Shown: positions 1 to 32,000 of the stretch, piece by piece
How positions within the stretch are numbered: the first letter of the stretch is position 1
Layout: every line of letters starts with the position of its first letter
Origin: Crocosphaera subtropica ATCC 51142
GTDB taxonomy: Bacteria; Cyanobacteriota; Cyanobacteriia; Cyanobacteriales; Microcystaceae
Reading direction: 5' to 3'
NCBI RefSeq assembly: GCF_000017845.1
Contig: NC_010547.1
Span: forward strand, 270,001-302,000
Length of the DNA: 32,000 nucleotides
Translations under genes and position numbers: made by a program
Notes under the pieces: generated by a model
Told to the model about the DNA's origin: nothing
Seen by the model: the letters and a program-made list of their open reading frames with translations, nothing else
Databases searched by the model: none

Positions 1-1
1 T

Positions 2-460
2 AATGAAGTCGAATCAACAATTTTGGAAATTTTTGATAAGCTTGGACAAAATTGGTATTCTTTTACTTGTAATCGATTAAATTTACTTAACTTACCTAAT
101 GATCTTTTAACCGCTTTGCGAGAAGGAAAAATAGCTTATACTAAAGCTAAAACCATTGCCAAGCTCAAAAATTCTGAACAACGAGAACTAATTTTATCCC
201 AGGCGATCGCTAACCAATGGAGTCAACGAAAAATAGCTCAAAAAGTTAAAGAAATTCTAGCCCAAAGAACAGAAGAAAAAACAAAAACCCTTACGCCTAG
301 TGGCCAAGTAGACAATTTAAGTAAACGAATTAAACAAGCTAAACTATGGGAAAGAAAAGATATTTGGAAAAAAGTAAAAACTCGATTGAAATATATTGAG
401 GATGTTCTTGATTCCCTTGAAGACGAAACCAACATTGTTAGCCAAGAAAGTTCTAAGTAG
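2..460 (+). CDS. ParB/Spo0J-like DNA-binding protein, C-terminal part (5' end lies outside the window)
   Basis: The frame is open from the window edge, and the listed ORF merely begins at an internal TTG at 23. The segment LPNDLLTALREGKIAYTKAKTIAKL...QWSQRKIAQKV resembles the helix-turn-helix core of ParB-family partition proteins. The tail is Lys-rich. Confidence 0.6.
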   Translation, partial: NEVESTILEIFDKLGQNWYSFTCNRLNLLNLPNDLLTALREGKIAYTKAKTIAKLKNSEQRELILSQAIANQWSQRKIAQKVKEILAQRTEEKTKTLTPSGQVDNLSKRIKQAKLWERKDIWKKVKTRLKYIEDVLDSLEDETNIVSQESSK

Positions 461-515
461 AAAAAAAAAACTCTCCACTTGTCTTCATAAAAAGTACGAT
501 TTTAAACTTTAAGAA

Positions 516-537
516 GGGATAAAAATTTGTTTATCCC
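516..537. terminator. Hairpin between the convergent ParB-like and xseB genes, possibly a bidirectional terminator
   Basis: gggataaa (516-523) pairs perfectly with tttatccc (530-537) around a 6-nt loop. It lies in the 80-nt gap between two convergent stop codons. Confidence 0.4.
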
Positions 538-540
538 CTT

Positions 541-768
541 TCAAAATTCTTCTTCAAAATCTTCTAGGGTTTCTATTAGTAATTCCATTTTTTCCATCCC
601 CTGGTTAAGAAATTGCTCACATTGATTGACTTGTTCTACAGCTAGTTCAAACTCTTCAAAAACGGTTTCTAAAGGTAAATTCCCTGATTCTATTTTGTTG
701 ATCATTTCTTCTACAGAGGAAATTGCTGTTTCATAATTCCAATCATTGGGTGCGCTGGTAGAGTCCAT
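541..768 (-). CDS. xseB: Exodeoxyribonuclease VII small subunit
   Basis: The 75-aa protein contains ISSVEEMINKIESGNLPLETVFEEFELAVEQVNQCEQFL, typical of XseB (LESGxLPLE helix hairpin). It starts 2 nt downstream of the xseA stop. Confidence 0.85.
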   Translation of the reverse strand: MDSTSAPNDWNYETAISSVEEMINKIESGNLPLETVFEEFELAVEQVNQCEQFLNQGMEKMELLIETLEDFEEEF

Positions 769-770
769 AA

Positions 771-1922
771 CTATGACAAAATTTCGGTGACTTTTACTTT
801 GATCTTTCCTTGGGGTAATTGTATCGTTAATTCTTGTCCTTCTCTTAATTGTTTACTTTCTCGGATAATCTCTCCATCGATTTGACGCACCACAGAAAAC
901 CCCCGTTCTAAAACAGCATGGGGGTCTAAAGCTTCTAATTTTTGCTTTAACATCAGGGTTCTCATCTTGGCTTCTCTGAGTGAAACTGCATTAACCGGAA
1001 GATTTTTCAGACGTTTTTTCAATGAGGCTAATTGTTCTGATTCTTGTCTGAGTCTTTGCTTGATACTAGCGAGTAGCCGATATGAGCGCTGTTGATGTTC
1101 TATTCGCAGCACTTCATAAGAGGGGACTGCCATTTCTGCTGCTGCGGTTGGGGTGTGAGCATTCACATCTGCCACTAAGTCCGCTAAGGTTTCGTCTCGT
1201 TGGTGGCCAATTCCGGTAATGACGGGAATGGAGGATTCCGAGATCGCCCTCACCACCCTTTCATCATTAAAGCAGAACAAATCTTCGACGGCTCCCCCTC
1301 CCCTGGCCAAAATAATTAATTCCGCTCTTCCATCATGGTTCACTCGTTCGATGGCTTTCACAATAGACGATGGAGCTTCTTTCCCTTGAACTGTTGCCGG
1401 GGAGAACAACACCTTTACTCCTGGATTTCTTTGGCTTAATGTTTTTTGGATATCCCCCCACGCTGCTGCGGTTGCTGCGGTAACAACTGCAATTATTTGA
1501 GGAAATGAGGGAAGCGATCGCTTAAGACTGGTGTCGAATAATCCTTCACTGGCCAACCTGTTTTTTAGCTGTTGGTAGCGTAGTGCCTGGAGTCCTTCTC
1601 CTGTGGCTAATACTTGGAATACGGTTAATTGATATTCTCCCTTTTTGGCATAAAGACGGACATTCCCCATTACTAAAATCTCTACCCCTAGTTTGGGTAA
1701 TTCAAGTAATCGATCTTTTTGCGAGTTCCACACCACACATTTGATTGTTGCTTGGCCTTTATTATCACTTAGGGTAAAAAATACACCCATTCGGTGAACA
1801 TGAAGACTCGATACTTCTCCCGTTACCCACACTTGAATTAGTTGGGGATCTTCTTCTAAGAGTAACTTAATATATTCTGTTAATCCTGCGACTGATAAGG
1901 CTGTGTCTATATTTTCATTCAT
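771..1922 (-). CDS. xseA: Exodeoxyribonuclease VII large subunit
   Basis: It has an N-terminal OB-fold signature (LSVAGLTEYIKLLLEEDPQLIQVWVTGEVSS), a catalytic core (ARGGGAVEDLFCFNDE) and a C-terminal coiled coil. I prefer the ATG at 1920-1922 because it overlaps the upstream GNAT stop as ATGA. The track ORF extends to 1958. Confidence 0.9.
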   Translation of the reverse strand: MNENIDTALSVAGLTEYIKLLLEEDPQLIQVWVTGEVSSLHVHRMGVFFTLSDNKGQATIKCVVWNSQKDRLLELPKLGVEILVMGNVRLYAKKGEYQLTVFQVLATGEGLQALRYQQLKNRLASEGLFDTSLKRSLPSFPQIIAVVTAATAAAWGDIQKTLSQRNPGVKVLFSPATVQGKEAPSSIVKAIERVNHDGRAELIILARGGGAVEDLFCFNDERVVRAISESSIPVITGIGHQRDETLADLVADVNAHTPTAAAEMAVPSYEVLRIEHQQRSYRLLASIKQRLRQESEQLASLKKRLKNLPVNAVSLREAKMRTLMLKQKLEALDPHAVLERGFSVVRQIDGEIIRESKQLREGQELTIQLPQGKIKVKVTEILS

Positions 1923-2365
1923 TTCAAAATCATAATAAATAAAGGGAGTTTTAACCACTTAGCTAAGGTCTTTGTTACCCAAAATTTTTCTGGTAACTGA
2001 GGAGAACTTGTTTCAAAATTTACCTCAATAAACCCAAATCTTTTATAAAAGTTTTTCAGCTTATTTCCTAAACATTCTAGATAAAGAGTACCAGTTCTTT
2101 CTTCTATAAGATGCTGGGTTAAATAAGTCCCTAATCCTTGATTTCGATAAGTTTTTTTCACTACAACACTTCCCAATTCTTGAGCTTTCTCAAAGCTTCT
2201 TAATTGACCACAAGCAATTATTTTTCTGTCTAATTCAATCACCCAAAATTGTTCTACTTTTAACTGGGTTGGGTCAAGAAATGCTGCCAATACTAACCAT
2301 CGAATCGCCCAGATGTCTTGGGAAATAGCTTTCCGTACATTACACTTTTCTAGCAACTCAACCAT
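1919..2365 (-). CDS. GNAT-family N-acetyltransferase
   Basis: It carries the acetyl-CoA binding motif VVVKKTYRNQGLGTYLTQHLIE (R/QxxGxG) and the tail NFYKRFGFIEV. I prefer the internal ATG (MVELLEK, 2365) because the 2398 start would overlap hicB by 26 nt. Confidence 0.75.
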   Translation of the reverse strand: MVELLEKCNVRKAISQDIWAIRWLVLAAFLDPTQLKVEQFWVIELDRKIIACGQLRSFEKAQELGSVVVKKTYRNQGLGTYLTQHLIEERTGTLYLECLGNKLKNFYKRFGFIEVNFETSSPQLPEKFWVTKTLAKWLKLPLFIMILK

Positions 2366-2372
2366 AAATTTT

Positions 2373-2690
2373 TTAAACTCCAGAAGATAATTTCTCACTC
2401 ACCCATGTGTTCAAGCTTTTTCCTTCTTGTTTAGCTTTAATAGAAATTTGTTTATGTAACTCAGGGTCAATTCTCACTACAAAACGACCTGAAAACGGTT
2501 TATCTGGTTCTTCTCCTCGTTGAGCGCAAAACTCTAAATAATCTTCTACTGATTCAATAAAAGCTTGTTTTAATTCAGAAAAGCTTTGACCTTGGAACGT
2601 TATTACATCCCTAATATTAATTACTTCACCATGAAAGATTCCTTGTTCATCATCAACCGAAACCACTGCTTCATATCCTTTATATTTCAT
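2373..2690 (-). CDS. hicB: Type II antitoxin, HicB family
   Basis: The N-terminus YEAVVSVDDEQGIFHGEVINIRDVITFQGQSFSELKQAFIESVEDYLEFC is a HicB fold. The C-terminus FSGRFVVRIDPELHKQISIKAKQEGKSLNTWV is a ribbon-helix-helix. It overlaps hicA by 11 nt. Confidence 0.85.
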   Translation of the reverse strand: MKYKGYEAVVSVDDEQGIFHGEVINIRDVITFQGQSFSELKQAFIESVEDYLEFCAQRGEEPDKPFSGRFVVRIDPELHKQISIKAKQEGKSLNTWVSEKLSSGV

Positions 2691-2949
2691 CAGCTTTTAC
2701 TCCTGCTTCAGTTAAAAATCGTCTCATTGATCCCACTGCCCCCTTATCCGTTTGAGGTTGGGGGTGGGGACGGTGAAAAACTGCTCTAACTCCATTGAGA
2801 GCTACCCTCACTCTCGAGCCTCTTCCTTCGGATATTTCCGCTCCCAACGCTAATAGTAAGGACTCAATATCTTTCCAGGATATGTCTGAGCGCACTGGTT
2901 GCTCAAAAAGCTTAGAGAGCGTTTTTTGTTGTTTTTTGTTTAGTGCCAT
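2680..2949 (-). CDS. hicA: Type II toxin, HicA family mRNA interferase
   Basis: The 89-aa protein contains KTLSKLFEQPVRSDISWKDIESLLLALGAEISEGRGSRVRVALNGVRAVFHRPHP, the long-form HicA pattern as I remember it. It lies immediately upstream of hicB. Confidence 0.8.
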   Translation of the reverse strand: MALNKKQQKTLSKLFEQPVRSDISWKDIESLLLALGAEISEGRGSRVRVALNGVRAVFHRPHPQPQTDKGAVGSMRRFLTEAGVKADEI

Positions 2950-2952
2950 TTC

Positions 2953-2983
2953 TCAAATAGTATCACTAATCGATACTATTTGA
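2953..2983 (-). promoter_or_regulatory. Perfect 12-bp inverted repeat directly upstream of hicA, a candidate operator and promoter
   Basis: tcaaatagtatc (2953-2964) and gatactatttga (2972-2983) are exact reverse complements separated by 7 nt. The repeat begins 4 nt upstream of the hicA start. Confidence 0.45.
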
Positions 2984-2999
2984 CCCCCCGTGGAGTAGT

Positions 3000-4229
3000 T
3001 TACGCACAGATTGTTTCCAAAACCCTTAGAGTTTCTTCTTCATGAAGAGTTAAATGGAGTGGATTCATCCTTCTCAATGATTCCAGTAGTTGCTTAATTC
3101 TTCTGGTTATATTTCCCCCTAATTTCGGTTGATTCCCCGACAACAACAGCGCCGGATTATGCAACCAGCGATCGCCTATGTGGACATACACCATCGTCGT
3201 TTTCGGGTCGGTGTGTCCCAGTAGATCCTGCACTTGTTCTAAGGTTGCCCCTGCTCTCAAGGCCAGTGTTGCTGCCGTGTGTCTCAACGAGTGTGCGCTT
3301 AACTTCCTGGGTTTGGGTTTATACTTTGAGAGGTTATGCGCTTTTTTGCTCTTGCCTGTGGTGGGCAAGTTTTTCTTTTCTTGGCTCCCAGTCAGCTTTT
3401 TGGGGTTTTGAGGACGAGGTAATTCTTTCAGCCCGATCGCATTCAGATATTTGTCGACAATGCGGCGAAAGGAGCGCCGGCTCAAGGGTTTCCACATCTT
3501 TTTATTGTTACGGGCCACAGAGAGGAACAACGGGGTTGATTCGGTTATGAGTTCCCCTGCTTTTCTTCTGGCTCGCAAGTAACACCGTAATAACTTGGCT
3601 AAATCGGGGGTTAACGGCACGACCCTTGTATGGCGTTTGGATGATACTCTTAATCCCACGTTTTTCCCATCTCTGACAATATTCCCGACACAAACGCGAT
3701 GTAAATCCGCCGTGCGAAAGCCTTGCAAGACCATTGCTGAGACCAAGAAGCGATCGCGTAAAGCATGGACGGTATTCTCAGCAGGAAGGCTATCGAGTAA
3801 CCGAGACATTTCCTCACTTTGGAGGTAATTGATGGTGGCGGCTGGATCTTTAACTTCTGTGGGGGGGCGAAGGCGAAGGGCTGGATTGAAGCTGATGTAT
3901 TCGTTTTCAAGGAGAGCGTCGTAAAAGCGACGAAGGACAGCGAGTTTCAATGAAATCGTAGCGGTTTGATATTGTTGCTCTTTGACTAACCAACGACGGA
4001 AGCGTTTGAGGTTGGCGAAAGTAGCTTCAATGGGATTGAGGGTATTAGTTTGGCACCAGTGGACAAATTGCTTGAGGTGGCAAAGGTAGGTTCTTACGGT
4101 GTCGTCGGCTGCTCGTCCGTTCCCCACATCGGTGTTGAGAAAGTCATCGAAGAAGTTGAGGATTTGGGTATCTGAGATGAGGATGGTTTTGGCCGAGTGG
4201 GTAGAAACGAGGTTAGACATAGGAGCCAC
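3000..4229 (-). CDS. Tyrosine site-specific recombinase (phage-integrase family)
   Basis: It has an N-terminal core-binding (SAM-like) region and a C-terminal catalytic domain with LSAHSLRHTAATLALRAGATLEQVQDLLGHTDPKTTMVYVH (HxxR ... H ... Y). A Lys/Pro-rich insert precedes box II. Confidence 0.85.
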   Translation of the reverse strand: MAPMSNLVSTHSAKTILISDTQILNFFDDFLNTDVGNGRAADDTVRTYLCHLKQFVHWCQTNTLNPIEATFANLKRFRRWLVKEQQYQTATISLKLAVLRRFYDALLENEYISFNPALRLRPPTEVKDPAATINYLQSEEMSRLLDSLPAENTVHALRDRFLVSAMVLQGFRTADLHRVCVGNIVRDGKNVGLRVSSKRHTRVVPLTPDLAKLLRCYLRARRKAGELITESTPLFLSVARNNKKMWKPLSRRSFRRIVDKYLNAIGLKELPRPQNPKKLTGSQEKKNLPTTGKSKKAHNLSKYKPKPRKLSAHSLRHTAATLALRAGATLEQVQDLLGHTDPKTTMVYVHIGDRWLHNPALLLSGNQPKLGGNITRRIKQLLESLRRMNPLHLTLHEEETLRVLETICA

Positions 4230-4287
4230 TAGGGGGGGATGATAAAAAAGCCGAGAGCCTCACACAGAGATAATTGTAGCAGGAAGA

Positions 4288-4317
4288 AGAGTCCGAAAAG
4301 AATTATTCTCGGACTCT
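4288..4317 (-). terminator. Hairpin downstream of the 4376..5215 gene
   Basis: agagtccga (4288-4296) pairs with tcggactct (4309-4317) around a 12-nt loop. It is T-rich on both sides. Confidence 0.3.
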
Positions 4318-4375
4318 TTTAATGGTTTCGATGCCAAAGACAACAATTCGTTGTCGTTTAGTATAAAAATATTGA

Positions 4376-5215
4376 TTAGGAATAAACTTTTTCCACTAGC
4401 TGTAGCATTTCCTCTTCCAAGGGAGTCAGATAAGGCCGATCAATCTTACCCAGTAACCGTAACACTCCTTTGGCCGTCTTTTCTAACTCAGTTTTTTGTA
4501 GTCGCTGAATTCTACCATGAAGTTTTTGGATGGCTTGACAATCTTCTTCGGTATATTCTAATTCTCGCAAGAACTCAATCTCTATTCCTTCTAATTCTGT
4601 ATCCCAAATTTGTAGATCACAAGTGGTTTTTGTTAGTGCTGTAACAATTCCCCAACAACCATTTTTCCCTTTTAATTCAGGGTTATCTTGAGCAACAATA
4701 CCCACCACTTCCCCTAACTCAAAGGGATTATCCTCATCTCCCCTGGTCATTTCCCGTACCACTTTTTTAACGATGTGGTGACGAGGAACTTTACCATCAG
4801 AAATCGCTACTGCTTTGTCCCATGCTTCCACTTGTAGAGGTGGTTTCTTCAATACGCCCAACGGTCTAACCTGAAATTCGCTCTTTGGGAGAACTTCACA
4901 ACCACTGGCTTCTAGATTCTCGTAGATGGTGGCGGCTACGATTAAATAGTCTGACTTTTGACGAGAATGACCAAACGTTTCCTGACAATACACCGCAAAA
5001 CTAGGATGAGTATCACGATATAACTTTTTATCCCTTAGTTCCCGTAAGGCTTTTCCTGCAGCCCACACAGCACCAACAACAATCGCTTCCAACCTTTGCT
5101 TTTCAGAAAGTTCTGCTGCACTTAAAGGTTTAAACTCATCATCTAATCTTAGTCCTCTATTTTCATCGGATATCACTTCAACATCAATGGTTCGTGGAGC
5201 CTGAGACTGAGCCAA
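4376..5215 (-). CDS. Hypothetical protein, possibly a ParB/KorB-like HTH DNA-binding protein
   Basis: This is a long ORF with a TTG start and no in-frame ATG upstream. The segment ALRELRDKKLYRDTHPSFAVYCQETFGHSRQKSDYLIVAATIYENL resembles plasmid and phage HTH proteins of the DUF3102/ParB type. This comparison is from memory only. Confidence 0.5.
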   Translation of the reverse strand: MAQSQAPRTIDVEVISDENRGLRLDDEFKPLSAAELSEKQRLEAIVVGAVWAAGKALRELRDKKLYRDTHPSFAVYCQETFGHSRQKSDYLIVAATIYENLEASGCEVLPKSEFQVRPLGVLKKPPLQVEAWDKAVAISDGKVPRHHIVKKVVREMTRGDEDNPFELGEVVGIVAQDNPELKGKNGCWGIVTALTKTTCDLQIWDTELEGIEIEFLRELEYTEEDCQAIQKLHGRIQRLQKTELEKTAKGVLRLLGKIDRPYLTPLEEEMLQLVEKVYS

Positions 5216-5503
5216 TAAGCTTTCAAAATCCGCTTCCGTAAAATCGTCTTGTGCTGAACTGCGTCTTGGTCGATATCTTGCTATGGTGAATTTCCTCCTA
5301 TTTCCCTTCTCATTAAGTTTATTTTACTGTTCAGGTAGAAACTTTAATAATAAAAAAAAGGTAACAAATAGTAACAACCTCTGTGAGCAAAATTACGGAA
5401 GCTTTTTCCTTATATTTTTGAAAAACCCGAAGGTTCCAGGTATTAATTCTCAAAAACTTCTTAGTAAACTAGAATCACTTAAGTAGTTAAATTTAAAATA
5501 ACC

Positions 5504-5704
5504 ATGTGTGATATTTCTTTCATCAAAGAACAACGACTACAATTAGGTCTTTCTCTTGAACAAGTTGCCAATTTAAGTGGTCTTGATTTAGGTTATTTAT
5601 CAAGACTTGAACAAAACTCCCTTCAATCATATGATCCATTACCCACTATTAGTTTTCTACAACAATTACATCAAAAACTTTTCAATGATAACAGTCAATA
5701 CTAA
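5504..5704 (+). CDS. Small XRE-family helix-turn-helix regulator
   Basis: The 66-aa protein contains RLQLGLSLEQVANLSGLDLGYLSRLEQN, which fits the Cro/C1 HTH pattern. Confidence 0.55.
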   Translation: MCDISFIKEQRLQLGLSLEQVANLSGLDLGYLSRLEQNSLQSYDPLPTISFLQQLHQKLFNDNSQY

Positions 5705-5747
5705 ATATCATCAAGTTCCTTTTTAGAGTTAATTGAAGAAAAAATAA

Positions 5748-7664
5748 CTAAATTATTATAGTCCAAATTGTTACTTCTTCTAAAGTTTTAACTTTAATTT
5801 GATAATTGTTAATCGTCCACTCTAATGCTGTTATTTCTTGAGGAGTATAAGAATAAGTTATCTGAATTTCAAACATTTTATTTGCATCTTTTTCAGAACT
5901 CTGAAAAAATATTTTTACTTTTTCACTAGCTTCAGAATTATCAGCAATGTCTAGAACTTCATCAATCATTTTATGTAAAAACTTTAATAATAATTTGGAA
6001 TCGAGGGAAATTGACCAGTTATCTAATTGAAAATAACATTGAGTCTTTGAGTCCCAATCATAGAGATCGTAAAAAATTTGGCGAAGATTTCCGACAACAA
6101 TTTCTGGAATTAGTTGGTCAAGGGTTCTCTGACTTTTTGTAACATTTAAACCTTCGAGATCAAAACTATCAATATCCATTCCAGGAAGACTTCGACTCAA
6201 GAAAGCCCCAAACATTTTAATTTTTTCATCCGCTTCATTGATAGTTACTTGTTGAACCAAACTTAAAGAATTTTCCAGCTTCCTATAAACAGATTGCTCT
6301 TCAATTAGGGTTTCCATTTCAAGCAATACAGCTTTAATTAGTTTTTGATAAAGACTTTTAAAGTTAATAAGAAATTGGTAATCATCAAGGAGATTTCTAG
6401 CAATATGACTACAAAAAGCAGCAAATTCCTGATAAATTTTGGCCTTTTCAACTCTCGTTTCTAACTTGGCATTAATTTGAGAAATTTTCTCTAATTGCTC
6501 TTTTTGATTTTTCTCGTATTGAACCACAGAAAGAATCAAACAATTACTCAAAAAAGCTACCAGACAAGGGACAATAGGCAACCACCAGCCTTTGAGAAAT
6601 AACCCATAGCTAGAAAAAATAAGAAGGAAACTAACGCCTGAAACCAATAACGTTCTAGCTATTAGGGGAAACCGAAGCATACTGGCTCCTATTAATCCCC
6701 ACAGTATAATCACTAAAGAAATCCAAGGTTCTTGAACAAATTTTATAATTGGCCTTCCGTTTAACGTGGCACTGAGAATAAAACTAGCAGTTTGTGCGTG
6801 AGATGCTACCCCAGGTAAGGATGTCGGGGAACCTTCTATATTGGAGTTGAATGGTAGAAAGACTCGATCTTTCAAACTTGGTGCTGTGGCACCGATAAGA
6901 ACGATTTTTCTTCTAACTTGAGATAATTTAAAATCTTGTCTTAAAACTTCAGCAAAAGAATATTCTTGAAATTGAGATTTACGCCAGTTGGGGACAATTT
7001 GGTATCCTCTATCATCGACACGAACATAAGGACTGTGCCATTGATGAACAGGATCAAAGGTTATGCCATTGAGTCGAAGCCATTTACTATTATTATCGGG
7101 GAGAATTCCCTTATCGGCTAAATATTCTCTAGCAACTGCCCATCCGAGGTTGGGAATCGGAGGGTCAGTTTGAGCATAGAGAAAACTTCGTCTTTTTACC
7201 CCATCACCATCTAAGATTGCCGATACATCAGCAATTTTAGACTCCTGAATCGGTGGGGGTGGTAAAGGCGCAAAATTAGGATCTTCTTGACTTCCGGTTA
7301 CTTTAGCTGAGGCAAAGACTTGATCATATTTTTGGAAAATAGCCAGAAACTCCTCACGCCCTGGAGGTTCTGGAATATCTCTGAGAAAATCAATTCCCAC
7401 TACAGCAGGTTCTGCTTTTTGTAGTTTCTCAACTACTTGAGCCAGCATTTTATCCGAGGGTCGAATACGCTTAAAATGGTAAATGTCACTTTCTTGCCAC
7501 CCCACAATAACAATCCTAGGATCTGGGGCATCCCGACGTTTTAATTGAAAAAAAATATCCATTGTTGAAAGTTCGGCTGATTGCCATCCTCCCATTAGTC
7601 GGATTAAACACACAACAAGAGGTAAGATTGAAATTTTAAGACTTTGACGAAAACGTTTATTCAC
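5748..7664 (-). CDS. CHASE2-domain membrane sensor with a degenerate histidine-kinase-like C-terminus
   Basis: The CHASE2 signature is LMGGWQSAELSTMDIFFQLKRRDAPDPRIVIVGWQESDI ... IVLIGATAPSLKDRVFLPF. About three TM helices and a coiled coil follow. An H-box-like EFAAFCSHIARNLL is present, but there are no G1/G2 ATP-lid motifs. The start is ambiguous: the track ATG at 7733 overlaps DUF928 by 77 nt, whereas the GTG at 7664 gives an 8-nt overlap. Confidence 0.8.
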   Translation of the reverse strand: MNKRFRQSLKISILPLVVCLIRLMGGWQSAELSTMDIFFQLKRRDAPDPRIVIVGWQESDIYHFKRIRPSDKMLAQVVEKLQKAEPAVVGIDFLRDIPEPPGREEFLAIFQKYDQVFASAKVTGSQEDPNFAPLPPPPIQESKIADVSAILDGDGVKRRSFLYAQTDPPIPNLGWAVAREYLADKGILPDNNSKWLRLNGITFDPVHQWHSPYVRVDDRGYQIVPNWRKSQFQEYSFAEVLRQDFKLSQVRRKIVLIGATAPSLKDRVFLPFNSNIEGSPTSLPGVASHAQTASFILSATLNGRPIIKFVQEPWISLVIILWGLIGASMLRFPLIARTLLVSGVSFLLIFSSYGLFLKGWWLPIVPCLVAFLSNCLILSVVQYEKNQKEQLEKISQINAKLETRVEKAKIYQEFAAFCSHIARNLLDDYQFLINFKSLYQKLIKAVLLEMETLIEEQSVYRKLENSLSLVQQVTINEADEKIKMFGAFLSRSLPGMDIDSFDLEGLNVTKSQRTLDQLIPEIVVGNLRQIFYDLYDWDSKTQCYFQLDNWSISLDSKLLLKFLHKMIDEVLDIADNSEASEKVKIFFQSSEKDANKMFEIQITYSYTPQEITALEWTINNYQIKVKTLEEVTIWTIII

Positions 7665-8220
7665 TAGGGAATGGCGATATAGTAATAAAATTATTATCAG
7701 AAAGTTTTTGATAATTTTGTACCCAATGATCATAAGGGGTTTTTTCAGAACCAGAAACGATAATATTTTGTTTTAACCTCACTCCTTTGAGAGATGAACC
7801 CTGGCACGGAATAGAAGCTCTAATGATATATTCCTGGTTTCTATTTAGTTCAGGAAGTTGATAATTTAAACGCCCTTCAGTTAAGATAATACGTTGATTT
7901 TGTCCAATAATTGTTCTGTTGTCTTTGGTGGTTATGGTAATTTTTATCTTCTGTGGTTTTCTCAATTGAGCAACTTCAAGAACAACAAAAGGTTGTTCTT
8001 GACTGGTATTTATATTATCTGTTTGGGCAACCCCGATCAAGGACAATTGTGGTAAATAATTGGGGCAACCTCTTGAAGTTTCCCCTTGGGTATTTTCAGG
8101 AGATTCTTCTTTTGGCGGTTCCCAAGCTGTTGCTTTAGGCATATTCAAGTTGCTCAAACTTAGAAATACTATCAGGTTGATAAAAAAGTTTTTCGATAAA
8201 ATCAAACCCATAAATATCAT
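7657..8220 (-). CDS. DUF928-like exported protein
   Basis: It has a signal-peptide-like N-terminus. PPKEESPENTQGETSRGC follows, then a beta-rich body ending in a second Cys (IRASIPCQG). This matches my memory of the DUF928 pattern (PP..G.P....G.sRG.C). Confidence 0.65.
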   Translation of the reverse strand: MIFMGLILSKNFFINLIVFLSLSNLNMPKATAWEPPKEESPENTQGETSRGCPNYLPQLSLIGVAQTDNINTSQEQPFVVLEVAQLRKPQKIKITITTKDNRTIIGQNQRIILTEGRLNYQLPELNRNQEYIIRASIPCQGSSLKGVRLKQNIIVSGSEKTPYDHWVQNYQKLSDNNFITISPFPSE

Positions 8221-10273
8221 GTATTTATTTCTACTTTCAAAATCCTGTATTTTCTTGATCTACTTACTTAGCTTAGGATATTTTACCCCGTTTGTTACCG
8301 CTTATCCTTCAATTTCTGAAAATTTACGTCAATTTTACCTATACATTAACAATGGAGATTATAACCAAGCTGCAAAAACCATAGAAGAACTATCCGATTC
8401 ATCTATGAAATTAGCTCTGAGTGCAGACCTAGCTTACTATCAAGGGCAATATGATGAGGCAATTGCCTTATATGAAGAAGCTAGTCAGACTCTTGATTCT
8501 CAGAAAATTCTCTTAAATTGGAGCAAAGCATTATATCAACGGGGACGTTTTTACGAAAATTTAAACGTTGACGAGGGTAACTTTGATTTAATTCAACTGA
8601 GTGAAACCGATTTTTCTCTAGCGTCATCTAAAATAGCTCAATTACTAAACAACAATTCTTCTGATTACCTAGAAGCTCGGTTACTGGCAGCTAAACTTAA
8701 TAAAGATGATTTAACAGTAGACTTGGAAGCGATAGAGAAAGATATTTTATCCTTAGAAAACTCCAACAGAAAAATTCGTTTTTTACTAGACTTAGCTGAG
8801 ATATCTCCTAAATCTAAGATATGGAAACAAGCTTTTTCTCTGGCTATCCAATTAGATAATTTACAATATCAATCTTTAGCCCAAGGTAATTTGGGAGAGA
8901 ATTATTTACAAAAGAATGCTCCACAAGCTGCATTAAAGTCGGCATGGTTGGCTCAATTAGCAGCTTCGAGAATCCAGGATTGGCAATCTTTGATTCGATG
9001 GCATTATTTGGCGGCGAGATCCTTTCAGCAGTTAGAAGACCAGGATTCCGCTATTGCTCAATATAAATTAGCTGTTGCCACTATTAAAAAATTGAGACAA
9101 CAGTTAAGTGGGAACCCGATTTCTCCTCACTTATATTTCGATGTGGTTAAACCTGTTCTTAATGATTATTTACAGTTGCTTCTTTCTCTTTCTTCTCCTC
9201 CCTTAGAAGAAGTTATTTCTCTTCAGCAGTTAGATCAGTTAGGGCAATTAGATAATTATTTCCAAGTTATTTGTCAATTCGACCTTGACACTCCTCAGAA
9301 ATTAATAGAAAAGACAGAAGCTCGCATTTTTTTTGTTGAGCTTGATGAGTCTATTCATGCTATTTTGCAACTGTCCGACTCCTTACGACATTATCCATTA
9401 GCCATTGAGCCAGAGTTGTTACGATCGCAGGTCAGAGAGTGGAGAGTTGAGCTAATGAACGGAGATTTTGATTCGTCTTTTGAATTGAGTTCGATTCTGT
9501 ATAGAACAATTTTAGCTCCCTTAATGCCTATCTTAAAAGCTAATGACATTGAACATTTACAGTTAATCTCCAATGGCGTTCTCAGAACCATTCCAATAGC
9601 TGCCTTAAACGATGGGGAAAAATATTTAATAGAACATTTTGCCCTGAGTTATAGTTTAGGTCTTCGTAACAGAGTGTCTCCTTCGCTACAAAGAGATTTT
9701 TTACCCTTGATTGCCGGACTGACTCGCTCAACTCCTAATTTTCCAAACAAACTTGAATTTGCTCAAAGAGAAGCTCGTCAAGTGCAAACTTTACTAGGAG
9801 GAACCATTTTACTCAATGATGGGTTTTCTGCCGAGTCCCTGAAAACGCAATTACAAGATTCTCGTTACCAAATATTGCATTTAGCTACCCATGCTAGTTT
9901 CTCTTTTGTCCGTGAGCGAGCCTTTATTGAAACGGGAACTCAGACGATTTCTTTGAACCAGTTTGAGTCAATTCTCAAACAACGACGTTCTCCTCTACAA
10001 TTACTGGTTTTAAGTGCTTGTCAGACTGCCATAGGCGATCGCTATTCAGCGTTAGGTTTATTAGGAGTAGGATTAAGGAATAATATTGACGTTGTTGTAG
10101 GGTCATTCTGGGAAGTGGGGGATAGCAACACTTCTCAACAGATGAAGCAGTTTTATAAATTTTGGCAACAAGGATCTTCTTTGCCTGAAGCATTACGCCA
10201 AGTCCAATTAGGGTTAATTCGAGAAGGAGAACTTCCTGCTGATTGGGCTGGTTTTATTGTTGCTTTTAATTAG
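8219..10273 (+). CDS. TPR-repeat / CHAT-domain (caspase-like) protease, probably exported
   Basis: The hydrophobic N-terminus MYLFLLSKSCIFLIYLLSLGYF is followed by about 400 aa of TPR-like helical repeats. The C-terminal CHAT domain has a His/Cys dyad context: ILHLATHASF (His codon 9890-9892) and LLVLSACQTA (Cys codon 10019-10021). The track start at 8060 lies inside the DUF928 gene, so I use the ATG at 8219. Confidence 0.85.
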   Translation: MYLFLLSKSCIFLIYLLSLGYFTPFVTAYPSISENLRQFYLYINNGDYNQAAKTIEELSDSSMKLALSADLAYYQGQYDEAIALYEEASQTLDSQKILLNWSKALYQRGRFYENLNVDEGNFDLIQLSETDFSLASSKIAQLLNNNSSDYLEARLLAAKLNKDDLTVDLEAIEKDILSLENSNRKIRFLLDLAEISPKSKIWKQAFSLAIQLDNLQYQSLAQGNLGENYLQKNAPQAALKSAWLAQLAASRIQDWQSLIRWHYLAARSFQQLEDQDSAIAQYKLAVATIKKLRQQLSGNPISPHLYFDVVKPVLNDYLQLLLSLSSPPLEEVISLQQLDQLGQLDNYFQVICQFDLDTPQKLIEKTEARIFFVELDESIHAILQLSDSLRHYPLAIEPELLRSQVREWRVELMNGDFDSSFELSSILYRTILAPLMPILKANDIEHLQLISNGVLRTIPIAALNDGEKYLIEHFALSYSLGLRNRVSPSLQRDFLPLIAGLTRSTPNFPNKLEFAQREARQVQTLLGGTILLNDGFSAESLKTQLQDSRYQILHLATHASFSFVRERAFIETGTQTISLNQFESILKQRRSPLQLLVLSACQTAIGDRYSALGLLGVGLRNNIDVVVGSFWEVGDSNTSQQMKQFYKFWQQGSSLPEALRQVQLGLIREGELPADWAGFIVAFN

Positions 10274-10311
10274 GAATGGTAAAATTTCTCTTTAGGTGTG
10301 AAGAGTTGGTT

Positions 10312-11010
10312 ATGGATTTAGATTGTAAGTTAAAAAACTGGGAAAATTTTTGTCAGCATCAATTAGGTGATTGGTACGGGACTTGGAGGTTTTATTCAGG
10401 TAACGGAGAGTTTCTTAAATCTTTTCGATGTATTAGAAGTTTTCGCTCTTCTAATGATGAGCAAGTTCAACATCAAAACCATTATTTCTACGAAGATGGT
10501 CAAGAAAAAACGGAAACTTTTGGTCCTTATATTAAACCTGAAATGAGAGGAACTTACTTGAAAAATAGTTTCTCTTGGGGAGTCAAACATCTGAGGGATA
10601 ATTTCTTTTTTGAAACCGGCTTTAGCCATGAAAATAAACGAGCCAGTTTGGTAGCTATCTATGAAAATAGAGTATTGAGACAAGTGATCGCTATTGTGGA
10701 AAATAAGGATGAATTTAAGGAGTCTCTCCCCTTGGAAATGCCTTCAAAATTAGAAGGGAAAAGTCAATCTATCACTACTGATTTAGTTATATCAGAAGAA
10801 AAAAGGCAGGTTTGGCATCCTTTATCTGATAATCTGACTTTATCTTTTCAGGGTAATCTTTTTTTGACTTGTCCTCAAGAACTCACCTCTGATTCCTTTA
10901 ACTTAACCGTAGATTGGTTAGCGATGCCTAGTTTACTCTATCGAGGCATCCGTTCGTTTGATGCTTCCCAATTTAAGGAATTTACTTTACAAACTTTTAC
11001 GACTTTTTAA
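10312..11010 (+). CDS. DUF3598-like protein
   Basis: The N-terminus KLKNWENFCQHQLGDWYGTWRFYSGNGEF ... VQHQNHYFYEDGQ matches the remembered DUF3598 opening (W..F....G.W.GsF ... H.N.Y). There is no signal peptide. An alternative ATG lies at 10276. Confidence 0.55.
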   Translation: MDLDCKLKNWENFCQHQLGDWYGTWRFYSGNGEFLKSFRCIRSFRSSNDEQVQHQNHYFYEDGQEKTETFGPYIKPEMRGTYLKNSFSWGVKHLRDNFFFETGFSHENKRASLVAIYENRVLRQVIAIVENKDEFKESLPLEMPSKLEGKSQSITTDLVISEEKRQVWHPLSDNLTLSFQGNLFLTCPQELTSDSFNLTVDWLAMPSLLYRGIRSFDASQFKEFTLQTFTTF

Positions 11011-11013
11011 GGA

Positions 11014-13722
11014 ATGAAACAAGCTAGAAACGCTTTTCTTATAACAGTTAGTATCTTAATCTCTTCTACTTCTATAGAAGCTCAAATCGTTCCTGATGCT
11101 TCTTTATCTAATCCTTCCACGGTGTCTTCTCAAGATAAACTGATGATTATTGAAGGTGGCACACAGCAAGGAAATAATTTATTCCATAGTTTTGAGCAAT
11201 TTTCAGTGCCAAGTGGCTTTGAGGTGTTGTTTAATAATCGATCTGCCATTCAAAATATTTTTACTAGGGTAACAGGGGCGAATTTATCATTAATCGATGG
11301 ATTAATTAGAGCTAATGGAACAGCCAATTTATTTTTGATTAATCCCAATGGCATTCAATTGGGAACGAATGCCTCTTTAGATGTTGGTGGTTCTTTTATT
11401 ATTAGTACCGCCAATAGTATTAGATTTGCAGATGGCTATGAATTTAGTGCCAGTAACCCTGATTCATTATTAAGTGTCAGTGTCCCTATCGGTTTAACGT
11501 TGAACAATCCTGGTTCAATTAAAATGCGAGGCATCGGACATAATTTAGGTGGGCTAACGAATCCTTTTGTTCCTGTGATCAAAGATCCTGTTCCCTCCGG
11601 CTTAGCTACAAAACCAGGGAATACTTTAGCTTTAATTGGAGGTGAAGTTTATTTAGATGGGGGTGTTCTCAGCGCCGACTCTGGGCAAATTGAAGTGGGT
11701 GGTGTCGCTAGTGGCTTTGTGAAAATCGAACAGAGCGCACAGGGGTGGACTTTTAATTACCAAGCTATTTCTAATTACAATGACATACAAGTCGCGAATA
11801 AATCTTTATTAGATGCTAGTGGGGCTAGTCGTGGATCTATCCAAGTACAAGGTAAAAATATTAGTCTCAAAGATGGCTCGATGTTTTTGATCCAAAATCA
11901 AGGGGAGCAATCTTCTAGTCTGATTAAGATCGTGGCTTCGGAAGCGTTATCCTTAAGTGGAGAAATTGATAATAGATTTTCTTCGACTATTATTAGTGAA
12001 ACCTTCAGTTCAGGAGACGGACCAGATATTACCATTCGAGCCAAGGATATAACGATTCGAGACGGTGGCACTATCAGACCTAAAAGCTATTCTCAAGGTC
12101 GCAGTGGGGATCTCAATATTACCGCAGCCAACTCTCTCAATGTTATTGGAGTAGCCCCTCGTAGCCCCCGTGCAGCCAGTAGTGCTAATACTAGCAATAC
12201 TAATCTAGGCAGTTCAGGGAACACTATAATTATTGCACCTCAATTGAATCTTCGAGATGCGGGATTTGTTGGTAGTGTCTCCTTAGGCCGAGGGGATGCT
12301 GGAACAGTTAAAGTAGAGAGCGATACCATTCATATCCAGGGTGGTAGTTCTGTCCAATCAGAAAGTTCTATCTCTGCAACCAGTTTTTCTCAAGGCAATG
12401 CAGGAACTATTGAGATTAAAACCAAACGTCTGTTTTTAGAAGATGATGCTAATGTTAACGCTGCGACTCTGGGATTTGGGGCCGCCGGAACTATTGAGAT
12501 TCAAGCTGACGAATTAATTGAAATCAAGCCGAATAGTGGCATCATTGCTTCGGTTGTTAATTCCACTGTGGGGGGAGAGCAAGATATTTTCGGTACTCCT
12601 ATAGAATCTACAGGCTCTTCAGGTAATATTTCAATTGAGACTCAATTTCTGAAAATTACCGGAGATAATAGTCAAATTGGTGTCTCTAACCAAGGGTTAG
12701 AAGAAAATGCAGGGCTTCTTACCATTAATGCTGAGTCCATTATTCTCGAAAATCGCGCTAGGCTTAATGCTGATGCTCAGTTTGGGGTCGGAGGGAATAT
12801 TTTTGTTAACACTAAAGATTTTTTAATTACAGAAAAAAGCCGTGTATCTGCTACCTCTGTGGGGGTAGGAAATGGAGGCAATATTCTTATCGACGCTGAC
12901 AATTTGTCTATGTTTGAAGATGGGATTATTACGGCTGAAACCATTGAAGGTTCTGGGGGTAATATCAATTTAGAAGGTGGCACTGTTTTACTACAGTTTG
13001 GGGAAATAAAAGCTTCAACCAAAACAGGAAGTGGTGGAAATATTAGCACCAATTTACAACAATTAAGGGTCGAAAATGATAGTCTCATTGAAGCTTCTGT
13101 AGAAGATTCAGGAATAGGAGGAACTCTAAATATTGTTGCGAATGTCATTTCCCTCAATAATGACAGCCAAATCAAGGCCACCAGTCAATCTGGGTCTGGA
13201 GGGAATATTAATTTTCAAACCTCTACCTTAAAGCTATTAGATAATAGTCAGGTGACTACATCCGCTCAAGATGGGGATGGCGGTAATATTAATTTCACCA
13301 GTGACTTTTTATTCCTGTTAGATAATACTAAAGTTATTGCTAATGCCTTTACAGGAAATGGAGGCAATATAACCATTACCGCCCAAGAAATTTTTAGATC
13401 CCCTGAAAATATCATTTCCGCTTCTTCTGAATTAGGTATCGATGGAACGGTGAGAATTAATACCACTCCTTTTGAAGTGAACCCTCAACCTTTAAAAATT
13501 TCTTTAAGGGAGTCTGAAGACGAAACTAATCCCTTTGAAGTTTGTAATCAAGTCAATACCCGTTTTTCAGTACAAGGCTCTGGAGGCTCATTACCTTCTC
13601 CTTCCTCTCAACTAGAAACTTATACCGTTGAGGATTTAATTCCTTACGGCCAAGCAGTTAGTCTTCAACAAAATGATCAAGGAGACTGGGAGTTATTAAG
13701 CTGTAATGACTTGAAACAGTAG
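11014..13722 (+). CDS. Filamentous-haemagglutinin-like exoprotein (TpsA) with an N-terminal TPS secretion domain
   Basis: A signal peptide is followed by a TPS domain: GNNLFHSFEQFSV, NIFTRVTG, ANLFLINPNGI (NPNG at 11341-11352). The body is a long beta-helix with recurring G(S/N/D)GGNI(N/S/T) units at roughly nt 12780-13390. The C-terminus contains a Cys pair. Confidence 0.9.
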   Translation: MKQARNAFLITVSILISSTSIEAQIVPDASLSNPSTVSSQDKLMIIEGGTQQGNNLFHSFEQFSVPSGFEVLFNNRSAIQNIFTRVTGANLSLIDGLIRANGTANLFLINPNGIQLGTNASLDVGGSFIISTANSIRFADGYEFSASNPDSLLSVSVPIGLTLNNPGSIKMRGIGHNLGGLTNPFVPVIKDPVPSGLATKPGNTLALIGGEVYLDGGVLSADSGQIEVGGVASGFVKIEQSAQGWTFNYQAISNYNDIQVANKSLLDASGASRGSIQVQGKNISLKDGSMFLIQNQGEQSSSLIKIVASEALSLSGEIDNRFSSTIISETFSSGDGPDITIRAKDITIRDGGTIRPKSYSQGRSGDLNITAANSLNVIGVAPRSPRAASSANTSNTNLGSSGNTIIIAPQLNLRDAGFVGSVSLGRGDAGTVKVESDTIHIQGGSSVQSESSISATSFSQGNAGTIEIKTKRLFLEDDANVNAATLGFGAAGTIEIQADELIEIKPNSGIIASVVNSTVGGEQDIFGTPIESTGSSGNISIETQFLKITGDNSQIGVSNQGLEENAGLLTINAESIILENRARLNADAQFGVGGNIFVNTKDFLITEKSRVSATSVGVGNGGNILIDADNLSMFEDGIITAETIEGSGGNINLEGGTVLLQFGEIKASTKTGSGGNISTNLQQLRVENDSLIEASVEDSGIGGTLNIVANVISLNNDSQIKATSQSGSGGNINFQTSTLKLLDNSQVTTSAQDGDGGNINFTSDFLFLLDNTKVIANAFTGNGGNITITAQEIFRSPENIISASSELGIDGTVRINTTPFEVNPQPLKISLRESEDETNPFEVCNQVNTRFSVQGSGGSLPSPSSQLETYTVEDLIPYGQAVSLQQNDQGDWELLSCNDLKQ

Positions 13723-13779
13723 CTTTGCTCCGACATCCTTATCCAATAGCGTTGGGGTGGGACTTCTTGCCCCTCTCAG

Positions 13780-15090
13780 CTAAAATTTTAAGACTCCTTC
13801 GACAGAAAACGTTACTTCATTTAATTGATTAGTATCTGTCGGAGCAACAGCATTAAGCGGCGCACCTACATCTAATCCTACTCGTAGAGAATTCCACTCA
13901 AATCTTAGCCCAACTCCTGTGCTAACCAATGTTCTTGTGGGTAATATATCTTCTAATGATCCCCACACCTGACCATAATCAACGAATCCTAAAACTTGGA
14001 GTGCAGTAGATTCTTGTTGTAATAGAGAATATCTGAGTTCTAAGGTTCCAGCAATGCAATTATCATCGCTCACAAAGTTGGTTCCGTATCCTCGAACTGT
14101 ATTGCCAAAAATAAAAACGTTCCCATTTTTCCCTCCTAATGCACATCTTTCACCTCCAGGTTGCCGATGAGGGGATAAGTGAAGGGCAAATCGTCCGTAT
14201 AACTGTAAATGATCTGTAAGAGCTTTGATGACTTGCCCTTGAGCTTTCCAACTAAAAAAAGTGGGATCAATCTCTTCAGAGGAACCTCCTATGGAAAAAG
14301 TTGATGAGCCGAAAATAACTTGTCCAGGAATGATCTCAGAATATGTCGCTCCTATTCGCCCTACTGTAAGTTGGGGGTCTGAAAATAGTCGCCTGTTTAA
14401 TACTCTTCCCCTACTTTCTCTACGTTCGAGTTTGAAGTCTATGGTCAGGGAACGATTAGCAGTTTTTATCAAATACTGATTATAACCAACAGAGGCGGTA
14501 AAAGCTTCATTTTTTACGTTGAAGGGTTCTAAATTTCCCTCTACGATCTCTGAATCGCTTTCTTGATAAGCAAATTCTAAACTGCTATCATTCGGAGCAA
14601 ATTCATGTCGGTACACAGCTAAAAACCTTTGTAGCCCCTCTGTTTCTTTATATAAGAATCTGACACTGTCTCCATGCCAAATGTTTTGATTTAATAGTTC
14701 AACTTCAACCCCATCATCTCCAATTAGAGGATTTTCAAAATTATTAATCGTCGTCCTTATCTGCCATGAAGGCGATTCTAGGACGTTTACCGTCAGGATA
14801 CTTTGTCCTATTCGACCTGTTTGTGATAGATTTGCATCTATTTCCGATAATTTCGGATTTTGAGACAGAATTTTTAGTCTCTCTAAAAGAATATTTTGAT
14901 TAAAAGGCGGACCGAGAAACGGCTTGATTCTAGCTGCTACATATTGTTTGAGGTTTTCAGTCCCCTTGATTTCCAGTTGGACTTCTCCTTCAATCGCCTT
15001 ATAATAAACAACCCCTTGAGTAATCTTTTGAGATTCTAACAAGACTATTGAGTTAACATATCCTGCATCAACATAGGCTTGAGTTAACAA
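13780..15090 (-). CDS. ShlB/FhaC/HecB-family TpsB outer-membrane transporter, 5'-truncated (probable pseudogene)
   Basis: The ORF begins at a TTG inside POTRA1 (LTQAYVDAGYVNSIVLLESQKITQGVVYYKAIEGEV) and continues through POTRA2 and the beta-barrel, ending in F. The signal peptide, N-terminal helix and most of POTRA1 are missing. An in-frame stop lies at 15124-15126, and no frame is open in 15125-15275. Confidence 0.75.
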   Translation of the reverse strand: MLTQAYVDAGYVNSIVLLESQKITQGVVYYKAIEGEVQLEIKGTENLKQYVAARIKPFLGPPFNQNILLERLKILSQNPKLSEIDANLSQTGRIGQSILTVNVLESPSWQIRTTINNFENPLIGDDGVEVELLNQNIWHGDSVRFLYKETEGLQRFLAVYRHEFAPNDSSLEFAYQESDSEIVEGNLEPFNVKNEAFTASVGYNQYLIKTANRSLTIDFKLERRESRGRVLNRRLFSDPQLTVGRIGATYSEIIPGQVIFGSSTFSIGGSSEEIDPTFFSWKAQGQVIKALTDHLQLYGRFALHLSPHRQPGGERCALGGKNGNVFIFGNTVRGYGTNFVSDDNCIAGTLELRYSLLQQESTALQVLGFVDYGQVWGSLEDILPTRTLVSTGVGLRFEWNSLRVGLDVGAPLNAVAPTDTNQLNEVTFSVEGVLKF

Positions 15091-15133
15091 TTCTTGGATA
15101 GATACAGTATGTATGACACCTCTTTAGTCAATT

Positions 15134-15166
15134 TTCTCGAAATATTGATAAGTTATTCTCGAAATA
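15134..15166 (+). promoter_or_regulatory. Direct 11-nt repeat upstream of the 15330 gene
   Basis: ttctcgaaata occurs at 15134-15144 and again at 15156-15166, giving 22-nt periodicity. It lies in the non-coding junction next to the truncated tpsB. Confidence 0.25.
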
Positions 15167-15329
15167 AAACTAAAGATATCTTCAATTAAGCTCTCGCTCT
15201 AAGTAAGTTAAATTCGTTTTTTTCAGGAGAGTTGGGAGATAAGTTACTCAATAACCCCTGAAACTCTCAAAAAAATTGACTAAGTGTAAAGAAATTCACA
15301 AGAATATACCAATATCACCCGTTTTTAAC

Positions 15330-16514
15330 ATGGTTGCTACTGTTTCCTCCCCAACAACAAGTGCCTTTCCTAAGTTTACCCCTCCAACTGCCATAGTAGA
15401 GCGATCGCTTTGGGACATCGTTAGTCAAGCTGCTGCGTTCTCTCAGCAAAAAGAGATGCTAACGAAAGAACAATGGCACGACTTGACCTTGCAATACAAG
15501 CGCACTTTTGTAAACAATATGCTTAAGTTGTGGCGATGGTGGCAAGACTTATCCCAGGAATTACGCGATCGCTTATTGTCTATCCCGTGCAAGTATGTGC
15601 CGTTCAATGGCATCATGCAAGTGGTGAAAATTCCGACGAATTGTTTAGAGACGTTCCTAAGAACTTGCGAGGAACGAATGACTGAATATCTCGATCCCAA
15701 TTCATGGTCAAAGTTAGCTCAAATGTTTATTCCGAAACCGAAAAAACGTCGTTTAAGCTTGGGTGAAGTAGCTACTGAAGAACATTGGGTGCTGGTAGCT
15801 AAAAAATTCCAGCTAGATCGCGATGCTTTAACTCGTTTGAAAGGTCTTGTTAGTGAGCAACCAACAACCGATGAAATTATCCAGGTTTGTTCACAAGAAG
15901 GTTTCGATATTTCTAAACTACTATCCAAAAAAGATAGAGAAGATTGGAAATCTCAAGTCTCACAACAGGAATTAAAACAGGAAAACGCTCGTATTTCTCA
16001 AAATTATCAACTGTTACAAGAAGAGAATAGTAGCTTACTTGAGGCCAATTATCGACTTGAACAACAAGTAAAAGTTTTACAAAAACGCTTGAATACCACT
16101 AATTTAGACATAGCGGTGGTGAAAACTGATGTTAAGCAACAGTCTTTTTCTAATAATTCTAATAAACAAGAATCCAAGGAAGTCAAAAAAGTTTCTGAAC
16201 CTTCTTTAGTTGAAGAGCAAAAAGATAACATATCTACTGACATCGCCACTCAGCACAAAGAGCAAAGCCGAGAATTAATAGAATATGATGATGAAAGTCA
16301 AGTCAATAATGACGAAATTTTAGTAACGGATGAAAAGAGGGAAACTCAATATAATGGGGAGATAGCAATTCCTATCAAGTCATCTACACTGACAAGTGTT
16401 GAACAACCAACAGTCTCTAATCATCACCCCATTGATTTAGTTAACAAGAATTCTAAAAAATCTTCACAAAGAACTAAAAATAAAGGATTCGGACAATACA
16501 CTAAACCAAAATAA
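15330..16514 (+). CDS. Hypothetical protein with a central coiled coil and a low-complexity acidic/basic tail
   Basis: This is a long ORF containing two HIP1 sites. It has a heptad-like region (QQELKQENARISQNYQLLQEENSSLLEANYRLEQQVKVLQKRL). I recognise no family. I prefer the ATG at 15330 over the TTG at 15276. Confidence 0.5.
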   Translation: MVATVSSPTTSAFPKFTPPTAIVERSLWDIVSQAAAFSQQKEMLTKEQWHDLTLQYKRTFVNNMLKLWRWWQDLSQELRDRLLSIPCKYVPFNGIMQVVKIPTNCLETFLRTCEERMTEYLDPNSWSKLAQMFIPKPKKRRLSLGEVATEEHWVLVAKKFQLDRDALTRLKGLVSEQPTTDEIIQVCSQEGFDISKLLSKKDREDWKSQVSQQELKQENARISQNYQLLQEENSSLLEANYRLEQQVKVLQKRLNTTNLDIAVVKTDVKQQSFSNNSNKQESKEVKKVSEPSLVEEQKDNISTDIATQHKEQSRELIEYDDESQVNNDEILVTDEKRETQYNGEIAIPIKSSTLTSVEQPTVSNHHPIDLVNKNSKKSSQRTKNKGFGQYTKPK

Positions 16515-16534
16515 TTCACGATTAGATAAATAAA

Positions 16535-16819
16535 ATGTCAATTAAAAACATAAATCCTTTAAATAGAATCTCGGTTTTAGGATTCGGATTGGTCATGTTT
16601 TCATTAGGAGTCTGGTTGCCTTCAGATATTCCGAGAAAAATTCAACAAGAAAGGGCTAAAATTATCTTTTGGCTCGGAACTGCCACTATCATTATCGGTG
16701 GAGGAATCGATTATTATTACCGTCGACAAAATGAAAAATTACTCTCAAAAGTTCAAGAAAATTTAGAATTTTGGAAATCTCTAGAACAAGAAGTTTACCA
16801 TAATCACAATCAAAACTAA
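16535..16819 (+). CDS. Small membrane protein (2 predicted TM helices)
   Basis: The hydrophobic segments are VLGFGLVMFSLGVWL and IIFWLGTATIIIGGGI. It follows the previous gene closely on the same strand. Confidence 0.45.
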   Translation: MSIKNINPLNRISVLGFGLVMFSLGVWLPSDIPRKIQQERAKIIFWLGTATIIIGGGIDYYYRRQNEKLLSKVQENLEFWKSLEQEVYHNHNQN

Positions 16820-16862
16820 TTTTTTCGTTCAGCTAGTTTGTTTACACACATTTATTAAAACT

Positions 16863-17090
16863 ATGGATAATCAAGATAATGAACTAAAAGTGACTTCCCG
16901 ATTTTCTGGCGAAGTAGCAGAAAATCTTAGAGAACTTAAAGAAATAGGAAATTTTCAATCTCTTAATGCCGCAGTACAACATATAGTAGGAACTTATGTT
17001 TCGTCAGTAGTGAAAGGAATAAAAAGTTCTCAACAAAATGTAGAACTTAGTATTGATAGTTATTTTTTGCATGGAGGTGGCAAAAATTGA
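16863..17090 (+). CDS. Hypothetical small protein, possibly ribbon-helix-helix
   Basis: LKVTSRFSGEVAENLRELKEIGNFQSLNAAVQHIV fits a strand-helix-helix pattern. This is a weak call. Confidence 0.35.
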   Translation: MDNQDNELKVTSRFSGEVAENLRELKEIGNFQSLNAAVQHIVGTYVSSVVKGIKSSQQNVELSIDSYFLHGGGKN

Positions 17091-17299
17091 GACTTTTACT
17101 ATTTTTTCCCTTTAATTTCATCTTTGTTTTTTCGTTGATTGTAGGACTTCATTTTTCTAAGAACTACTCAGATCAGATAAAAGCAAAAGTTCAGTTTATG
17201 AGTCTACATCCTGATTTGATTACTCAAATTAATAATCAAGATCCTCATAGATGTAATTGTCCTATGTGTAGTCTTAAGACTCAAAACATGGTAAGTTAA
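17087..17299 (+). CDS. Hypothetical small membrane protein
   Basis: The TTG start overlaps the previous stop. It has an N-terminal TM segment (LLLFFPFNFIFVFSLIVGL) and a C-terminal CxCPxC. Confidence 0.3.
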   Translation: MRLLLFFPFNFIFVFSLIVGLHFSKNYSDQIKAKVQFMSLHPDLITQINNQDPHRCNCPMCSLKTQNMVS

Positions 17300-17337
17300 T
17301 CTTAGGTGAATGAAATTCTTAAACCCTTTTTCTTTTT

Positions 17338-17370
17338 GCTCCTGTTGTTCAACGGGAGCTTTAATTTTTA
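17338..17370 (+). terminator. Rho-independent terminator
   Basis: gctcctg (17338-17344) pairs with cgggagc (17353-17359), including one G-U pair, around an 8-nt loop. The tail tttaattttta follows. Confidence 0.5.
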
Positions 17371-17398
17371 TGTTTAATTTGAGTTTAAGTACCTACTT

Positions 17399-17433
17399 AA
17401 TACCCTATTTTTTGATATAATAAATAGGGTATT
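17399..17433 (+). promoter_or_regulatory. 12-bp perfect inverted repeat enclosing a TATAAT hexamer, a candidate operator and promoter
   Basis: aataccctattt (17399-17410) pairs with aaatagggtatt (17422-17433). The loop contains tataat (17416-17421), 29 nt before the ATG at 17450. Confidence 0.4.
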
Positions 17434-17449
17434 TTTCTTATTTAAAATT

Positions 17450-17737
17450 ATGTTTGAAAAGAAAATAGAACAACTTTCAAAATCAGATATTACCTATATT
17501 TCTAAGCAAATTAATAAGCTTAAAGAATATAAAAATAATACCGAAGCTACTCACAACTGTTTGTGGCGCATTGCCAGTAACGCTGAACTTTTCTCTTTTG
17601 ATGAATTAGATCAAAAGGGGATATTAACCTCTAGGCAAATAGAGATAACATGGGCTTTTATTCGATATTTTGAGCGTCGTAATCAAAAAAGTTTCCTAGG
17701 ATATATTTGTCGGTTAGTTAAATTTATAATTAAGTAA
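17450..17737 (+). CDS. Hypothetical protein
   Basis: The 95-aa ORF has an ATG start downstream of the candidate promoter. I recognise no family. Confidence 0.45.
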   Translation: MFEKKIEQLSKSDITYISKQINKLKEYKNNTEATHNCLWRIASNAELFSFDELDQKGILTSRQIEITWAFIRYFERRNQKSFLGYICRLVKFIIK

Positions 17738-17833
17738 AAATAATGCTACAAAAGTATAATAAAATAAAAATAGTTAGTTTAACAATTGATTAATTACTAA
17801 GTTATTAAACTAAATTTAATTGAGGAAACTCTT

Positions 17834-18124
17834 ATGTTCAAAGAAGGATGTGTCGTACCATTGTTATTTCTGATATGTAGCTTTGGTTGGTTGATTCTGA
17901 GAGATATTGCTAAAGACGAAACTATAGTTTTCGTCAAGTTTTCGCAGCATCCAGATCAAACTTTTTCCTTGTCTGAGTTATCTTTAGAAAAATTAGAAGA
18001 AGAAGATTTGCTTAAAATAAAATGTGGTGATCGATTTCTCAGTATAAGCTCAAAAAATGTGGACAAAATAACAGGTAACTTCGAGTTTTCTAAAGACGAG
18101 GTAATTTACTGTGAGCGTTTATAA
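17834..18124 (+). CDS. Hypothetical protein with an N-terminal TM anchor
   Basis: A GAGGAA lies 7 nt upstream of the ATG. The N-terminus VVPLLFLICSFGWLIL is hydrophobic. Confidence 0.45.
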   Translation: MFKEGCVVPLLFLICSFGWLILRDIAKDETIVFVKFSQHPDQTFSLSELSLEKLEEEDLLKIKCGDRFLSISSKNVDKITGNFEFSKDEVIYCERL

Positions 18125-18186
18125 GTTGAATACCAAAAATAAAAATCACAAGGCTTTTTGATCCTTCCTCTTACCCTAGATTTACC

Positions 18187-18462
18187 ATGATTAAACTCAA
18201 ATACTATTTAATAATAGAATTAGCAAACAGAGCTAAACAAGCAGTATTCGGAGATACTTCTAATCTTAACGCAACTCAACAAGAAAAAATTGATTTACTT
18301 GAGTCAATCAGAAATTTTTTAACAGAAGATAAATATTTTAGTAAAGAATATTCACTAAAAAAAAGAATACTTAATTTTGTTTTTTTTGCTATTACTATTA
18401 GCACTCTTGGAGTATTTTACTATTTTTTTATTCTTTCACCGATCTATTATTACTATACCTAA
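18187..18462 (+). CDS. Hypothetical protein with a C-terminal TM segment
   Basis: The 91-aa ORF has an ATG start. Its 3' end overlaps the next ORF in another frame. Confidence 0.4.
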   Translation: MIKLKYYLIIELANRAKQAVFGDTSNLNATQQEKIDLLESIRNFLTEDKYFSKEYSLKKRILNFVFFAITISTLGVFYYFFILSPIYYYYT

Positions 18463-18682
18463 AAAATGTTCTTGGGATTTAATAGCATTAACTAAATCTA
18501 AAGATAGGTTAATAGATACAGTAAATATGATATCTATTATTATTATGGTTTTTTTTCTTTTTAATCTGATCAGTTCTTTAAAACTAAGAAAAGAAAAGTC
18601 TATTTTACAAATTCTTAAACTCCCTGGAATATCATTTATATTTTTGATGTTTCTCAAAGGAATAATTTATCTTATTTATTAA
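18377..18682 (+). CDS. Hypothetical multi-TM protein, possibly the frameshifted continuation of the previous ORF
   Basis: It has a TTG start inside a T-rich tract and overlaps 18187..18462 by 86 nt. The segments are hydrophobic. Confidence 0.3.
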   Translation: MFFLLLLLALLEYFTIFLFFHRSIITIPKKCSWDLIALTKSKDRLIDTVNMISIIIMVFFLFNLISSLKLRKEKSILQILKLPGISFIFLMFLKGIIYLIY

Positions 18683-18729
18683 GAAAGTAGTTTATTGAGA
18701 TTTTAATAATACTTAATACGAAAATAACT

Positions 18730-19251
18730 ATGGTTAAATTTAATTACTTTCAATCACAAAAGATATTAGATTCTGATTATTCGCCAATGACCAAAGAATT
18801 AAACCGACTTCTTAAAAACATTGATAATATCTTTTCCTGGGAGTTAGAAAATCGTCCCTTAACCGCTGCTAGAAATATCAACGAGCTAATCAAAGCAGTA
18901 ATAGAAAAATCTCCGACTACACCAGCAAAACTAGAATATAGAAAAGACGAGTTCAGATTAACAAAGTTAGGCATAATTAAGTTTTCTTTAGGAGAAGAGT
19001 TAGAATTTAGATACTGCAGGAAAGAGAGAATCCGTAGTCTAACTCTCCGAAAATTGCTAAGATATTTGCTATGGTTGCTAATTTTTGGAAAAGCTAAAGA
19101 TCAATATTTAGCGAAATTCACTGCTTGGGCTTCTGTTATTAATTTCTTACAACATTATTCAGATTTTTTCGAGTTTAGTGATGGTGCTAAAATAAATGAA
19201 TATGAAACTTTAATCATTAATTGGAGATATTATCATGAAGACCGAAATTAA
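18730..19251 (+). CDS. Hypothetical protein
   Basis: The 173-aa ORF has an ATG start. I recognise no family. Confidence 0.5.
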   Translation: MVKFNYFQSQKILDSDYSPMTKELNRLLKNIDNIFSWELENRPLTAARNINELIKAVIEKSPTTPAKLEYRKDEFRLTKLGIIKFSLGEELEFRYCRKERIRSLTLRKLLRYLLWLLIFGKAKDQYLAKFTAWASVINFLQHYSDFFEFSDGAKINEYETLIINWRYYHEDRN

Positions 19252-20056
19252 AACCCTTAATTACACAGAATCCTTACTATTTTGCTTAGCTACTTTGTTC
19301 AATAGGGATATAACTACATTATCTGTCTATACGGAGCAAAGTAGCTATTCAGATGATGTTTATCAACAATGTTTAGAAACTCTTAAAAGCCATCAAAAGC
19401 TTGATAGAAAATTAATGCAAGATAATCTACAAGTTTTTGATGAATCTACTTGGTATTTTGTCTACAAACGCTTTACTCGTTTATCTGAACTAAATTTTAA
19501 CAAAGATATACAAATTGTTTGGGAAGCTTTAGACTATGATTACAAAAACTTGCCTGATCAACTTTGGAAATATAATAGTAAAGATATTTTACAATTATAC
19601 GGAATAACAATAAAATTGCCGTCCTTTGTAGTTTACATAGAAAAATCAAGAACAAAATTTATTTTTTTTGAGAAAGAAATGATTAATATATGTCAAAATT
19701 ATTTAGAAGACTATTTTAAACCTTTAGATAAAGAAGTAGTAATAGAAAAACATAACCATATTCTCTGGGTTTCGGAATCAATTCCTAATCCTCAAATATT
19801 TGCTAATTATGCTATTTACGAAATTGATCAAATATTAATCACTAATCTATCAATAATACTTTATGGTTTTCTGATACTAGCTTATTTTGTCAATTTGATT
19901 ACGAGTCTTACAGTTAGTTGTTTTATCTTTTTTCTTTTTGTGCTTACTTATCGTTGGGTTACTGATTCTCTTTTAACCAAATTCACTTTATCTGATTGTC
20001 TTCTTTACTTAATATTGATTTTTGGGGTAGGTTTCTGTTTATTTTATTTATTGTGA
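19235..20056 (+). CDS. Hypothetical protein with a C-terminal multi-TM region
   Basis: The 273-aa ORF overlaps the previous gene by 17 nt. The last roughly 80 aa form 2-3 hydrophobic helices. Confidence 0.5.
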   Translation: MKTEIKTLNYTESLLFCLATLFNRDITTLSVYTEQSSYSDDVYQQCLETLKSHQKLDRKLMQDNLQVFDESTWYFVYKRFTRLSELNFNKDIQIVWEALDYDYKNLPDQLWKYNSKDILQLYGITIKLPSFVVYIEKSRTKFIFFEKEMINICQNYLEDYFKPLDKEVVIEKHNHILWVSESIPNPQIFANYAIYEIDQILITNLSIILYGFLILAYFVNLITSLTVSCFIFFLFVLTYRWVTDSLLTKFTLSDCLLYLILIFGVGFCLFYLL

Positions 20057-20067
20057 ATTACATTTAT

Positions 20068-20106
20068 TTAGCTTCTTCGCCAAGAAGCTAAGTATTGGTT
20101 TTTTGT
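20068..20106 (+). terminator. Rho-independent terminator
   Basis: This is a perfect 10-bp stem: ttagcttctt (20068-20077) pairs with aagaagctaa (20082-20091) around the loop cgcc. A T-rich tail (ggttttttgtgttt) follows, 12 nt after the stop at 20056. Confidence 0.75.
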
Positions 20107-20277
20107 GTTTGTTATTTATACCATTACTTTATTTTTCGTTCTTTATCTTAATAAAGAAAATTACTATATTTATGATACTCTAACTTTATTTCTATTTAAC
20201 ATTTTCTCAGCTACATTTATTAATTTTGTTCACCGCGTACTTATAATTTTTTCAGATAATATCTTGTAATTAAATCC

Positions 20278-20451
20278 ATGAAAAATTCAAAATCAATGAT
20301 TAAATTTTTTATCAAAGTAAGGAATATAGCAGGAGCAATATTCTTTATTTTTGCTACTGTGTGTAGTCTTTTCTCTCTAATTATGGCAATACTATATATT
20401 CTAGGATTTGATTTTGATACTAGACCTCTATGTTCACAACTTTCTCCTTAA
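20278..20451 (+). CDS. Possible 57-aa membrane peptide (below the ORF-track cutoff)
   Basis: I translated it by hand from the ATG at 20278: MKNSKSMIKFFIKVRNIAGAIFFIFATVCSLFSLIMAILYILGFDFDTRPLCSQLSP, with a stop at 20449-20451. Confidence 0.3.
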   Translation: MKNSKSMIKFFIKVRNIAGAIFFIFATVCSLFSLIMAILYILGFDFDTRPLCSQLSP

Positions 20452-20517
20452 CAAATAAAAGCAGCAATTCCTACTTTTTGGGATCAATTTAAGTTAGGTA
20501 TTAGCTATATCCTTTTT

Positions 20518-20895
20518 TTGGGAGGAATAATTACTTTTTTCGCTCTAATAACAGAATTTATCCGAAAAAGTGAAAAAGGGGATTTTTATGCTCCTGGGGA
20601 CTTTGATGCTCCTGGGGACTTTGATGCTCCTGGGGACTTTGATGATCGGCAATTCGACTTTCTACATTCTTCTTTTTTGATAATTGGATGTATTCTATGG
20701 ACAGGATTTAGTTATTATCAAGAAGTCATAGGCAAAAAAAATTGTCAGATTCATTTTGTTTTAAATGATTCAATTTTTTTCATAGTCACTGTTATACTCT
20801 TAGGCTTTTTTTATATTTTGTCTAGTATCCTTTTAGGCTATTGCGCTATAGCTTTTTGGAGGGAACTTTTAGAAGTTGATTTATCTAATGATTAA
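20518..20895 (+). CDS. Hypothetical membrane protein with an (APGDFD)x3 repeat loop
   Basis: It has a TTG start, and the true start is uncertain. TM segments flank the repeat GDFYAPGDFDAPGDFDAPGDFDD. Confidence 0.45.
   Translation: MGGIITFFALITEFIRKSEKGDFYAPGDFDAPGDFDAPGDFDDRQFDFLHSSFLIIGCILWTGFSYYQEVIGKKNCQIHFVLNDSIFFIVTVILLGFFYILSSILLGYCAIAFWRELLEVDLSND
20590..20643 (+). repeat. Perfect 18-nt tandem repeat x3 (gctcctggggactttgat)
   Basis: Three exact consecutive copies occupy 20590-20607, 20608-20625 and 20626-20643. A diverged partial copy (ggggatttttat) precedes them. Confidence 0.95.
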
Positions 20896-20928
20896 AAACT
20901 CGAAATAAATAAACAGTAAGCCATATTA

Positions 20929-21237
20929 CTATTTACTATTTTTAAGATTACTAATTTCATTTTCAAGATTTTTTATACGATTTTCAACAGATAATAAATA
21001 ATTGGCGTTTTTTACCGAATTGAGTTTCAAAAGCTCAATTAACTGCTTAAGATTAAAGTTTTCTGGTTTATAAAACCATGAAAGAGAAATCCCCGACTTT
21101 TGTACTACTAAATCTAAGGTAATAGATTGGTCTTCTTCTAGTAATTCAGAAATGGCAGTAAGTGCTTTAACCAAGGTTTGTTCTCTTTTATTAGCTGCTA
21201 TTTTTTGGCAGTGTTTGACCTGCTTTTGACTTCGCAT
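20929..21237 (-). CDS. Hypothetical HTH plus coiled-coil protein (DUF6262-like?)
   Basis: It has a basic N-terminus, VKALTAISELLEEDQSITLDLVVQKSGISLSWFYKP (HTH-like) and a C-terminal heptad (IKNLENEISNLKN). It resembles the small third gene of tyrosine-recombinase transposons. This comparison is from memory only. Confidence 0.4.
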   Translation of the reverse strand: MRSQKQVKHCQKIAANKREQTLVKALTAISELLEEDQSITLDLVVQKSGISLSWFYKPENFNLKQLIELLKLNSVKNANYLLSVENRIKNLENEISNLKNSK

Positions 21238-21417
21238 ACTTAAACTATTCTTAGCTAACTAAATATTTAGATTATTTTAATAATTTCTATTATCAAGATA
21301 GCATATTTATTTTAGGTTGTAGAAAAAATTATAGAACATTTATTAGCTTAAAAATATCTTTTCAAACCTTTAGTAGTAGTCTAAATTTAATTTAATACAG
21401 AGTTTTAAATAATCATC

Positions 21418-22272
21418 ATGGTTGCGAATTATCCTGATTTAAAAATAACAGATGCTTCTTCCTTGTCTCAATTACAAGCCGGTACGGCAAAAACTATAAT
21501 CGTGGAGGTAACTAATTTCGGTACTGAAACTAGACTTCCTTATTTCTTGGTAGAAGGGGAGAAAATAGGGAACGATCCTCTCAACGATTGGATTGAGATA
21601 AGTCCTCTACCTAATTGGCAAGATATTTCTCTTGATACAGGAGAATCAGAGTTTGTTCAGCTTGAAATTCAGCATCATAATGTTATTTACGAAACCAACG
21701 ATGTTGCGTCGTTTAAACTTACTGTTGATCCGAGAGACACAATTTTAGAAGGACATGAAAAATTATCTCAATTTGATCCTCTGAGTTATGATCCTTTACA
21801 AAAAATTCAGAGAACAATATCGATAAAAAATAATCCTGTCGATACTGATTATGAGATAAAAAATTTAATAGCGTCTCATTACAATTATCTCAAAACTGAA
21901 TTTGATATCGAAGTCGATAAAGCGGTTGACCCACTTACAGGCGAACTCAACTCAACTATCACTAATCAAGTCTTAGATTTACACAATCAAAACCAACTTG
22001 GAGGCATAGTAGATAATTTCGATGAGCATCTTTATATCGCTTCTTATGGTGATTTGATTCAAGCTTTTGGCTATGATGGTGAAGCTGCTTTAGATCATTA
22101 TCTTATGATGGGTGCGACAGAAGGCAGGGATCAACACCGATTTAACGCAGCCCAATATTTAGAAAATTACGGGGATATTCGAGATACCTATGGCTTAAAC
22201 GCTGATTTAGCTACAAAACATTTTATTGCCAATGGCTTTGCAGAAGGAAGAACTTATCAGGATATTTCCTAG
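21418..22272 (+). CDS. Hypothetical protein: N-terminal CARDB/Ig-like region plus two C-terminal ~35-aa repeats ending in EGR
   Basis: PDLKITDASSLSQLQAGTAKTIIVEVTNFG is CARDB-like. The repeats are YIASYGDLIQAFGYDGEAALDHYLMMGATEGR and YLENYGDIRDTYGLNADLATKHFIANGFAEGR. Confidence 0.55.
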   Translation: MVANYPDLKITDASSLSQLQAGTAKTIIVEVTNFGTETRLPYFLVEGEKIGNDPLNDWIEISPLPNWQDISLDTGESEFVQLEIQHHNVIYETNDVASFKLTVDPRDTILEGHEKLSQFDPLSYDPLQKIQRTISIKNNPVDTDYEIKNLIASHYNYLKTEFDIEVDKAVDPLTGELNSTITNQVLDLHNQNQLGGIVDNFDEHLYIASYGDLIQAFGYDGEAALDHYLMMGATEGRDQHRFNAAQYLENYGDIRDTYGLNADLATKHFIANGFAEGRTYQDIS

Positions 22273-22302
22273 TTTTTGAATATTCTCAAAAATTCTGATT
22301 TT

Positions 22303-22330
22303 ACACCATTTTTGTTATGGTGTTTTTTTT
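22303..22330 (+). terminator. Rho-independent terminator
   Basis: acaccat (22303-22309) pairs with atggtgt (22317-22323). A run of seven T (22324-22330) follows. Confidence 0.7.
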
Positions 22331-22629
22331 AGATGAATTTAGTTTAAATACAAAAATACTTATAAAGTTAGTCTTGATTTTTCATACTATCAATGGTACT
22401 ATAATTCCATTAGAAACTATCTCTTAGAATTTCTAATCAATTAACTACTTAGACGATAGTAGTTAATATCCCATTGCTCTATTTGAGTTCCCTATTTTTT
22501 TATCGGGTTTCTCTTACTCCTCAATAATTGAGGCAAAAAAAGAGGGAAAGATTAATTAGTCTTTACTTCTACTCCCTAATCTCTTCTACCTGGGAGAATA
22601 TCAACTTTTACCAAATTTGTTCTTCTCTC

Positions 22630-22910
22630 AGGATGATTACGGGGTAAAATTAAAGGAGCCATGCGAATGCAGGTAGTAAACGTGAACCAAATACCGATAA
22701 CCACAAAGTCCCCCCAAACGCAAAATCGCCGTCCCTGCTTAGCCTGGACAGCTGTATGGACGACGTTTCGCGGAAACGGGTTCTTTAGTTGTTTCTTGAA
22801 GGTTCACCCCAAGTTAAAAGGAGGTGAAGAGATGACGAGATTATAGTTTGCGTCTAAACGATGGTTAAAATCTTTAACCCACCACTAGAACAATTCTAGC
22901 ATTACTTTTG
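22630..22910. other. GC-richer, hairpin-dense non-coding island upstream of the replication gene (candidate structured RNA or origin component)
   Basis: I found these local stems by eye: cgtttc/gaaacg (about 22766-22780), ttcacc/ggtgaa (about 22803-22828), ggttaaa/tttaacc (about 22863-22879) and ctagaa/ttctag (about 22885-22899). The composition is clearly less AT-rich than the flanks. The only ORF is an implausible 61-aa one. Confidence 0.25.
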
Positions 22911-23242
22911 TGGGATAGATGATCTTTTTGCTCAAAATTTTGGCTAACAGAATTTTGGGACAGGATACCTATATTCAGTTAGATAATTATAATCTCGAAT
23001 ATTTCTGCTTTTTAAAGGATTATTCAAGACTCATAAGAGCAGAGCTAGTAAATAACTACAGAATAAAAGAATTAACTACAGCTATCACTGTATAGCTCTA
23101 TATTTTGTTAGAAGTTGATTAATGAGCAATCTCTAACAAACTTTTCAGTTGAACATTTTTCGTCCTACGACGATGTTCGATGTTGAACTGCTTCATTGGC
23201 GGTTCTACTTTCCCATGCCAAAAAATATCTCTGCAATAAATC

Positions 23243-26200
23243 ATGAATTACAAAATAGAAGAAAAACATTTCACCGAATGGGTACATGGTTCCGGTGTTG
23301 ATCCCCAAATTGTGGGATTAAATGTGCGATCGCTCTCAGGAACCACACCACATGAGCATTTACTTTACTCAGACAAATTACCCAGACGAAACGATGGGAG
23401 GTTATCAACCGGATACTTGCGTCGCTGCGAACATTGGGAATTAGGGGGGTGGTACTGTAATGGAATTGACTTGCTAACCGGTGATGAATCTTTATGGGGG
23501 TGCTTTAAGCCGAATAAGCCAAGAATAGTCACGAAAAACGATGGCTTTGACCCCGATCCCTCTGAACGTAAACAAAAACCTATCAAATATGAACATCCCC
23601 CAAAAGTTCAGACAGAAATATTTGCCCTAAGAGTGCCGAGGGCGATCGCAGAGGCCATCGCAGATCGATACAATATACCAATCCCAGAAGAAACAGAATT
23701 TTGGCAGTGGCTGATAGATCATCCTGAAATCCCCATTGTTATTACAGAAGGGGCTAAGAAAGCAGGGGCGTTATTGAGTGCCGGACGTTGTGCGATCGCC
23801 TTCCCTGGAATCTACAACGGGTATCGGCAACCCAAGGACGAAGATGGTAAGAAAACAGGGAAAGCTTACCTCATCCCTCAGTTGCAAGTGTTGGCCCAAC
23901 CCGGAAGAGAGTTTTATTTTGGGTTTGACTCTGATAATAAAATTAAGACCATTACCAATGTGAACAAGGCGATCGAGAAAACAGCTTTTCTCTTAGAAGA
24001 ACAGGGTTGTACTTGTAAGGTTATTGAGTGGTCTAATGAACACAAAGGGGTCGATGACTTAATCGTGGCTAAAGGAGTAGAAGCTTTTGATCAAGCCTAT
24101 CAAAAAGCTAAGTCTATATCTCTATGGAAAGTTAGTCGATTAAAACAGTTAACTTACTCAGTAGCTGTCGAAATAGATCCTCACCTACGTTACTTACCCA
24201 AGTTAGAAATTCCTCAAGGCGTAAAACTGATTGGACTCAAAGCCAGGAAAGGACGGGGGAAAACTTATAGCATCGAGGATGAGGTGGCACAAGCTATCCA
24301 TGATGGGAGAAGGGTGTTAGTGTTATCCCACCGACGGCAACTGGTGGCCTCGTTGTGCGATCGCTTCGGATTAGATAACGTCAACGGTTATCAGACCAGT
24401 GAAACCGGTGGGAAATTGGGTTACGGGTTATGCACCGACTCTCTACGCCAAGACTCGCAAGCTAGGTTTAGACCCCATGAGTGGATAGATGCACTGGTTA
24501 TTATTGATGAGGTCGAACAGGTGCTATGGCACACTTTGGCAGCCCATACCAAAGTTAAGGATTATCGAGTAGAAATCCTCAGAAATTTACAACAAGTTAT
24601 CGAGGTGGTTCTGGGTTCCGAACGGGGACAAGTGTTAGTAGCTGATGCAGATTTGAGTGATGTCAGTCTCGATTATATTAGAAGCTTAGTAGATAATCCC
24701 CCCGAACCCTACATCATTCACCAAGGTTACAACGCCACTACCATCACATCGGAAGAGAAATGGCAGATTTACAACTACGATCACACCAACCCGAAGCGTT
24801 TACTTGCAGACTTACTTGAACATATAAGACGAGGGGGTAAACCGTTTATCTGTGTATCGGCACAGAAAAGAAAAAGCCAATTTGGAACCATTAACCTTGA
24901 GACGATGCTCCTCGAATATTTTCCTTCTCTAAGGATACTAAGAATCGATAGTGAAACGATTACTACACCCGAACATCCGGCTTATGGTTGCATTGAACGA
25001 CTTGATGAAGTGTTGCCTCATTACGATGTAGTCCTTTCATCCCCCTCCATCGAAACCGGTGTCAGTGTTGACCATGAATACCTCAATCCAGTCACCAGTC
25101 AAACCTCGCCAGTCACCAGTAATGAGATAGAAGTTAAACCGAATCTTTCAGTGTTGCAGTTTTTTTTGATGGCAATGATAAAATCAGTTACCAGTCACCA
25201 GTTACCAGTCACCAGTGAAAGACAGTTGACAGTTACTAATGAGCAATCAGAGATTAATAATTCTCGTACTTTAGCTAAGGGTGAAGATGAGAAAACAAAA
25301 CTGGTAAGGAGTGACTGTTCATTGGTGAGTGTCAAATTAGCGATCGCTCTTTGTTGGTTATCTTTGGCCCCGGAACCGATCATAGAAGATTTACCCCCCA
25401 GTGAGTTCGTCGGGCAAAAGGATGAAGAAGCGAAACATCTGGGCCATCACCTCAAACAACTTTCGGTAGATAACTGTGGGGTTTACCATCGTCGGGTGAG
25501 TGATGCTGAAACATTAAGCGATCGCGCCTTTGAAGAATTAAAGCGTCGCCAAACTCGAAGCACTGAAGAACGACTGCAACTGCACAAGACAGAAATTTGC
25601 CGGAAATATGAAGTCAAAGACGTTTCTCCTGAATTAGTCAAATTGGATGAACAACGAGTGTACGCTCGTATGAGACTGCATTACTATGGGACTGTGGGAC
25701 GGGCTTATATGAAGCAGAAGGAGAGAAAAAGATTAGAAAAAATGTTGCAACTGGGGCAAGGTTGTTTGTTCTCTCCCGACTTTAATCGTAATAGTATTTC
25801 CGCTAAGATTTGGGTTTACGAATTCCTTGGCTTCTTTCCTTTGCTACAAAAAACCCAGGTTCACAAAGATGACCCCGATTTGCAACAATTAGCCACAGTA
25901 TCAAAAGAATTTGCCCATGATATCAAGTCTATTTTGCACGTAAGCATCAACCTTGACGACAGCCCTGTAGTGGTTTATCGCAAGTTACGCCAACCTCTGG
26001 GGCTTCCCAAGTTGATTAAGTTGGGTAGGTTTGGGTCAAGAGGCGATCGTCATTATACTTATGCGAATCCAGACCTCACTGAACGGTACGAATTGTTTGA
26101 TCGGTGGTTGGCATCGGAACAACCCTTACCTACTGAACAGCCATCACCGGTGCAATGGGCGATGAGGATGCTACACCGACTAGAATCTCCTGCACGGAGT

Positions 26201-26344
26201 TTTGTTGATAGCACTGAAGCTAACAAGTTTCTACAGGCGATCGATTCTAAATTAACTTCTGTTGTTGATGAAGTTGAAAAGGTTTGTTCTGATTTTTGCC
26301 CTCGATTTTGGGAAGCTTTTCGTTTAGCTATTTCTGAAGTCTAG
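23243..26344 (+). CDS. Plasmid replication protein of the cyanobacterial CyRepA/DUF3854 type (TOPRIM primase-like domain plus P-loop NTPase)
   Basis: TOPRIM-like motifs are IVITEGAKKAGALLSAGRCAIAFPGIYNG, FYFGFDSDNK and HKGVDDLIV. Walker A is KARKGRGKTY (about 24248-24268) and Walker B is LVIIDEVEQV. The long helical C-terminus follows. Confidence 0.75.
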   Translation: MNYKIEEKHFTEWVHGSGVDPQIVGLNVRSLSGTTPHEHLLYSDKLPRRNDGRLSTGYLRRCEHWELGGWYCNGIDLLTGDESLWGCFKPNKPRIVTKNDGFDPDPSERKQKPIKYEHPPKVQTEIFALRVPRAIAEAIADRYNIPIPEETEFWQWLIDHPEIPIVITEGAKKAGALLSAGRCAIAFPGIYNGYRQPKDEDGKKTGKAYLIPQLQVLAQPGREFYFGFDSDNKIKTITNVNKAIEKTAFLLEEQGCTCKVIEWSNEHKGVDDLIVAKGVEAFDQAYQKAKSISLWKVSRLKQLTYSVAVEIDPHLRYLPKLEIPQGVKLIGLKARKGRGKTYSIEDEVAQAIHDGRRVLVLSHRRQLVASLCDRFGLDNVNGYQTSETGGKLGYGLCTDSLRQDSQARFRPHEWIDALVIIDEVEQVLWHTLAAHTKVKDYRVEILRNLQQVIEVVLGSERGQVLVADADLSDVSLDYIRSLVDNPPEPYIIHQGYNATTITSEEKWQIYNYDHTNPKRLLADLLEHIRRGGKPFICVSAQKRKSQFGTINLETMLLEYFPSLRILRIDSETITTPEHPAYGCIERLDEVLPHYDVVLSSPSIETGVSVDHEYLNPVTSQTSPVTSNEIEVKPNLSVLQFFLMAMIKSVTSHQLPVTSERQLTVTNEQSEINNSRTLAKGEDEKTKLVRSDCSLVSVKLAIALCWLSLAPEPIIEDLPPSEFVGQKDEEAKHLGHHLKQLSVDNCGVYHRRVSDAETLSDRAFEELKRRQTRSTEERLQLHKTEICRKYEVKDVSPELVKLDEQRVYARMRLHYYGTVGRAYMKQKERKRLEKMLQLGQGCLFSPDFNRNSISAKIWVYEFLGFFPLLQKTQVHKDDPDLQQLATVSKEFAHDIKSILHVSINLDDSPVVVYRKLRQPLGLPKLIKLGRFGSRGDRHYTYANPDLTERYELFDRWLASEQPLPTEQPSPVQWAMRMLHRLESPARSFVDSTEANKFLQAIDSKLTSVVDEVEKVCSDFCPRFWEAFRLAISEV
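25185..25217 (+). repeat. Heptanucleotide (STRR-like) tandem repeat CAGTNAC inside the rep ORF
   Basis: The sequence cagttac cagtcac cagttac cagtcac cagtg runs from 25185 to 25217. Related copies ccagtcaccagt lie at 25088-25099 and 25109-25120, and cagttgacagttac at about 25223-25236. Confidence 0.8.
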
Positions 26345-26411
26345 TCTAAGTATTCTATATTTCTATATTAGATTTAATAGACACAAACTGTTACTGATTA
26401 TACTAAATACT

Positions 26412-26460
26412 CCTATTAAGAGAACGAGCAAGGTTCTTGATAGATTAATAGGTCTTTTTA
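26412..26460 (+). terminator. Long hairpin plus T-tract after the rep gene
   Basis: cctattaa (26412-26419) pairs with ttaatagg (26445-26452). There is an inner agaac/gttct stem, followed by tcttttta. Confidence 0.5.
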
Positions 26461-26530
26461 TACTGCTTATAGACTAAATTATTAGAGTATTTTGTAGTAA
26501 AATATAAGAAAAAATTTCCACAATTTAACT

Positions 26531-26755
26531 ATGACAAATTGCAAGTTTTCTAACATTGAGTTTCAAGTTAATAATACAATAAAGACCTCATTTTCTTTTG
26601 ATGAGCTTCATCGATTAAACAGTGAGAAGCTAGATTATCTCAAAGGCTCACTTTTAACTTGTTTGGTAACTACAGGACATATTAGTCAAGATTTAGCCCG
26701 CTCCTTTTATCAAGATATATTAACCAAAAATCAGGCACCAGTTAAAATTATGTAG
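26531..26755 (+). CDS. Hypothetical protein
   Basis: The 74-aa ORF has an ATG start. I recognise no family. Confidence 0.4.
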   Translation: MTNCKFSNIEFQVNNTIKTSFSFDELHRLNSEKLDYLKGSLLTCLVTTGHISQDLARSFYQDILTKNQAPVKIM

Positions 26756-26764
26756 GTAAGTGAA

Positions 26765-27229
26765 ATGAATATATTAAAAATAGTATTTATCAATAAAAAC
26801 AACCTACGAAATGTTTTATTTCTGTTTATATTTTTTGCTGTTGGAGGAGGATTATTCTGGGTTTTAAAGACTTCAGAAACTCAGAAAATTCCAGATAGTT
26901 GCTATCTTTCCCCTTTAGCAATTACAATCGAAGTCGTTCGACAAAACTACTCTGATTGTAAAACTGATATCCAATCTTTAGAAGCTGATATTAATTTTGA
27001 AAAAACTGATCAAAAAATCTCAAAATTAACTACTCAATTAAAGCCAAAAGAACAGCTAACTTTGAGAACAGAAAAAGTGGTTGAGAGTATTTTTCAAGAA
27101 ATTAGAGATGATATTTCTTCCGAACCAATATTAAATATTATAATATTTAGTATTTGTCTCATCTTATTTTTTCTATGGTGTCTTTGTTTTATGTTTTTAT
27201 TAATTTTCTTTATTTTTGTAGACATTTAA
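26765..27229 (+). CDS. Hypothetical membrane protein (TM helices at both ends)
   Basis: The hydrophobic segments are VLFLFIFFAVGGGLFWVL and IIIFSICLILFFLWCLCFMFLLIFFIFV. Confidence 0.5.
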   Translation: MNILKIVFINKNNLRNVLFLFIFFAVGGGLFWVLKTSETQKIPDSCYLSPLAITIEVVRQNYSDCKTDIQSLEADINFEKTDQKISKLTTQLKPKEQLTLRTEKVVESIFQEIRDDISSEPILNIIIFSICLILFFLWCLCFMFLLIFFIFVDI

Positions 27230-27412
27230 TTAACTATTAATTATTTTAAAAAGCCATTACACACCAAAACTTATTAATTCAGTTTTGTGATTGCTTTCAC
27301 TGATTTTCTTAGTCATTCTGATTATTTATTAGTTTTTATCTGTTATAGTATATATTGATTTGAGTATCGAGAACGGAGATTCTCATCGTTCTAAACATTC
27401 AGAATTTTCATT

Positions 27413-28708
27413 TTACCCATCGGATAACTCCTCGATAACAAAATTTTCTAAATAAGCGATCGCCTTCAATGAAGCATTAGCTTTAGCATCTTTTTTAGAA
27501 GTTTCAATCGCTTTGGTTTCAATCAAAGGTTCATCCAACCACTCGATTCGACAACAACAAAGCCAATCATTGCTTACTTGATGGTAAAAGTATTCAGGTC
27601 GTTTCATTTTCAGTTTCTGCAATGCTTCATGTAAATAACCGATAGGGGATTCATGGGCCTCTGTTGGTATTTCTGAAAGGTCGATTTCGTCTTCTGTTTC
27701 AGGGATAAATTCATCAGTTACCACCGTCTGGGCTATGTTTGTCTCTGAATGAATATCCTGCAAAGGACTTTGATCAATGAATTCAGGTGGCACTAAACTC
27801 TGATCTAACACCCCTTCTATCAATAAGTAGTTAGCCTGATGTTTGGCGGCTTGTTTATTACTAGCAATGCCAGGAATGGCTGTGGTTTCTCCTTCTAAGA
27901 TAGACCAAAAAGCAAACTTCCCTGATGCCGTTGTCTTTTCGATGTATTCTACGGTTGTTTGATTCGTCGTCCCTGCTATTTGGATAATTTGAGTGGCTTC
28001 TACCTGTTTTTCTTCTAAATAATCTAATATCGTGTCTTTGATTAATTCTTTCGTTTCTGGGTCATTGTACTCCCCAAAGATTAGATAGTATAAATCTACT
28101 GGTTTGATATTACCGTCTTCTATTCGAGAGATGGCTTCGGGTACAATTTTGTCTAACTTTGATACCCTAAGACTATCTTTAACAATTTGGGAAAATTCTT
28201 TATCCGAAAGATTCTCTATCTTGCCCTTATCCCTTAATATGTGTACGGTTTGATTGAGGCGTTTCTCACGGAAATGTTCGTCTCGTTGTTCTTTGACTTG
28301 GGTGCGTTTGCTATTGATGTGGTTAGCGATCGCTTGTAGTTCTTCTAGGGTGTAAGGAGATTCCTTCCCTTCTATGAAAACTGCTTTGAGAATACGGTGG
28401 TTAACGTAGTCAGCTACCCTGCGAATGGGGGAAGTAAAGTGAGTATAGGCTGGTAAAGCTAGGGCAAAGTGACCAATAACTGCCGGAGAGTAAGTAGCAG
28501 GATTTAACCAACTTTGCAACTTCTGTCTCACCAATTCGGGTAATCCGAGTGTCGTCAGAGTTTCTATCAACTCTTTGCTTTTAGGGGCGATCGCACTTGC
28601 AGTATGGTTCCGGTAGAGTATGGGTAAACGATGCTTCTCGGCTAAACTGGCCACTGCGGTATTAGCCAGGAGCATAAATTCTTGAATGATTTGCTGTGAG
28701 TCACGAAC
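27413..28708 (-). pseudogene. RNB-family (RNase II/R-like) exoribonuclease, 3' fragment, separated from its 5' part by the IscB element
   Basis: The frame is open upstream of the listed Met and reads VRDSQQIIQEFMLLANTAVA. This is followed by HFALALPAYTHFTSPIRRVADYVNHRIL, the RNB C-terminal motifs. The C-terminal region has two dsRBD-like modules, one of which is PIGYLHEALQKL...TSKKDAKANASLKAIAYL. Confidence 0.85.
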
Positions 28709-28942
28709 CCACCACTAATCCAGTAGGTATAGTGGGGGCTTGAAAAGCCCAAGACGTGACCAGACTAAGGTTCTAGAAACCTACGTTATTTGAGTCAAGA
28801 CACCTTGAGATGCGTGCCAGTCTCACGCTCTGTCGCTCATCTTTAAACATCCCTAAACGGGTTAAGGAAGTGAGATGGGCCTAACAAGCTCAAATAACAT
28901 TGTCGAGGCAAACTTTACCCTAGAAATAGGAGATTAAAACTA
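28693..28942 (+). ncRNA. Candidate IscB omega RNA (HEARO-type): about 16-nt flank-derived guide plus about 234-nt scaffold
   Basis: This non-coding leader lies between the element boundary (about 28709) and the iscB ATG. The position and size are as expected for an IscB omega RNA. The stems are ccacta/tagtgg (28712-28717/28730-28735), gggctt/aagccc (28736-28741/28745-28750), aggtt/aacct (28768-28772/28778-28782), tcaag/cttga (28794-28798/28804-28808) and a possible long-range ctcac/gtgag. It is GC-richer than typical intergenic DNA in this window. Confidence 0.65.
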
Positions 28943-30289
28943 ATGTTCGTATTCGTATTGTCAAAAGACAAGCGACCACTTAGCCCCTGCCATCAGGCGA
29001 GAGCTAGAAAACTGCTCAAAGAAGGGAAAGCAGCCGTATATCGAAAATACCCCTTCACTATCATCCTCAAAGAAGAGGTGAACCCTAGCAAACCTCAACC
29101 TTGCCGAATTAAGCTTGATCCTGGCGCAAAAGTAACCGGTATTGCCTTAATTCAAGGGGATAGGATGATCTTTGGTGCTGAACTTGAACATAGAGGATTT
29201 AGAATTAAAGACTCACTTGAGTCAAGAAGACAGTTAAGAAGGGGTCGTAGGGGAAGGAAAACCCGCTACCGAAAACCTCGCTTCCTAAATCGGACACGGC
29301 CTAAAGGTTGGCTTCCTCCGTCCTTACAAAGCCGCGTCGAGAACATTAATACTTGGGTTAATCGGTTGAGAAAACTCTGTCCAGTAGACTCGATTAGTGT
29401 TGAACTTGTTCGGTTTGACACTCAGCAGCTTGAAAATCCTGAAATCTCAGGAGTCGAGTACCAGCAAGGAACTCTTTGCGGGTACGAGGTGCGAGAGTAC
29501 CTGCTAGAAAAGTATCATCGGACTTGTCAGTATTGTGGGGCTAAAGAGGTTCCCTTTGAGATAGAGCATATTGTACCTAAATCAAAGGGGGGAAGCGATC
29601 GCGTTTCTAATCTCACTCTAAGTTGCCACAAATGCAACCAGAAGAAAGGAAACCGGTCAGTTGAGGAGTTCCTTAAGGGTAAGCCTGAAGTGCTGAAACG
29701 AGTTAAAGCTAATGCCAAAAAGCCCCTGAGAGATGCTGCTGCGGTGAACGCTGCTCGGTGGGCAGTCTTTAACCGATTAAAGGCTAGTGGACTAGAGGTA
29801 GAGGCTGGTTCAGGAGGACTAACTAAGTTTAATCGAACCAAGCACGAACTCCCTAAGACGCACTGGCTAGATGCAGCTTGTGTGGGCAAATCAACACCAA
29901 GCAAATTACGAATGCTGGTACAGAAGCCACTTAAAATTAAAGCCACTGGTCACGGCACAAGGCAAATGTGCCGCACCAACAAGTATGGGTTCCCAACTCG
30001 TTATGTCCCGCACAAAAAAGATGTTAAAGGATTTCAAACCGGTGACATTGTTAAGGCTGTAGTTACTAAGGGAAAGAAGACCGGCATTTATGTTGGGAGG
30101 GTAGCCGTACGCTCGACTGGGAGTTTTAACATTTCGACTGCAAAAGGCGTAATCCAGGGCATTAATCACAAATATTGCCGACAAATTCACAAGAAGGATG
30201 GTTACTCTTATGCCACATAGCTACTGCCCACCTTTTCCTCTCATCGCTAACCTTTTCGGTATAGCGAGAGTCTCCAAGGAGGAGGAAAG
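28709..30289 (+). mobile_element. IS200/IS605-superfamily non-autonomous element carrying omega RNA and iscB (no tnpA), inserted in the RNB gene
   Basis: The RNB reading frame stops being RNB-like at 28708/28709 and at 30289/30290. Removing 1581 nt (3 x 527) rejoins ...TTPMYH to VRDSQQIIQEFMLLAN in frame. A subterminal hairpin lies in the 69-nt right end (ctctc..cgcta/tagcgagag, about 30238-30270). The boundaries are good to within a few nt. Confidence 0.75.
28943..30220 (+). CDS. iscB: IscB RNA-guided endonuclease (PLMP domain, split RuvC, HNH insert)
   Basis: The N-terminus is MFVFVLSKDKRPLSPCHQARARKLLKEGKAAVYRKYPFTI (PLMP-type). RuvC-I is IKLDPGAKVTGIAL (D59). The Arg-rich bridge helix is RRQLRRGRRGRKTRYRKPRF. 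RuvC-II is ISVELVRFD (E154). The HNH domain is CQYCG...EIEHIVPKSKGGSDRVSNLTLSCHKCNQKKGN (H209). RuvC-III is HWLDAAC (H307, D310). An AGGAG lies 10 nt upstream of the ATG. Confidence 0.92.
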   Translation: MFVFVLSKDKRPLSPCHQARARKLLKEGKAAVYRKYPFTIILKEEVNPSKPQPCRIKLDPGAKVTGIALIQGDRMIFGAELEHRGFRIKDSLESRRQLRRGRRGRKTRYRKPRFLNRTRPKGWLPPSLQSRVENINTWVNRLRKLCPVDSISVELVRFDTQQLENPEISGVEYQQGTLCGYEVREYLLEKYHRTCQYCGAKEVPFEIEHIVPKSKGGSDRVSNLTLSCHKCNQKKGNRSVEEFLKGKPEVLKRVKANAKKPLRDAAAVNAARWAVFNRLKASGLEVEAGSGGLTKFNRTKHELPKTHWLDAACVGKSTPSKLRMLVQKPLKIKATGHGTRQMCRTNKYGFPTRYVPHKKDVKGFQTGDIVKAVVTKGKKTGIYVGRVAVRSTGSFNISTAKGVIQGINHKYCRQIHKKDGYSYAT

Positions 30290-30904
30290 ATGATACATTG
30301 GGGTGGTGAGGATACGCCCCTCTTCATCTAAGTTGACCCCACCGACACGACTTAAACCAATAGCACCGACATCTTGGCGTTTCCAAGCTAATTTTTGCGC
30401 CCAGAGTTCACAATAACGTAGCATTTGGAAAAATGGCGATGAAGGGTCATGAAGAGTAGCATCAGCCGCAGAGTAAGAAAAGCGTTGTAAACTGGTTAAA
30501 TGCGCTAAATGGAGGGAAGTATTTTTGATATTAGCTGATTCATCGAGAGTGATGCGAATTGTCACCGTCAAACGTAATTTATCTTCGAGTAGAGACAGTT
30601 TATCCTCAGAAAGTTCATGGGGAAACATGGGTTTATTCTTCGTGGCCAAGTAGCGAGTTTCCACCTGTGAGAGTGCATTGGCTTCTAAGGAGGAACCTGG
30701 TTGGATTATGGCCGACACATCCGAGATATGCACGGATACCACAGCCCCTGATTGCTTGGGTTCTATCCATAAAGCGTCATCGAGGTCTTTTGACGTTTCG
30801 CCGTCAATCGTAAAACCGAGTACCGCCTCTCGATTAGTTAGGGATATATTATTATCTAGTAATTGTTCTATTTCGCTTCGTATAATTGGTAATGCTTTAG
30901 CCAC
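30290..30904 (-). pseudogene. RNB-family exoribonuclease, 5' fragment (GTG start), interrupted by the IscB element
   Basis: FTIDGETSKDLDDALWIEPKQSGAVVSVHISDVSAII and MFPHELSEDKLSLLEDKLRLTVTI are the N-terminal RNB motifs. After ...TTPMYH the ORF runs 22 codons into element sequence and stops at 30221-30223. No cold-shock/OB domains precede the RNB domain. Confidence 0.85.
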
Positions 30905-31044
30905 TTTTTCTTTCGGTTCGCTAAAATAAACTACTTTTATATTTGATTTTTTTTAGTTACTAAATCTTTTGAATTATTGACTTAGATGGCTAAAACATTA
31001 TAACATATTAATTCGATTAACTGTTACTTATTTTTCTTAATTTA

Positions 31045-31305
31045 ATGAACTGGTATTTAGTATCTTGTCGTCCGAATAAAAGAGATTTGTTCTTAAAGCA
31101 GTTAGATTTTGAAATTGATAAAAATCAACTTGGAGATTTATTTTTAGAGAAAATATCTCCGAGTGATGCGATGTATAAAGATATGGTACTACTCCAAATT
31201 AGTGATCTTTCATCAGCCCGAATCCATCTTAAGAAAATTGAGCAGTTTCAAAAAATAGAAGCAAGGGCTTTATCAGAACGTCAAGTTCAACAATTTTTAG
31301 GATAA
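31045..31305 (+). CDS. Small NusG/RfaH N-terminal (NGN)-like protein without a KOW domain
   Basis: MNWYLVSCRPNKRDLFLKQL resembles the NGN opening (WY.v.c....e......L). A hydrophobic core follows (YKDMVLLQISD). Confidence 0.4.
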   Translation: MNWYLVSCRPNKRDLFLKQLDFEIDKNQLGDLFLEKISPSDAMYKDMVLLQISDLSSARIHLKKIEQFQKIEARALSERQVQQFLG

Positions 31306-31339
31306 CAAAATAAAAACATTCTTATTGCTTGATATTCAC

Positions 31340-31447
31340 TATAGCGTTTCTCGGACTCATGAGGTACACTTAACTCCTGCCTCCTGCCTCCTGCCCCCTG
31401 CCTCAAAGGGATAACCTTTGTACCTCACAAGTATGAGAATTGCTATA
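31340..31447. repeat. MITE-like palindromic element with a central CTCCTGC heptamer repeat
   Basis: The arms are imperfect 29-nt inverted repeats: tatagcgtttctcggactcatgaggtaca (31340-31368) and tgtacctcacaagtatgagaattgctata (31419-31447). The core is ctcctgc ctcctgc ctcctgc cccctgc. It lies between convergent genes. Confidence 0.55.
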
Positions 31448-31471
31448 TTCTAACCTATTAATTTAACTTAA

Positions 31472-31903
31472 TTATTCTTTCAAGTTATTTCTGAATAATT
31501 CCAAAAATTGACTAATAGTTAAAATTGGTATTTTTTCAAATTCTTTTAAAACTAATAAGTCTTTATCTCCAGATATAATTACGTCCACAGGAATTGTTAC
31601 GGCCGTTTCTAAGACAATTTTATCTTGAGGATCTCGTAAGTCGGAAATAGAAGATAAGGGCTTTGGTTGACATAGTAAGGTGATTTTTCTGACTTCTTCT
31701 AATATCTCATCTCTAGTAATTTCTAATTGTGTCAACCTCCGTTCAAGCTTAGCATATTTTAAAGTTTTTTCTAGCTCATCTAATAAAGGAGACGAAATAT
31801 AAATAACAATTTTATTTTGTTGTGCTAACAGAATAATATCTCTGGCTTGTCCACCCCAAAGTAATCCAGAGATCCATATATTAGTATCAAGTAAAACTTT
31901 CAT
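31472..31903 (-). CDS. PIN-domain toxin (PIN_3 / TIGR00305-like)
   Basis: MKVLLDTNIWISGLLWGG ... DPQDKIVLETAV ... VIISGDKDLL carries the conserved acidic residues of PIN nucleases. Its ATG overlaps the upstream ORF stop as ATGA. Confidence 0.85.
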   Translation of the reverse strand: MKVLLDTNIWISGLLWGGQARDIILLAQQNKIVIYISSPLLDELEKTLKYAKLERRLTQLEITRDEILEEVRKITLLCQPKPLSSISDLRDPQDKIVLETAVTIPVDVIISGDKDLLVLKEFEKIPILTISQFLELFRNNLKE

Positions 31904-32000
31904 TTTTGAGTTAAACTATGTCTAACTTCTTTAACCATGCTTGTTATTTTTTCCATTGATGGTTGTGATGGGTCTTCTCCTAACTCATCTATTTTTTCAA
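31900..32000 (-). CDS. Probable cognate antitoxin, 3' end only (continues beyond the window)
   Basis: I translated this frame by hand to the window edge: ...EKIDELGEDPSQPSMEKITSMVKEVRHSLTQK. The stop TGA at 31900-31902 overlaps the PIN start codon. Confidence 0.45.
   Translation of the reverse strand, partial: EKIDELGEDPSQPSMEKITSMVKEVRHSLTQK

Follow-up and report, generated by a model that had tools for sequence, protein, structure and literature searches.

A conserved association of a two-partner secretion exoprotein, an exported TPR-CHAT protease, DUF928 and a CHASE2 receptor, and its decayed copy in Crocosphaera subtropica ATCC 51142

The periplasmic tail of the adhesin CdrA is cut by the periplasmic cysteine protease LapG, which in turn is controlled by the inner-membrane receptor LapD (PMC5422565, PMC3032545). 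In Haemophilus influenzae HMW1 and HxuA, a disulfide-closed C-terminal domain located in the periplasm or pore tethers TpsA to TpsB, and in Bordetella FhaB the C-terminal part stays within the cell or the periplasm and dedicated proteases take it off as the protein matures; according to one review, the genes of TpsA maturation proteases lie outside TPS operons (PMC5422565). Caspase-fold and CHASE2 domains are recurrent partners in cyanobacteria, where caspase/metacaspase-CHASE2 and CHAT-CHASE2 fusion receptors occur (PMC2853523, PMC8195603), and for HetF of Anabaena, CHAT protease activity on a specific substrate has been demonstrated experimentally (PMC9457339). The gene set described here is widely conserved yet unstudied; the original prediction stated that no experimentally defined role was known for it, and our literature search indeed found no published description or function of a TpsA/TPR-CHAT/DUF928/CHASE2 module.

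Six open reading frames (ORFs), spanning positions 5748-15090, were confirmed in the window, the whole stretch of 32,000 nucleotides that was analyzed. Of the families originally proposed, CHASE2, CHAT, DUF3598, TPS and ShlB were recovered by Pfam, but DUF928 remained below the Pfam threshold. The genes are as tightly packed as claimed: the CHASE2 gene, annotated to start at GTG 7664, shares 8 nt (GTGAATAA) with the small DUF928-like ORF, the CHAT and DUF3598 genes are 2 nt apart, and DUF3598 and tpsA 3 nt. The small ORF and the CHAT gene are arranged head-to-head with start codons 0-8 bp apart, which leaves no space for a promoter outside coding sequence and counts against the model preferred below. 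The small protein, the CHAT protein and TpsA have hydrophobic leaders. The cluster is part of a mobile island of this marine cyanobacterium, which is bordered by xseA/GNAT/hicB on one side and a DUF3854 gene on the other, and is flanked by a tyrosine integrase gene (3000..4229, minus strand; Pfam Phage_integrase, E 4e-22).

The co-occurrence of these families in cyanobacteria, as originally stated, is real and far beyond chance. The same gene order and orientation, with 32-36% protein identity, is found on three Gloeothece plasmids and also in Crocosphaera and cyanobacterium SU3; locus L007 is a complete six-gene relative with a TpsB of 556 aa. In Oscillatoria PCC 10802, TpsA, CHAT, DUF928 and a CHASE2-kinase follow each other on one strand with gaps of 8-75 nt. 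Neighbourhoods of 19 genome loci anchored on CHAT contained TpsA in 12 cases, DUF928 plus CHASE2 in 8, and at least one of the two in 15. Among seven loci independently anchored on DUF928, CHASE2 was the next gene in six, and six also had both TpsA and TPR-CHAT within 10 kb. The CHAT-TpsA part of the association extends to Alpha- and Gammaproteobacteria. CHAT, TpsA and TpsB are encoded in this order in three Caulobacterales metagenome-assembled genomes, and the loci of this order that lack both DUF928 and CHASE2 are L004-L006, L017, L020, L021 and L026-28. In addition, TPS, TPR and CHAT are fused in a single polypeptide in L023, P0260 (Cellvibrionaceae) and P0283; in the L023 fusion, TPR-CHAT takes the place of the TpsA anchor directly after the first anchor cysteine. 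Most Nostocales loci revealed no TpsB at a distance of up to 10 kb, which counts against the model preferred below. The six-gene unit originally envisaged is thus not supported, as DUF3598 occupies a variable slot and TpsB is missing from most Nostocales loci. It is the association of TpsA, a TPR-CHAT protease with a signal peptide, DUF928 and a CHASE2 receptor that is strongly conserved, and we infer that the window harbours a copy of a conserved module of the cell envelope with these four proteins as its core.

The exported TPR-CHAT cysteine protease (8219..10273, plus strand; 684 aa from ATG 8219; CHAT Pfam match of ORF 8060/8219-10273, E 1e-40) comprises a signal peptide (aa 1-29, ...VTA/YP), a helical TPR-like region (about aa 30-330) and the CHAT domain (9491-10264, plus strand, Pfam) with the conserved residues His554 (nt 9878-9880) and Cys601 (nt 10019-10021). 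Both catalytic residues are invariant and the signal peptide is kept in 9 out of 9 aligned homologues; nearly all linked CHAT ORFs carry a signal peptide, and a hydrophobic N-terminus is present in 96 of the 128 closest full-length cluster representatives. This bears out the proposed export of the protease. The long TPR array that had been proposed lies below the Pfam threshold in the window protein, but the family profile matches TPR proteins in the PDB; the same search matched none of the solved CHAT structures at the sequence level. Cyanobacterial signal peptides do not tell periplasm and thylakoid lumen apart, which counts against the model preferred below.

TpsA (902 aa; 11014..13722, plus strand; Pfam TPS, E 1e-62; TIGR01901) consists of a signal peptide, a TPS domain (aa 23-278, nt 11080-11847) with NPNGI at aa 110, a Gly/Asn-rich repeat region that is presumed to form a beta-helix, and a C-terminal domain (nt 13543-13704) bracketed by the only two cysteines of the protein, Cys844 and Cys897, which are 54 residues apart inside the last 60 residues. 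Such a pair, 45-151 and 2-15 residues from the C-terminus, is found in all complete non-fused TpsAs of related loci and represents nearly the sole cysteines of the cyanobacterial ones. Over the last 110 aa, identity to close relatives is 67-91%, and this part is at least as conserved as the rest of the protein. By analogy with HMW1 and HxuA, the domain, presumably closed by a disulfide bond, would not leave the periplasm and would serve as an anchor there. The motif following the first anchor cysteine is G-R-G-G-L-P in Nostocales, GSGGSLP here and GQGGIP in Gloeothece; it is degenerate in the window's clade and no conserved cleavage residue can be named, a point against the model preferred below.

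The small exported protein (7657..8220, minus strand; likely start 8211) has a signal peptide and an N-terminal motif, WEPPKEESPENTQGETSRGC, followed by a seven-strand beta-sandwich bracketed by Cys52 and Cys139 (AF2 pLDDT 70-85). Neither Pfam nor NCBIfam yielded a DUF928 match for this ORF, and its Gloeothece orthologues reach 22.5 bits against a DUF928 cut-off of 26. Comparison of the short clade with bona fide DUF928 by hhalign gave 97% probability and an E value of 4e-11, with the N-terminal two thirds covered; the small protein lacks the C-terminal half of DUF928 and can, on profile-profile homology only, be classed as a shortened relative. The family has the invariant residues PP, R, C, T, P, Y and C. 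Its gene is translationally coupled to that of the CHASE2 membrane receptor cce_5042 (5748..7733, minus strand; 638 aa from the annotated start; Pfam CHASE2, E 1e-51), in agreement with the tight linkage of the two originally noted. The receptor, which is 100% identical to P0123, has an N-terminal transmembrane segment, a periplasmic CHASE2 domain (aa 39-350, nt 6684-7619), hydrophobic transmembrane segments (aa 335-406) and a cytoplasmic C-terminal region of about 240 aa (nt 5751-6476) of unrecognised type; the AF2 model has a pLDDT above 90 at aa 40-420 and of 30-57 at aa 430-661. The C-terminal region has no Pfam match, its comparison with the histidine-kinase core by hhalign was negative, and Foldseek matches it only weakly to histidine-kinase DHp-CA (E 8e-3). 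It is poorly conserved in the window's clade; CHASE2 proteins of relatives end in a hybrid histidine kinase, cyclase, GGDEF or CHAT domain.

The remaining two genes are more variable. The DUF3598 protein (244 aa; 10276..11010, plus strand; Pfam DUF3598_N, E 5e-30), which has neither a signal peptide nor a hydrophobic N-terminus and weakly matches BFA1 (5yvf), fills a variable slot between CHAT and tpsA in a clade-specific manner: only the window, L007 and L011, the closest clade, have it there, and in other relatives the position is taken by a ferritin-like gene of 225 aa, an unrelated gene of likewise 225 aa or a gene of 599 aa. As for the predicted secretion pair, both families are present, but TpsB is a 5'-truncated remnant (13780..15101, minus strand; ORF 13780-15090) and is encoded convergently with tpsA, not in an operon. 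The 436-aa ORF (ShlB/POTRA_2 Pfam match, E 3e-15, beginning at position 43 of the POTRA_2 profile) retains part of POTRA2 and the ShlB/Omp85 barrel and is devoid of the signal peptide or any hydrophobic N-terminus, the N-terminal helix and POTRA1. TpsB proteins of relatives comprise 522-588 aa, and full-length ones align to the remnant from their residues 89-130 onward; no trace of the missing 5' end was detected upstream in any frame. The breakpoint is at about 15101, where DNA homology to the intact relative L011 stops (blastn). Relative to L011, a low-GC segment (27-38%; 15102..22612, delimited by composition and blastn) replaces the tpsB 5' end and about 2.5 kb of flanking DNA. It includes a 412-aa ORF (15276-16514) with no match in Pfam, NCBIfam or PADLOC, and a 27-nt direct repeat is located at 15098-15124 and 18512-18538. 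Due to the loss of the tpsB 5' end, the window copy can probably not export its TpsA unless another TpsB substitutes; judged from its genes, it is thus probably not secretion-competent by itself, and this copy of the module is decayed. Related modules likewise adjoin integrases or ride on conjugative plasmids, and the window version belongs to a mobile-element-borne clade, which adds the convergent tpsB and the variable gene.

The model that we consider best, with a probability of about 45% for the model as a whole, is that the four core proteins meet in the periplasm. TpsA would be a two-partner-secreted exoprotein with a repeat-rich passenger, the C-terminal end of which is anchored in the periplasm; the Sec-exported, caspase-fold TPR-CHAT protease would cut this anchor or tail and thereby mature or release the surface protein. 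The small beta-sandwich DUF928 protein and the CHASE2 domain might sense or gate this periplasmic event, which the inner-membrane receptor would couple to a cytoplasmic output, although the output domain is unrecognisable in the window's clade. The processing of TpsA by CHAT with a CHASE2/DUF928 sensing branch, as originally suggested, is consistent with our findings, and the idea is strengthened by the TPS-TPR-CHAT fusions, the conserved Cys-bracketed TpsA anchor and the CdrA-LapG-LapD precedent.

DUF928 could equally be a substrate of CHAT, given the invariant Arg-x(1-4)-Cys directly after its signal peptide, and this too counts against our model. A rather unlikely alternative is that periplasmic TPR-CHAT acts on DUF928 or the CHASE2 ectodomain instead of TpsA, with a cut after the invariant Arg making or destroying a CHASE2 ligand, and with TpsA as either the output under regulation or an 'antenna' that acts upstream and switches the protease on. 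Such a protease-gated receptor would fit the head-to-head arrangement of the DUF928 and CHAT genes, whose start codons are 0-57 bp apart throughout the mobile clade, the invariant PP...R...C motif near the N-terminus, in a stretch predicted to be disordered, DUF928-CHASE2 as the tightest pair of the module, the active kinase, cyclase and GGDEF outputs of CHASE2 partners, and the recurrence of CHAT-CHASE2 and metacaspase-CHASE2 fusions; the best Foldseek match of the small protein, a proteinase inhibitor (3isy), is non-significant (E 2.7e-3). However, it leaves both the TPS-TPR-CHAT fusions and the CHAT-TpsA-TpsB loci without DUF928 and CHASE2 unexplained, and in CHAT-CHASE2 fusions the protease domain is N-terminal without a leader and thus cytoplasmic, on the opposite side of the membrane.

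The position of CHAT in the TPS-CHAT fusions, a C-terminal 'toxin position', the hypervariable slot and the location of the clade on plasmids and integrase islands are reminiscent of inter-bacterial antagonism, in which TpsA/TpsB would deliver or display an effector, CHAT would be the toxin or its processing enzyme (both roles are known for caspase-like domains in polymorphic toxins; PMC3482391), and the slot gene an immunity or accessory cassette. We regard this as improbable, since the TpsA C-terminus is conserved rather than polymorphic and has no VENN-type motif, the stand-alone CHAT protein has its own signal peptide and is thus no TpsA passenger, the slot genes encode no signal peptide and do not occur in Nostocales loci, and polymorphic-toxin-like systems offer no role for DUF928 or CHASE2. 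Even less probable is envelope-triggered death or anti-phage defence, with CHASE2/DUF928 sensing damage or phage and CHAT executing suicide: many bacterial conflict systems use CHAT and caspase domains as effectors, and caspase-CHASE2 architectures have been noted among them (PMC8195603), and the module is on a mobile island, but CHAT is exported away from cytoplasmic targets, no PADLOC defence model matches any module gene, the conserved core includes no NTPase, nuclease or other conflict-system component, and the tight link to TPS secretion would be unexplained. The programmed cell death role considered originally thus finds no support. Equally doubtful is a mere co-location of island cargo without a joint function, a decaying relic in this strain, as suggested by the truncated tpsB, the poorly conserved receptor output and the IS-disrupted CHAT and split CHASE2 genes of Crocosphaera chwakensis, because the four-family linkage outlasts rearrangements, strand changes and phylum boundaries and yields gene fusions, and the five other module genes have the full length of their counterparts in relatives, to which they are 46-85% identical.

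Compared with known systems, the protease has the TPR + CHAT architecture and His/Cys dyad of HetF and of Csx29 (type III-E CRISPR 'Craspase'), but these are cytoplasmic or at the cytoplasmic membrane face and have no signal peptide. In contrast to the CHASE2 fusion receptors, one of which is encoded next to a TpsA/TPR-CHAT pair in Nostoc CHAB 5844, CHAT in the window is a protein of its own that is exported to the side on which CHASE2 lies. SphB1 and periplasmic proteases act on the FhaB prodomain; CHAT belongs to a different protease clan, and the candidate protease gene here adjoins tpsA or, in relatives, is fused to it. The Cys844/Cys897 domain resembles the C-terminal disulfide anchors of HMW1/HMW1B and HxuA/HxuB, but differs from them in its greater length (about 55-110 aa) and a conserved motif of its own, in that its disulfide and topology are deduced from sequence only, and in being accompanied by a convergent, truncated tpsB. 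In CdrA/CdrB-LapG-LapD of Pseudomonas aeruginosa and LapA-LapG-LapD of P. fluorescens, an adhesin is tethered to the outer membrane through its periplasmic end, CdrA itself being a TpsA like the window exoprotein, and its release is controlled by an inner-membrane receptor with a periplasmic domain, comparable to CHASE2 here. Cleavage is hypothetical here, and unlike in CdrA-LapG-LapD the module genes lie in clusters with tpsA and are sometimes fused to it. Other differences count against the preferred model: the caspase-fold TPR-CHAT protease is unrelated to LapG/BTLCP, the CHASE2 receptor with its DUF928 partner is unrelated to the HAMP-GGDEF-EAL protein LapD, and the catalytic outputs of CHASE2 in relatives argue for outside-in signalling instead of the inside-out control exerted by LapD.

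All six open reading frames predicted for the module are present in the window: a CHASE2 receptor gene (5748-7733, minus strand), a small DUF928-like ORF (7657-8220, minus), a CHAT protease gene (8219-10273, plus), a DUF3598 gene (10276-11010, plus), tpsA (11014-13722, plus) and a tpsB remnant (13780-15090, minus). Pfam backs the family assignment of five of them (CHASE2, E 1e-51; CHAT, E 1e-40; DUF3598_N, E 5e-30; TPS domain, E 1e-62; ShlB/POTRA_2/Omp85, E 3e-15), and the sixth, the small 187-aa ORF, gave no Pfam or NCBIfam match even at permissive thresholds (E<=10). The tight packing was likewise borne out by measurement, with an 8-nt overlap between the stop codon of the small ORF and the annotated GTG start of CHASE2 (GTGAATAA) and gaps of 2 nt between CHAT and DUF3598 and 3 nt between DUF3598 and TpsA. 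A hydrophobic N-terminal leader is found in the small protein, CHAT and TpsA, and is missing from DUF3598 and the TpsB ORF. The DUF928-like gene (minus) and the CHAT gene (plus) diverge head-to-head, and 0-8 bp separate their start codons (ATCATG; 8211-8221 in the window, compare 7754-7763 in the metagenomic contig L007). This arrangement is conserved: in Crocosphaera the spacing is 10-28 bp, and in the Gloeothece plasmid locus L001 it is 27-57 bp. As the two starts nearly abut, both promoters must be located within the coding sequence of the neighbouring gene. Promoter and terminator scans of this AT-rich DNA were uninformative (37 promoter-like sites, 27 expected).

The linkage of these families recurs across cyanobacteria, as the original prediction had stated, both in loci anchored on CHAT and in independent loci anchored on DUF928. 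The CHAT-anchored genome scan used a narrowed alignment; in the fetched DNA of its 19 loci, TpsA was present in 12, DUF928 together with CHASE2 in 8, and at least one of the two in 15, the remaining four being the most distant or the shortest loci. CHASE2 directly follows DUF928 in six of seven DUF928-anchored loci, and TpsA and TPR-CHAT are found within 10 kb in six of the seven; by a rough estimate, the chance of a TPS gene within ±10 kb of a random gene is a few percent. Three Gloeothece plasmids (32-36% protein identity) show the same order and orientation as the window, namely CHASE2 and the small gene on the minus strand, CHAT on the plus strand, a slot gene, TpsA (plus) and TpsB (minus), and so do genomes of Crocosphaera and of cyanobacterium SU3. 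The 17-kb contig L007 contains all six genes, including a 556-aa TpsB, with an integrase adjoining, and in Oscillatoria PCC 10802 the genes for TpsA, CHAT, DUF928 and CHASE2 follow each other on one strand with operon-like gaps of 8-75 nt. Outside the cyanobacteria, CHAT, TpsA and TpsB occur in this order in three Caulobacterales MAGs.

DUF3598, which had been counted among the core genes, does not belong there: among the loci compared it is present only in the window, in L007 and in the metagenomic locus L011. In Gloeothece and in one Crocosphaera locus, the slot between CHAT and tpsA holds a ferritin-like 225-aa gene that is read from the opposite strand; a second Crocosphaera locus has an unrelated gene of 225 aa there, and SU3 has a 599-aa gene.

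In several cases two module components are joined in a single protein. A TPS domain, a repeat region and TPR-CHAT are combined in proteins from a Pseudanabaenaceae MAG (L023, 1339 aa) and a Cellvibrionaceae MAG (P0260, 1449 aa) and in a further database protein (P0283, 1181 aa); in the L023 fusion, TPR-CHAT stands in place of the TpsA C-terminal domain, directly after the first cysteine. CHAT-CHASE2 fusions exist as well, and since their CHAT domain is N-terminal and leaderless, it should be cytoplasmic. In Nostoc sp. CHAB 5844 (L037, 11732-20265), an 822-aa CHAT-CHASE2 fusion directly adjoins the two genes of a TpsA>TPR-CHAT pair, and DUF928 and a ParE/antitoxin pair are encoded close by; the cytoplasmic output of this receptor is itself a CHAT domain.

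TpsA shows the features of a type Vb exoprotein: a hydrophobic leader, a TPS domain at aa 23-278 (E 1e-62), a match to TIGR01901 (E 3e-23) and an NPNGI motif at aa 110. Its sole cysteines are Cys844 and Cys897. A corresponding pair, 45-151 and 2-15 residues from the C-terminus, is found in all complete non-fused TpsAs of the related loci, and in the cyanobacterial ones (800-1850 aa) these are nearly the only cysteines. In addition, conservation of the last 110 aa equals or exceeds that of the remainder of the protein. A CdiA-type polymorphic toxin acting in contact-dependent inhibition was considered and rejected, as the C-terminus is conserved, TpsA carries no VENN-type pre-toxin motif, and no small gene follows tpsA. 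In the Haemophilus exoproteins HMW1 and HxuA, a small, disulfide-closed domain at the C-terminus lies in the periplasm and serves as the tether (PMC5422565), and the conserved, cysteine-bracketed C-terminal domain of TpsA is compatible with a periplasmic anchor of this type.

TpsB, in contrast to the original prediction, is hardly a working partner of TpsA in the window, where only a 5'-truncated remnant is left. A full-length TpsB comprises a signal peptide, two POTRA domains and a 16-strand Omp85-type barrel. The window protein has 436 aa, compared with 522-588 aa in its relatives, and no leader; its POTRA_2 match starts at profile position 43, and it aligns to intact TpsBs only from their residues 89-130. 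No remnant of the missing 5' end was found upstream in any frame. TpsB is intact in the three Gloeothece plasmids, in L007 and in locus L014, and the N-terminal region of the L011 TpsB has no counterpart in the window. In blastn comparisons, DNA homology to L011 (84%) covers 6867-15101, breaks off and restarts at 22613, which indicates that a rearrangement swapped the tpsB 5' end and about 2.5 kb beyond it for a 7.5-kb low-GC segment. Because a TpsB lacking the signal peptide and POTRA1 cannot work, the window copy of the module is probably not secretion-competent by itself, and the truncation probably crippled it.

A 27-nt direct repeat (81% identity) is located at 15098-15124 and 18512-18538, the first copy exactly at the tpsB breakpoint; the repeat may be the trace of a recombination event or mere coincidence. 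TPS genes are usually arranged as a co-directional tpsB-tpsA operon. Throughout the clade of the window, tpsA and tpsB converge; a 57-nt gap lies between them here (13722-13780), and in Gloeothece their 3' ends overlap (L001, 15313-15336). The window copy is decayed, and other copies in this mobile clade are damaged too. In Crocosphaera chwakensis CCY0110, a CHAT gene (L015, 4285-7774) is broken by ISAs1-like transposase ORFs (5244-6301), and a CHASE2 gene (L012, 7493-9474) is split into two ORFs, where sequencing errors are possible in this draft genome.

The CHAT domain (PF12770) of the window protein retains the motifs LHLATH...LSACQTA, in which H554 and C601 are invariant among nine homologues and represent a putative catalytic dyad. 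With Pfam, single TPR matches below the threshold were obtained; searched against the PDB, the family profile picks up TPR proteins (E 1e-19 to 1e-10). A location outside the cytoplasm, as originally proposed, agrees with the leader of the window protein and with the classic signal peptides on nearly all CHAT proteins linked to module genes. Among the 128 closest full-length CHAT cluster representatives, 96 have a hydrophobic N-terminus; the family as a whole is very large, with 33,673 cluster representatives matching the window protein at E<=1e-3.

The label DUF928 for the small protein stood in part: a direct family match was not obtained, and homology was recovered with profile methods. Its Gloeothece orthologues score 22.5 and 17 bits against Pfam DUF928 (PF06051), below the gathering threshold of 26 bits, and a first database search returned only seven close relatives, all without annotation. 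When an HMM started from the window protein was iterated over the fetched loci, it picked up proteins that Pfam scores as DUF928 (E 1e-57 to 1e-65), and hhalign aligns the short clade with bona fide DUF928 over 138 columns (97% probability, E 4e-11), the match ending at the second cysteine. Common to both are a signal peptide, the N-terminal motif [FWY]xPP..P..[ST].G..SR..C, a beta domain and the motif Y......C, with invariant P, R, C, T, P, Y and C. These profiles argue that the small protein is a DUF928 relative. In the alignment, the helical C-terminal half of DUF928 (GIWYD...W..LL.SVGL..IA.EP) is missing from the entire short clade. AlphaFold models a beta-sandwich of seven strands (pLDDT 70-85), in front of which the motif region is disordered; Foldseek returned generic Ig/Fn3 beta-sandwiches with nothing below E 1e-3, and the top match, a proteinase inhibitor, was dismissed as not significant. 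A PDB sequence search for DUF928 gave no match.

The window receptor has the layout expected for CHASE2 (PF05226) proteins, with an extracytoplasmic CHASE2 domain between an N-terminal transmembrane segment and a C-terminal transmembrane bundle (hydrophobic segments at aa 31-50 and 335-406; AF2 pLDDT >90 for this part). No Pfam match to a cytoplasmic output domain was found in aa 350-661; the last ~240 aa are poorly conserved in the clade and were modelled by AF2 at pLDDT 30-57 from a shallow MSA. For this low-confidence region Foldseek gave only weak matches to histidine-kinase DHp-CA structures (LvrB/RetS, E 8e-3). A degenerate histidine kinase was rejected: an H-box-like 'FAAFCSHIARNL' is present, but its histidine is not kept in the clade, and an hhalign comparison with the HisKA-HATPase part of related CHASE2 kinases was negative. 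The outputs of DUF928-adjacent CHASE2 proteins vary, with HisKA-HATPase-REC at five loci (L016, L018, L019, L031, L033), HisKA-HATPase lacking REC at L032, PAS-cyclase at L034 and L035, GGDEF at L036 and CHAT at L037. As the cytoplasmic end is so varied or poorly conserved, the conserved parts of the system are the periplasmic ones. On the Nostocales chromosomes (L031-L033), a REC-HisKA/HATPase gene always follows the CHASE2 kinase gene with a 4-nt overlap, and in Scytonema an OmpR-type regulator is encoded a few kb beyond it, which suggests a multi-step phosphorelay that is missing from the clade of the window.

At 100% identity, the CHASE2 protein matches cce_5042 of Crocosphaera subtropica (Cyanothece) ATCC 51142, whose replicon (a 429,701-bp record) is presumably the linear chromosome of this strain. 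The module sits within an island, with xseA, a GNAT gene and hicB on one side (ending at ~2690), a tyrosine integrase (3000-4229) flanking the module, and a DUF3854 gene (23243-26344) on the other side. A composition scan showed GC contents down to 27-32% around 17-21 kb. Neither a tRNA gene nor convincing flanking repeats mark the island borders in the window, and no near-identical DNA was found in plasmids. An 18-nt unit, GGGGACTTTGATGCTCCT, is repeated in three to four tandem copies (20578-20647) inside an ORF (20518-20895) of the low-GC segment. Further downstream, an RNB-family (RNase II/R-like) gene (27413-30904) is broken by an inserted element into an N-part (30221-30904, minus; RNB profile 9-184) and a C-part (27413-28675, minus; RNB profile 204-324 and a dsRNA-binding motif). 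The split gene contains a HEARO RNA (28700-28918; Rfam, 156 bits) and an RRXRR+HNH ORF (28943-30220), which we take to be an omega-RNA and its IscB-type RNA-guided nuclease.

In Pseudomonas, the TpsA adhesin CdrA is freed once its C-terminal tail, which lies in the periplasm, is cleaved by the periplasmic cysteine protease LapG (PMC5422565), a release controlled by c-di-GMP via LapD (PMC3032545). The module has a counterpart for each of these three roles in that compartment, and we therefore propose that TPR-CHAT cuts the TpsA anchor. This cleavage would mature or release TpsA, and DUF928 and CHASE2 may sense or gate it. Given the catalytic outputs of the related receptors, outside-in signalling appears likelier than a LapD-like inside-out direction. 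The main rival explanation is that DUF928, not TpsA, is the true CHAT substrate; in its favour, DUF928 carries an invariant Arg-x(1-4)-Cys after the leader. A more far-reaching reading, which we consider unlikely, is that the four conserved proteins make up an extracytoplasmic signalling pathway based on caspase-type proteolysis. Here the surface TpsA fibre would probe for contact or damage, the exported TPR-CHAT would cut the periplasmic anchor of this fibre, and the cleavage product, alone, with DUF928 or via DUF928 processing, would be the long-sought CHASE2 ligand; the receptors would then drive kinase, cAMP/cGMP or c-di-GMP outputs, and the pathway would have been spread among cyanobacteria by plasmids and islands. 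Such a pathway would resemble the Spätzle/Toll logic. A reading as a known anti-phage defence system was rejected, as no PADLOC protein model matched any of the nine proteins tested.

No published function was found that already explains the module: full-text literature searches gave no description of it, and nothing on its locus tags, the function of DUF928 or CHAT with TPS; already noted were only metacaspase-CHASE2 fusions and one DUF928-CHASE2 adjacency beside WD40 genes. The families are known, and there is a precedent for the logic. No ligand is known for CHASE2, a sensor domain that is very common in bacteria, DUF928 has no known function, and thousands of CHAT proteins with signal peptides lack a known substrate. 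The module ties all three to one concrete candidate, the cysteine-bracketed C-terminal anchor of the adjacent TpsA, which we propose as a first candidate for what exported CHAT proteases cleave and as a first point of entry to CHASE2 and DUF928. If TPR-CHAT indeed cuts this anchor, the LapG/LapD principle of regulated proteolytic adhesin release would extend to an unrelated protease/receptor pair, and cyanobacteria would gain a mechanism to control surface fibres, which plausibly serve aggregation, the formation of colonies or mats, or contact among cells that share a plasmid.

The likeness to LapG/LapD is functional and architectural only. Unlike the Lap systems, the module contains neither a LapG-family (BTLCP/DUF920) protease nor a HAMP-GGDEF-EAL LapD, and Pfam finds CHAT and CHASE2 instead. 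Like CdrA-LapG-LapD, it combines a TpsA whose cysteine-bracketed C-terminal domain would be closed by a disulfide, a presumably periplasmic cysteine protease and an inner-membrane receptor with a predicted periplasmic domain, to which the module adds a small, probably periplasmic partner.

Follow-up and report, generated by a model that had tools for sequence, protein, structure and literature searches.

Results

An iscB gene lies inside a disrupted ribonuclease gene

We analysed a stretch of 32,000 nucleotides from Crocosphaera subtropica ATCC 51142 (GCF_000017845.1, NC_010547.1:270001-302000), here called the window, with positions counted from its first letter. It belongs to the small replicon of this strain, which we take to be linear. 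Near the right-hand part of the window, an intact iscB gene and its non-coding leader are framed by the two halves of a gene for an RNB-type ribonuclease. The features of this locus are the following.

27413-28699, minus strand: disrupted ribonuclease with RNB and dsRBD domains, C-terminal part (from Pfam, homologues and an empty site)
28684-28699, plus strand: predicted guide GAAUGAUUUGCUGUGA, host DNA, antisense to the RNB codons S-Q-Q-I-I; the length of 16 nt is assumed
28700, plus strand: right end of the element in the IS200/IS605 convention, identical to the scaffold start G28700
28700-28918, plus strand: omega RNA scaffold (RF02033, full length), whose first base is the first base of the element (from the Rfam match and covariation)
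28815-28818, plus strand: 5' strand of a pseudoknot, UGCC, in a hairpin loop, partner 28907-28910
28907-28910, plus strand: 3' strand of the pseudoknot, GGCA, partner 28815-28818
28919-28930, plus strand: terminal hairpin CCUA-GAAA-UAGG, just past the end of the Rfam model
28943-30220, plus strand: iscB, 425 aa, intact, with the Pfam domains RRXRR and HNH
30221-30289, no strand assigned: left end of the element (read on the minus strand), last base G30289, boundary from the closest related copy (L001) and the empty site (L081)
30290-30295, plus strand: probable TAM ATGA, extended ATGATA, host DNA, RNB codons Y-H on the other strand
30290-30904, minus strand: disrupted RNB ribonuclease, N-terminal part (from Pfam, homologues and an empty site)

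The window as a whole looks rich in mobile elements, with a ParB-HTH fragment (23-460), a tyrosine integrase (3000-4229), a DUF3854 protein of 1033 aa (23243-26344) and a PIN toxin (31472-31903). Between 5748 and 15090 it carries a signalling and secretion cluster that consists of a CHASE2 protein (5748-7733, minus strand), a CHAT protein with TPR repeats (8060-10273, plus), a DUF3598 protein (10276-11010, plus), an exoprotein with a TPS domain (11014-13722, plus) and a ShlB/FhaC-type transporter (13780-15090, minus). This stretch looks like a two-partner secretion set beside a CHAT protease.

The element spans 1590 bp and has exact ends

A protein scan of genome contigs with IscB returned 80 loci. 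The best of these, in Crocosphaera chwakensis CCY0110 (L001), encodes a protein that is 99% identical, and its DNA matches the window only over 28699-30293 (96.4% identity), with unrelated flanks on both sides. The C. chwakensis copy thus sits at a different locus, which points to past mobility. An intact RNB gene on contig NETF01000054 (L081) supplied the complementary view. Its DNA aligns with 27425-28699 of the window and continues without a gap into 30290-31296, so that the empty site joins 28699 directly to 30290. The insertion therefore comprises 28700-30289 and carries no target-site duplication. Because the bases that flank each junction differ, these boundaries cannot slide. Intact RNB homologues read ...TTP(L/M)YH-SQQIIQEFM... 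across the break, the hyphen marking the interruption in the window. Placing the ends at 28700-30292, as restoration of the RNB reading frame would suggest, was rejected; the homologues (YH-SQQ) together with the empty site in DNA lead to 30289. We conclude that 28700-30289 is a mobile element of 1590 bp, non-autonomous and of IS200/IS605 type (ISC), which carries iscB.

The two RNB fragments cover positions 9-184 and 195-324 of the Pfam RNB profile, and the C-terminal one is 100% identical to the 'putative exoribonuclease II' of C. subtropica ATCC 51142. The element is inserted antisense to the interrupted gene. The RNB coding sequence had been taken to end at 28708 in the original prediction; according to the L081 alignment, the last host base is A28699, and the RNB frame stays open by chance through the element bases 28700-28714 (D R V W W, followed by a stop).

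Both ends of the element contain subterminal imperfect palindromes, which TnpA may recognise. At the left end, the imperfect palindrome covers 30240-30270 (CTC-A-TCGCTA ... TAGCGA-GAG), and its fold as single-stranded DNA scores z = -2.5 for the minus strand and z = -2.2 for the plus strand. The right-end region 28700-28760 folds as minus-strand DNA with z = -4.0. No Y1 (HUH) TnpA domain was found in window ORFs of at least 110 aa. Such a result is no surprise, as tnpA lies near only about 1.5% of iscB genes and a non-autonomous state is the usual one (Meers et al.). In the assemblies queried, the exact same protein occurs nowhere else, leaving a single locus.

The surroundings of the RNB gene vary. 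Directly downstream of intact RNB genes, on the opposite strand, lies a GIY-YIG nuclease gene (L081:3426-3851 and L085:2224-2322), and the window DNA below 27413 is unrelated to that neighbourhood. The window segment 4726-5293 shares 77% identity with DNA just beyond RNB in NETF01000054 (about 4031-4598). As this segment lies ~22 kb from RNB in the window, the neighbourhood has been rearranged.

IscB is intact and under purifying selection together with its leader

The IscB protein matches Pfam RRXRR over residues 3-176 (264 bits) and HNH over residues 195-238 (55 bits), in keeping with the N-terminal PLMP/RRXRR region of IscB and its RuvC fold, which is split by an HNH insertion, and it matches solved IscB chains in the PDB with E values from 1e-29 to 1e-47. 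Towards the C-terminal TAM-interacting domain of IscB proteins, the sequence alignment reaches to about residue 323 against OgeuIscB and to residue 380 against TbaIscB. In the alignments, D59, E154, H209, H307 and D310 align with D61, E193, H247, H340 and D343 of OgeuIscB, of which D61, E193, H340 and D343 (RuvC) and H247 (HNH) are catalytic (PMC9640706).

Comparison with the C. chwakensis copy gives a measure of constraint. Only 2 of 243 nt differ in the leader (0.8%), and there is one difference in the 69 nt of 30221-30289. In iscB, 55 of 1278 positions differ (4.3%), 45 of them at third codon positions; counted as codon differences, 46 are synonymous and 6 non-synonymous. Given the small divergence of the leader and the mostly synonymous changes in iscB, both the RNA and the protein are under purifying selection. 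More distant relatives of this cyanobacterial IscB, 50-65% identical to it, occur in assemblies of Poribacteria, Clostridia, Campylobacterota and Methanosarcina (L004, L021, L031, L036, L038, L053 and others), which points to a wide horizontal spread of the lineage.

These data bear on the possibility that the element is an immobile and silent relic, with RNA and protein sequences intact and expression or activity lost in this genome. It is present as a single copy, no tnpA was found among the window ORFs of at least 110 aa, and it runs antisense to a dead gene, without a recognisable promoter. A simple search upstream of 28700 for promoters of the sigma-70 type gave nothing beyond chance, and the interval 26300-28720 showed no terminator-like site; over 26300-30450, the results of both scans did not rise above chance and are uninformative. 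On the other side, the open reading frame is intact with all catalytic residues, and purifying selection has acted strongly on both RNA and protein since the divergence from C. chwakensis. Because the two copies compared reside at different loci, such selection argues against a decaying relic. We consider loss of function in this genome to be unlikely, albeit with a chance that is far from negligible.

The iscB leader is a HEARO-type omega RNA

The leader of iscB was originally proposed to be a candidate omega RNA (HEARO motif), to be recognised by a search with the Rfam HEARO covariance model and by comparative folding. When the whole window was scanned with the covariance models of Rfam 15, a single match exceeded the gathering score, namely HEARO (RF02033) at 28700-28918 on the plus strand, with 156.4 bits (E 2.3e-33) against a gathering score of 83 bits. 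The match runs end to end, with model positions 1-211 of 211 aligned. It stops at 28918, 24 nt before the iscB ATG at 28943 on the same strand, so that the scaffold adjoins an intact iscB gene directly upstream, where it had been expected. HEARO was found in the same position in all 20 related iscB loci scanned, scoring 105-163 bits. Together with the covarying structure across 20 homologous loci described below, this bears out the proposed identity.

Other properties of the leader also agree with what had been noted at the outset. An ORF of 60 aa or more had been reported missing before the iscB ATG, and we found none of at least 40 aa inside the leader (about 28700-28942). The description of the leader as richer in G+C than other intergenic DNA holds (44.9% against 20-39% in four other intergenic stretches of the window), as does its density in hairpins: its predicted fold of -76.9 kcal/mol is better than that of shuffled sequence (z = -3.3), with 2 of 200 shuffles equally good.

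HEARO is the omega RNA of IscB, experimentally shown to be its guide RNA (Meers et al.; PMC9755519; PMC9640706). A literature search for Cyanothece together with HEARO returned no papers. By sequence criteria, the 243-nt leader (28700-28942) encodes an omega RNA scaffold made up of a core of several helices, a pseudoknot of 4 bp and a short hairpin at its end, and it is an ordinary member of the known HEARO/omega RNA family.

Related copies showed several variations. Two loci carry insertions in HEARO and score above the Rfam threshold all the same, one of ~43 nt in the hairpin equivalent to 28847-28871 of the window (L018, 2698-2975) and one of ~51 nt just past the long-range helix (L002, 2701-2928). 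In a megablast search against plasmids, the sole match was partial and lay in Nostoc: the stretch NZ_CP024789.1:83501-83691 on a plasmid of Nostoc flagelliforme CCNUN1 is 81% identical to 28734-28927 of the window and is probably a HEARO copy that has no feature in the PLSDB table.

Covariation supports the RNA structure, including a pseudoknot

The window locus and 19 related loci, each with 20 nt of upstream flank, were aligned with MAFFT without regard to structure. Conservation in this alignment starts abruptly at GTCA/GTAA (28700 in the window), and the 20 nt upstream are unconserved. RNAalifold predicted 46 pairs, 32 of which show compensatory double changes. For scoring, these pairs were combined with two helices of the Rfam consensus into a 56-pair structure. 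Of its 1104 cells, 90.7% are paired, compared with 36-39% after a shift of the partners by 1-3 columns; double changes occur at 38 of the 56 pairs, and the observed covariation score was reached in none of 500 shuffles. The first helix, in which G28700-G28705 pair with 28755-28760, is present in all 20 sequences, and three of its six pairs show compensatory changes.

The 4-bp pseudoknot between 28815-28818 and 28907-28910 is paired in 74 of 74 cells, the slid controls giving 10-38%, and three of the four pairs covary (AU/CG, GC/AU and UA/CG). This is probably the counterpart of the nexus pseudoknot stem of OgeuIscB, which is essential and whose disruption abolishes activity (PMC9640706). The helix 28763-28767/28900-28904, which Rfam denotes by '[[[[[', was considered as a pseudoknot and rejected: it is a nested long-range helix, the true pseudoknot being 28815-28818/28907-28910. 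This nested helix is only 74% paired in the alignment and contains an almost invariant U-U.

The terminal hairpin follows directly on the end of RF02033, a model that does not include downstream structural elements (Meers et al.). Equivalents with other stems are present in most of the 20 loci (CC-GAAA-GG, CGA-GAAA-UCG, CCC-GCAA-GGG and CCAU-UCAU-GG). In the window, its 3' arm overlaps a Shine-Dalgarno-like AGGAG (28928-28932), 10 nt before the iscB ATG. As a speculation, folding of the omega RNA might be coupled to IscB translation through this hairpin over the ribosome-binding site. Between the tetraloop hairpin and the ATG, Microcoleus-type copies (L006, L010, L012-L017 and L019) have a second, conserved hairpin, AGACAC-N6-GUGUCU, which is missing in the window copy, in L001 and in L005.

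The overlap of the hairpin 28919-28930 with AGGAG would also suit a leader that acts solely in cis, as the 5' UTR of the iscB mRNA (for instance to control translation), and gives rise to no separate stable guide RNA; that no promoter is evident in the flank would fit as well. We regard a UTR-only role as very unlikely, since the family is experimentally established as the guide RNA of IscB, conservation begins exactly at the element end, and covariation is perfect in the pseudoknot on which IscB activity depends. Besides, the roles of UTR and omega RNA are not mutually exclusive. That the structure is needed mainly as DNA, as a single-stranded transposon end recognised by TnpA, we hold to be scarcely credible: the first 60 nt do fold well as minus-strand DNA (z = -4.0) and IS200/IS605 ends do use subterminal hairpins, but the covarying structure covers more than 200 nt, which far exceeds a hairpin bound by TnpA, and has a pseudoknot, and the Rfam RNA model matches over its full length. 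Moreover, two pairs are invariant G-U when read on the plus strand (UG in 20 of 20 and in 19 of 20 sequences). On the strand that should be active they would turn into A-C mismatches, which favours plus-strand RNA over an opposite-strand DNA hairpin. The outermost bases of the element very probably serve both purposes, as part of the omega RNA and as a DNA end.

The predicted guide derives from the host flank and ends at A28699

The 5' guide was expected to be transcribed from DNA just outside the element end. This agrees with the boundaries determined here: since the 5' edge of the scaffold coincides with the element end, the guide must come from the flank. The interval assigned to it has to be shifted. 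With 28693-28708 (gctgtgagtcacgaac), the original prediction had placed the native guide nine bases too far to the right, and these nine bases are scaffold. The bases 28700-28708 (GUCACGAAC) are identical in the C. chwakensis copy despite its unrelated flank. As they belong to the scaffold, the guide must end at A28699.

We thus predict a flank-derived guide at about 28684-28699 (GAATGATTTGCTGTGA). Its 3' end is fixed, and the length of 16 nt is chosen by analogy to OgeuIscB, whose guide measures 16-17 nt (PMC9640706); it could be longer, and another HEARO enzyme prefers a 24-nt guide (PMC9755519). The correction by 9 nt matters in practice, because the earlier placement would give a non-functional guide design.

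A conserved ATGA adjoins the far end of the element

The host sequence ATGA at 30290-30293 also adjoins the C. chwakensis copy, and ATGA is the last shared sequence at the far end of 13 related elements (Microcoleus, Lyngbya, Microseira and others). Hormoscilla-type copies (L027 and others), which have different termini, were left out of this comparison. The conserved motif occurs on one side of the element only, and the insertion is precise, with no duplication of the target site. The two empty sites read ATGG (L081) and ATGATA (L085) at the corresponding position. Judging from these junctions and by analogy to characterised systems, ATGA is likely to be the TAM. The IscB of G. stearothermophilus (GstIscB) has TTCAT as its TAM, on the 5' side of the left end (Meers et al.), and ATGA(A) is the reverse complement of this motif. 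The TAM of OgeuIscB is NWRRNA (PMC12660989), a pattern that ATGATA of the window fits.

After excision, the donor joint would read GAATGATTTGCTGTGA followed directly by ATGATA, i.e., a match to the guide and then the TAM. Two further sites were compared with the predicted guide, taking guide positions -8 to -1 as the seed according to the definition in PMC9640706.

Empty allele of the C. chwakensis orthologue (L085): GGATAATTTGCTGTGA followed by ATGATA, 14 of 16 guide positions matched, mismatches at -15 and -12, seed perfect
Paralogous RNB gene in the same genome (L083): GGATAATTTGTTGAGA followed by ATGATA, 12 of 16 matched, mismatches at -15, -12, -6 and -3, two of them in the seed

The intact RNB paralogue in the same species (P0025) is 66% identical and has ATGATA at the equivalent site, with four guide mismatches. 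The match of guide and TAM to the unoccupied C. chwakensis RNB allele would allow the element to be homing-competent across Crocosphaera lineages, an idea that we consider improbable and put forward as speculation. Were it homing-competent, the guide would depend on transcription that crosses the dead RNB gene, either as read-through or as antisense transcription, followed by 5' processing. We know of no description of such a guide supply for IscB.

Discussion

We hold with high confidence the combined reading that an ISC element sits antisense in an RNB gene and that its leader encodes the omega RNA scaffold. For transcription, the 5' end of the RNA and the length of the guide, and equally for IscB binding, cleavage and the function of the TAM, the model is taken from characterised IscB systems. 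On this model, the mechanism would proceed as follows. Transcription entering from the left flank would produce an RNA with a host-derived 5' segment (about 28684-28699) as guide, and IscB would bind the omega RNA scaffold. The complex would recognise an element-free allele by the guide match next to ATGA(TA), where the HNH and RuvC sites would cut, and repair from the occupied copy would restore the element. The occupied site itself would be safe from cutting, because the guide match is followed there by GTCACG and not by ATGA.

IscB elements are biased towards co-orientation with the upstream gene (Meers et al.). Given this bias, the antisense placement suggests that the guide-bearing transcript may be rare here; such an RNA would require read-through beyond 27229, where the plus-strand ORFs end, or a promoter overlooked by the simple scan.

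Compared with the HEARO/OMEGA examples, the OgeuIscB omega RNA (PDB 7UTN and 7XHT) and the ISGst IscB of G. stearothermophilus, nothing differs qualitatively. As in known IscB omega RNAs, the RNA has the same position and strand relative to iscB, long-range helices and a pseudoknot, a 5' edge that equals the transposon end, and a variable 5' segment derived from the flank. The protein is shorter than OgeuIscB (425 vs 496 aa), the insertion is antisense to the interrupted gene, and the window copy and its closest relatives differ from Microcoleus-type copies in having no second downstream hairpin (AGACAC..GUGUCU).

The locus shares with TnpB omega RNA/reRNA systems (IS200/IS605, e.g., ISDra2) a scaffold at the transposon end combined with a flank guide of about 16 nt, a TAM that equals the target motif of the transposase, and the empty site as target. 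TnpB systems, however, encode the RNA at the 3' end of the nuclease gene and have a 3' guide, a 5' TAM and an unrelated scaffold. At the present locus, by contrast, a 5' guide goes with a 3' TAM, and the nuclease combines HNH with RuvC. A 5' guide, a structured scaffold, an HNH and RuvC nuclease and a motif 3' of the target are likewise features of Cas9 with its crRNA:tracrRNA or sgRNA; unlike Cas9, this locus has no CRISPR array, adaptation genes or repeat:anti-repeat duplex, and its guide is fixed by the insertion site.

As a textbook OMEGA locus that a standard Rfam scan annotates, it holds no new biology. The analysis contributes the precise limits of the element, a correction of the guide, a probable TAM, the coordinates of the pseudoknot and evidence for purifying selection. 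The locus provides a natural IscB element whose limits are known to the base and for which an empty site can be set beside the occupied one, which is of modest practical value. With a predicted guide, seed and TAM (ATGA) at hand for a compact cyanobacterial IscB of 425 aa, it may offer a small scaffold for genome editing in cyanobacteria.

Follow-up and report, generated by a model that had tools for sequence, protein, structure and literature searches.

Positions 28700-30289 of the 32,000-nt stretch of DNA from Crocosphaera subtropica ATCC 51142 analysed here (the window) are read from their sequence as a complete mobile element of 1,590 bp, which contains an IscB nuclease gene and a guide RNA, both on the plus strand, and which lies within an RNB ribonuclease gene. 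It is very probably a non-autonomous IS200/IS605-type transposon of the ISC/HEARO kind, which would have arrived by peel-and-paste transposition and would be retained, or spread by homing, through the action of IscB and its omega RNA. The element is an ordinary member of the known IscB/omega-RNA family, and in itself it matters little; public records already give the IscB relatives in this genome that annotation. Its value is that a filled site in C. subtropica can be set beside an empty site in C. chwakensis, so that ends, guide and target-adjacent motif (TAM) can be read to the base without experiments, while from a second copy, selection can be seen directly for protein, RNA and transposon end alike.

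The interrupted gene is on the minus strand and encodes an RNB-dsRBD ribonuclease. Its N-terminal part (30290-30904, matching positions 9-184 of the 326 in Pfam RNB) ends ...TTPMYH, and its C-terminal part (27413-28699, matching Pfam RNB positions 204-324 plus dsrm, and 100% identical to P0022) resumes with SQQIIQEFM, as shown for both parts by homolog alignment. In GenBank, 27413-28675 stands as a gene of its own, for an exoribonuclease II of 420 aa. The first-pass annotation had proposed that an insertion with an IscB open reading frame (28943-30220, plus strand) splits this gene, and the Pfam domains and reading frames agree with it.

The ends of the insertion were defined by comparison with uninterrupted genes. 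Over 60 intact RNB homologs cover the junction, and in their protein alignment YH is joined straight to SQQIIQEFM, with the consensus ...(L/M)YH|SQQIIQEFM and no intervening VRD. At the DNA level, the intact orthologs L081 and L082 both have CAT joined directly to TCA, and removal of 28700-30289 gives a gapless alignment with each; in L081, 24 + 12 nt are identical around the junction. The sister species C. chwakensis CCY0110 has an empty site that is identical over 36 nt, where the joined flanks read ...CCAATGTATCAT|TCACAGCAAATC.... Because the absence of VRD from the homologs and the C. chwakensis empty site both fix the ends, the element is placed at 28700-30289, with its left junction at 28699|28700 and its right junction at 30289|30290. 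The repaired RNB reading frame encodes 633 aa, which is the length of most homologs, and has no internal stops. The flanks rejoin exactly as in the intact ortholog, with no bases gained or lost and no target duplication, which is a feature of IS200/IS605 elements. On the iscB-sense strand the restored site reads GAATGATTTGCTGTGA|ATGATA.

The first-pass annotation had drawn the right-hand junction at the same place, followed by the hexamer ATGATA, and the ortholog alignment supports it there. It had however put the left junction at 28708|28709, giving an insertion of 1,581 nt (28709-30289), with VRD assigned to RNB and GCTGTGAGTCACGAAC as the guide. The RNB frame is indeed also open after deletion of 28709-30289, and the spacing looks acceptable beside E. 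coli RNase R. The deletion nevertheless retains three residues that none of the junction-spanning homologs has, and an intact allele would need to read GTTCGTGAC here, whereas in both orthologs the DNA has CAT joined to TCA. Furthermore, GTCACGAAC, the nine nucleotides in dispute, also opens a sister copy of the element at an unrelated locus and corresponds to positions 1-9 of the HEARO RNA model, and the related elements all begin GTCA-N3-4-ACC. The shorter insertion with its guide is thus ruled out by homologs, ortholog DNA, sister copy and HEARO start, and we give it almost no credence. Since the intact homologs show a different junction, boundary and guide both shift by 9 nt: of the 16-nt guide originally suggested, gctgtgagtcacgaac, only 7 nt are flank, and the last 9 nt are the start of the element and of the P1 stem of its omega RNA. 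The length is still divisible by three, as had been noted, although as 3 x 530 instead of 3 x 527. The prior for this is one in three, and nothing visible follows from it, since in the RNB frame the insert abounds in stop codons.

Repeats often break or mis-join assemblies, and two metagenome contigs, L089 and L090, which contain a related element, stop precisely at ...ATGA. The idea that a repeat misassembly put the element into the RNB gene is nonetheless extremely improbable, given that the finished replicon shows the same layout as Logan assemblies made independently from separate runs (L083, and three contigs with the exact protein), and that the single-copy RNB halves on both sides fit to the base.

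The first part of the element (28700-28918, plus strand) matches the Rfam family RF02033 (HEARO) over its full length, model positions 1-211 of 211, with a cmscan score of 156.4 bits against a gathering score of 83 (E 2.3e-33). HEARO RNA is abundant in cyanobacteria, for example in Arthrospira, and the family was reportedly described by Weinberg et al. in 2009. There is no structural difference from the family, in which an HNH reading frame likewise lies directly downstream; what the copy in the window contributes is a filled and an empty site that correspond to the base. The match ends 24 nt before the iscB ATG on the same strand, as expected for a cognate omega RNA, and the scaffold probably runs on to the iscB start at 28943. 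The element's first nine nucleotides are part of this scaffold and not of the guide, and pair with CGUGAC at 28753-28758. In eight cases the left end of the element was defined independently, and position 1 of the HEARO model falls on it (in L031, to within 3 nt). The model therefore marks the transposon end, which provides a practical rule for extracting native guides.

Because the element and the HEARO model both begin at 28700, the predicted guide-coding flank is GAATGATTTGCTGTGA at 28684-28699 (plus strand), which adjoins the scaffold on its 5' side and consists of 16 nt of RNB sequence in antisense. Allowing up to three mismatches, the window contains it once. In OgeuIscB, the 5' guide is 16-17 nt long and the TAM is 3' on the non-target strand (PMC9640706). 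The scaffold begins at base 1 of the element and the left flanks of 20 elements are mutually unrelated, as they should be if each guide derives from the flank. The guide is bound to match the empty site, since its template is the flank itself; what carries information is the scarless junction together with the recurrence of ATGA after independent copies. Upstream of the guide no convincing promoter was found, promoter-like sites being no more frequent than expected from shuffled sequence. The iscB gene is antisense to the RNB gene, unlike published IscB elements, which tend to be co-oriented with the upstream gene (Meers et al. preprint), and for this reason expression of the omega RNA may be poor here.

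The protein encoded at 28943-30220 has 425 aa and has the PLMP/RRXRR, split RuvC and inserted HNH regions that define IscB. Pfam identifies PF14239 (RRXRR) at residues 3-176 with 263.8 bits and PF01844 (HNH) at residues 195-238, while the NCBIfam equivalog NF040563 (guided_IscB) scores 483.6 bits against a cut-off of 175. Matches to IscB structures in the PDB have E values from 2e-47 to 1e-27, including TbaIscB at 2.3e-47 and OgeuIscB at 1.6e-29. OgeuIscB, which comes from a human gut metagenome and whose complex with omega RNA is represented by 7UTN, 7XHT and 8CSZ, has the same domain set, but is longer at 496 aa.

An HNH domain, a length divisible by three and a site in a highly conserved motif, as is typical of homing introns and inteins, could together suggest a group I or II intron with an HNH homing endonuclease, or an intein, whose in-frame length keeps RNB functional. 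This is hardly credible. Such an insertion would have its splicing-competent RNA or protein on the RNB sense strand, but both the reading frame and the structured RNA are on the opposite strand, and the RNB frame inside the insert has many stop codons. HEARO is the sole match in the window at Rfam gathering thresholds, with no intron family among the matches, and the protein belongs to the IscB equivalog and has neither reverse transcriptase nor LAGLIDADG/intein blocks. The same element is moreover found in the sense orientation within an unrelated C. chwakensis reading frame.

The ends of the element look like those of an IS200/IS605-type non-autonomous transposon. In the transposase sense (minus strand), the right end has a subterminal hairpin at 28708-28738, CCC-CCACTA-(12-nt loop)-TAGTGG-T-GGG, with a single-stranded DNA fold of -14.7 kcal/mol (z -4.25), followed by TTCGTGAC (28707-28700) to the end of the element. 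The left-end hairpin at 30240-30270, CTC-TCGCTA-(12-nt loop)-TAGCGA-T-GAG, also on the minus strand, folds at -12.7 kcal/mol (z -2.85); for either hairpin, none of 200 shuffled sequences was as good. Both share one architecture, with a 3 + 6-bp stem, a bulged T and a 12-nt loop. Between the left-end hairpin and the end of the element there is a 19-nt spacer, TCTCCAAGGAGGAGGAAAG (30271-30289, plus strand), which includes a Shine-Dalgarno-like GGAGG, is identical in the sister copy, and is similar in five related loci (L003, L005, L018, L022 and L074). Neither terminus (GTCACGAACC, CTTTCCTCCT) is an inverted copy of the other, so that the element has subterminal imperfect palindromes without terminal inverted repeats, as do IS200/IS605 elements generally. 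IS608 of Helicobacter pylori likewise has subterminal imperfect hairpins with an unpaired T at both ends, and inserts 3' of a short specific sequence without duplication. Its left cleavage site is 19 nt 5' of the hairpin foot, equal to the left spacer here, and its right hairpin stands 10 nt from the end, compared to 8 nt here. IS608 differs in carrying tnpA and tnpB where this element has iscB, and in its target, which is TTAC rather than TCAT.

A second copy of the element, in C. chwakensis (L001:1258-2847), is 96.4% identical and has identical ends. It is at a different locus, where it interrupts an unrelated reading frame. Synonymous divergence between the two copies is 0.16, while the RNB orthologs of the hosts have reached about 0.40. 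With the copies at different loci and closer to one another than the host genes are, the sequences indicate that movement was recent. Relative to the sister copy, iscB has a pN/pS of 0.044, the omega RNA has changed at only 2 of 243 nt (the synonymous rate in iscB is 0.16), and the left end differs at 1 of 69 nt. These comparisons point to strong purifying selection on iscB and the omega RNA, with the conservation of the omega RNA and left end even stronger than that of the protein. The selection on iscB is the sole pointer, and an indirect one, to RNA-guided double-strand DNA cleavage by this protein.

No tnpA was found in the element, which has a single reading frame, and no PF01797-type match occurs among window reading frames of at least 100 aa; nor did a crude motif scan find a reading frame with HUH and Y motifs in the window or in the related loci fetched. 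Having no TnpA of its own, the element is filed as a non-autonomous derivative, and it may not be mobile at present. It could thus be a stranded relic, intact in sequence but immobile and inactive in this genome, with no transposase and a silent guide, and amounting to a recent passive gene knockout. The lack of a tnpA among the window reading frames of at least 100 aa fits this, as do the lack of a promoter signal and the antisense orientation; few HEARO/IscB genes are near TnpA in published surveys (PMC9755519). Only two close copies are present in the databases searched, and the exact IscB was found in one copy only, all occurrences being the same locus. We regard a relic as unlikely though worth bearing in mind, because of the purifying selection and the recent movement just described, and because the RNB fragments are undecayed, with no stops or frameshifts and a pN/pS of 0.10-0.15. 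These points fall short of proving activity today.

The TAM, which is also the transposase target site, is outside the element at 30290-30295 (plus strand), with an ATGA core in the hexamer ATGATA (TATCAT on the RNB-sense strand); the intact orthologous site has it once. After the sister copy comes ATGAAA, so that in the transposase sense TCAT abuts both close copies. ATGA is found at the matching distance after 35 non-duplicate related termini, compared to one locus in a control window further out. This agrees with the insertion of IS200/IS605 elements 3' of a conserved 4-5-nt target abutting the left end. Position 5 is T in the window copy but A in 24 of the 35 relatives and in GstIscB; position 6 is A in just 18 of them. 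The experimentally determined GstIscB TAM, TTCAT (Meers et al. 2023; 10.1101/2023.03.14.532601), is ATGAA on the iscB-sense strand, and thus matches the sister copy and shares four of five bases with ATGAT. For OgeuIscB, PMC12660989 gives NWRRNA, which ATGATA fits, although the relatives of the window element conserve ATGA at positions 1-4 and not the purine pair and A at position 6. IsrB orthologs have a TAM of NTG or NTGA. The earlier suggestion that ATGATA is TAM-like is therefore well supported, and the flanks of other copies share ATGA rather than having unrelated motifs. Single changes in the TAM abolished GstIscB cleavage (Meers et al. 2023; 10.1101/2023.03.14.532601), and ATGAT may be a weak TAM.

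A close parallel is ISGst5, an IscB-encoding IS200/IS605 element of Geobacillus stearothermophilus (10.1101/2023.03.14.532601). It likewise has a guide in the right-end flank, a TAM abutting the left end, and scarless insertion, and in both elements the left end faces the TAM and the right end the HEARO RNA in the same orientations. The window element differs in being in a cyanobacterium, in having no cognate TnpA found in the window, in being intragenic and antisense, and in having T at TAM position 5.

We propose that the element entered the RNB-dsRBD gene by single-strand peel-and-paste transposition, with a Y1 TnpA supplied in trans. It would have inserted directly downstream of 5'-(A)TCAT-3', as read on the RNB-sense strand, with no target duplication. 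The break would fall where the His codon meets the Ser codon in the conserved ...YH|SQQIIQEFM, presumably inactivating the gene. Transcription from the left flank would give an omega RNA whose first ~16 nt are antisense RNB sequence, and IscB with this RNA would cut DNA that has the guide sequence followed by ATGA(T/A)A. Predicted targets include the donor joint after excision and an uninterrupted RNB allele such as that in C. chwakensis; repair off the occupied copy would then restore or spread the element. The occupied locus would be protected, because there the guide match is followed by GTCACG and not ATGA. This reading, in which the flank-derived guide and 3' TAM spell the empty allele, matches the established retention/homing model (Meers et al. 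preprint), as the first-pass annotation had suggested.

It is possible, although we lean slightly against it, that the lineage to which this IscB/HEARO element belongs is adapted to sit exactly between host ribosome-binding region and start codon. The TAM ATGA would then double as the host start codon and first base of codon 2, and the left end, which faces outward, would often bring a substitute Shine-Dalgarno sequence, here ...AAGGAGGAGGAAAG|ATG. Such an insertion would do almost no harm, with the host 5' UTR serving as the omega-RNA guide, and the window copy would be off-type, probably recent, and deleterious. No mention of the TAM as a start codon was found in the accessible literature, a set without the two founding papers. 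If upheld genome-wide, the overlap would bear on damage limitation and on transcription of the guide RNA.

Evidence for this reading comes from related elements, where the host gene downstream most often starts at the ATG of the TAM. At related loci, 27 of 35 TAM ATGs open reading frames of at least 60 codons, compared to 25% for control ATGAs in the same flanks, and Pfam domains that are normally N-terminal begin at residues 2-27 of these frames. GGAG, GAGG or AGGA is found 4-15 nt before the ATG in 16 of 31 termini (shuffle mean 1.8).

The RNB gene lies on the minus strand, where its reading frame extends from 30904 as far as ...LDEEGRILTTPMYH at 30290, continues through 22 codons of foreign sequence to a stop, picks up again beyond the insert and ends at 27413. 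The Pfam RNB profile is split in the same way, the first piece taking positions 9-184 and the second positions 204-324 together with a dsRBD. The C-terminal fragment (27413-28675) is 100% identical to the C. subtropica ATCC 51142 protein P0022. Between the two pieces is a plus-strand ORF of 425 aa (28943-30220), which contains RRXRR/PLMP and HNH domains (Pfam), scores 483.6 bits on the NCBIfam model 'RNA-guided endonuclease IscB' (cut-off 175) and resembles IscB proteins with solved structures. The split profile and the family scores bear out the first-pass annotation, which proposed an IscB-bearing insertion within the RNB gene. The interruption is not an intron or intein, these being excluded by the wrong strand, by stop codons and by a search of the window with Rfam that found no intron RNA family. 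Misassembly of the element into RNB is also excluded, because an independent Logan assembly from a separate sequencing run (L083) shows the same gene order.

The boundaries were located by comparison with uninterrupted genes. The RNB protein as first reconstructed was used as a query, and the best 69 matches were aligned. All homologs spanning the site (more than 60 among these 69) read ...(L/M)YH joined directly to SQQIIQEFM..., and none has VRD at the junction, three residues originally counted as part of RNB. Empty-site DNA was taken from two intact orthologs, one in C. chwakensis CCY0110 (L081) and one in a MAG (L082). Removal of 28700-30289 gives a gapless DNA alignment to both, and the restored RNB junction, ...CCAATGTATCAT followed by TCACAGCAAATC..., is the same in L081, whose empty site matches the reconstruction (iscB-sense strand) over 24 nt to the left and 12 nt to the right, aaattcttgaatgatttgctgtga adjoining ATGATACATTGG. 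Because the homologs have no VRD and the alignment to intact orthologs is gapless, the mobile element is placed at 28700-30289 (1,590 bp). The boundaries of the first-pass annotation are thus refuted: its left boundary, at 28709, was wrong by 9 nt and its length of 1,581 nt was too short, while the right boundary at 30289 and the adjoining hexamer ATGATA stand as it placed them. The repaired RNB protein has 633 aa, the same length as most homologs. A one-base shift (28701-30290) also gives YHSQ and was rejected, as it encodes His by CAC, but both intact orthologs have CAT. Together, the filled and the empty site form a natural pair that is exact to the base.

The HEARO omega RNA (RF02033; Rfam, 156 bits, full-length) occupies 28700-28918 on the plus strand. 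Model position 1 is 28700, and in the outer stem GUCACG (28700-28705) pairs with CGUGAC (28753-28758). A sister copy at an unrelated locus in C. chwakensis CCY0110 (L001:1258-2847), 96.4% identical, shares both the start GTCACGAACC and the end GGAGGAGGAAAG. For seven further element families, an independent left end was taken from where copies inserted at different loci cease to match; it falls on HEARO model position 1 in these seven, though to within 3 nt in one of them (L031). The motif GTCA-N3-4-ACC begins 20 of the 20 elements examined, and the sequences before it are unrelated. The first nine bases from 28700 are assigned on sequence to the element, outside RNB, and since they are, the guide-coding flank is placed at 28684-28699 (plus strand, GAATGATTTGCTGTGA). 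The 16-nt guide proposed earlier has just its first 7 nt in common with GAATGATTTGCTGTGA, the boundary having shifted by 9 nt. The OgeuIscB guide is documented as 16-17 nt (PMC9640706). The element also demonstrates that the end of the transposon can be read from position 1 of the HEARO model.

Read in the transposase sense (minus strand), TCAT immediately precedes the element and is followed by a 19-nt spacer and a left-end hairpin, CTC-TCGCTA-(12 nt)-TAGCGA-T-GAG (30270-30240). The right-end hairpin, CCC-CCACTA-(12 nt)-TAGTGG-T-GGG (28738-28708), has the same design, and TTCGTGAC spans from it to the element end. Each hairpin is more stable than 200 of 200 shuffles. No terminal inverted repeats or target duplication were found at the element ends and junctions, and this combination of features is a hallmark of the IS200/IS605 family. 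The right end bounds HEARO and the left end abuts the TAM (the short motif adjoining the target), which is the same orientation as in the IscB element of Meers et al. We looked by eye for an IS608-style pairing of a left-end 'DNA guide' with the TAM, and could make no convincing assignment. The element appears to be non-autonomous, because a Y1 transposase was found neither within it nor in the 32-kb window (Pfam on ORFs of at least 100 aa, and a crude motif scan); the motif scan also found none in any of the fetched loci. The lack of TnpA fits a report that few HEARO/IscB genes adjoin TnpA (PMC9755519). As judged at the sequence level, every feature tested for IscB, HEARO and IS200/IS605 architecture was found, except TnpA. 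The element is filed as a non-autonomous IscB element of known kind, which will not surprise a specialist.

The protein search found one close IscB relative only (99% identical; the next is at most 76%). The TAM logo of this exact element consists of two sites for this reason, and was widened with related families. ATGAAA stands directly after the sister copy, and in other families the homology between copies ends just past a terminal ATGA, GTGA or ATAA. With a rule blind to genes downstream, which required a hairpin followed by G-TYTCC and a further 14-28 nt, ATGA was found in 35 non-duplicate sites (51 loci with the motif), as against 1 locus in a control window placed 32-46 nt out. A occupies position 5 in 24/35 sites and position 6 in 18/35. 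Comparison of flanks thus upholds the proposed TAM, ATGA being shared by the sister copy and the related elements. The exact 22-nt left-end terminus had no match in JGI metagenome contigs. The published TAMs of IscB and IsrB agree with an ATGA-type TAM. That of OgeuIscB is NWRRNA (PMC12660989). GstIscB needs TTCAT on the 5' side of the IS left end, or ATGAA when written in iscB sense (Meers et al. preprint), and NTG or NTGA serves as the TAM of IsrB orthologs, one of them from Crocosphaera watsonii (PMC9581776). The window has ATGAT where GstIscB has ATGAA, with T rather than A at position 5. Since single TAM changes abolish cleavage by GstIscB (Meers et al. preprint), this site may be a weaker IscB target.

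In related IscB/HEARO elements (L002-L094), a host gene in the same orientation usually has the ATG of the TAM as its start codon (for example L025:2854, L026:2854, L088:2056 and L094:2060). ORFs of at least 60 codons open at 27/35 TAM ATGs, compared to 25% of control ATGAs in the same flanks; independent gene calls begin at the TAM ATG in L088 and L094, and N-terminal-type Pfam domains (DAO, GFO_IDH_MocA, TPS) begin at residues 2-37 of these ORFs. GGAG, GAGG or AGGA occurs just before the ATG in 16/31 termini (shuffle mean 1.8). Because the sites are related by phylogeny, with two orthologous pairs among them, these counts overstate independence. The pattern is absent from the window copy (30290) and the sister copy, and no mention of it was found in the literature examined. 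At the outward left end, a Shine-Dalgarno-like GGAGG stands 7-10 nt ahead of the TAM ATG, in the window (30271-30289) and in L001, L003, L005, L018, L022, L074 and others. Its role may be to replace the ribosome-binding site of the downstream gene, or to be recognised by the transposase.

The window and sister copies differ at 58 positions. Of these, 55 are in iscB (48 synonymous; pS 0.162, pN 0.007, ratio 0.044), while the omega-RNA region (243 nt) accounts for 2 and the left end (69 nt) for 1. By this comparison, the omega RNA and transposon end are constrained more than 10-fold beyond synonymous sites. For the RNB orthologs of these two host species, pS is approximately 0.40, as against 0.162 for the element, which indicates that the two copies, at different sites, are younger than the host divergence. 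The interrupted RNB copy shows no decay and no stops (pN/pS 0.10-0.15). Since the copies are younger than their hosts and at different sites, and RNB is undecayed, the comparison shows recent movement or transfer of the element and a recent knockout of RNB. A second, intact RNB-dsRBD paralog (P0025, approximately 65% identical) is present on the main chromosome of C. subtropica (4.93-Mb contig), and because it is retained, the loss of the window copy may be tolerated. The sister copy splits an ORF in L001:1125-3047 that runs the same way as iscB; removal of 1258-2847 gives approximately 110 aa (MSQTQEKK...GMI joined to NENQKW...TVSNK).

The anatomy, the empty site, the recurrence of the TAM and the selection were obtained directly. 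For the window element, the published account of IscB retention is the best supported, and within it we infer expression, cleavage and homing. TnpA supplied in trans would place the element 3' of (A/T)TCAT, and the omega RNA, with transcription starting outside the element, would take approximately 16 nt of flank as guide. IscB would then cleave guide plus TAM, which is the donor joint or the empty allele, and recombination with an occupied copy would restore the element. The occupied site would be immune, because there the guide match adjoins GTCACG in place of ATGA. Upstream of the guide, a scan for promoters found nothing beyond the shuffle expectation. The window element is antisense to the gene that it splits, unlike the usual tendency of IscB elements to follow the orientation of the upstream gene (Meers et al. 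preprint). The lack of a promoter signal, the antisense orientation and the T at TAM position 5 each weaken the case for local activity, and the sole live rival to the retention account is an intact element that is both silent and stranded in this genome. The main-chromosome RNB paralog was considered as a target of the guide and rejected. It has the TAM ATGATA and four guide mismatches (positions 3, 6, 12 and 15 from the TAM), and since mismatches at positions 1-14 abolish cleavage by OgeuIscB (PMC9640706), it is probably spared.

Hormoscilla MAGs (L027-L032, L042, L051, L058) contain IscB homologs approximately 60% identical, in a repeat of approximately 1.55 kb. Its ends are of another kind, CTYTTGCATAAAATCCGGTAATTTC ... 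AAATTACCAGTTTTTTAGTATGCTG, and in part resemble inverted copies of one another. No ATGA follows this repeat, L027 has no HEARO match at the gathering score, and a group II intron domain match lies nearby (L027:53-129). Two short metagenome contigs with a related element (L089, L090) both terminate at ...TTTTTTATGA; assembly breaks at the element end plus TAM are expected of a multi-copy repeat sharing its TAM. The RNB-dsRBD gene itself is in a setting of mobile or defence-type genes, with a DUF3854 protein (23243-26344, plus strand, 1,033 aa) and a PIN-domain protein (31472-31903, minus strand) in the window, and GIY-YIG, PhdYeFM and PIN genes around the MAG ortholog (L082). Genes for a tyrosine integrase (3000-4229), HicB, CHAT/CHASE2 and two-partner secretion lie farther upstream in the window.

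Follow-up and report, generated by a model that had tools for sequence, protein, structure and literature searches.

The window (the whole stretch of 32,000 nucleotides that we analysed) carries at positions 28700-30289 what is very probably an intact, non-autonomous insertion sequence of the IS200/IS605 family bearing an OMEGA system, i.e. a HEARO RNA and a 425-aa IscB nuclease. The element was inserted just 3' of ATCAT in the sense strand of an RNB-domain ribonuclease gene, splitting that gene in two, and our high confidence covers the identity and anatomy of the whole arrangement. That the window copy is also expressed and active is a conclusion towards which we lean less firmly. A preliminary description of this DNA had dealt with the nuclease gene; the HEARO RNA, the 1590-bp element, the split RNB gene and the ATGAT motif are parts beyond it. 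The features are listed below, the element ends being, in transposase terms, RE at 28700 and LE at 30289.

27413-28699, minus strand: C-terminal fragment of the host gene, with the rest of the RNB domain and a dsRNA-binding motif (Pfam RNB model 204-324, E 2.8e-21)
28684-28699, plus strand: presumed omegaRNA guide GAATGATTTGCTGTGA, host flank just 5' of the scaffold (16 nt assumed by analogy)
28700-30289, plus strand: whole non-autonomous IS200/IS605-type element, 1590 bp, comprising omegaRNA, iscB and far end
28700-28918, plus strand: omegaRNA scaffold, covariance-model match to Rfam HEARO RF02033
28943-30220, plus strand: iscB gene, 425 aa, from the ORF and from profile, sequence and fold matches
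30221-30289, minus strand: transposon LE, with an imperfect hairpin (30240-30249 : 30262-30270, A30243 bulged)
30290-30294, plus strand: predicted TAM ATGAT (ATCAT on the transposase strand, just 5' of LE), host-gene sequence outside the element
30290-30904, minus strand: N-terminal fragment of the host gene, an RNB-domain ribonuclease (Pfam RNB E 1.5e-33, model 9-184)

The interrupted ribonuclease gene

The two host-gene fragments meet the element from either side. The ORF of the N-terminal fragment reads through into the element as far as a stop at 30221-30223, and the frame of the C-terminal fragment, which also carries a dsrm match (Pfam, E 1.3e-07), extends beyond the ATG at 28675 as SQQIIQEF, to 28699. 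Excision of 28700-30289 in silico is scarless and in frame, and gives a single 633-aa RNB ORF that aligns with an Acaryochloris homologue (38% identical) with no gap across the joint. It is the assignment of ATGA to the host gene that makes the restored ORF gapless. The exact boundary could move by one base, and the choice between 1590 and 1593 nt is that of the gapless alignment to this 38%-identical homologue.

Two other excisions were tried and rejected. One of 1593 nt (28700-30292) is also in frame, leaves a one-residue gap relative to the homologue and splits the conserved ATGA, and one of 1594 nt, which counts ATGA inside the element, would frameshift the RNB gene. A degenerate pattern for the empty site, PMYHSQQIIQEFM, spanning the predicted junction, had no matches in the metagenome collection. 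Annotation of the replicon should record that an insertion sequence disrupts the RNB ribonuclease gene.

Ends of the element and the adjacent motif

At the RE side the base preceding the GTCA start varies among 19 copies, and the element boundary was therefore set at 28700. No repeats join the two ends, both terminal inverted repeats and a target-site duplication being absent from 28700-30289 and its flanks. At the LE side, both close copies have ATGA directly after the element (ATGAT in the window, ATGAA in the second copy described below), and among diverged relatives similarity stops at ATGA, which ends every related element examined. On the transposase strand the motif reads ATCAT, one base different from TTCAT, the experimentally defined TAM of GstIscB, which is oriented 5' of LE (Meers et al., bioRxiv 10.1101/2023.03.14.532601). 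By analogy with that system, we predict that ATGAT is required as a TAM.

The LE hairpin is 87% paired in six related ends (slid controls, 35-54%), with compensatory changes on both sides in five of the nine pairs; on a single sequence its fold z-score is only about -1.9. The RE region folds strongly (z-scores -4.1 to -4.6) and overlaps the 5' stems of the omegaRNA.

The omegaRNA and its presumed guide

At 156.4 bits (E 2.3e-33; gathering score 83), the HEARO match spans the complete model, positions 1-211 of 211. Its 3' edge falls 24 nt before the iscB ATG, on the same strand, and 18 of 20 related loci likewise have HEARO at this position upstream of iscB. Since RF02033 may leave out 3' structural elements (Meers et al., bioRxiv 10.1101/2023.03.14.532601), the omegaRNA ends at 28918 or at some point further 3'. 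On the other side, the HEARO region reaches up to the transposon RE (Meers et al., bioRxiv 10.1101/2023.03.14.532601). IscB omegaRNAs have a 5' guide (PMC9640706), and the sequence directly upstream of the scaffold is completely different among the 19 copies. By analogy with characterized systems, the omegaRNA would be expressed with 28684-28699 as its guide, 16 nt being the assumed length.

A second copy and purifying selection

Searches that included the metagenome collection found one close copy only besides that in the window, in Crocosphaera chwakensis CCY0110 (L001). It matches window positions 28699-30293 over 1595 bases at 96.4% identity between unrelated flanks, and has in common with the window copy the omegaRNA, both ends and a 99% identical IscB protein (P0001). 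The CCY0110 copy is intergenic and co-oriented with the upstream ORF, whereas that in the window is intragenic and antisense. An exact 20-mer from LE gave three matches in the metagenome collection, none of them otherwise similar to the element, and we regard these as chance.

The iscB codons of the two copies differ by 46 synonymous and six non-synonymous changes, over about 297 synonymous and 978 non-synonymous sites. The omegaRNA differs at two of 219 bases, compared with about 15% at synonymous sites, and 30221-30293 at one of 73. Between these two independent copies, protein, RNA and transposon end have all been under strong purifying selection, which lends support to the suggestion in the preliminary description that the nuclease is plausibly active.

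Proposed mechanism and state of this copy

Drawing on characterized relatives, we propose that transcription entering the element from the host flank would give an RNA whose 5' end (about 28684-28699) consists of flank sequence and serves as the guide. IscB assembled on the scaffold would then recognise any uninterrupted site, in which GAATGATTTGCTGTGA is followed by ATGAT, with HNH cutting the target strand and RuvC the other. The occupied site would not be a target, because the guide match there precedes GTCAC and not ATGA. After excision of the element by a Y1 TnpA encoded elsewhere, repair from an occupied copy would restore it, and the same repair could also spread it to empty alleles, which is plausible on a plasmid present in several copies.

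Two parts of this scheme call for comment. A Pfam scan covering 31 ORFs of the window gave no match to Y1_Tnp (TnpA), so mobility, which the element may still have at present, would depend on a TnpA encoded outside the window. About 98.5% of iscB genes likewise have no tnpA close by, their mobilisation taking place in trans (Meers et al., bioRxiv 10.1101/2023.03.14.532601). A promoter and terminator scan of 28300-30500 with the sigma-70 consensus detected none upstream of the omegaRNA, nor did any score exceed that expected from shuffled sequence, which leaves transcription of the guide unexplained.

The element might instead be structurally intact but silent or stranded, making no omegaRNA and meeting no compatible TnpA, i.e. 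a dead-end insertion too recent to show decay. Its antisense orientation relative to the RNB gene fits such a reading, as do the missing sigma-70-like promoter and tnpA, and the two RNB fragments, both still open, suggest that the insertion is recent. IscB elements tend to be co-oriented with the gene upstream of them (Meers et al., bioRxiv 10.1101/2023.03.14.532601). We nonetheless judge a silent copy unlikely. A consensus scan is a crude guide to promoters in cyanobacteria, which often lack a -35 box, and a tnpA at some distance is the usual situation for iscB, as noted above. The purifying selection between copies indicates that the lineage was functional until recently, but is silent about this particular copy.

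As a tentative possibility, the element may spread as a gene drive through the copies of a multicopy cyanobacterial plasmid, the guide matching the uninterrupted form of a plasmid-borne RNB/dsRBD ribonuclease gene. If so, IscB would cut and convert every uninterrupted copy, fixing a ribonuclease knockout on the plasmid.

Family and catalytic residues of the nuclease

The iscB ORF runs from an ATG to a TAG with no internal stop or frameshift, as the preliminary description had read it, and AGGAG at 28928-28932 lies 10 nt 5' of the start. That description had proposed a profile search, a structure prediction and an alignment to characterized IscBs, and the profile, sequence and fold comparisons all agree in supporting assignment of the 425-aa protein to IscB. 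The NCBI curated equivalog NF040563 (guided_IscB; cutoff 175 bits) matches residues 3-315 over model positions 1-314 of 314 with 483.6 bits (E 2e-145), and Pfam matches both RRXRR (263.8 bits, E 9e-79, cutoff 25) and HNH. Solved IscB chains match the sequence with E values of 2e-47 to 1e-27. An AlphaFold2 model (mean pLDDT 78.3, pTM 0.72) finds its top Foldseek matches in IscB-omegaRNA complexes (8csz, E 2e-25; 9liq, 9k30 and 7xht).

These comparisons bear out the complete IscB domain order that had been described: PLMP, RuvC-I (D59), Arg-rich bridge helix, RuvC-II (E154), HNH, RuvC-III (H307, D310) and a C-terminal region. The bridge appears in the model as a helix at residues 85-103, following RuvC-I and followed by an Arg-rich stretch. 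The C-terminal region after RuvC-III is beta-rich and possibly WED/TI-like, with six beta-strands in residues 369-424 (pLDDT about 77-88), beyond most of the reach of the sequence alignments, which end at residues 323-380. HNH (residues C195, C198, H209, C228, C231 and N232) is inserted between RuvC-II and RuvC-III; a protein in which this insert is missing would be IsrB. Pfam places HNH at residues 195-238. With 425 aa the protein falls within the small size typical of IscB (about 400-500 aa) and has no REC lobe, Cas9 profiles and structures giving only partial matches.

Direct reading gives the catalytic codons as follows.

29117-29119, GAT: D59 (OgeuIscB D61)
29402-29404, GAA: E154 (E193)
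29567-29569, CAT: H209 (H247)
29861-29863, CAC: H307 (H340)
29870-29872, GAT: D310 (D343)

All five residues align, in 7XHT numbering, with the RuvC and HNH catalytic residues of OgeuIscB named in PMC9640706 (in parentheses above). No substitution of D59, E154, H209 or D310 occurs among 51 relatives, in which conservation of H307 is 90% or higher, and the earlier view that there is no catalytic substitution holds. The two Cys pairs of the HNH (C195, C198, C228, C231), also pointed out previously, are likewise invariant in the 51 relatives, together with N232. The replacement of PLMP by RPLSPC was correctly identified: it occupies residues 11-16, with P12-L13-S14-P15 aligned to P14-L15-M16-P17 of OgeuIscB, where residues 14-17 are the PLMP motif (PMC9640706). 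P12, L13 and P15 are at least 90% conserved in the 51 relatives, the third position being variable across the family. From the characterized relatives, the protein would be an active nuclease.

Relatives elsewhere are labelled HNH endonuclease (UniRef) or 5-methylcytosine-specific restriction endonuclease McrA (JGI), and the HNH domain is genuine. A stand-alone HNH or McrA-like restriction enzyme that is not RNA-guided is nevertheless refuted, and extremely improbable, since HNH takes up only residues 195-245, the remainder matches RRXRR/RuvC profiles, the fold is that of IscB complexes and a full-length HEARO lies directly upstream. Equally hard to credit is a miniature CRISPR-associated Cas9 (type II-D-like) or a CRISPR-associated IscB in place of a transposon-borne OMEGA system: Cas9d and Cas9 profiles and structures give weak, partial matches to the protein, but the Cas9d profile reaches 51.6 bits against a cutoff of 375, no CRISPR array, tandem or direct repeat array lies nearby, Rfam CRISPR repeats number zero in the window, and the gene sits within a 1.6-kb mobile unit, of which another copy occupies an unrelated site.

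As to names, the expectation that annotation pipelines give such genes no label but HNH endonuclease fits UniRef and is out of date for NCBI, where the NF040563 equivalog exists and the 99%-identical C. chwakensis protein is called "RNA-guided endonuclease IscB".

Replicon context

The plasmid location assumed in the preliminary description is plausible. A homologue of the CyRepA1-family plasmid replication protein lies 2.6 kb upstream and a ParB-HTH ORF stands at the start of the window. A megablast of window positions 24000-32000 against PLSDB returned no record of the window, its sole match being 194 bp of HEARO in a Nostoc flagelliforme plasmid. The HIP1 octamer GCGATCGC reported within iscB is present at 29595-29602, one of 17 copies in the window (0.05 expected by chance); as an argument for long residence in cyanobacterial DNA, a single site is weak evidence.

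Significance and comparison with known systems

IscB homologues number thousands and the family is already curated; within so large a family the element is ordinary and its novelty low. HEARO was reportedly first described by the Breaker laboratory in 2009, which accords with a citation in Meers et al. PMC2864571 makes no mention of HEARO, and our literature search on cyanobacterial or Crocosphaera IscB found nothing relevant. Since IscB-omegaRNA elements and their HEARO RNA are already established, as are the way they work and how abundant they are in cyanobacteria, the locus carries little weight as basic discovery, and current NCBI annotation would name iscB correctly. What it offers is a clean, textbook arrangement in which boundaries, guide, adjacent motif and restored host gene can be read directly in the sequence. 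Its practical value is modest, as a compact 425-aa candidate nuclease with a predicted ATGA(N) motif for which guide, target and TAM are already defined.

In its full-model match to HEARO RF02033 immediately upstream of an HNH/RuvC ORF, the locus is like other HEARO loci. Its best structural match is OgeuIscB (PDB 7UTN, 7XHT, 8CSZ; Kato et al., PMC9640706), with which it has in common the domain order, the D-E-H-D RuvC residues, the HNH His and the PLMP-type N-terminus, as well as an omegaRNA scaffold of about 200 nt with a 5' guide. OgeuIscB differs in being 496 aa long rather than 425, with a Foldseek sequence identity of about 18-22%, and the sequence alignment ends near query residue 323, the C-terminal WED/TI region not being alignable by sequence. 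Its TAM, NWRRNA (PMC12660989), is also different from the motif predicted here.

The GstIscB element of Geobacillus stearothermophilus (Meers et al., bioRxiv 10.1101/2023.03.14.532601) is likewise non-autonomous and of IS200/IS605 type, with a HEARO-like omegaRNA upstream of the gene and bounded by RE. Its catalytic residues D58/H209/H210, against D59/H209 here, suggest a similar protein size. Its host belongs to the Firmicutes and ours is a cyanobacterium, and its activity and TnpA partner have been demonstrated by experiment (bioRxiv 10.1101/2023.03.14.532601), those of the present system being predicted. The TAM of GstIscB is TTCAT, 5' of LE; the corresponding motif is ATCAT in the window copy and TTCAT in the CCY0110 copy. 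A (T/A)TCAT motif is common to cyanobacterial and Geobacillus IscB elements. If this reflects a true correspondence, a single transposase/nuclease specificity would have persisted in different phyla, and an IscB of 425 aa that needs only a simple 4-5-nt motif might have some value as a compact editor.

The IscB protein

The iscB gene, its RNA and transposon end, and the host gene that they interrupt are arranged as follows.

28943-30220, + strand: iscB ORF, 425 aa, ATG start, TAG stop, no internal stops
28700-28918, + strand: HEARO omegaRNA (RF02033; Rfam, 156.4 bits against a gathering score of 83)
30240-30249 pairing with 30262-30270: imperfect hairpin of the left end (LE), within the 69 nt from the iscB stop to the boundary
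30290-30904 and 27413-28699, - strand: RNB fragments of the host ribonuclease

The preliminary description had read the ORF as an apparently intact IscB, and all of its coordinates agree with the sequence: D59 is GAT at 29117-29119 (RuvC-I), E154 is GAA at 29402-29404 (RuvC-II), H209 is CAT at 29567-29569 (HNH), and H307 and D310 are CAC at 29861-29863 and GAT at 29870-29872 (RuvC-III), while RPLSPC occupies residues 11-16 and a HIP1 octamer, GCGATCGC, lies inside the gene at 29595-29602. Read directly, the sequence also carries AGGAG 10 nt 5' of the ATG.

Profile searches place the protein in the IscB family. RRXRR covers residues 3-176 (E 9e-79) and HNH residues 195-238 of the 425 (Pfam), and the curated NCBIfam equivalog NF040563, 'RNA-guided endonuclease IscB', is matched at 483.6 bits against a cutoff of 175. 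The top phmmer matches among PDB sequences are exclusively IscB, IsrB and Cas9d/Cas9 chains (TbaIscB 2e-47, OgeuIscB 1.6e-29). Aligned to OgeuIscB (7XHT), D59, E154, H209, H307 and D310 fall on D61, E193, H247, H340 and D343, that is, on the four RuvC catalytic residues and, for H247, the HNH catalytic histidine (Kato et al., PMC9640706); P12-L13-S14-P15 aligns to residues 14-17, the PLMP motif of OgeuIscB (Kato et al., PMC9640706). An alignment of 51 relatives shows no variation at D59, E154, H209, D310, N232 or any of the four HNH cysteines, and at least 90% conservation of H307. An AlphaFold2 model built from the same alignment (mean pLDDT 78.3, pTM 0.72) has as its best solved-structure matches the IscB-omegaRNA-DNA complexes 8csz (E 2e-25), 9liq, 9k30 and 7xht, with IsrB, Cas9d and Cas9 ranking after them. 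The last 60 C-terminal residues are modelled as a series of beta-strands, which would fit a TAM-interacting beta-barrel.

The mobile element and its insertion site

The gene is flanked by two minus-strand ORF fragments that each match the RNB ribonuclease domain, one covering model positions 9-184 and the other, which also contains a dsRNA-binding motif, positions 204-324 (Pfam). A scan of the genome collection recovered a 99%-identical IscB protein in Crocosphaera chwakensis CCY0110, where DNA similarity to the window is confined to 28699-30293 (96.4%) and the flanks are unrelated on either side. Because the base preceding the scaffold-opening GTCA differs among 19 copies, the scaffold-side boundary was set at 28700; at the far end, both close copies and diverged relatives have ATGA followed by unrelated sequence. 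When 28700-30289 (1590 nt) is removed in silico, ATGA stays with the host gene and a single 633-aa RNB/dsrm ORF is restored. Aligned to an intact Acaryochloris marina plasmid RNB ribonuclease, this ORF runs over the joint …EEGRILTTPMYH|SQQIIQEFMLLAN… with no gap. Counting ATGA inside the element was rejected, since the host RNB gene would then frameshift.

The restored ORF lacks about 135 N-terminal residues, because its start aligns at approximately residue 156 of a 767-aa Acaryochloris plasmid homologue; a stop codon closely precedes the GTG at 30904. RNB homologues occur on many Acaryochloris plasmids, with 16 records covering at least 80% of the query. In Acaryochloris marina MBIC10699 plasmid pREC3 (L081) the intact homologue lies beside plasmid-borne recA and a RecD-like helicase, and also adjoins genes for a small RNA-binding protein and a reverse-transcriptase-domain protein.

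The HEARO RNA matches all 211 model positions, is the sole Rfam family found across the whole window and ends 24 nt before iscB. It occurs at the equivalent position in 18 of 20 related loci. In two Hormoscilla MAG loci, L027 and L030, whose IscB proteins share approximately 60% identity with the query, the sequence upstream of the gene scored below the Rfam gathering score for HEARO; a group II intron domain is present in L027, at 1553-1629. At the other end, the LE hairpin keeps 87% of its pairing in six related ends, with both-side changes in five of nine pairs, against 35-54% for slid controls. The motif adjoining LE, on the transposase strand, is TTCAT in the CCY0110 copy, the same as the experimentally determined TAM of the Geobacillus GstIscB and its TnpA (Meers et al., bioRxiv 10.1101/2023.03.14.532601), whereas the window copy has ATCAT. 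No terminal inverted repeats or target duplication were found at the element, no CRISPR array was found, and a Pfam scan of 31 window ORFs gave no match to the Y1 transposase family. Together, these features are typical of a non-autonomous IS200/IS605-type IscB element.

Selection and possible activity

The two close copies of iscB differ by 46 synonymous and 6 non-synonymous codon changes, over approximately 297 synonymous and 978 non-synonymous sites. Their omegaRNAs differ at two of 219 bases and their far ends at one of 73; in the cmscan alignment one of the two omegaRNA changes replaces a U-A pair with U-G, and the second disrupts pairing at the outermost position of its stem. Conservation is thus much higher in the non-coding parts than at synonymous sites, which shows that selection acts on the RNA and transposon end besides the protein and speaks for a functional lineage.

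A putative guide of approximately 16 nt of host sequence, GAATGATTTGCTGTGA, lies directly 5' of the scaffold at 28684-28699, and its predicted target would be the RNB site without the insertion, with ATGAT following it. We infer that, once IscB had cut this uninterrupted site, it would recombine with an occupied copy and so regain the element or help to spread it, while the occupied locus would be spared because GTCAC instead of ATGA follows the guide match there. It is possible, however, that this is a silent copy, recently stranded, since it is antisense to the RNB gene it splits, a consensus scan found no promoter upstream of the omegaRNA, and no empty site or additional close copy was recovered from the metagenome collection. 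The CCY0110 copy is, by contrast, co-oriented with its upstream ORF, and IscB elements have a general co-orientation bias (Meers et al., bioRxiv 10.1101/2023.03.14.532601).

Replicon context

The window contains 17 HIP1 octamers against 0.05 expected, which marks its DNA as cyanobacterial; six of the 17 lie within a CyRepA1-like gene. Other genes include the following.

23-460: ParB-HTH ORF
771-1958: exonuclease VII large subunit (XseA) ORF
1919-2398: GNAT acetyltransferase ORF
2373-2690: HicB antitoxin ORF
3000-4229: tyrosine integrase ORF
5748-7733, - strand: CHASE2-domain protein
8060-10273, + strand: TPR-CHAT protease-like protein
11014-13722, + strand: 902-aa protein with TPS secretion domain
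13780-15090, - strand: ShlB/FhaC-type transporter
23243-26344, + strand: DUF3854 ORF, 1033 aa, homologue of CyRepA1-family plasmid replication proteins
31472-31903: PIN-domain ORF

The DUF3854 protein shares approximately 36-45% identity with proteins named 'plasmid replication protein, CyRepA1 family' from many cyanobacterial plasmids, which suggests that the window comes from a plasmid. The plasmid location claimed earlier is plausible: this homologue and the ParB-HTH ORF favour it, but the window matched no PLSDB record. The ParB-HTH, XseA, GNAT, HicB, integrase and PIN genes are a typical accessory or plasmid mix. The CHASE2-domain and TPR-CHAT genes are divergently oriented and are followed by a DUF3598 ORF at 10276-11010. 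The TPS-domain protein and the transporter look like a two-partner secretion pair; the transporter's POTRA_2 match begins at protein residue 1 and model position 43, which may reflect a wrongly placed ORF start or a truncated gene. Within a 125-aa ORF (20518-20895) that has no Pfam match sits an 18-nt tandem repeat, GGGGACTTTGATGCTCCT (20578-20644, 3.7 copies, 95% matches).

Comparison with known IscB elements

This IscB has at least 8000 protein matches at E <= 1e-10, with cyanobacterial proteins numerous among the closest. The expectation that such genes are labelled only as HNH endonucleases is out of date for NCBI, where the near-identical protein is already named 'RNA-guided endonuclease IscB', although HNH or McrA labels persist in UniRef and JGI. 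With NF040563, the modelled fold and the catalytic alignment all agreeing with IscB, the reading of an intact IscB is correct, though ordinary. The RNA family, protein family, transposon architecture and mechanism are all published already, and the element is well preserved, correctly identified and ordinary for IscB elements.
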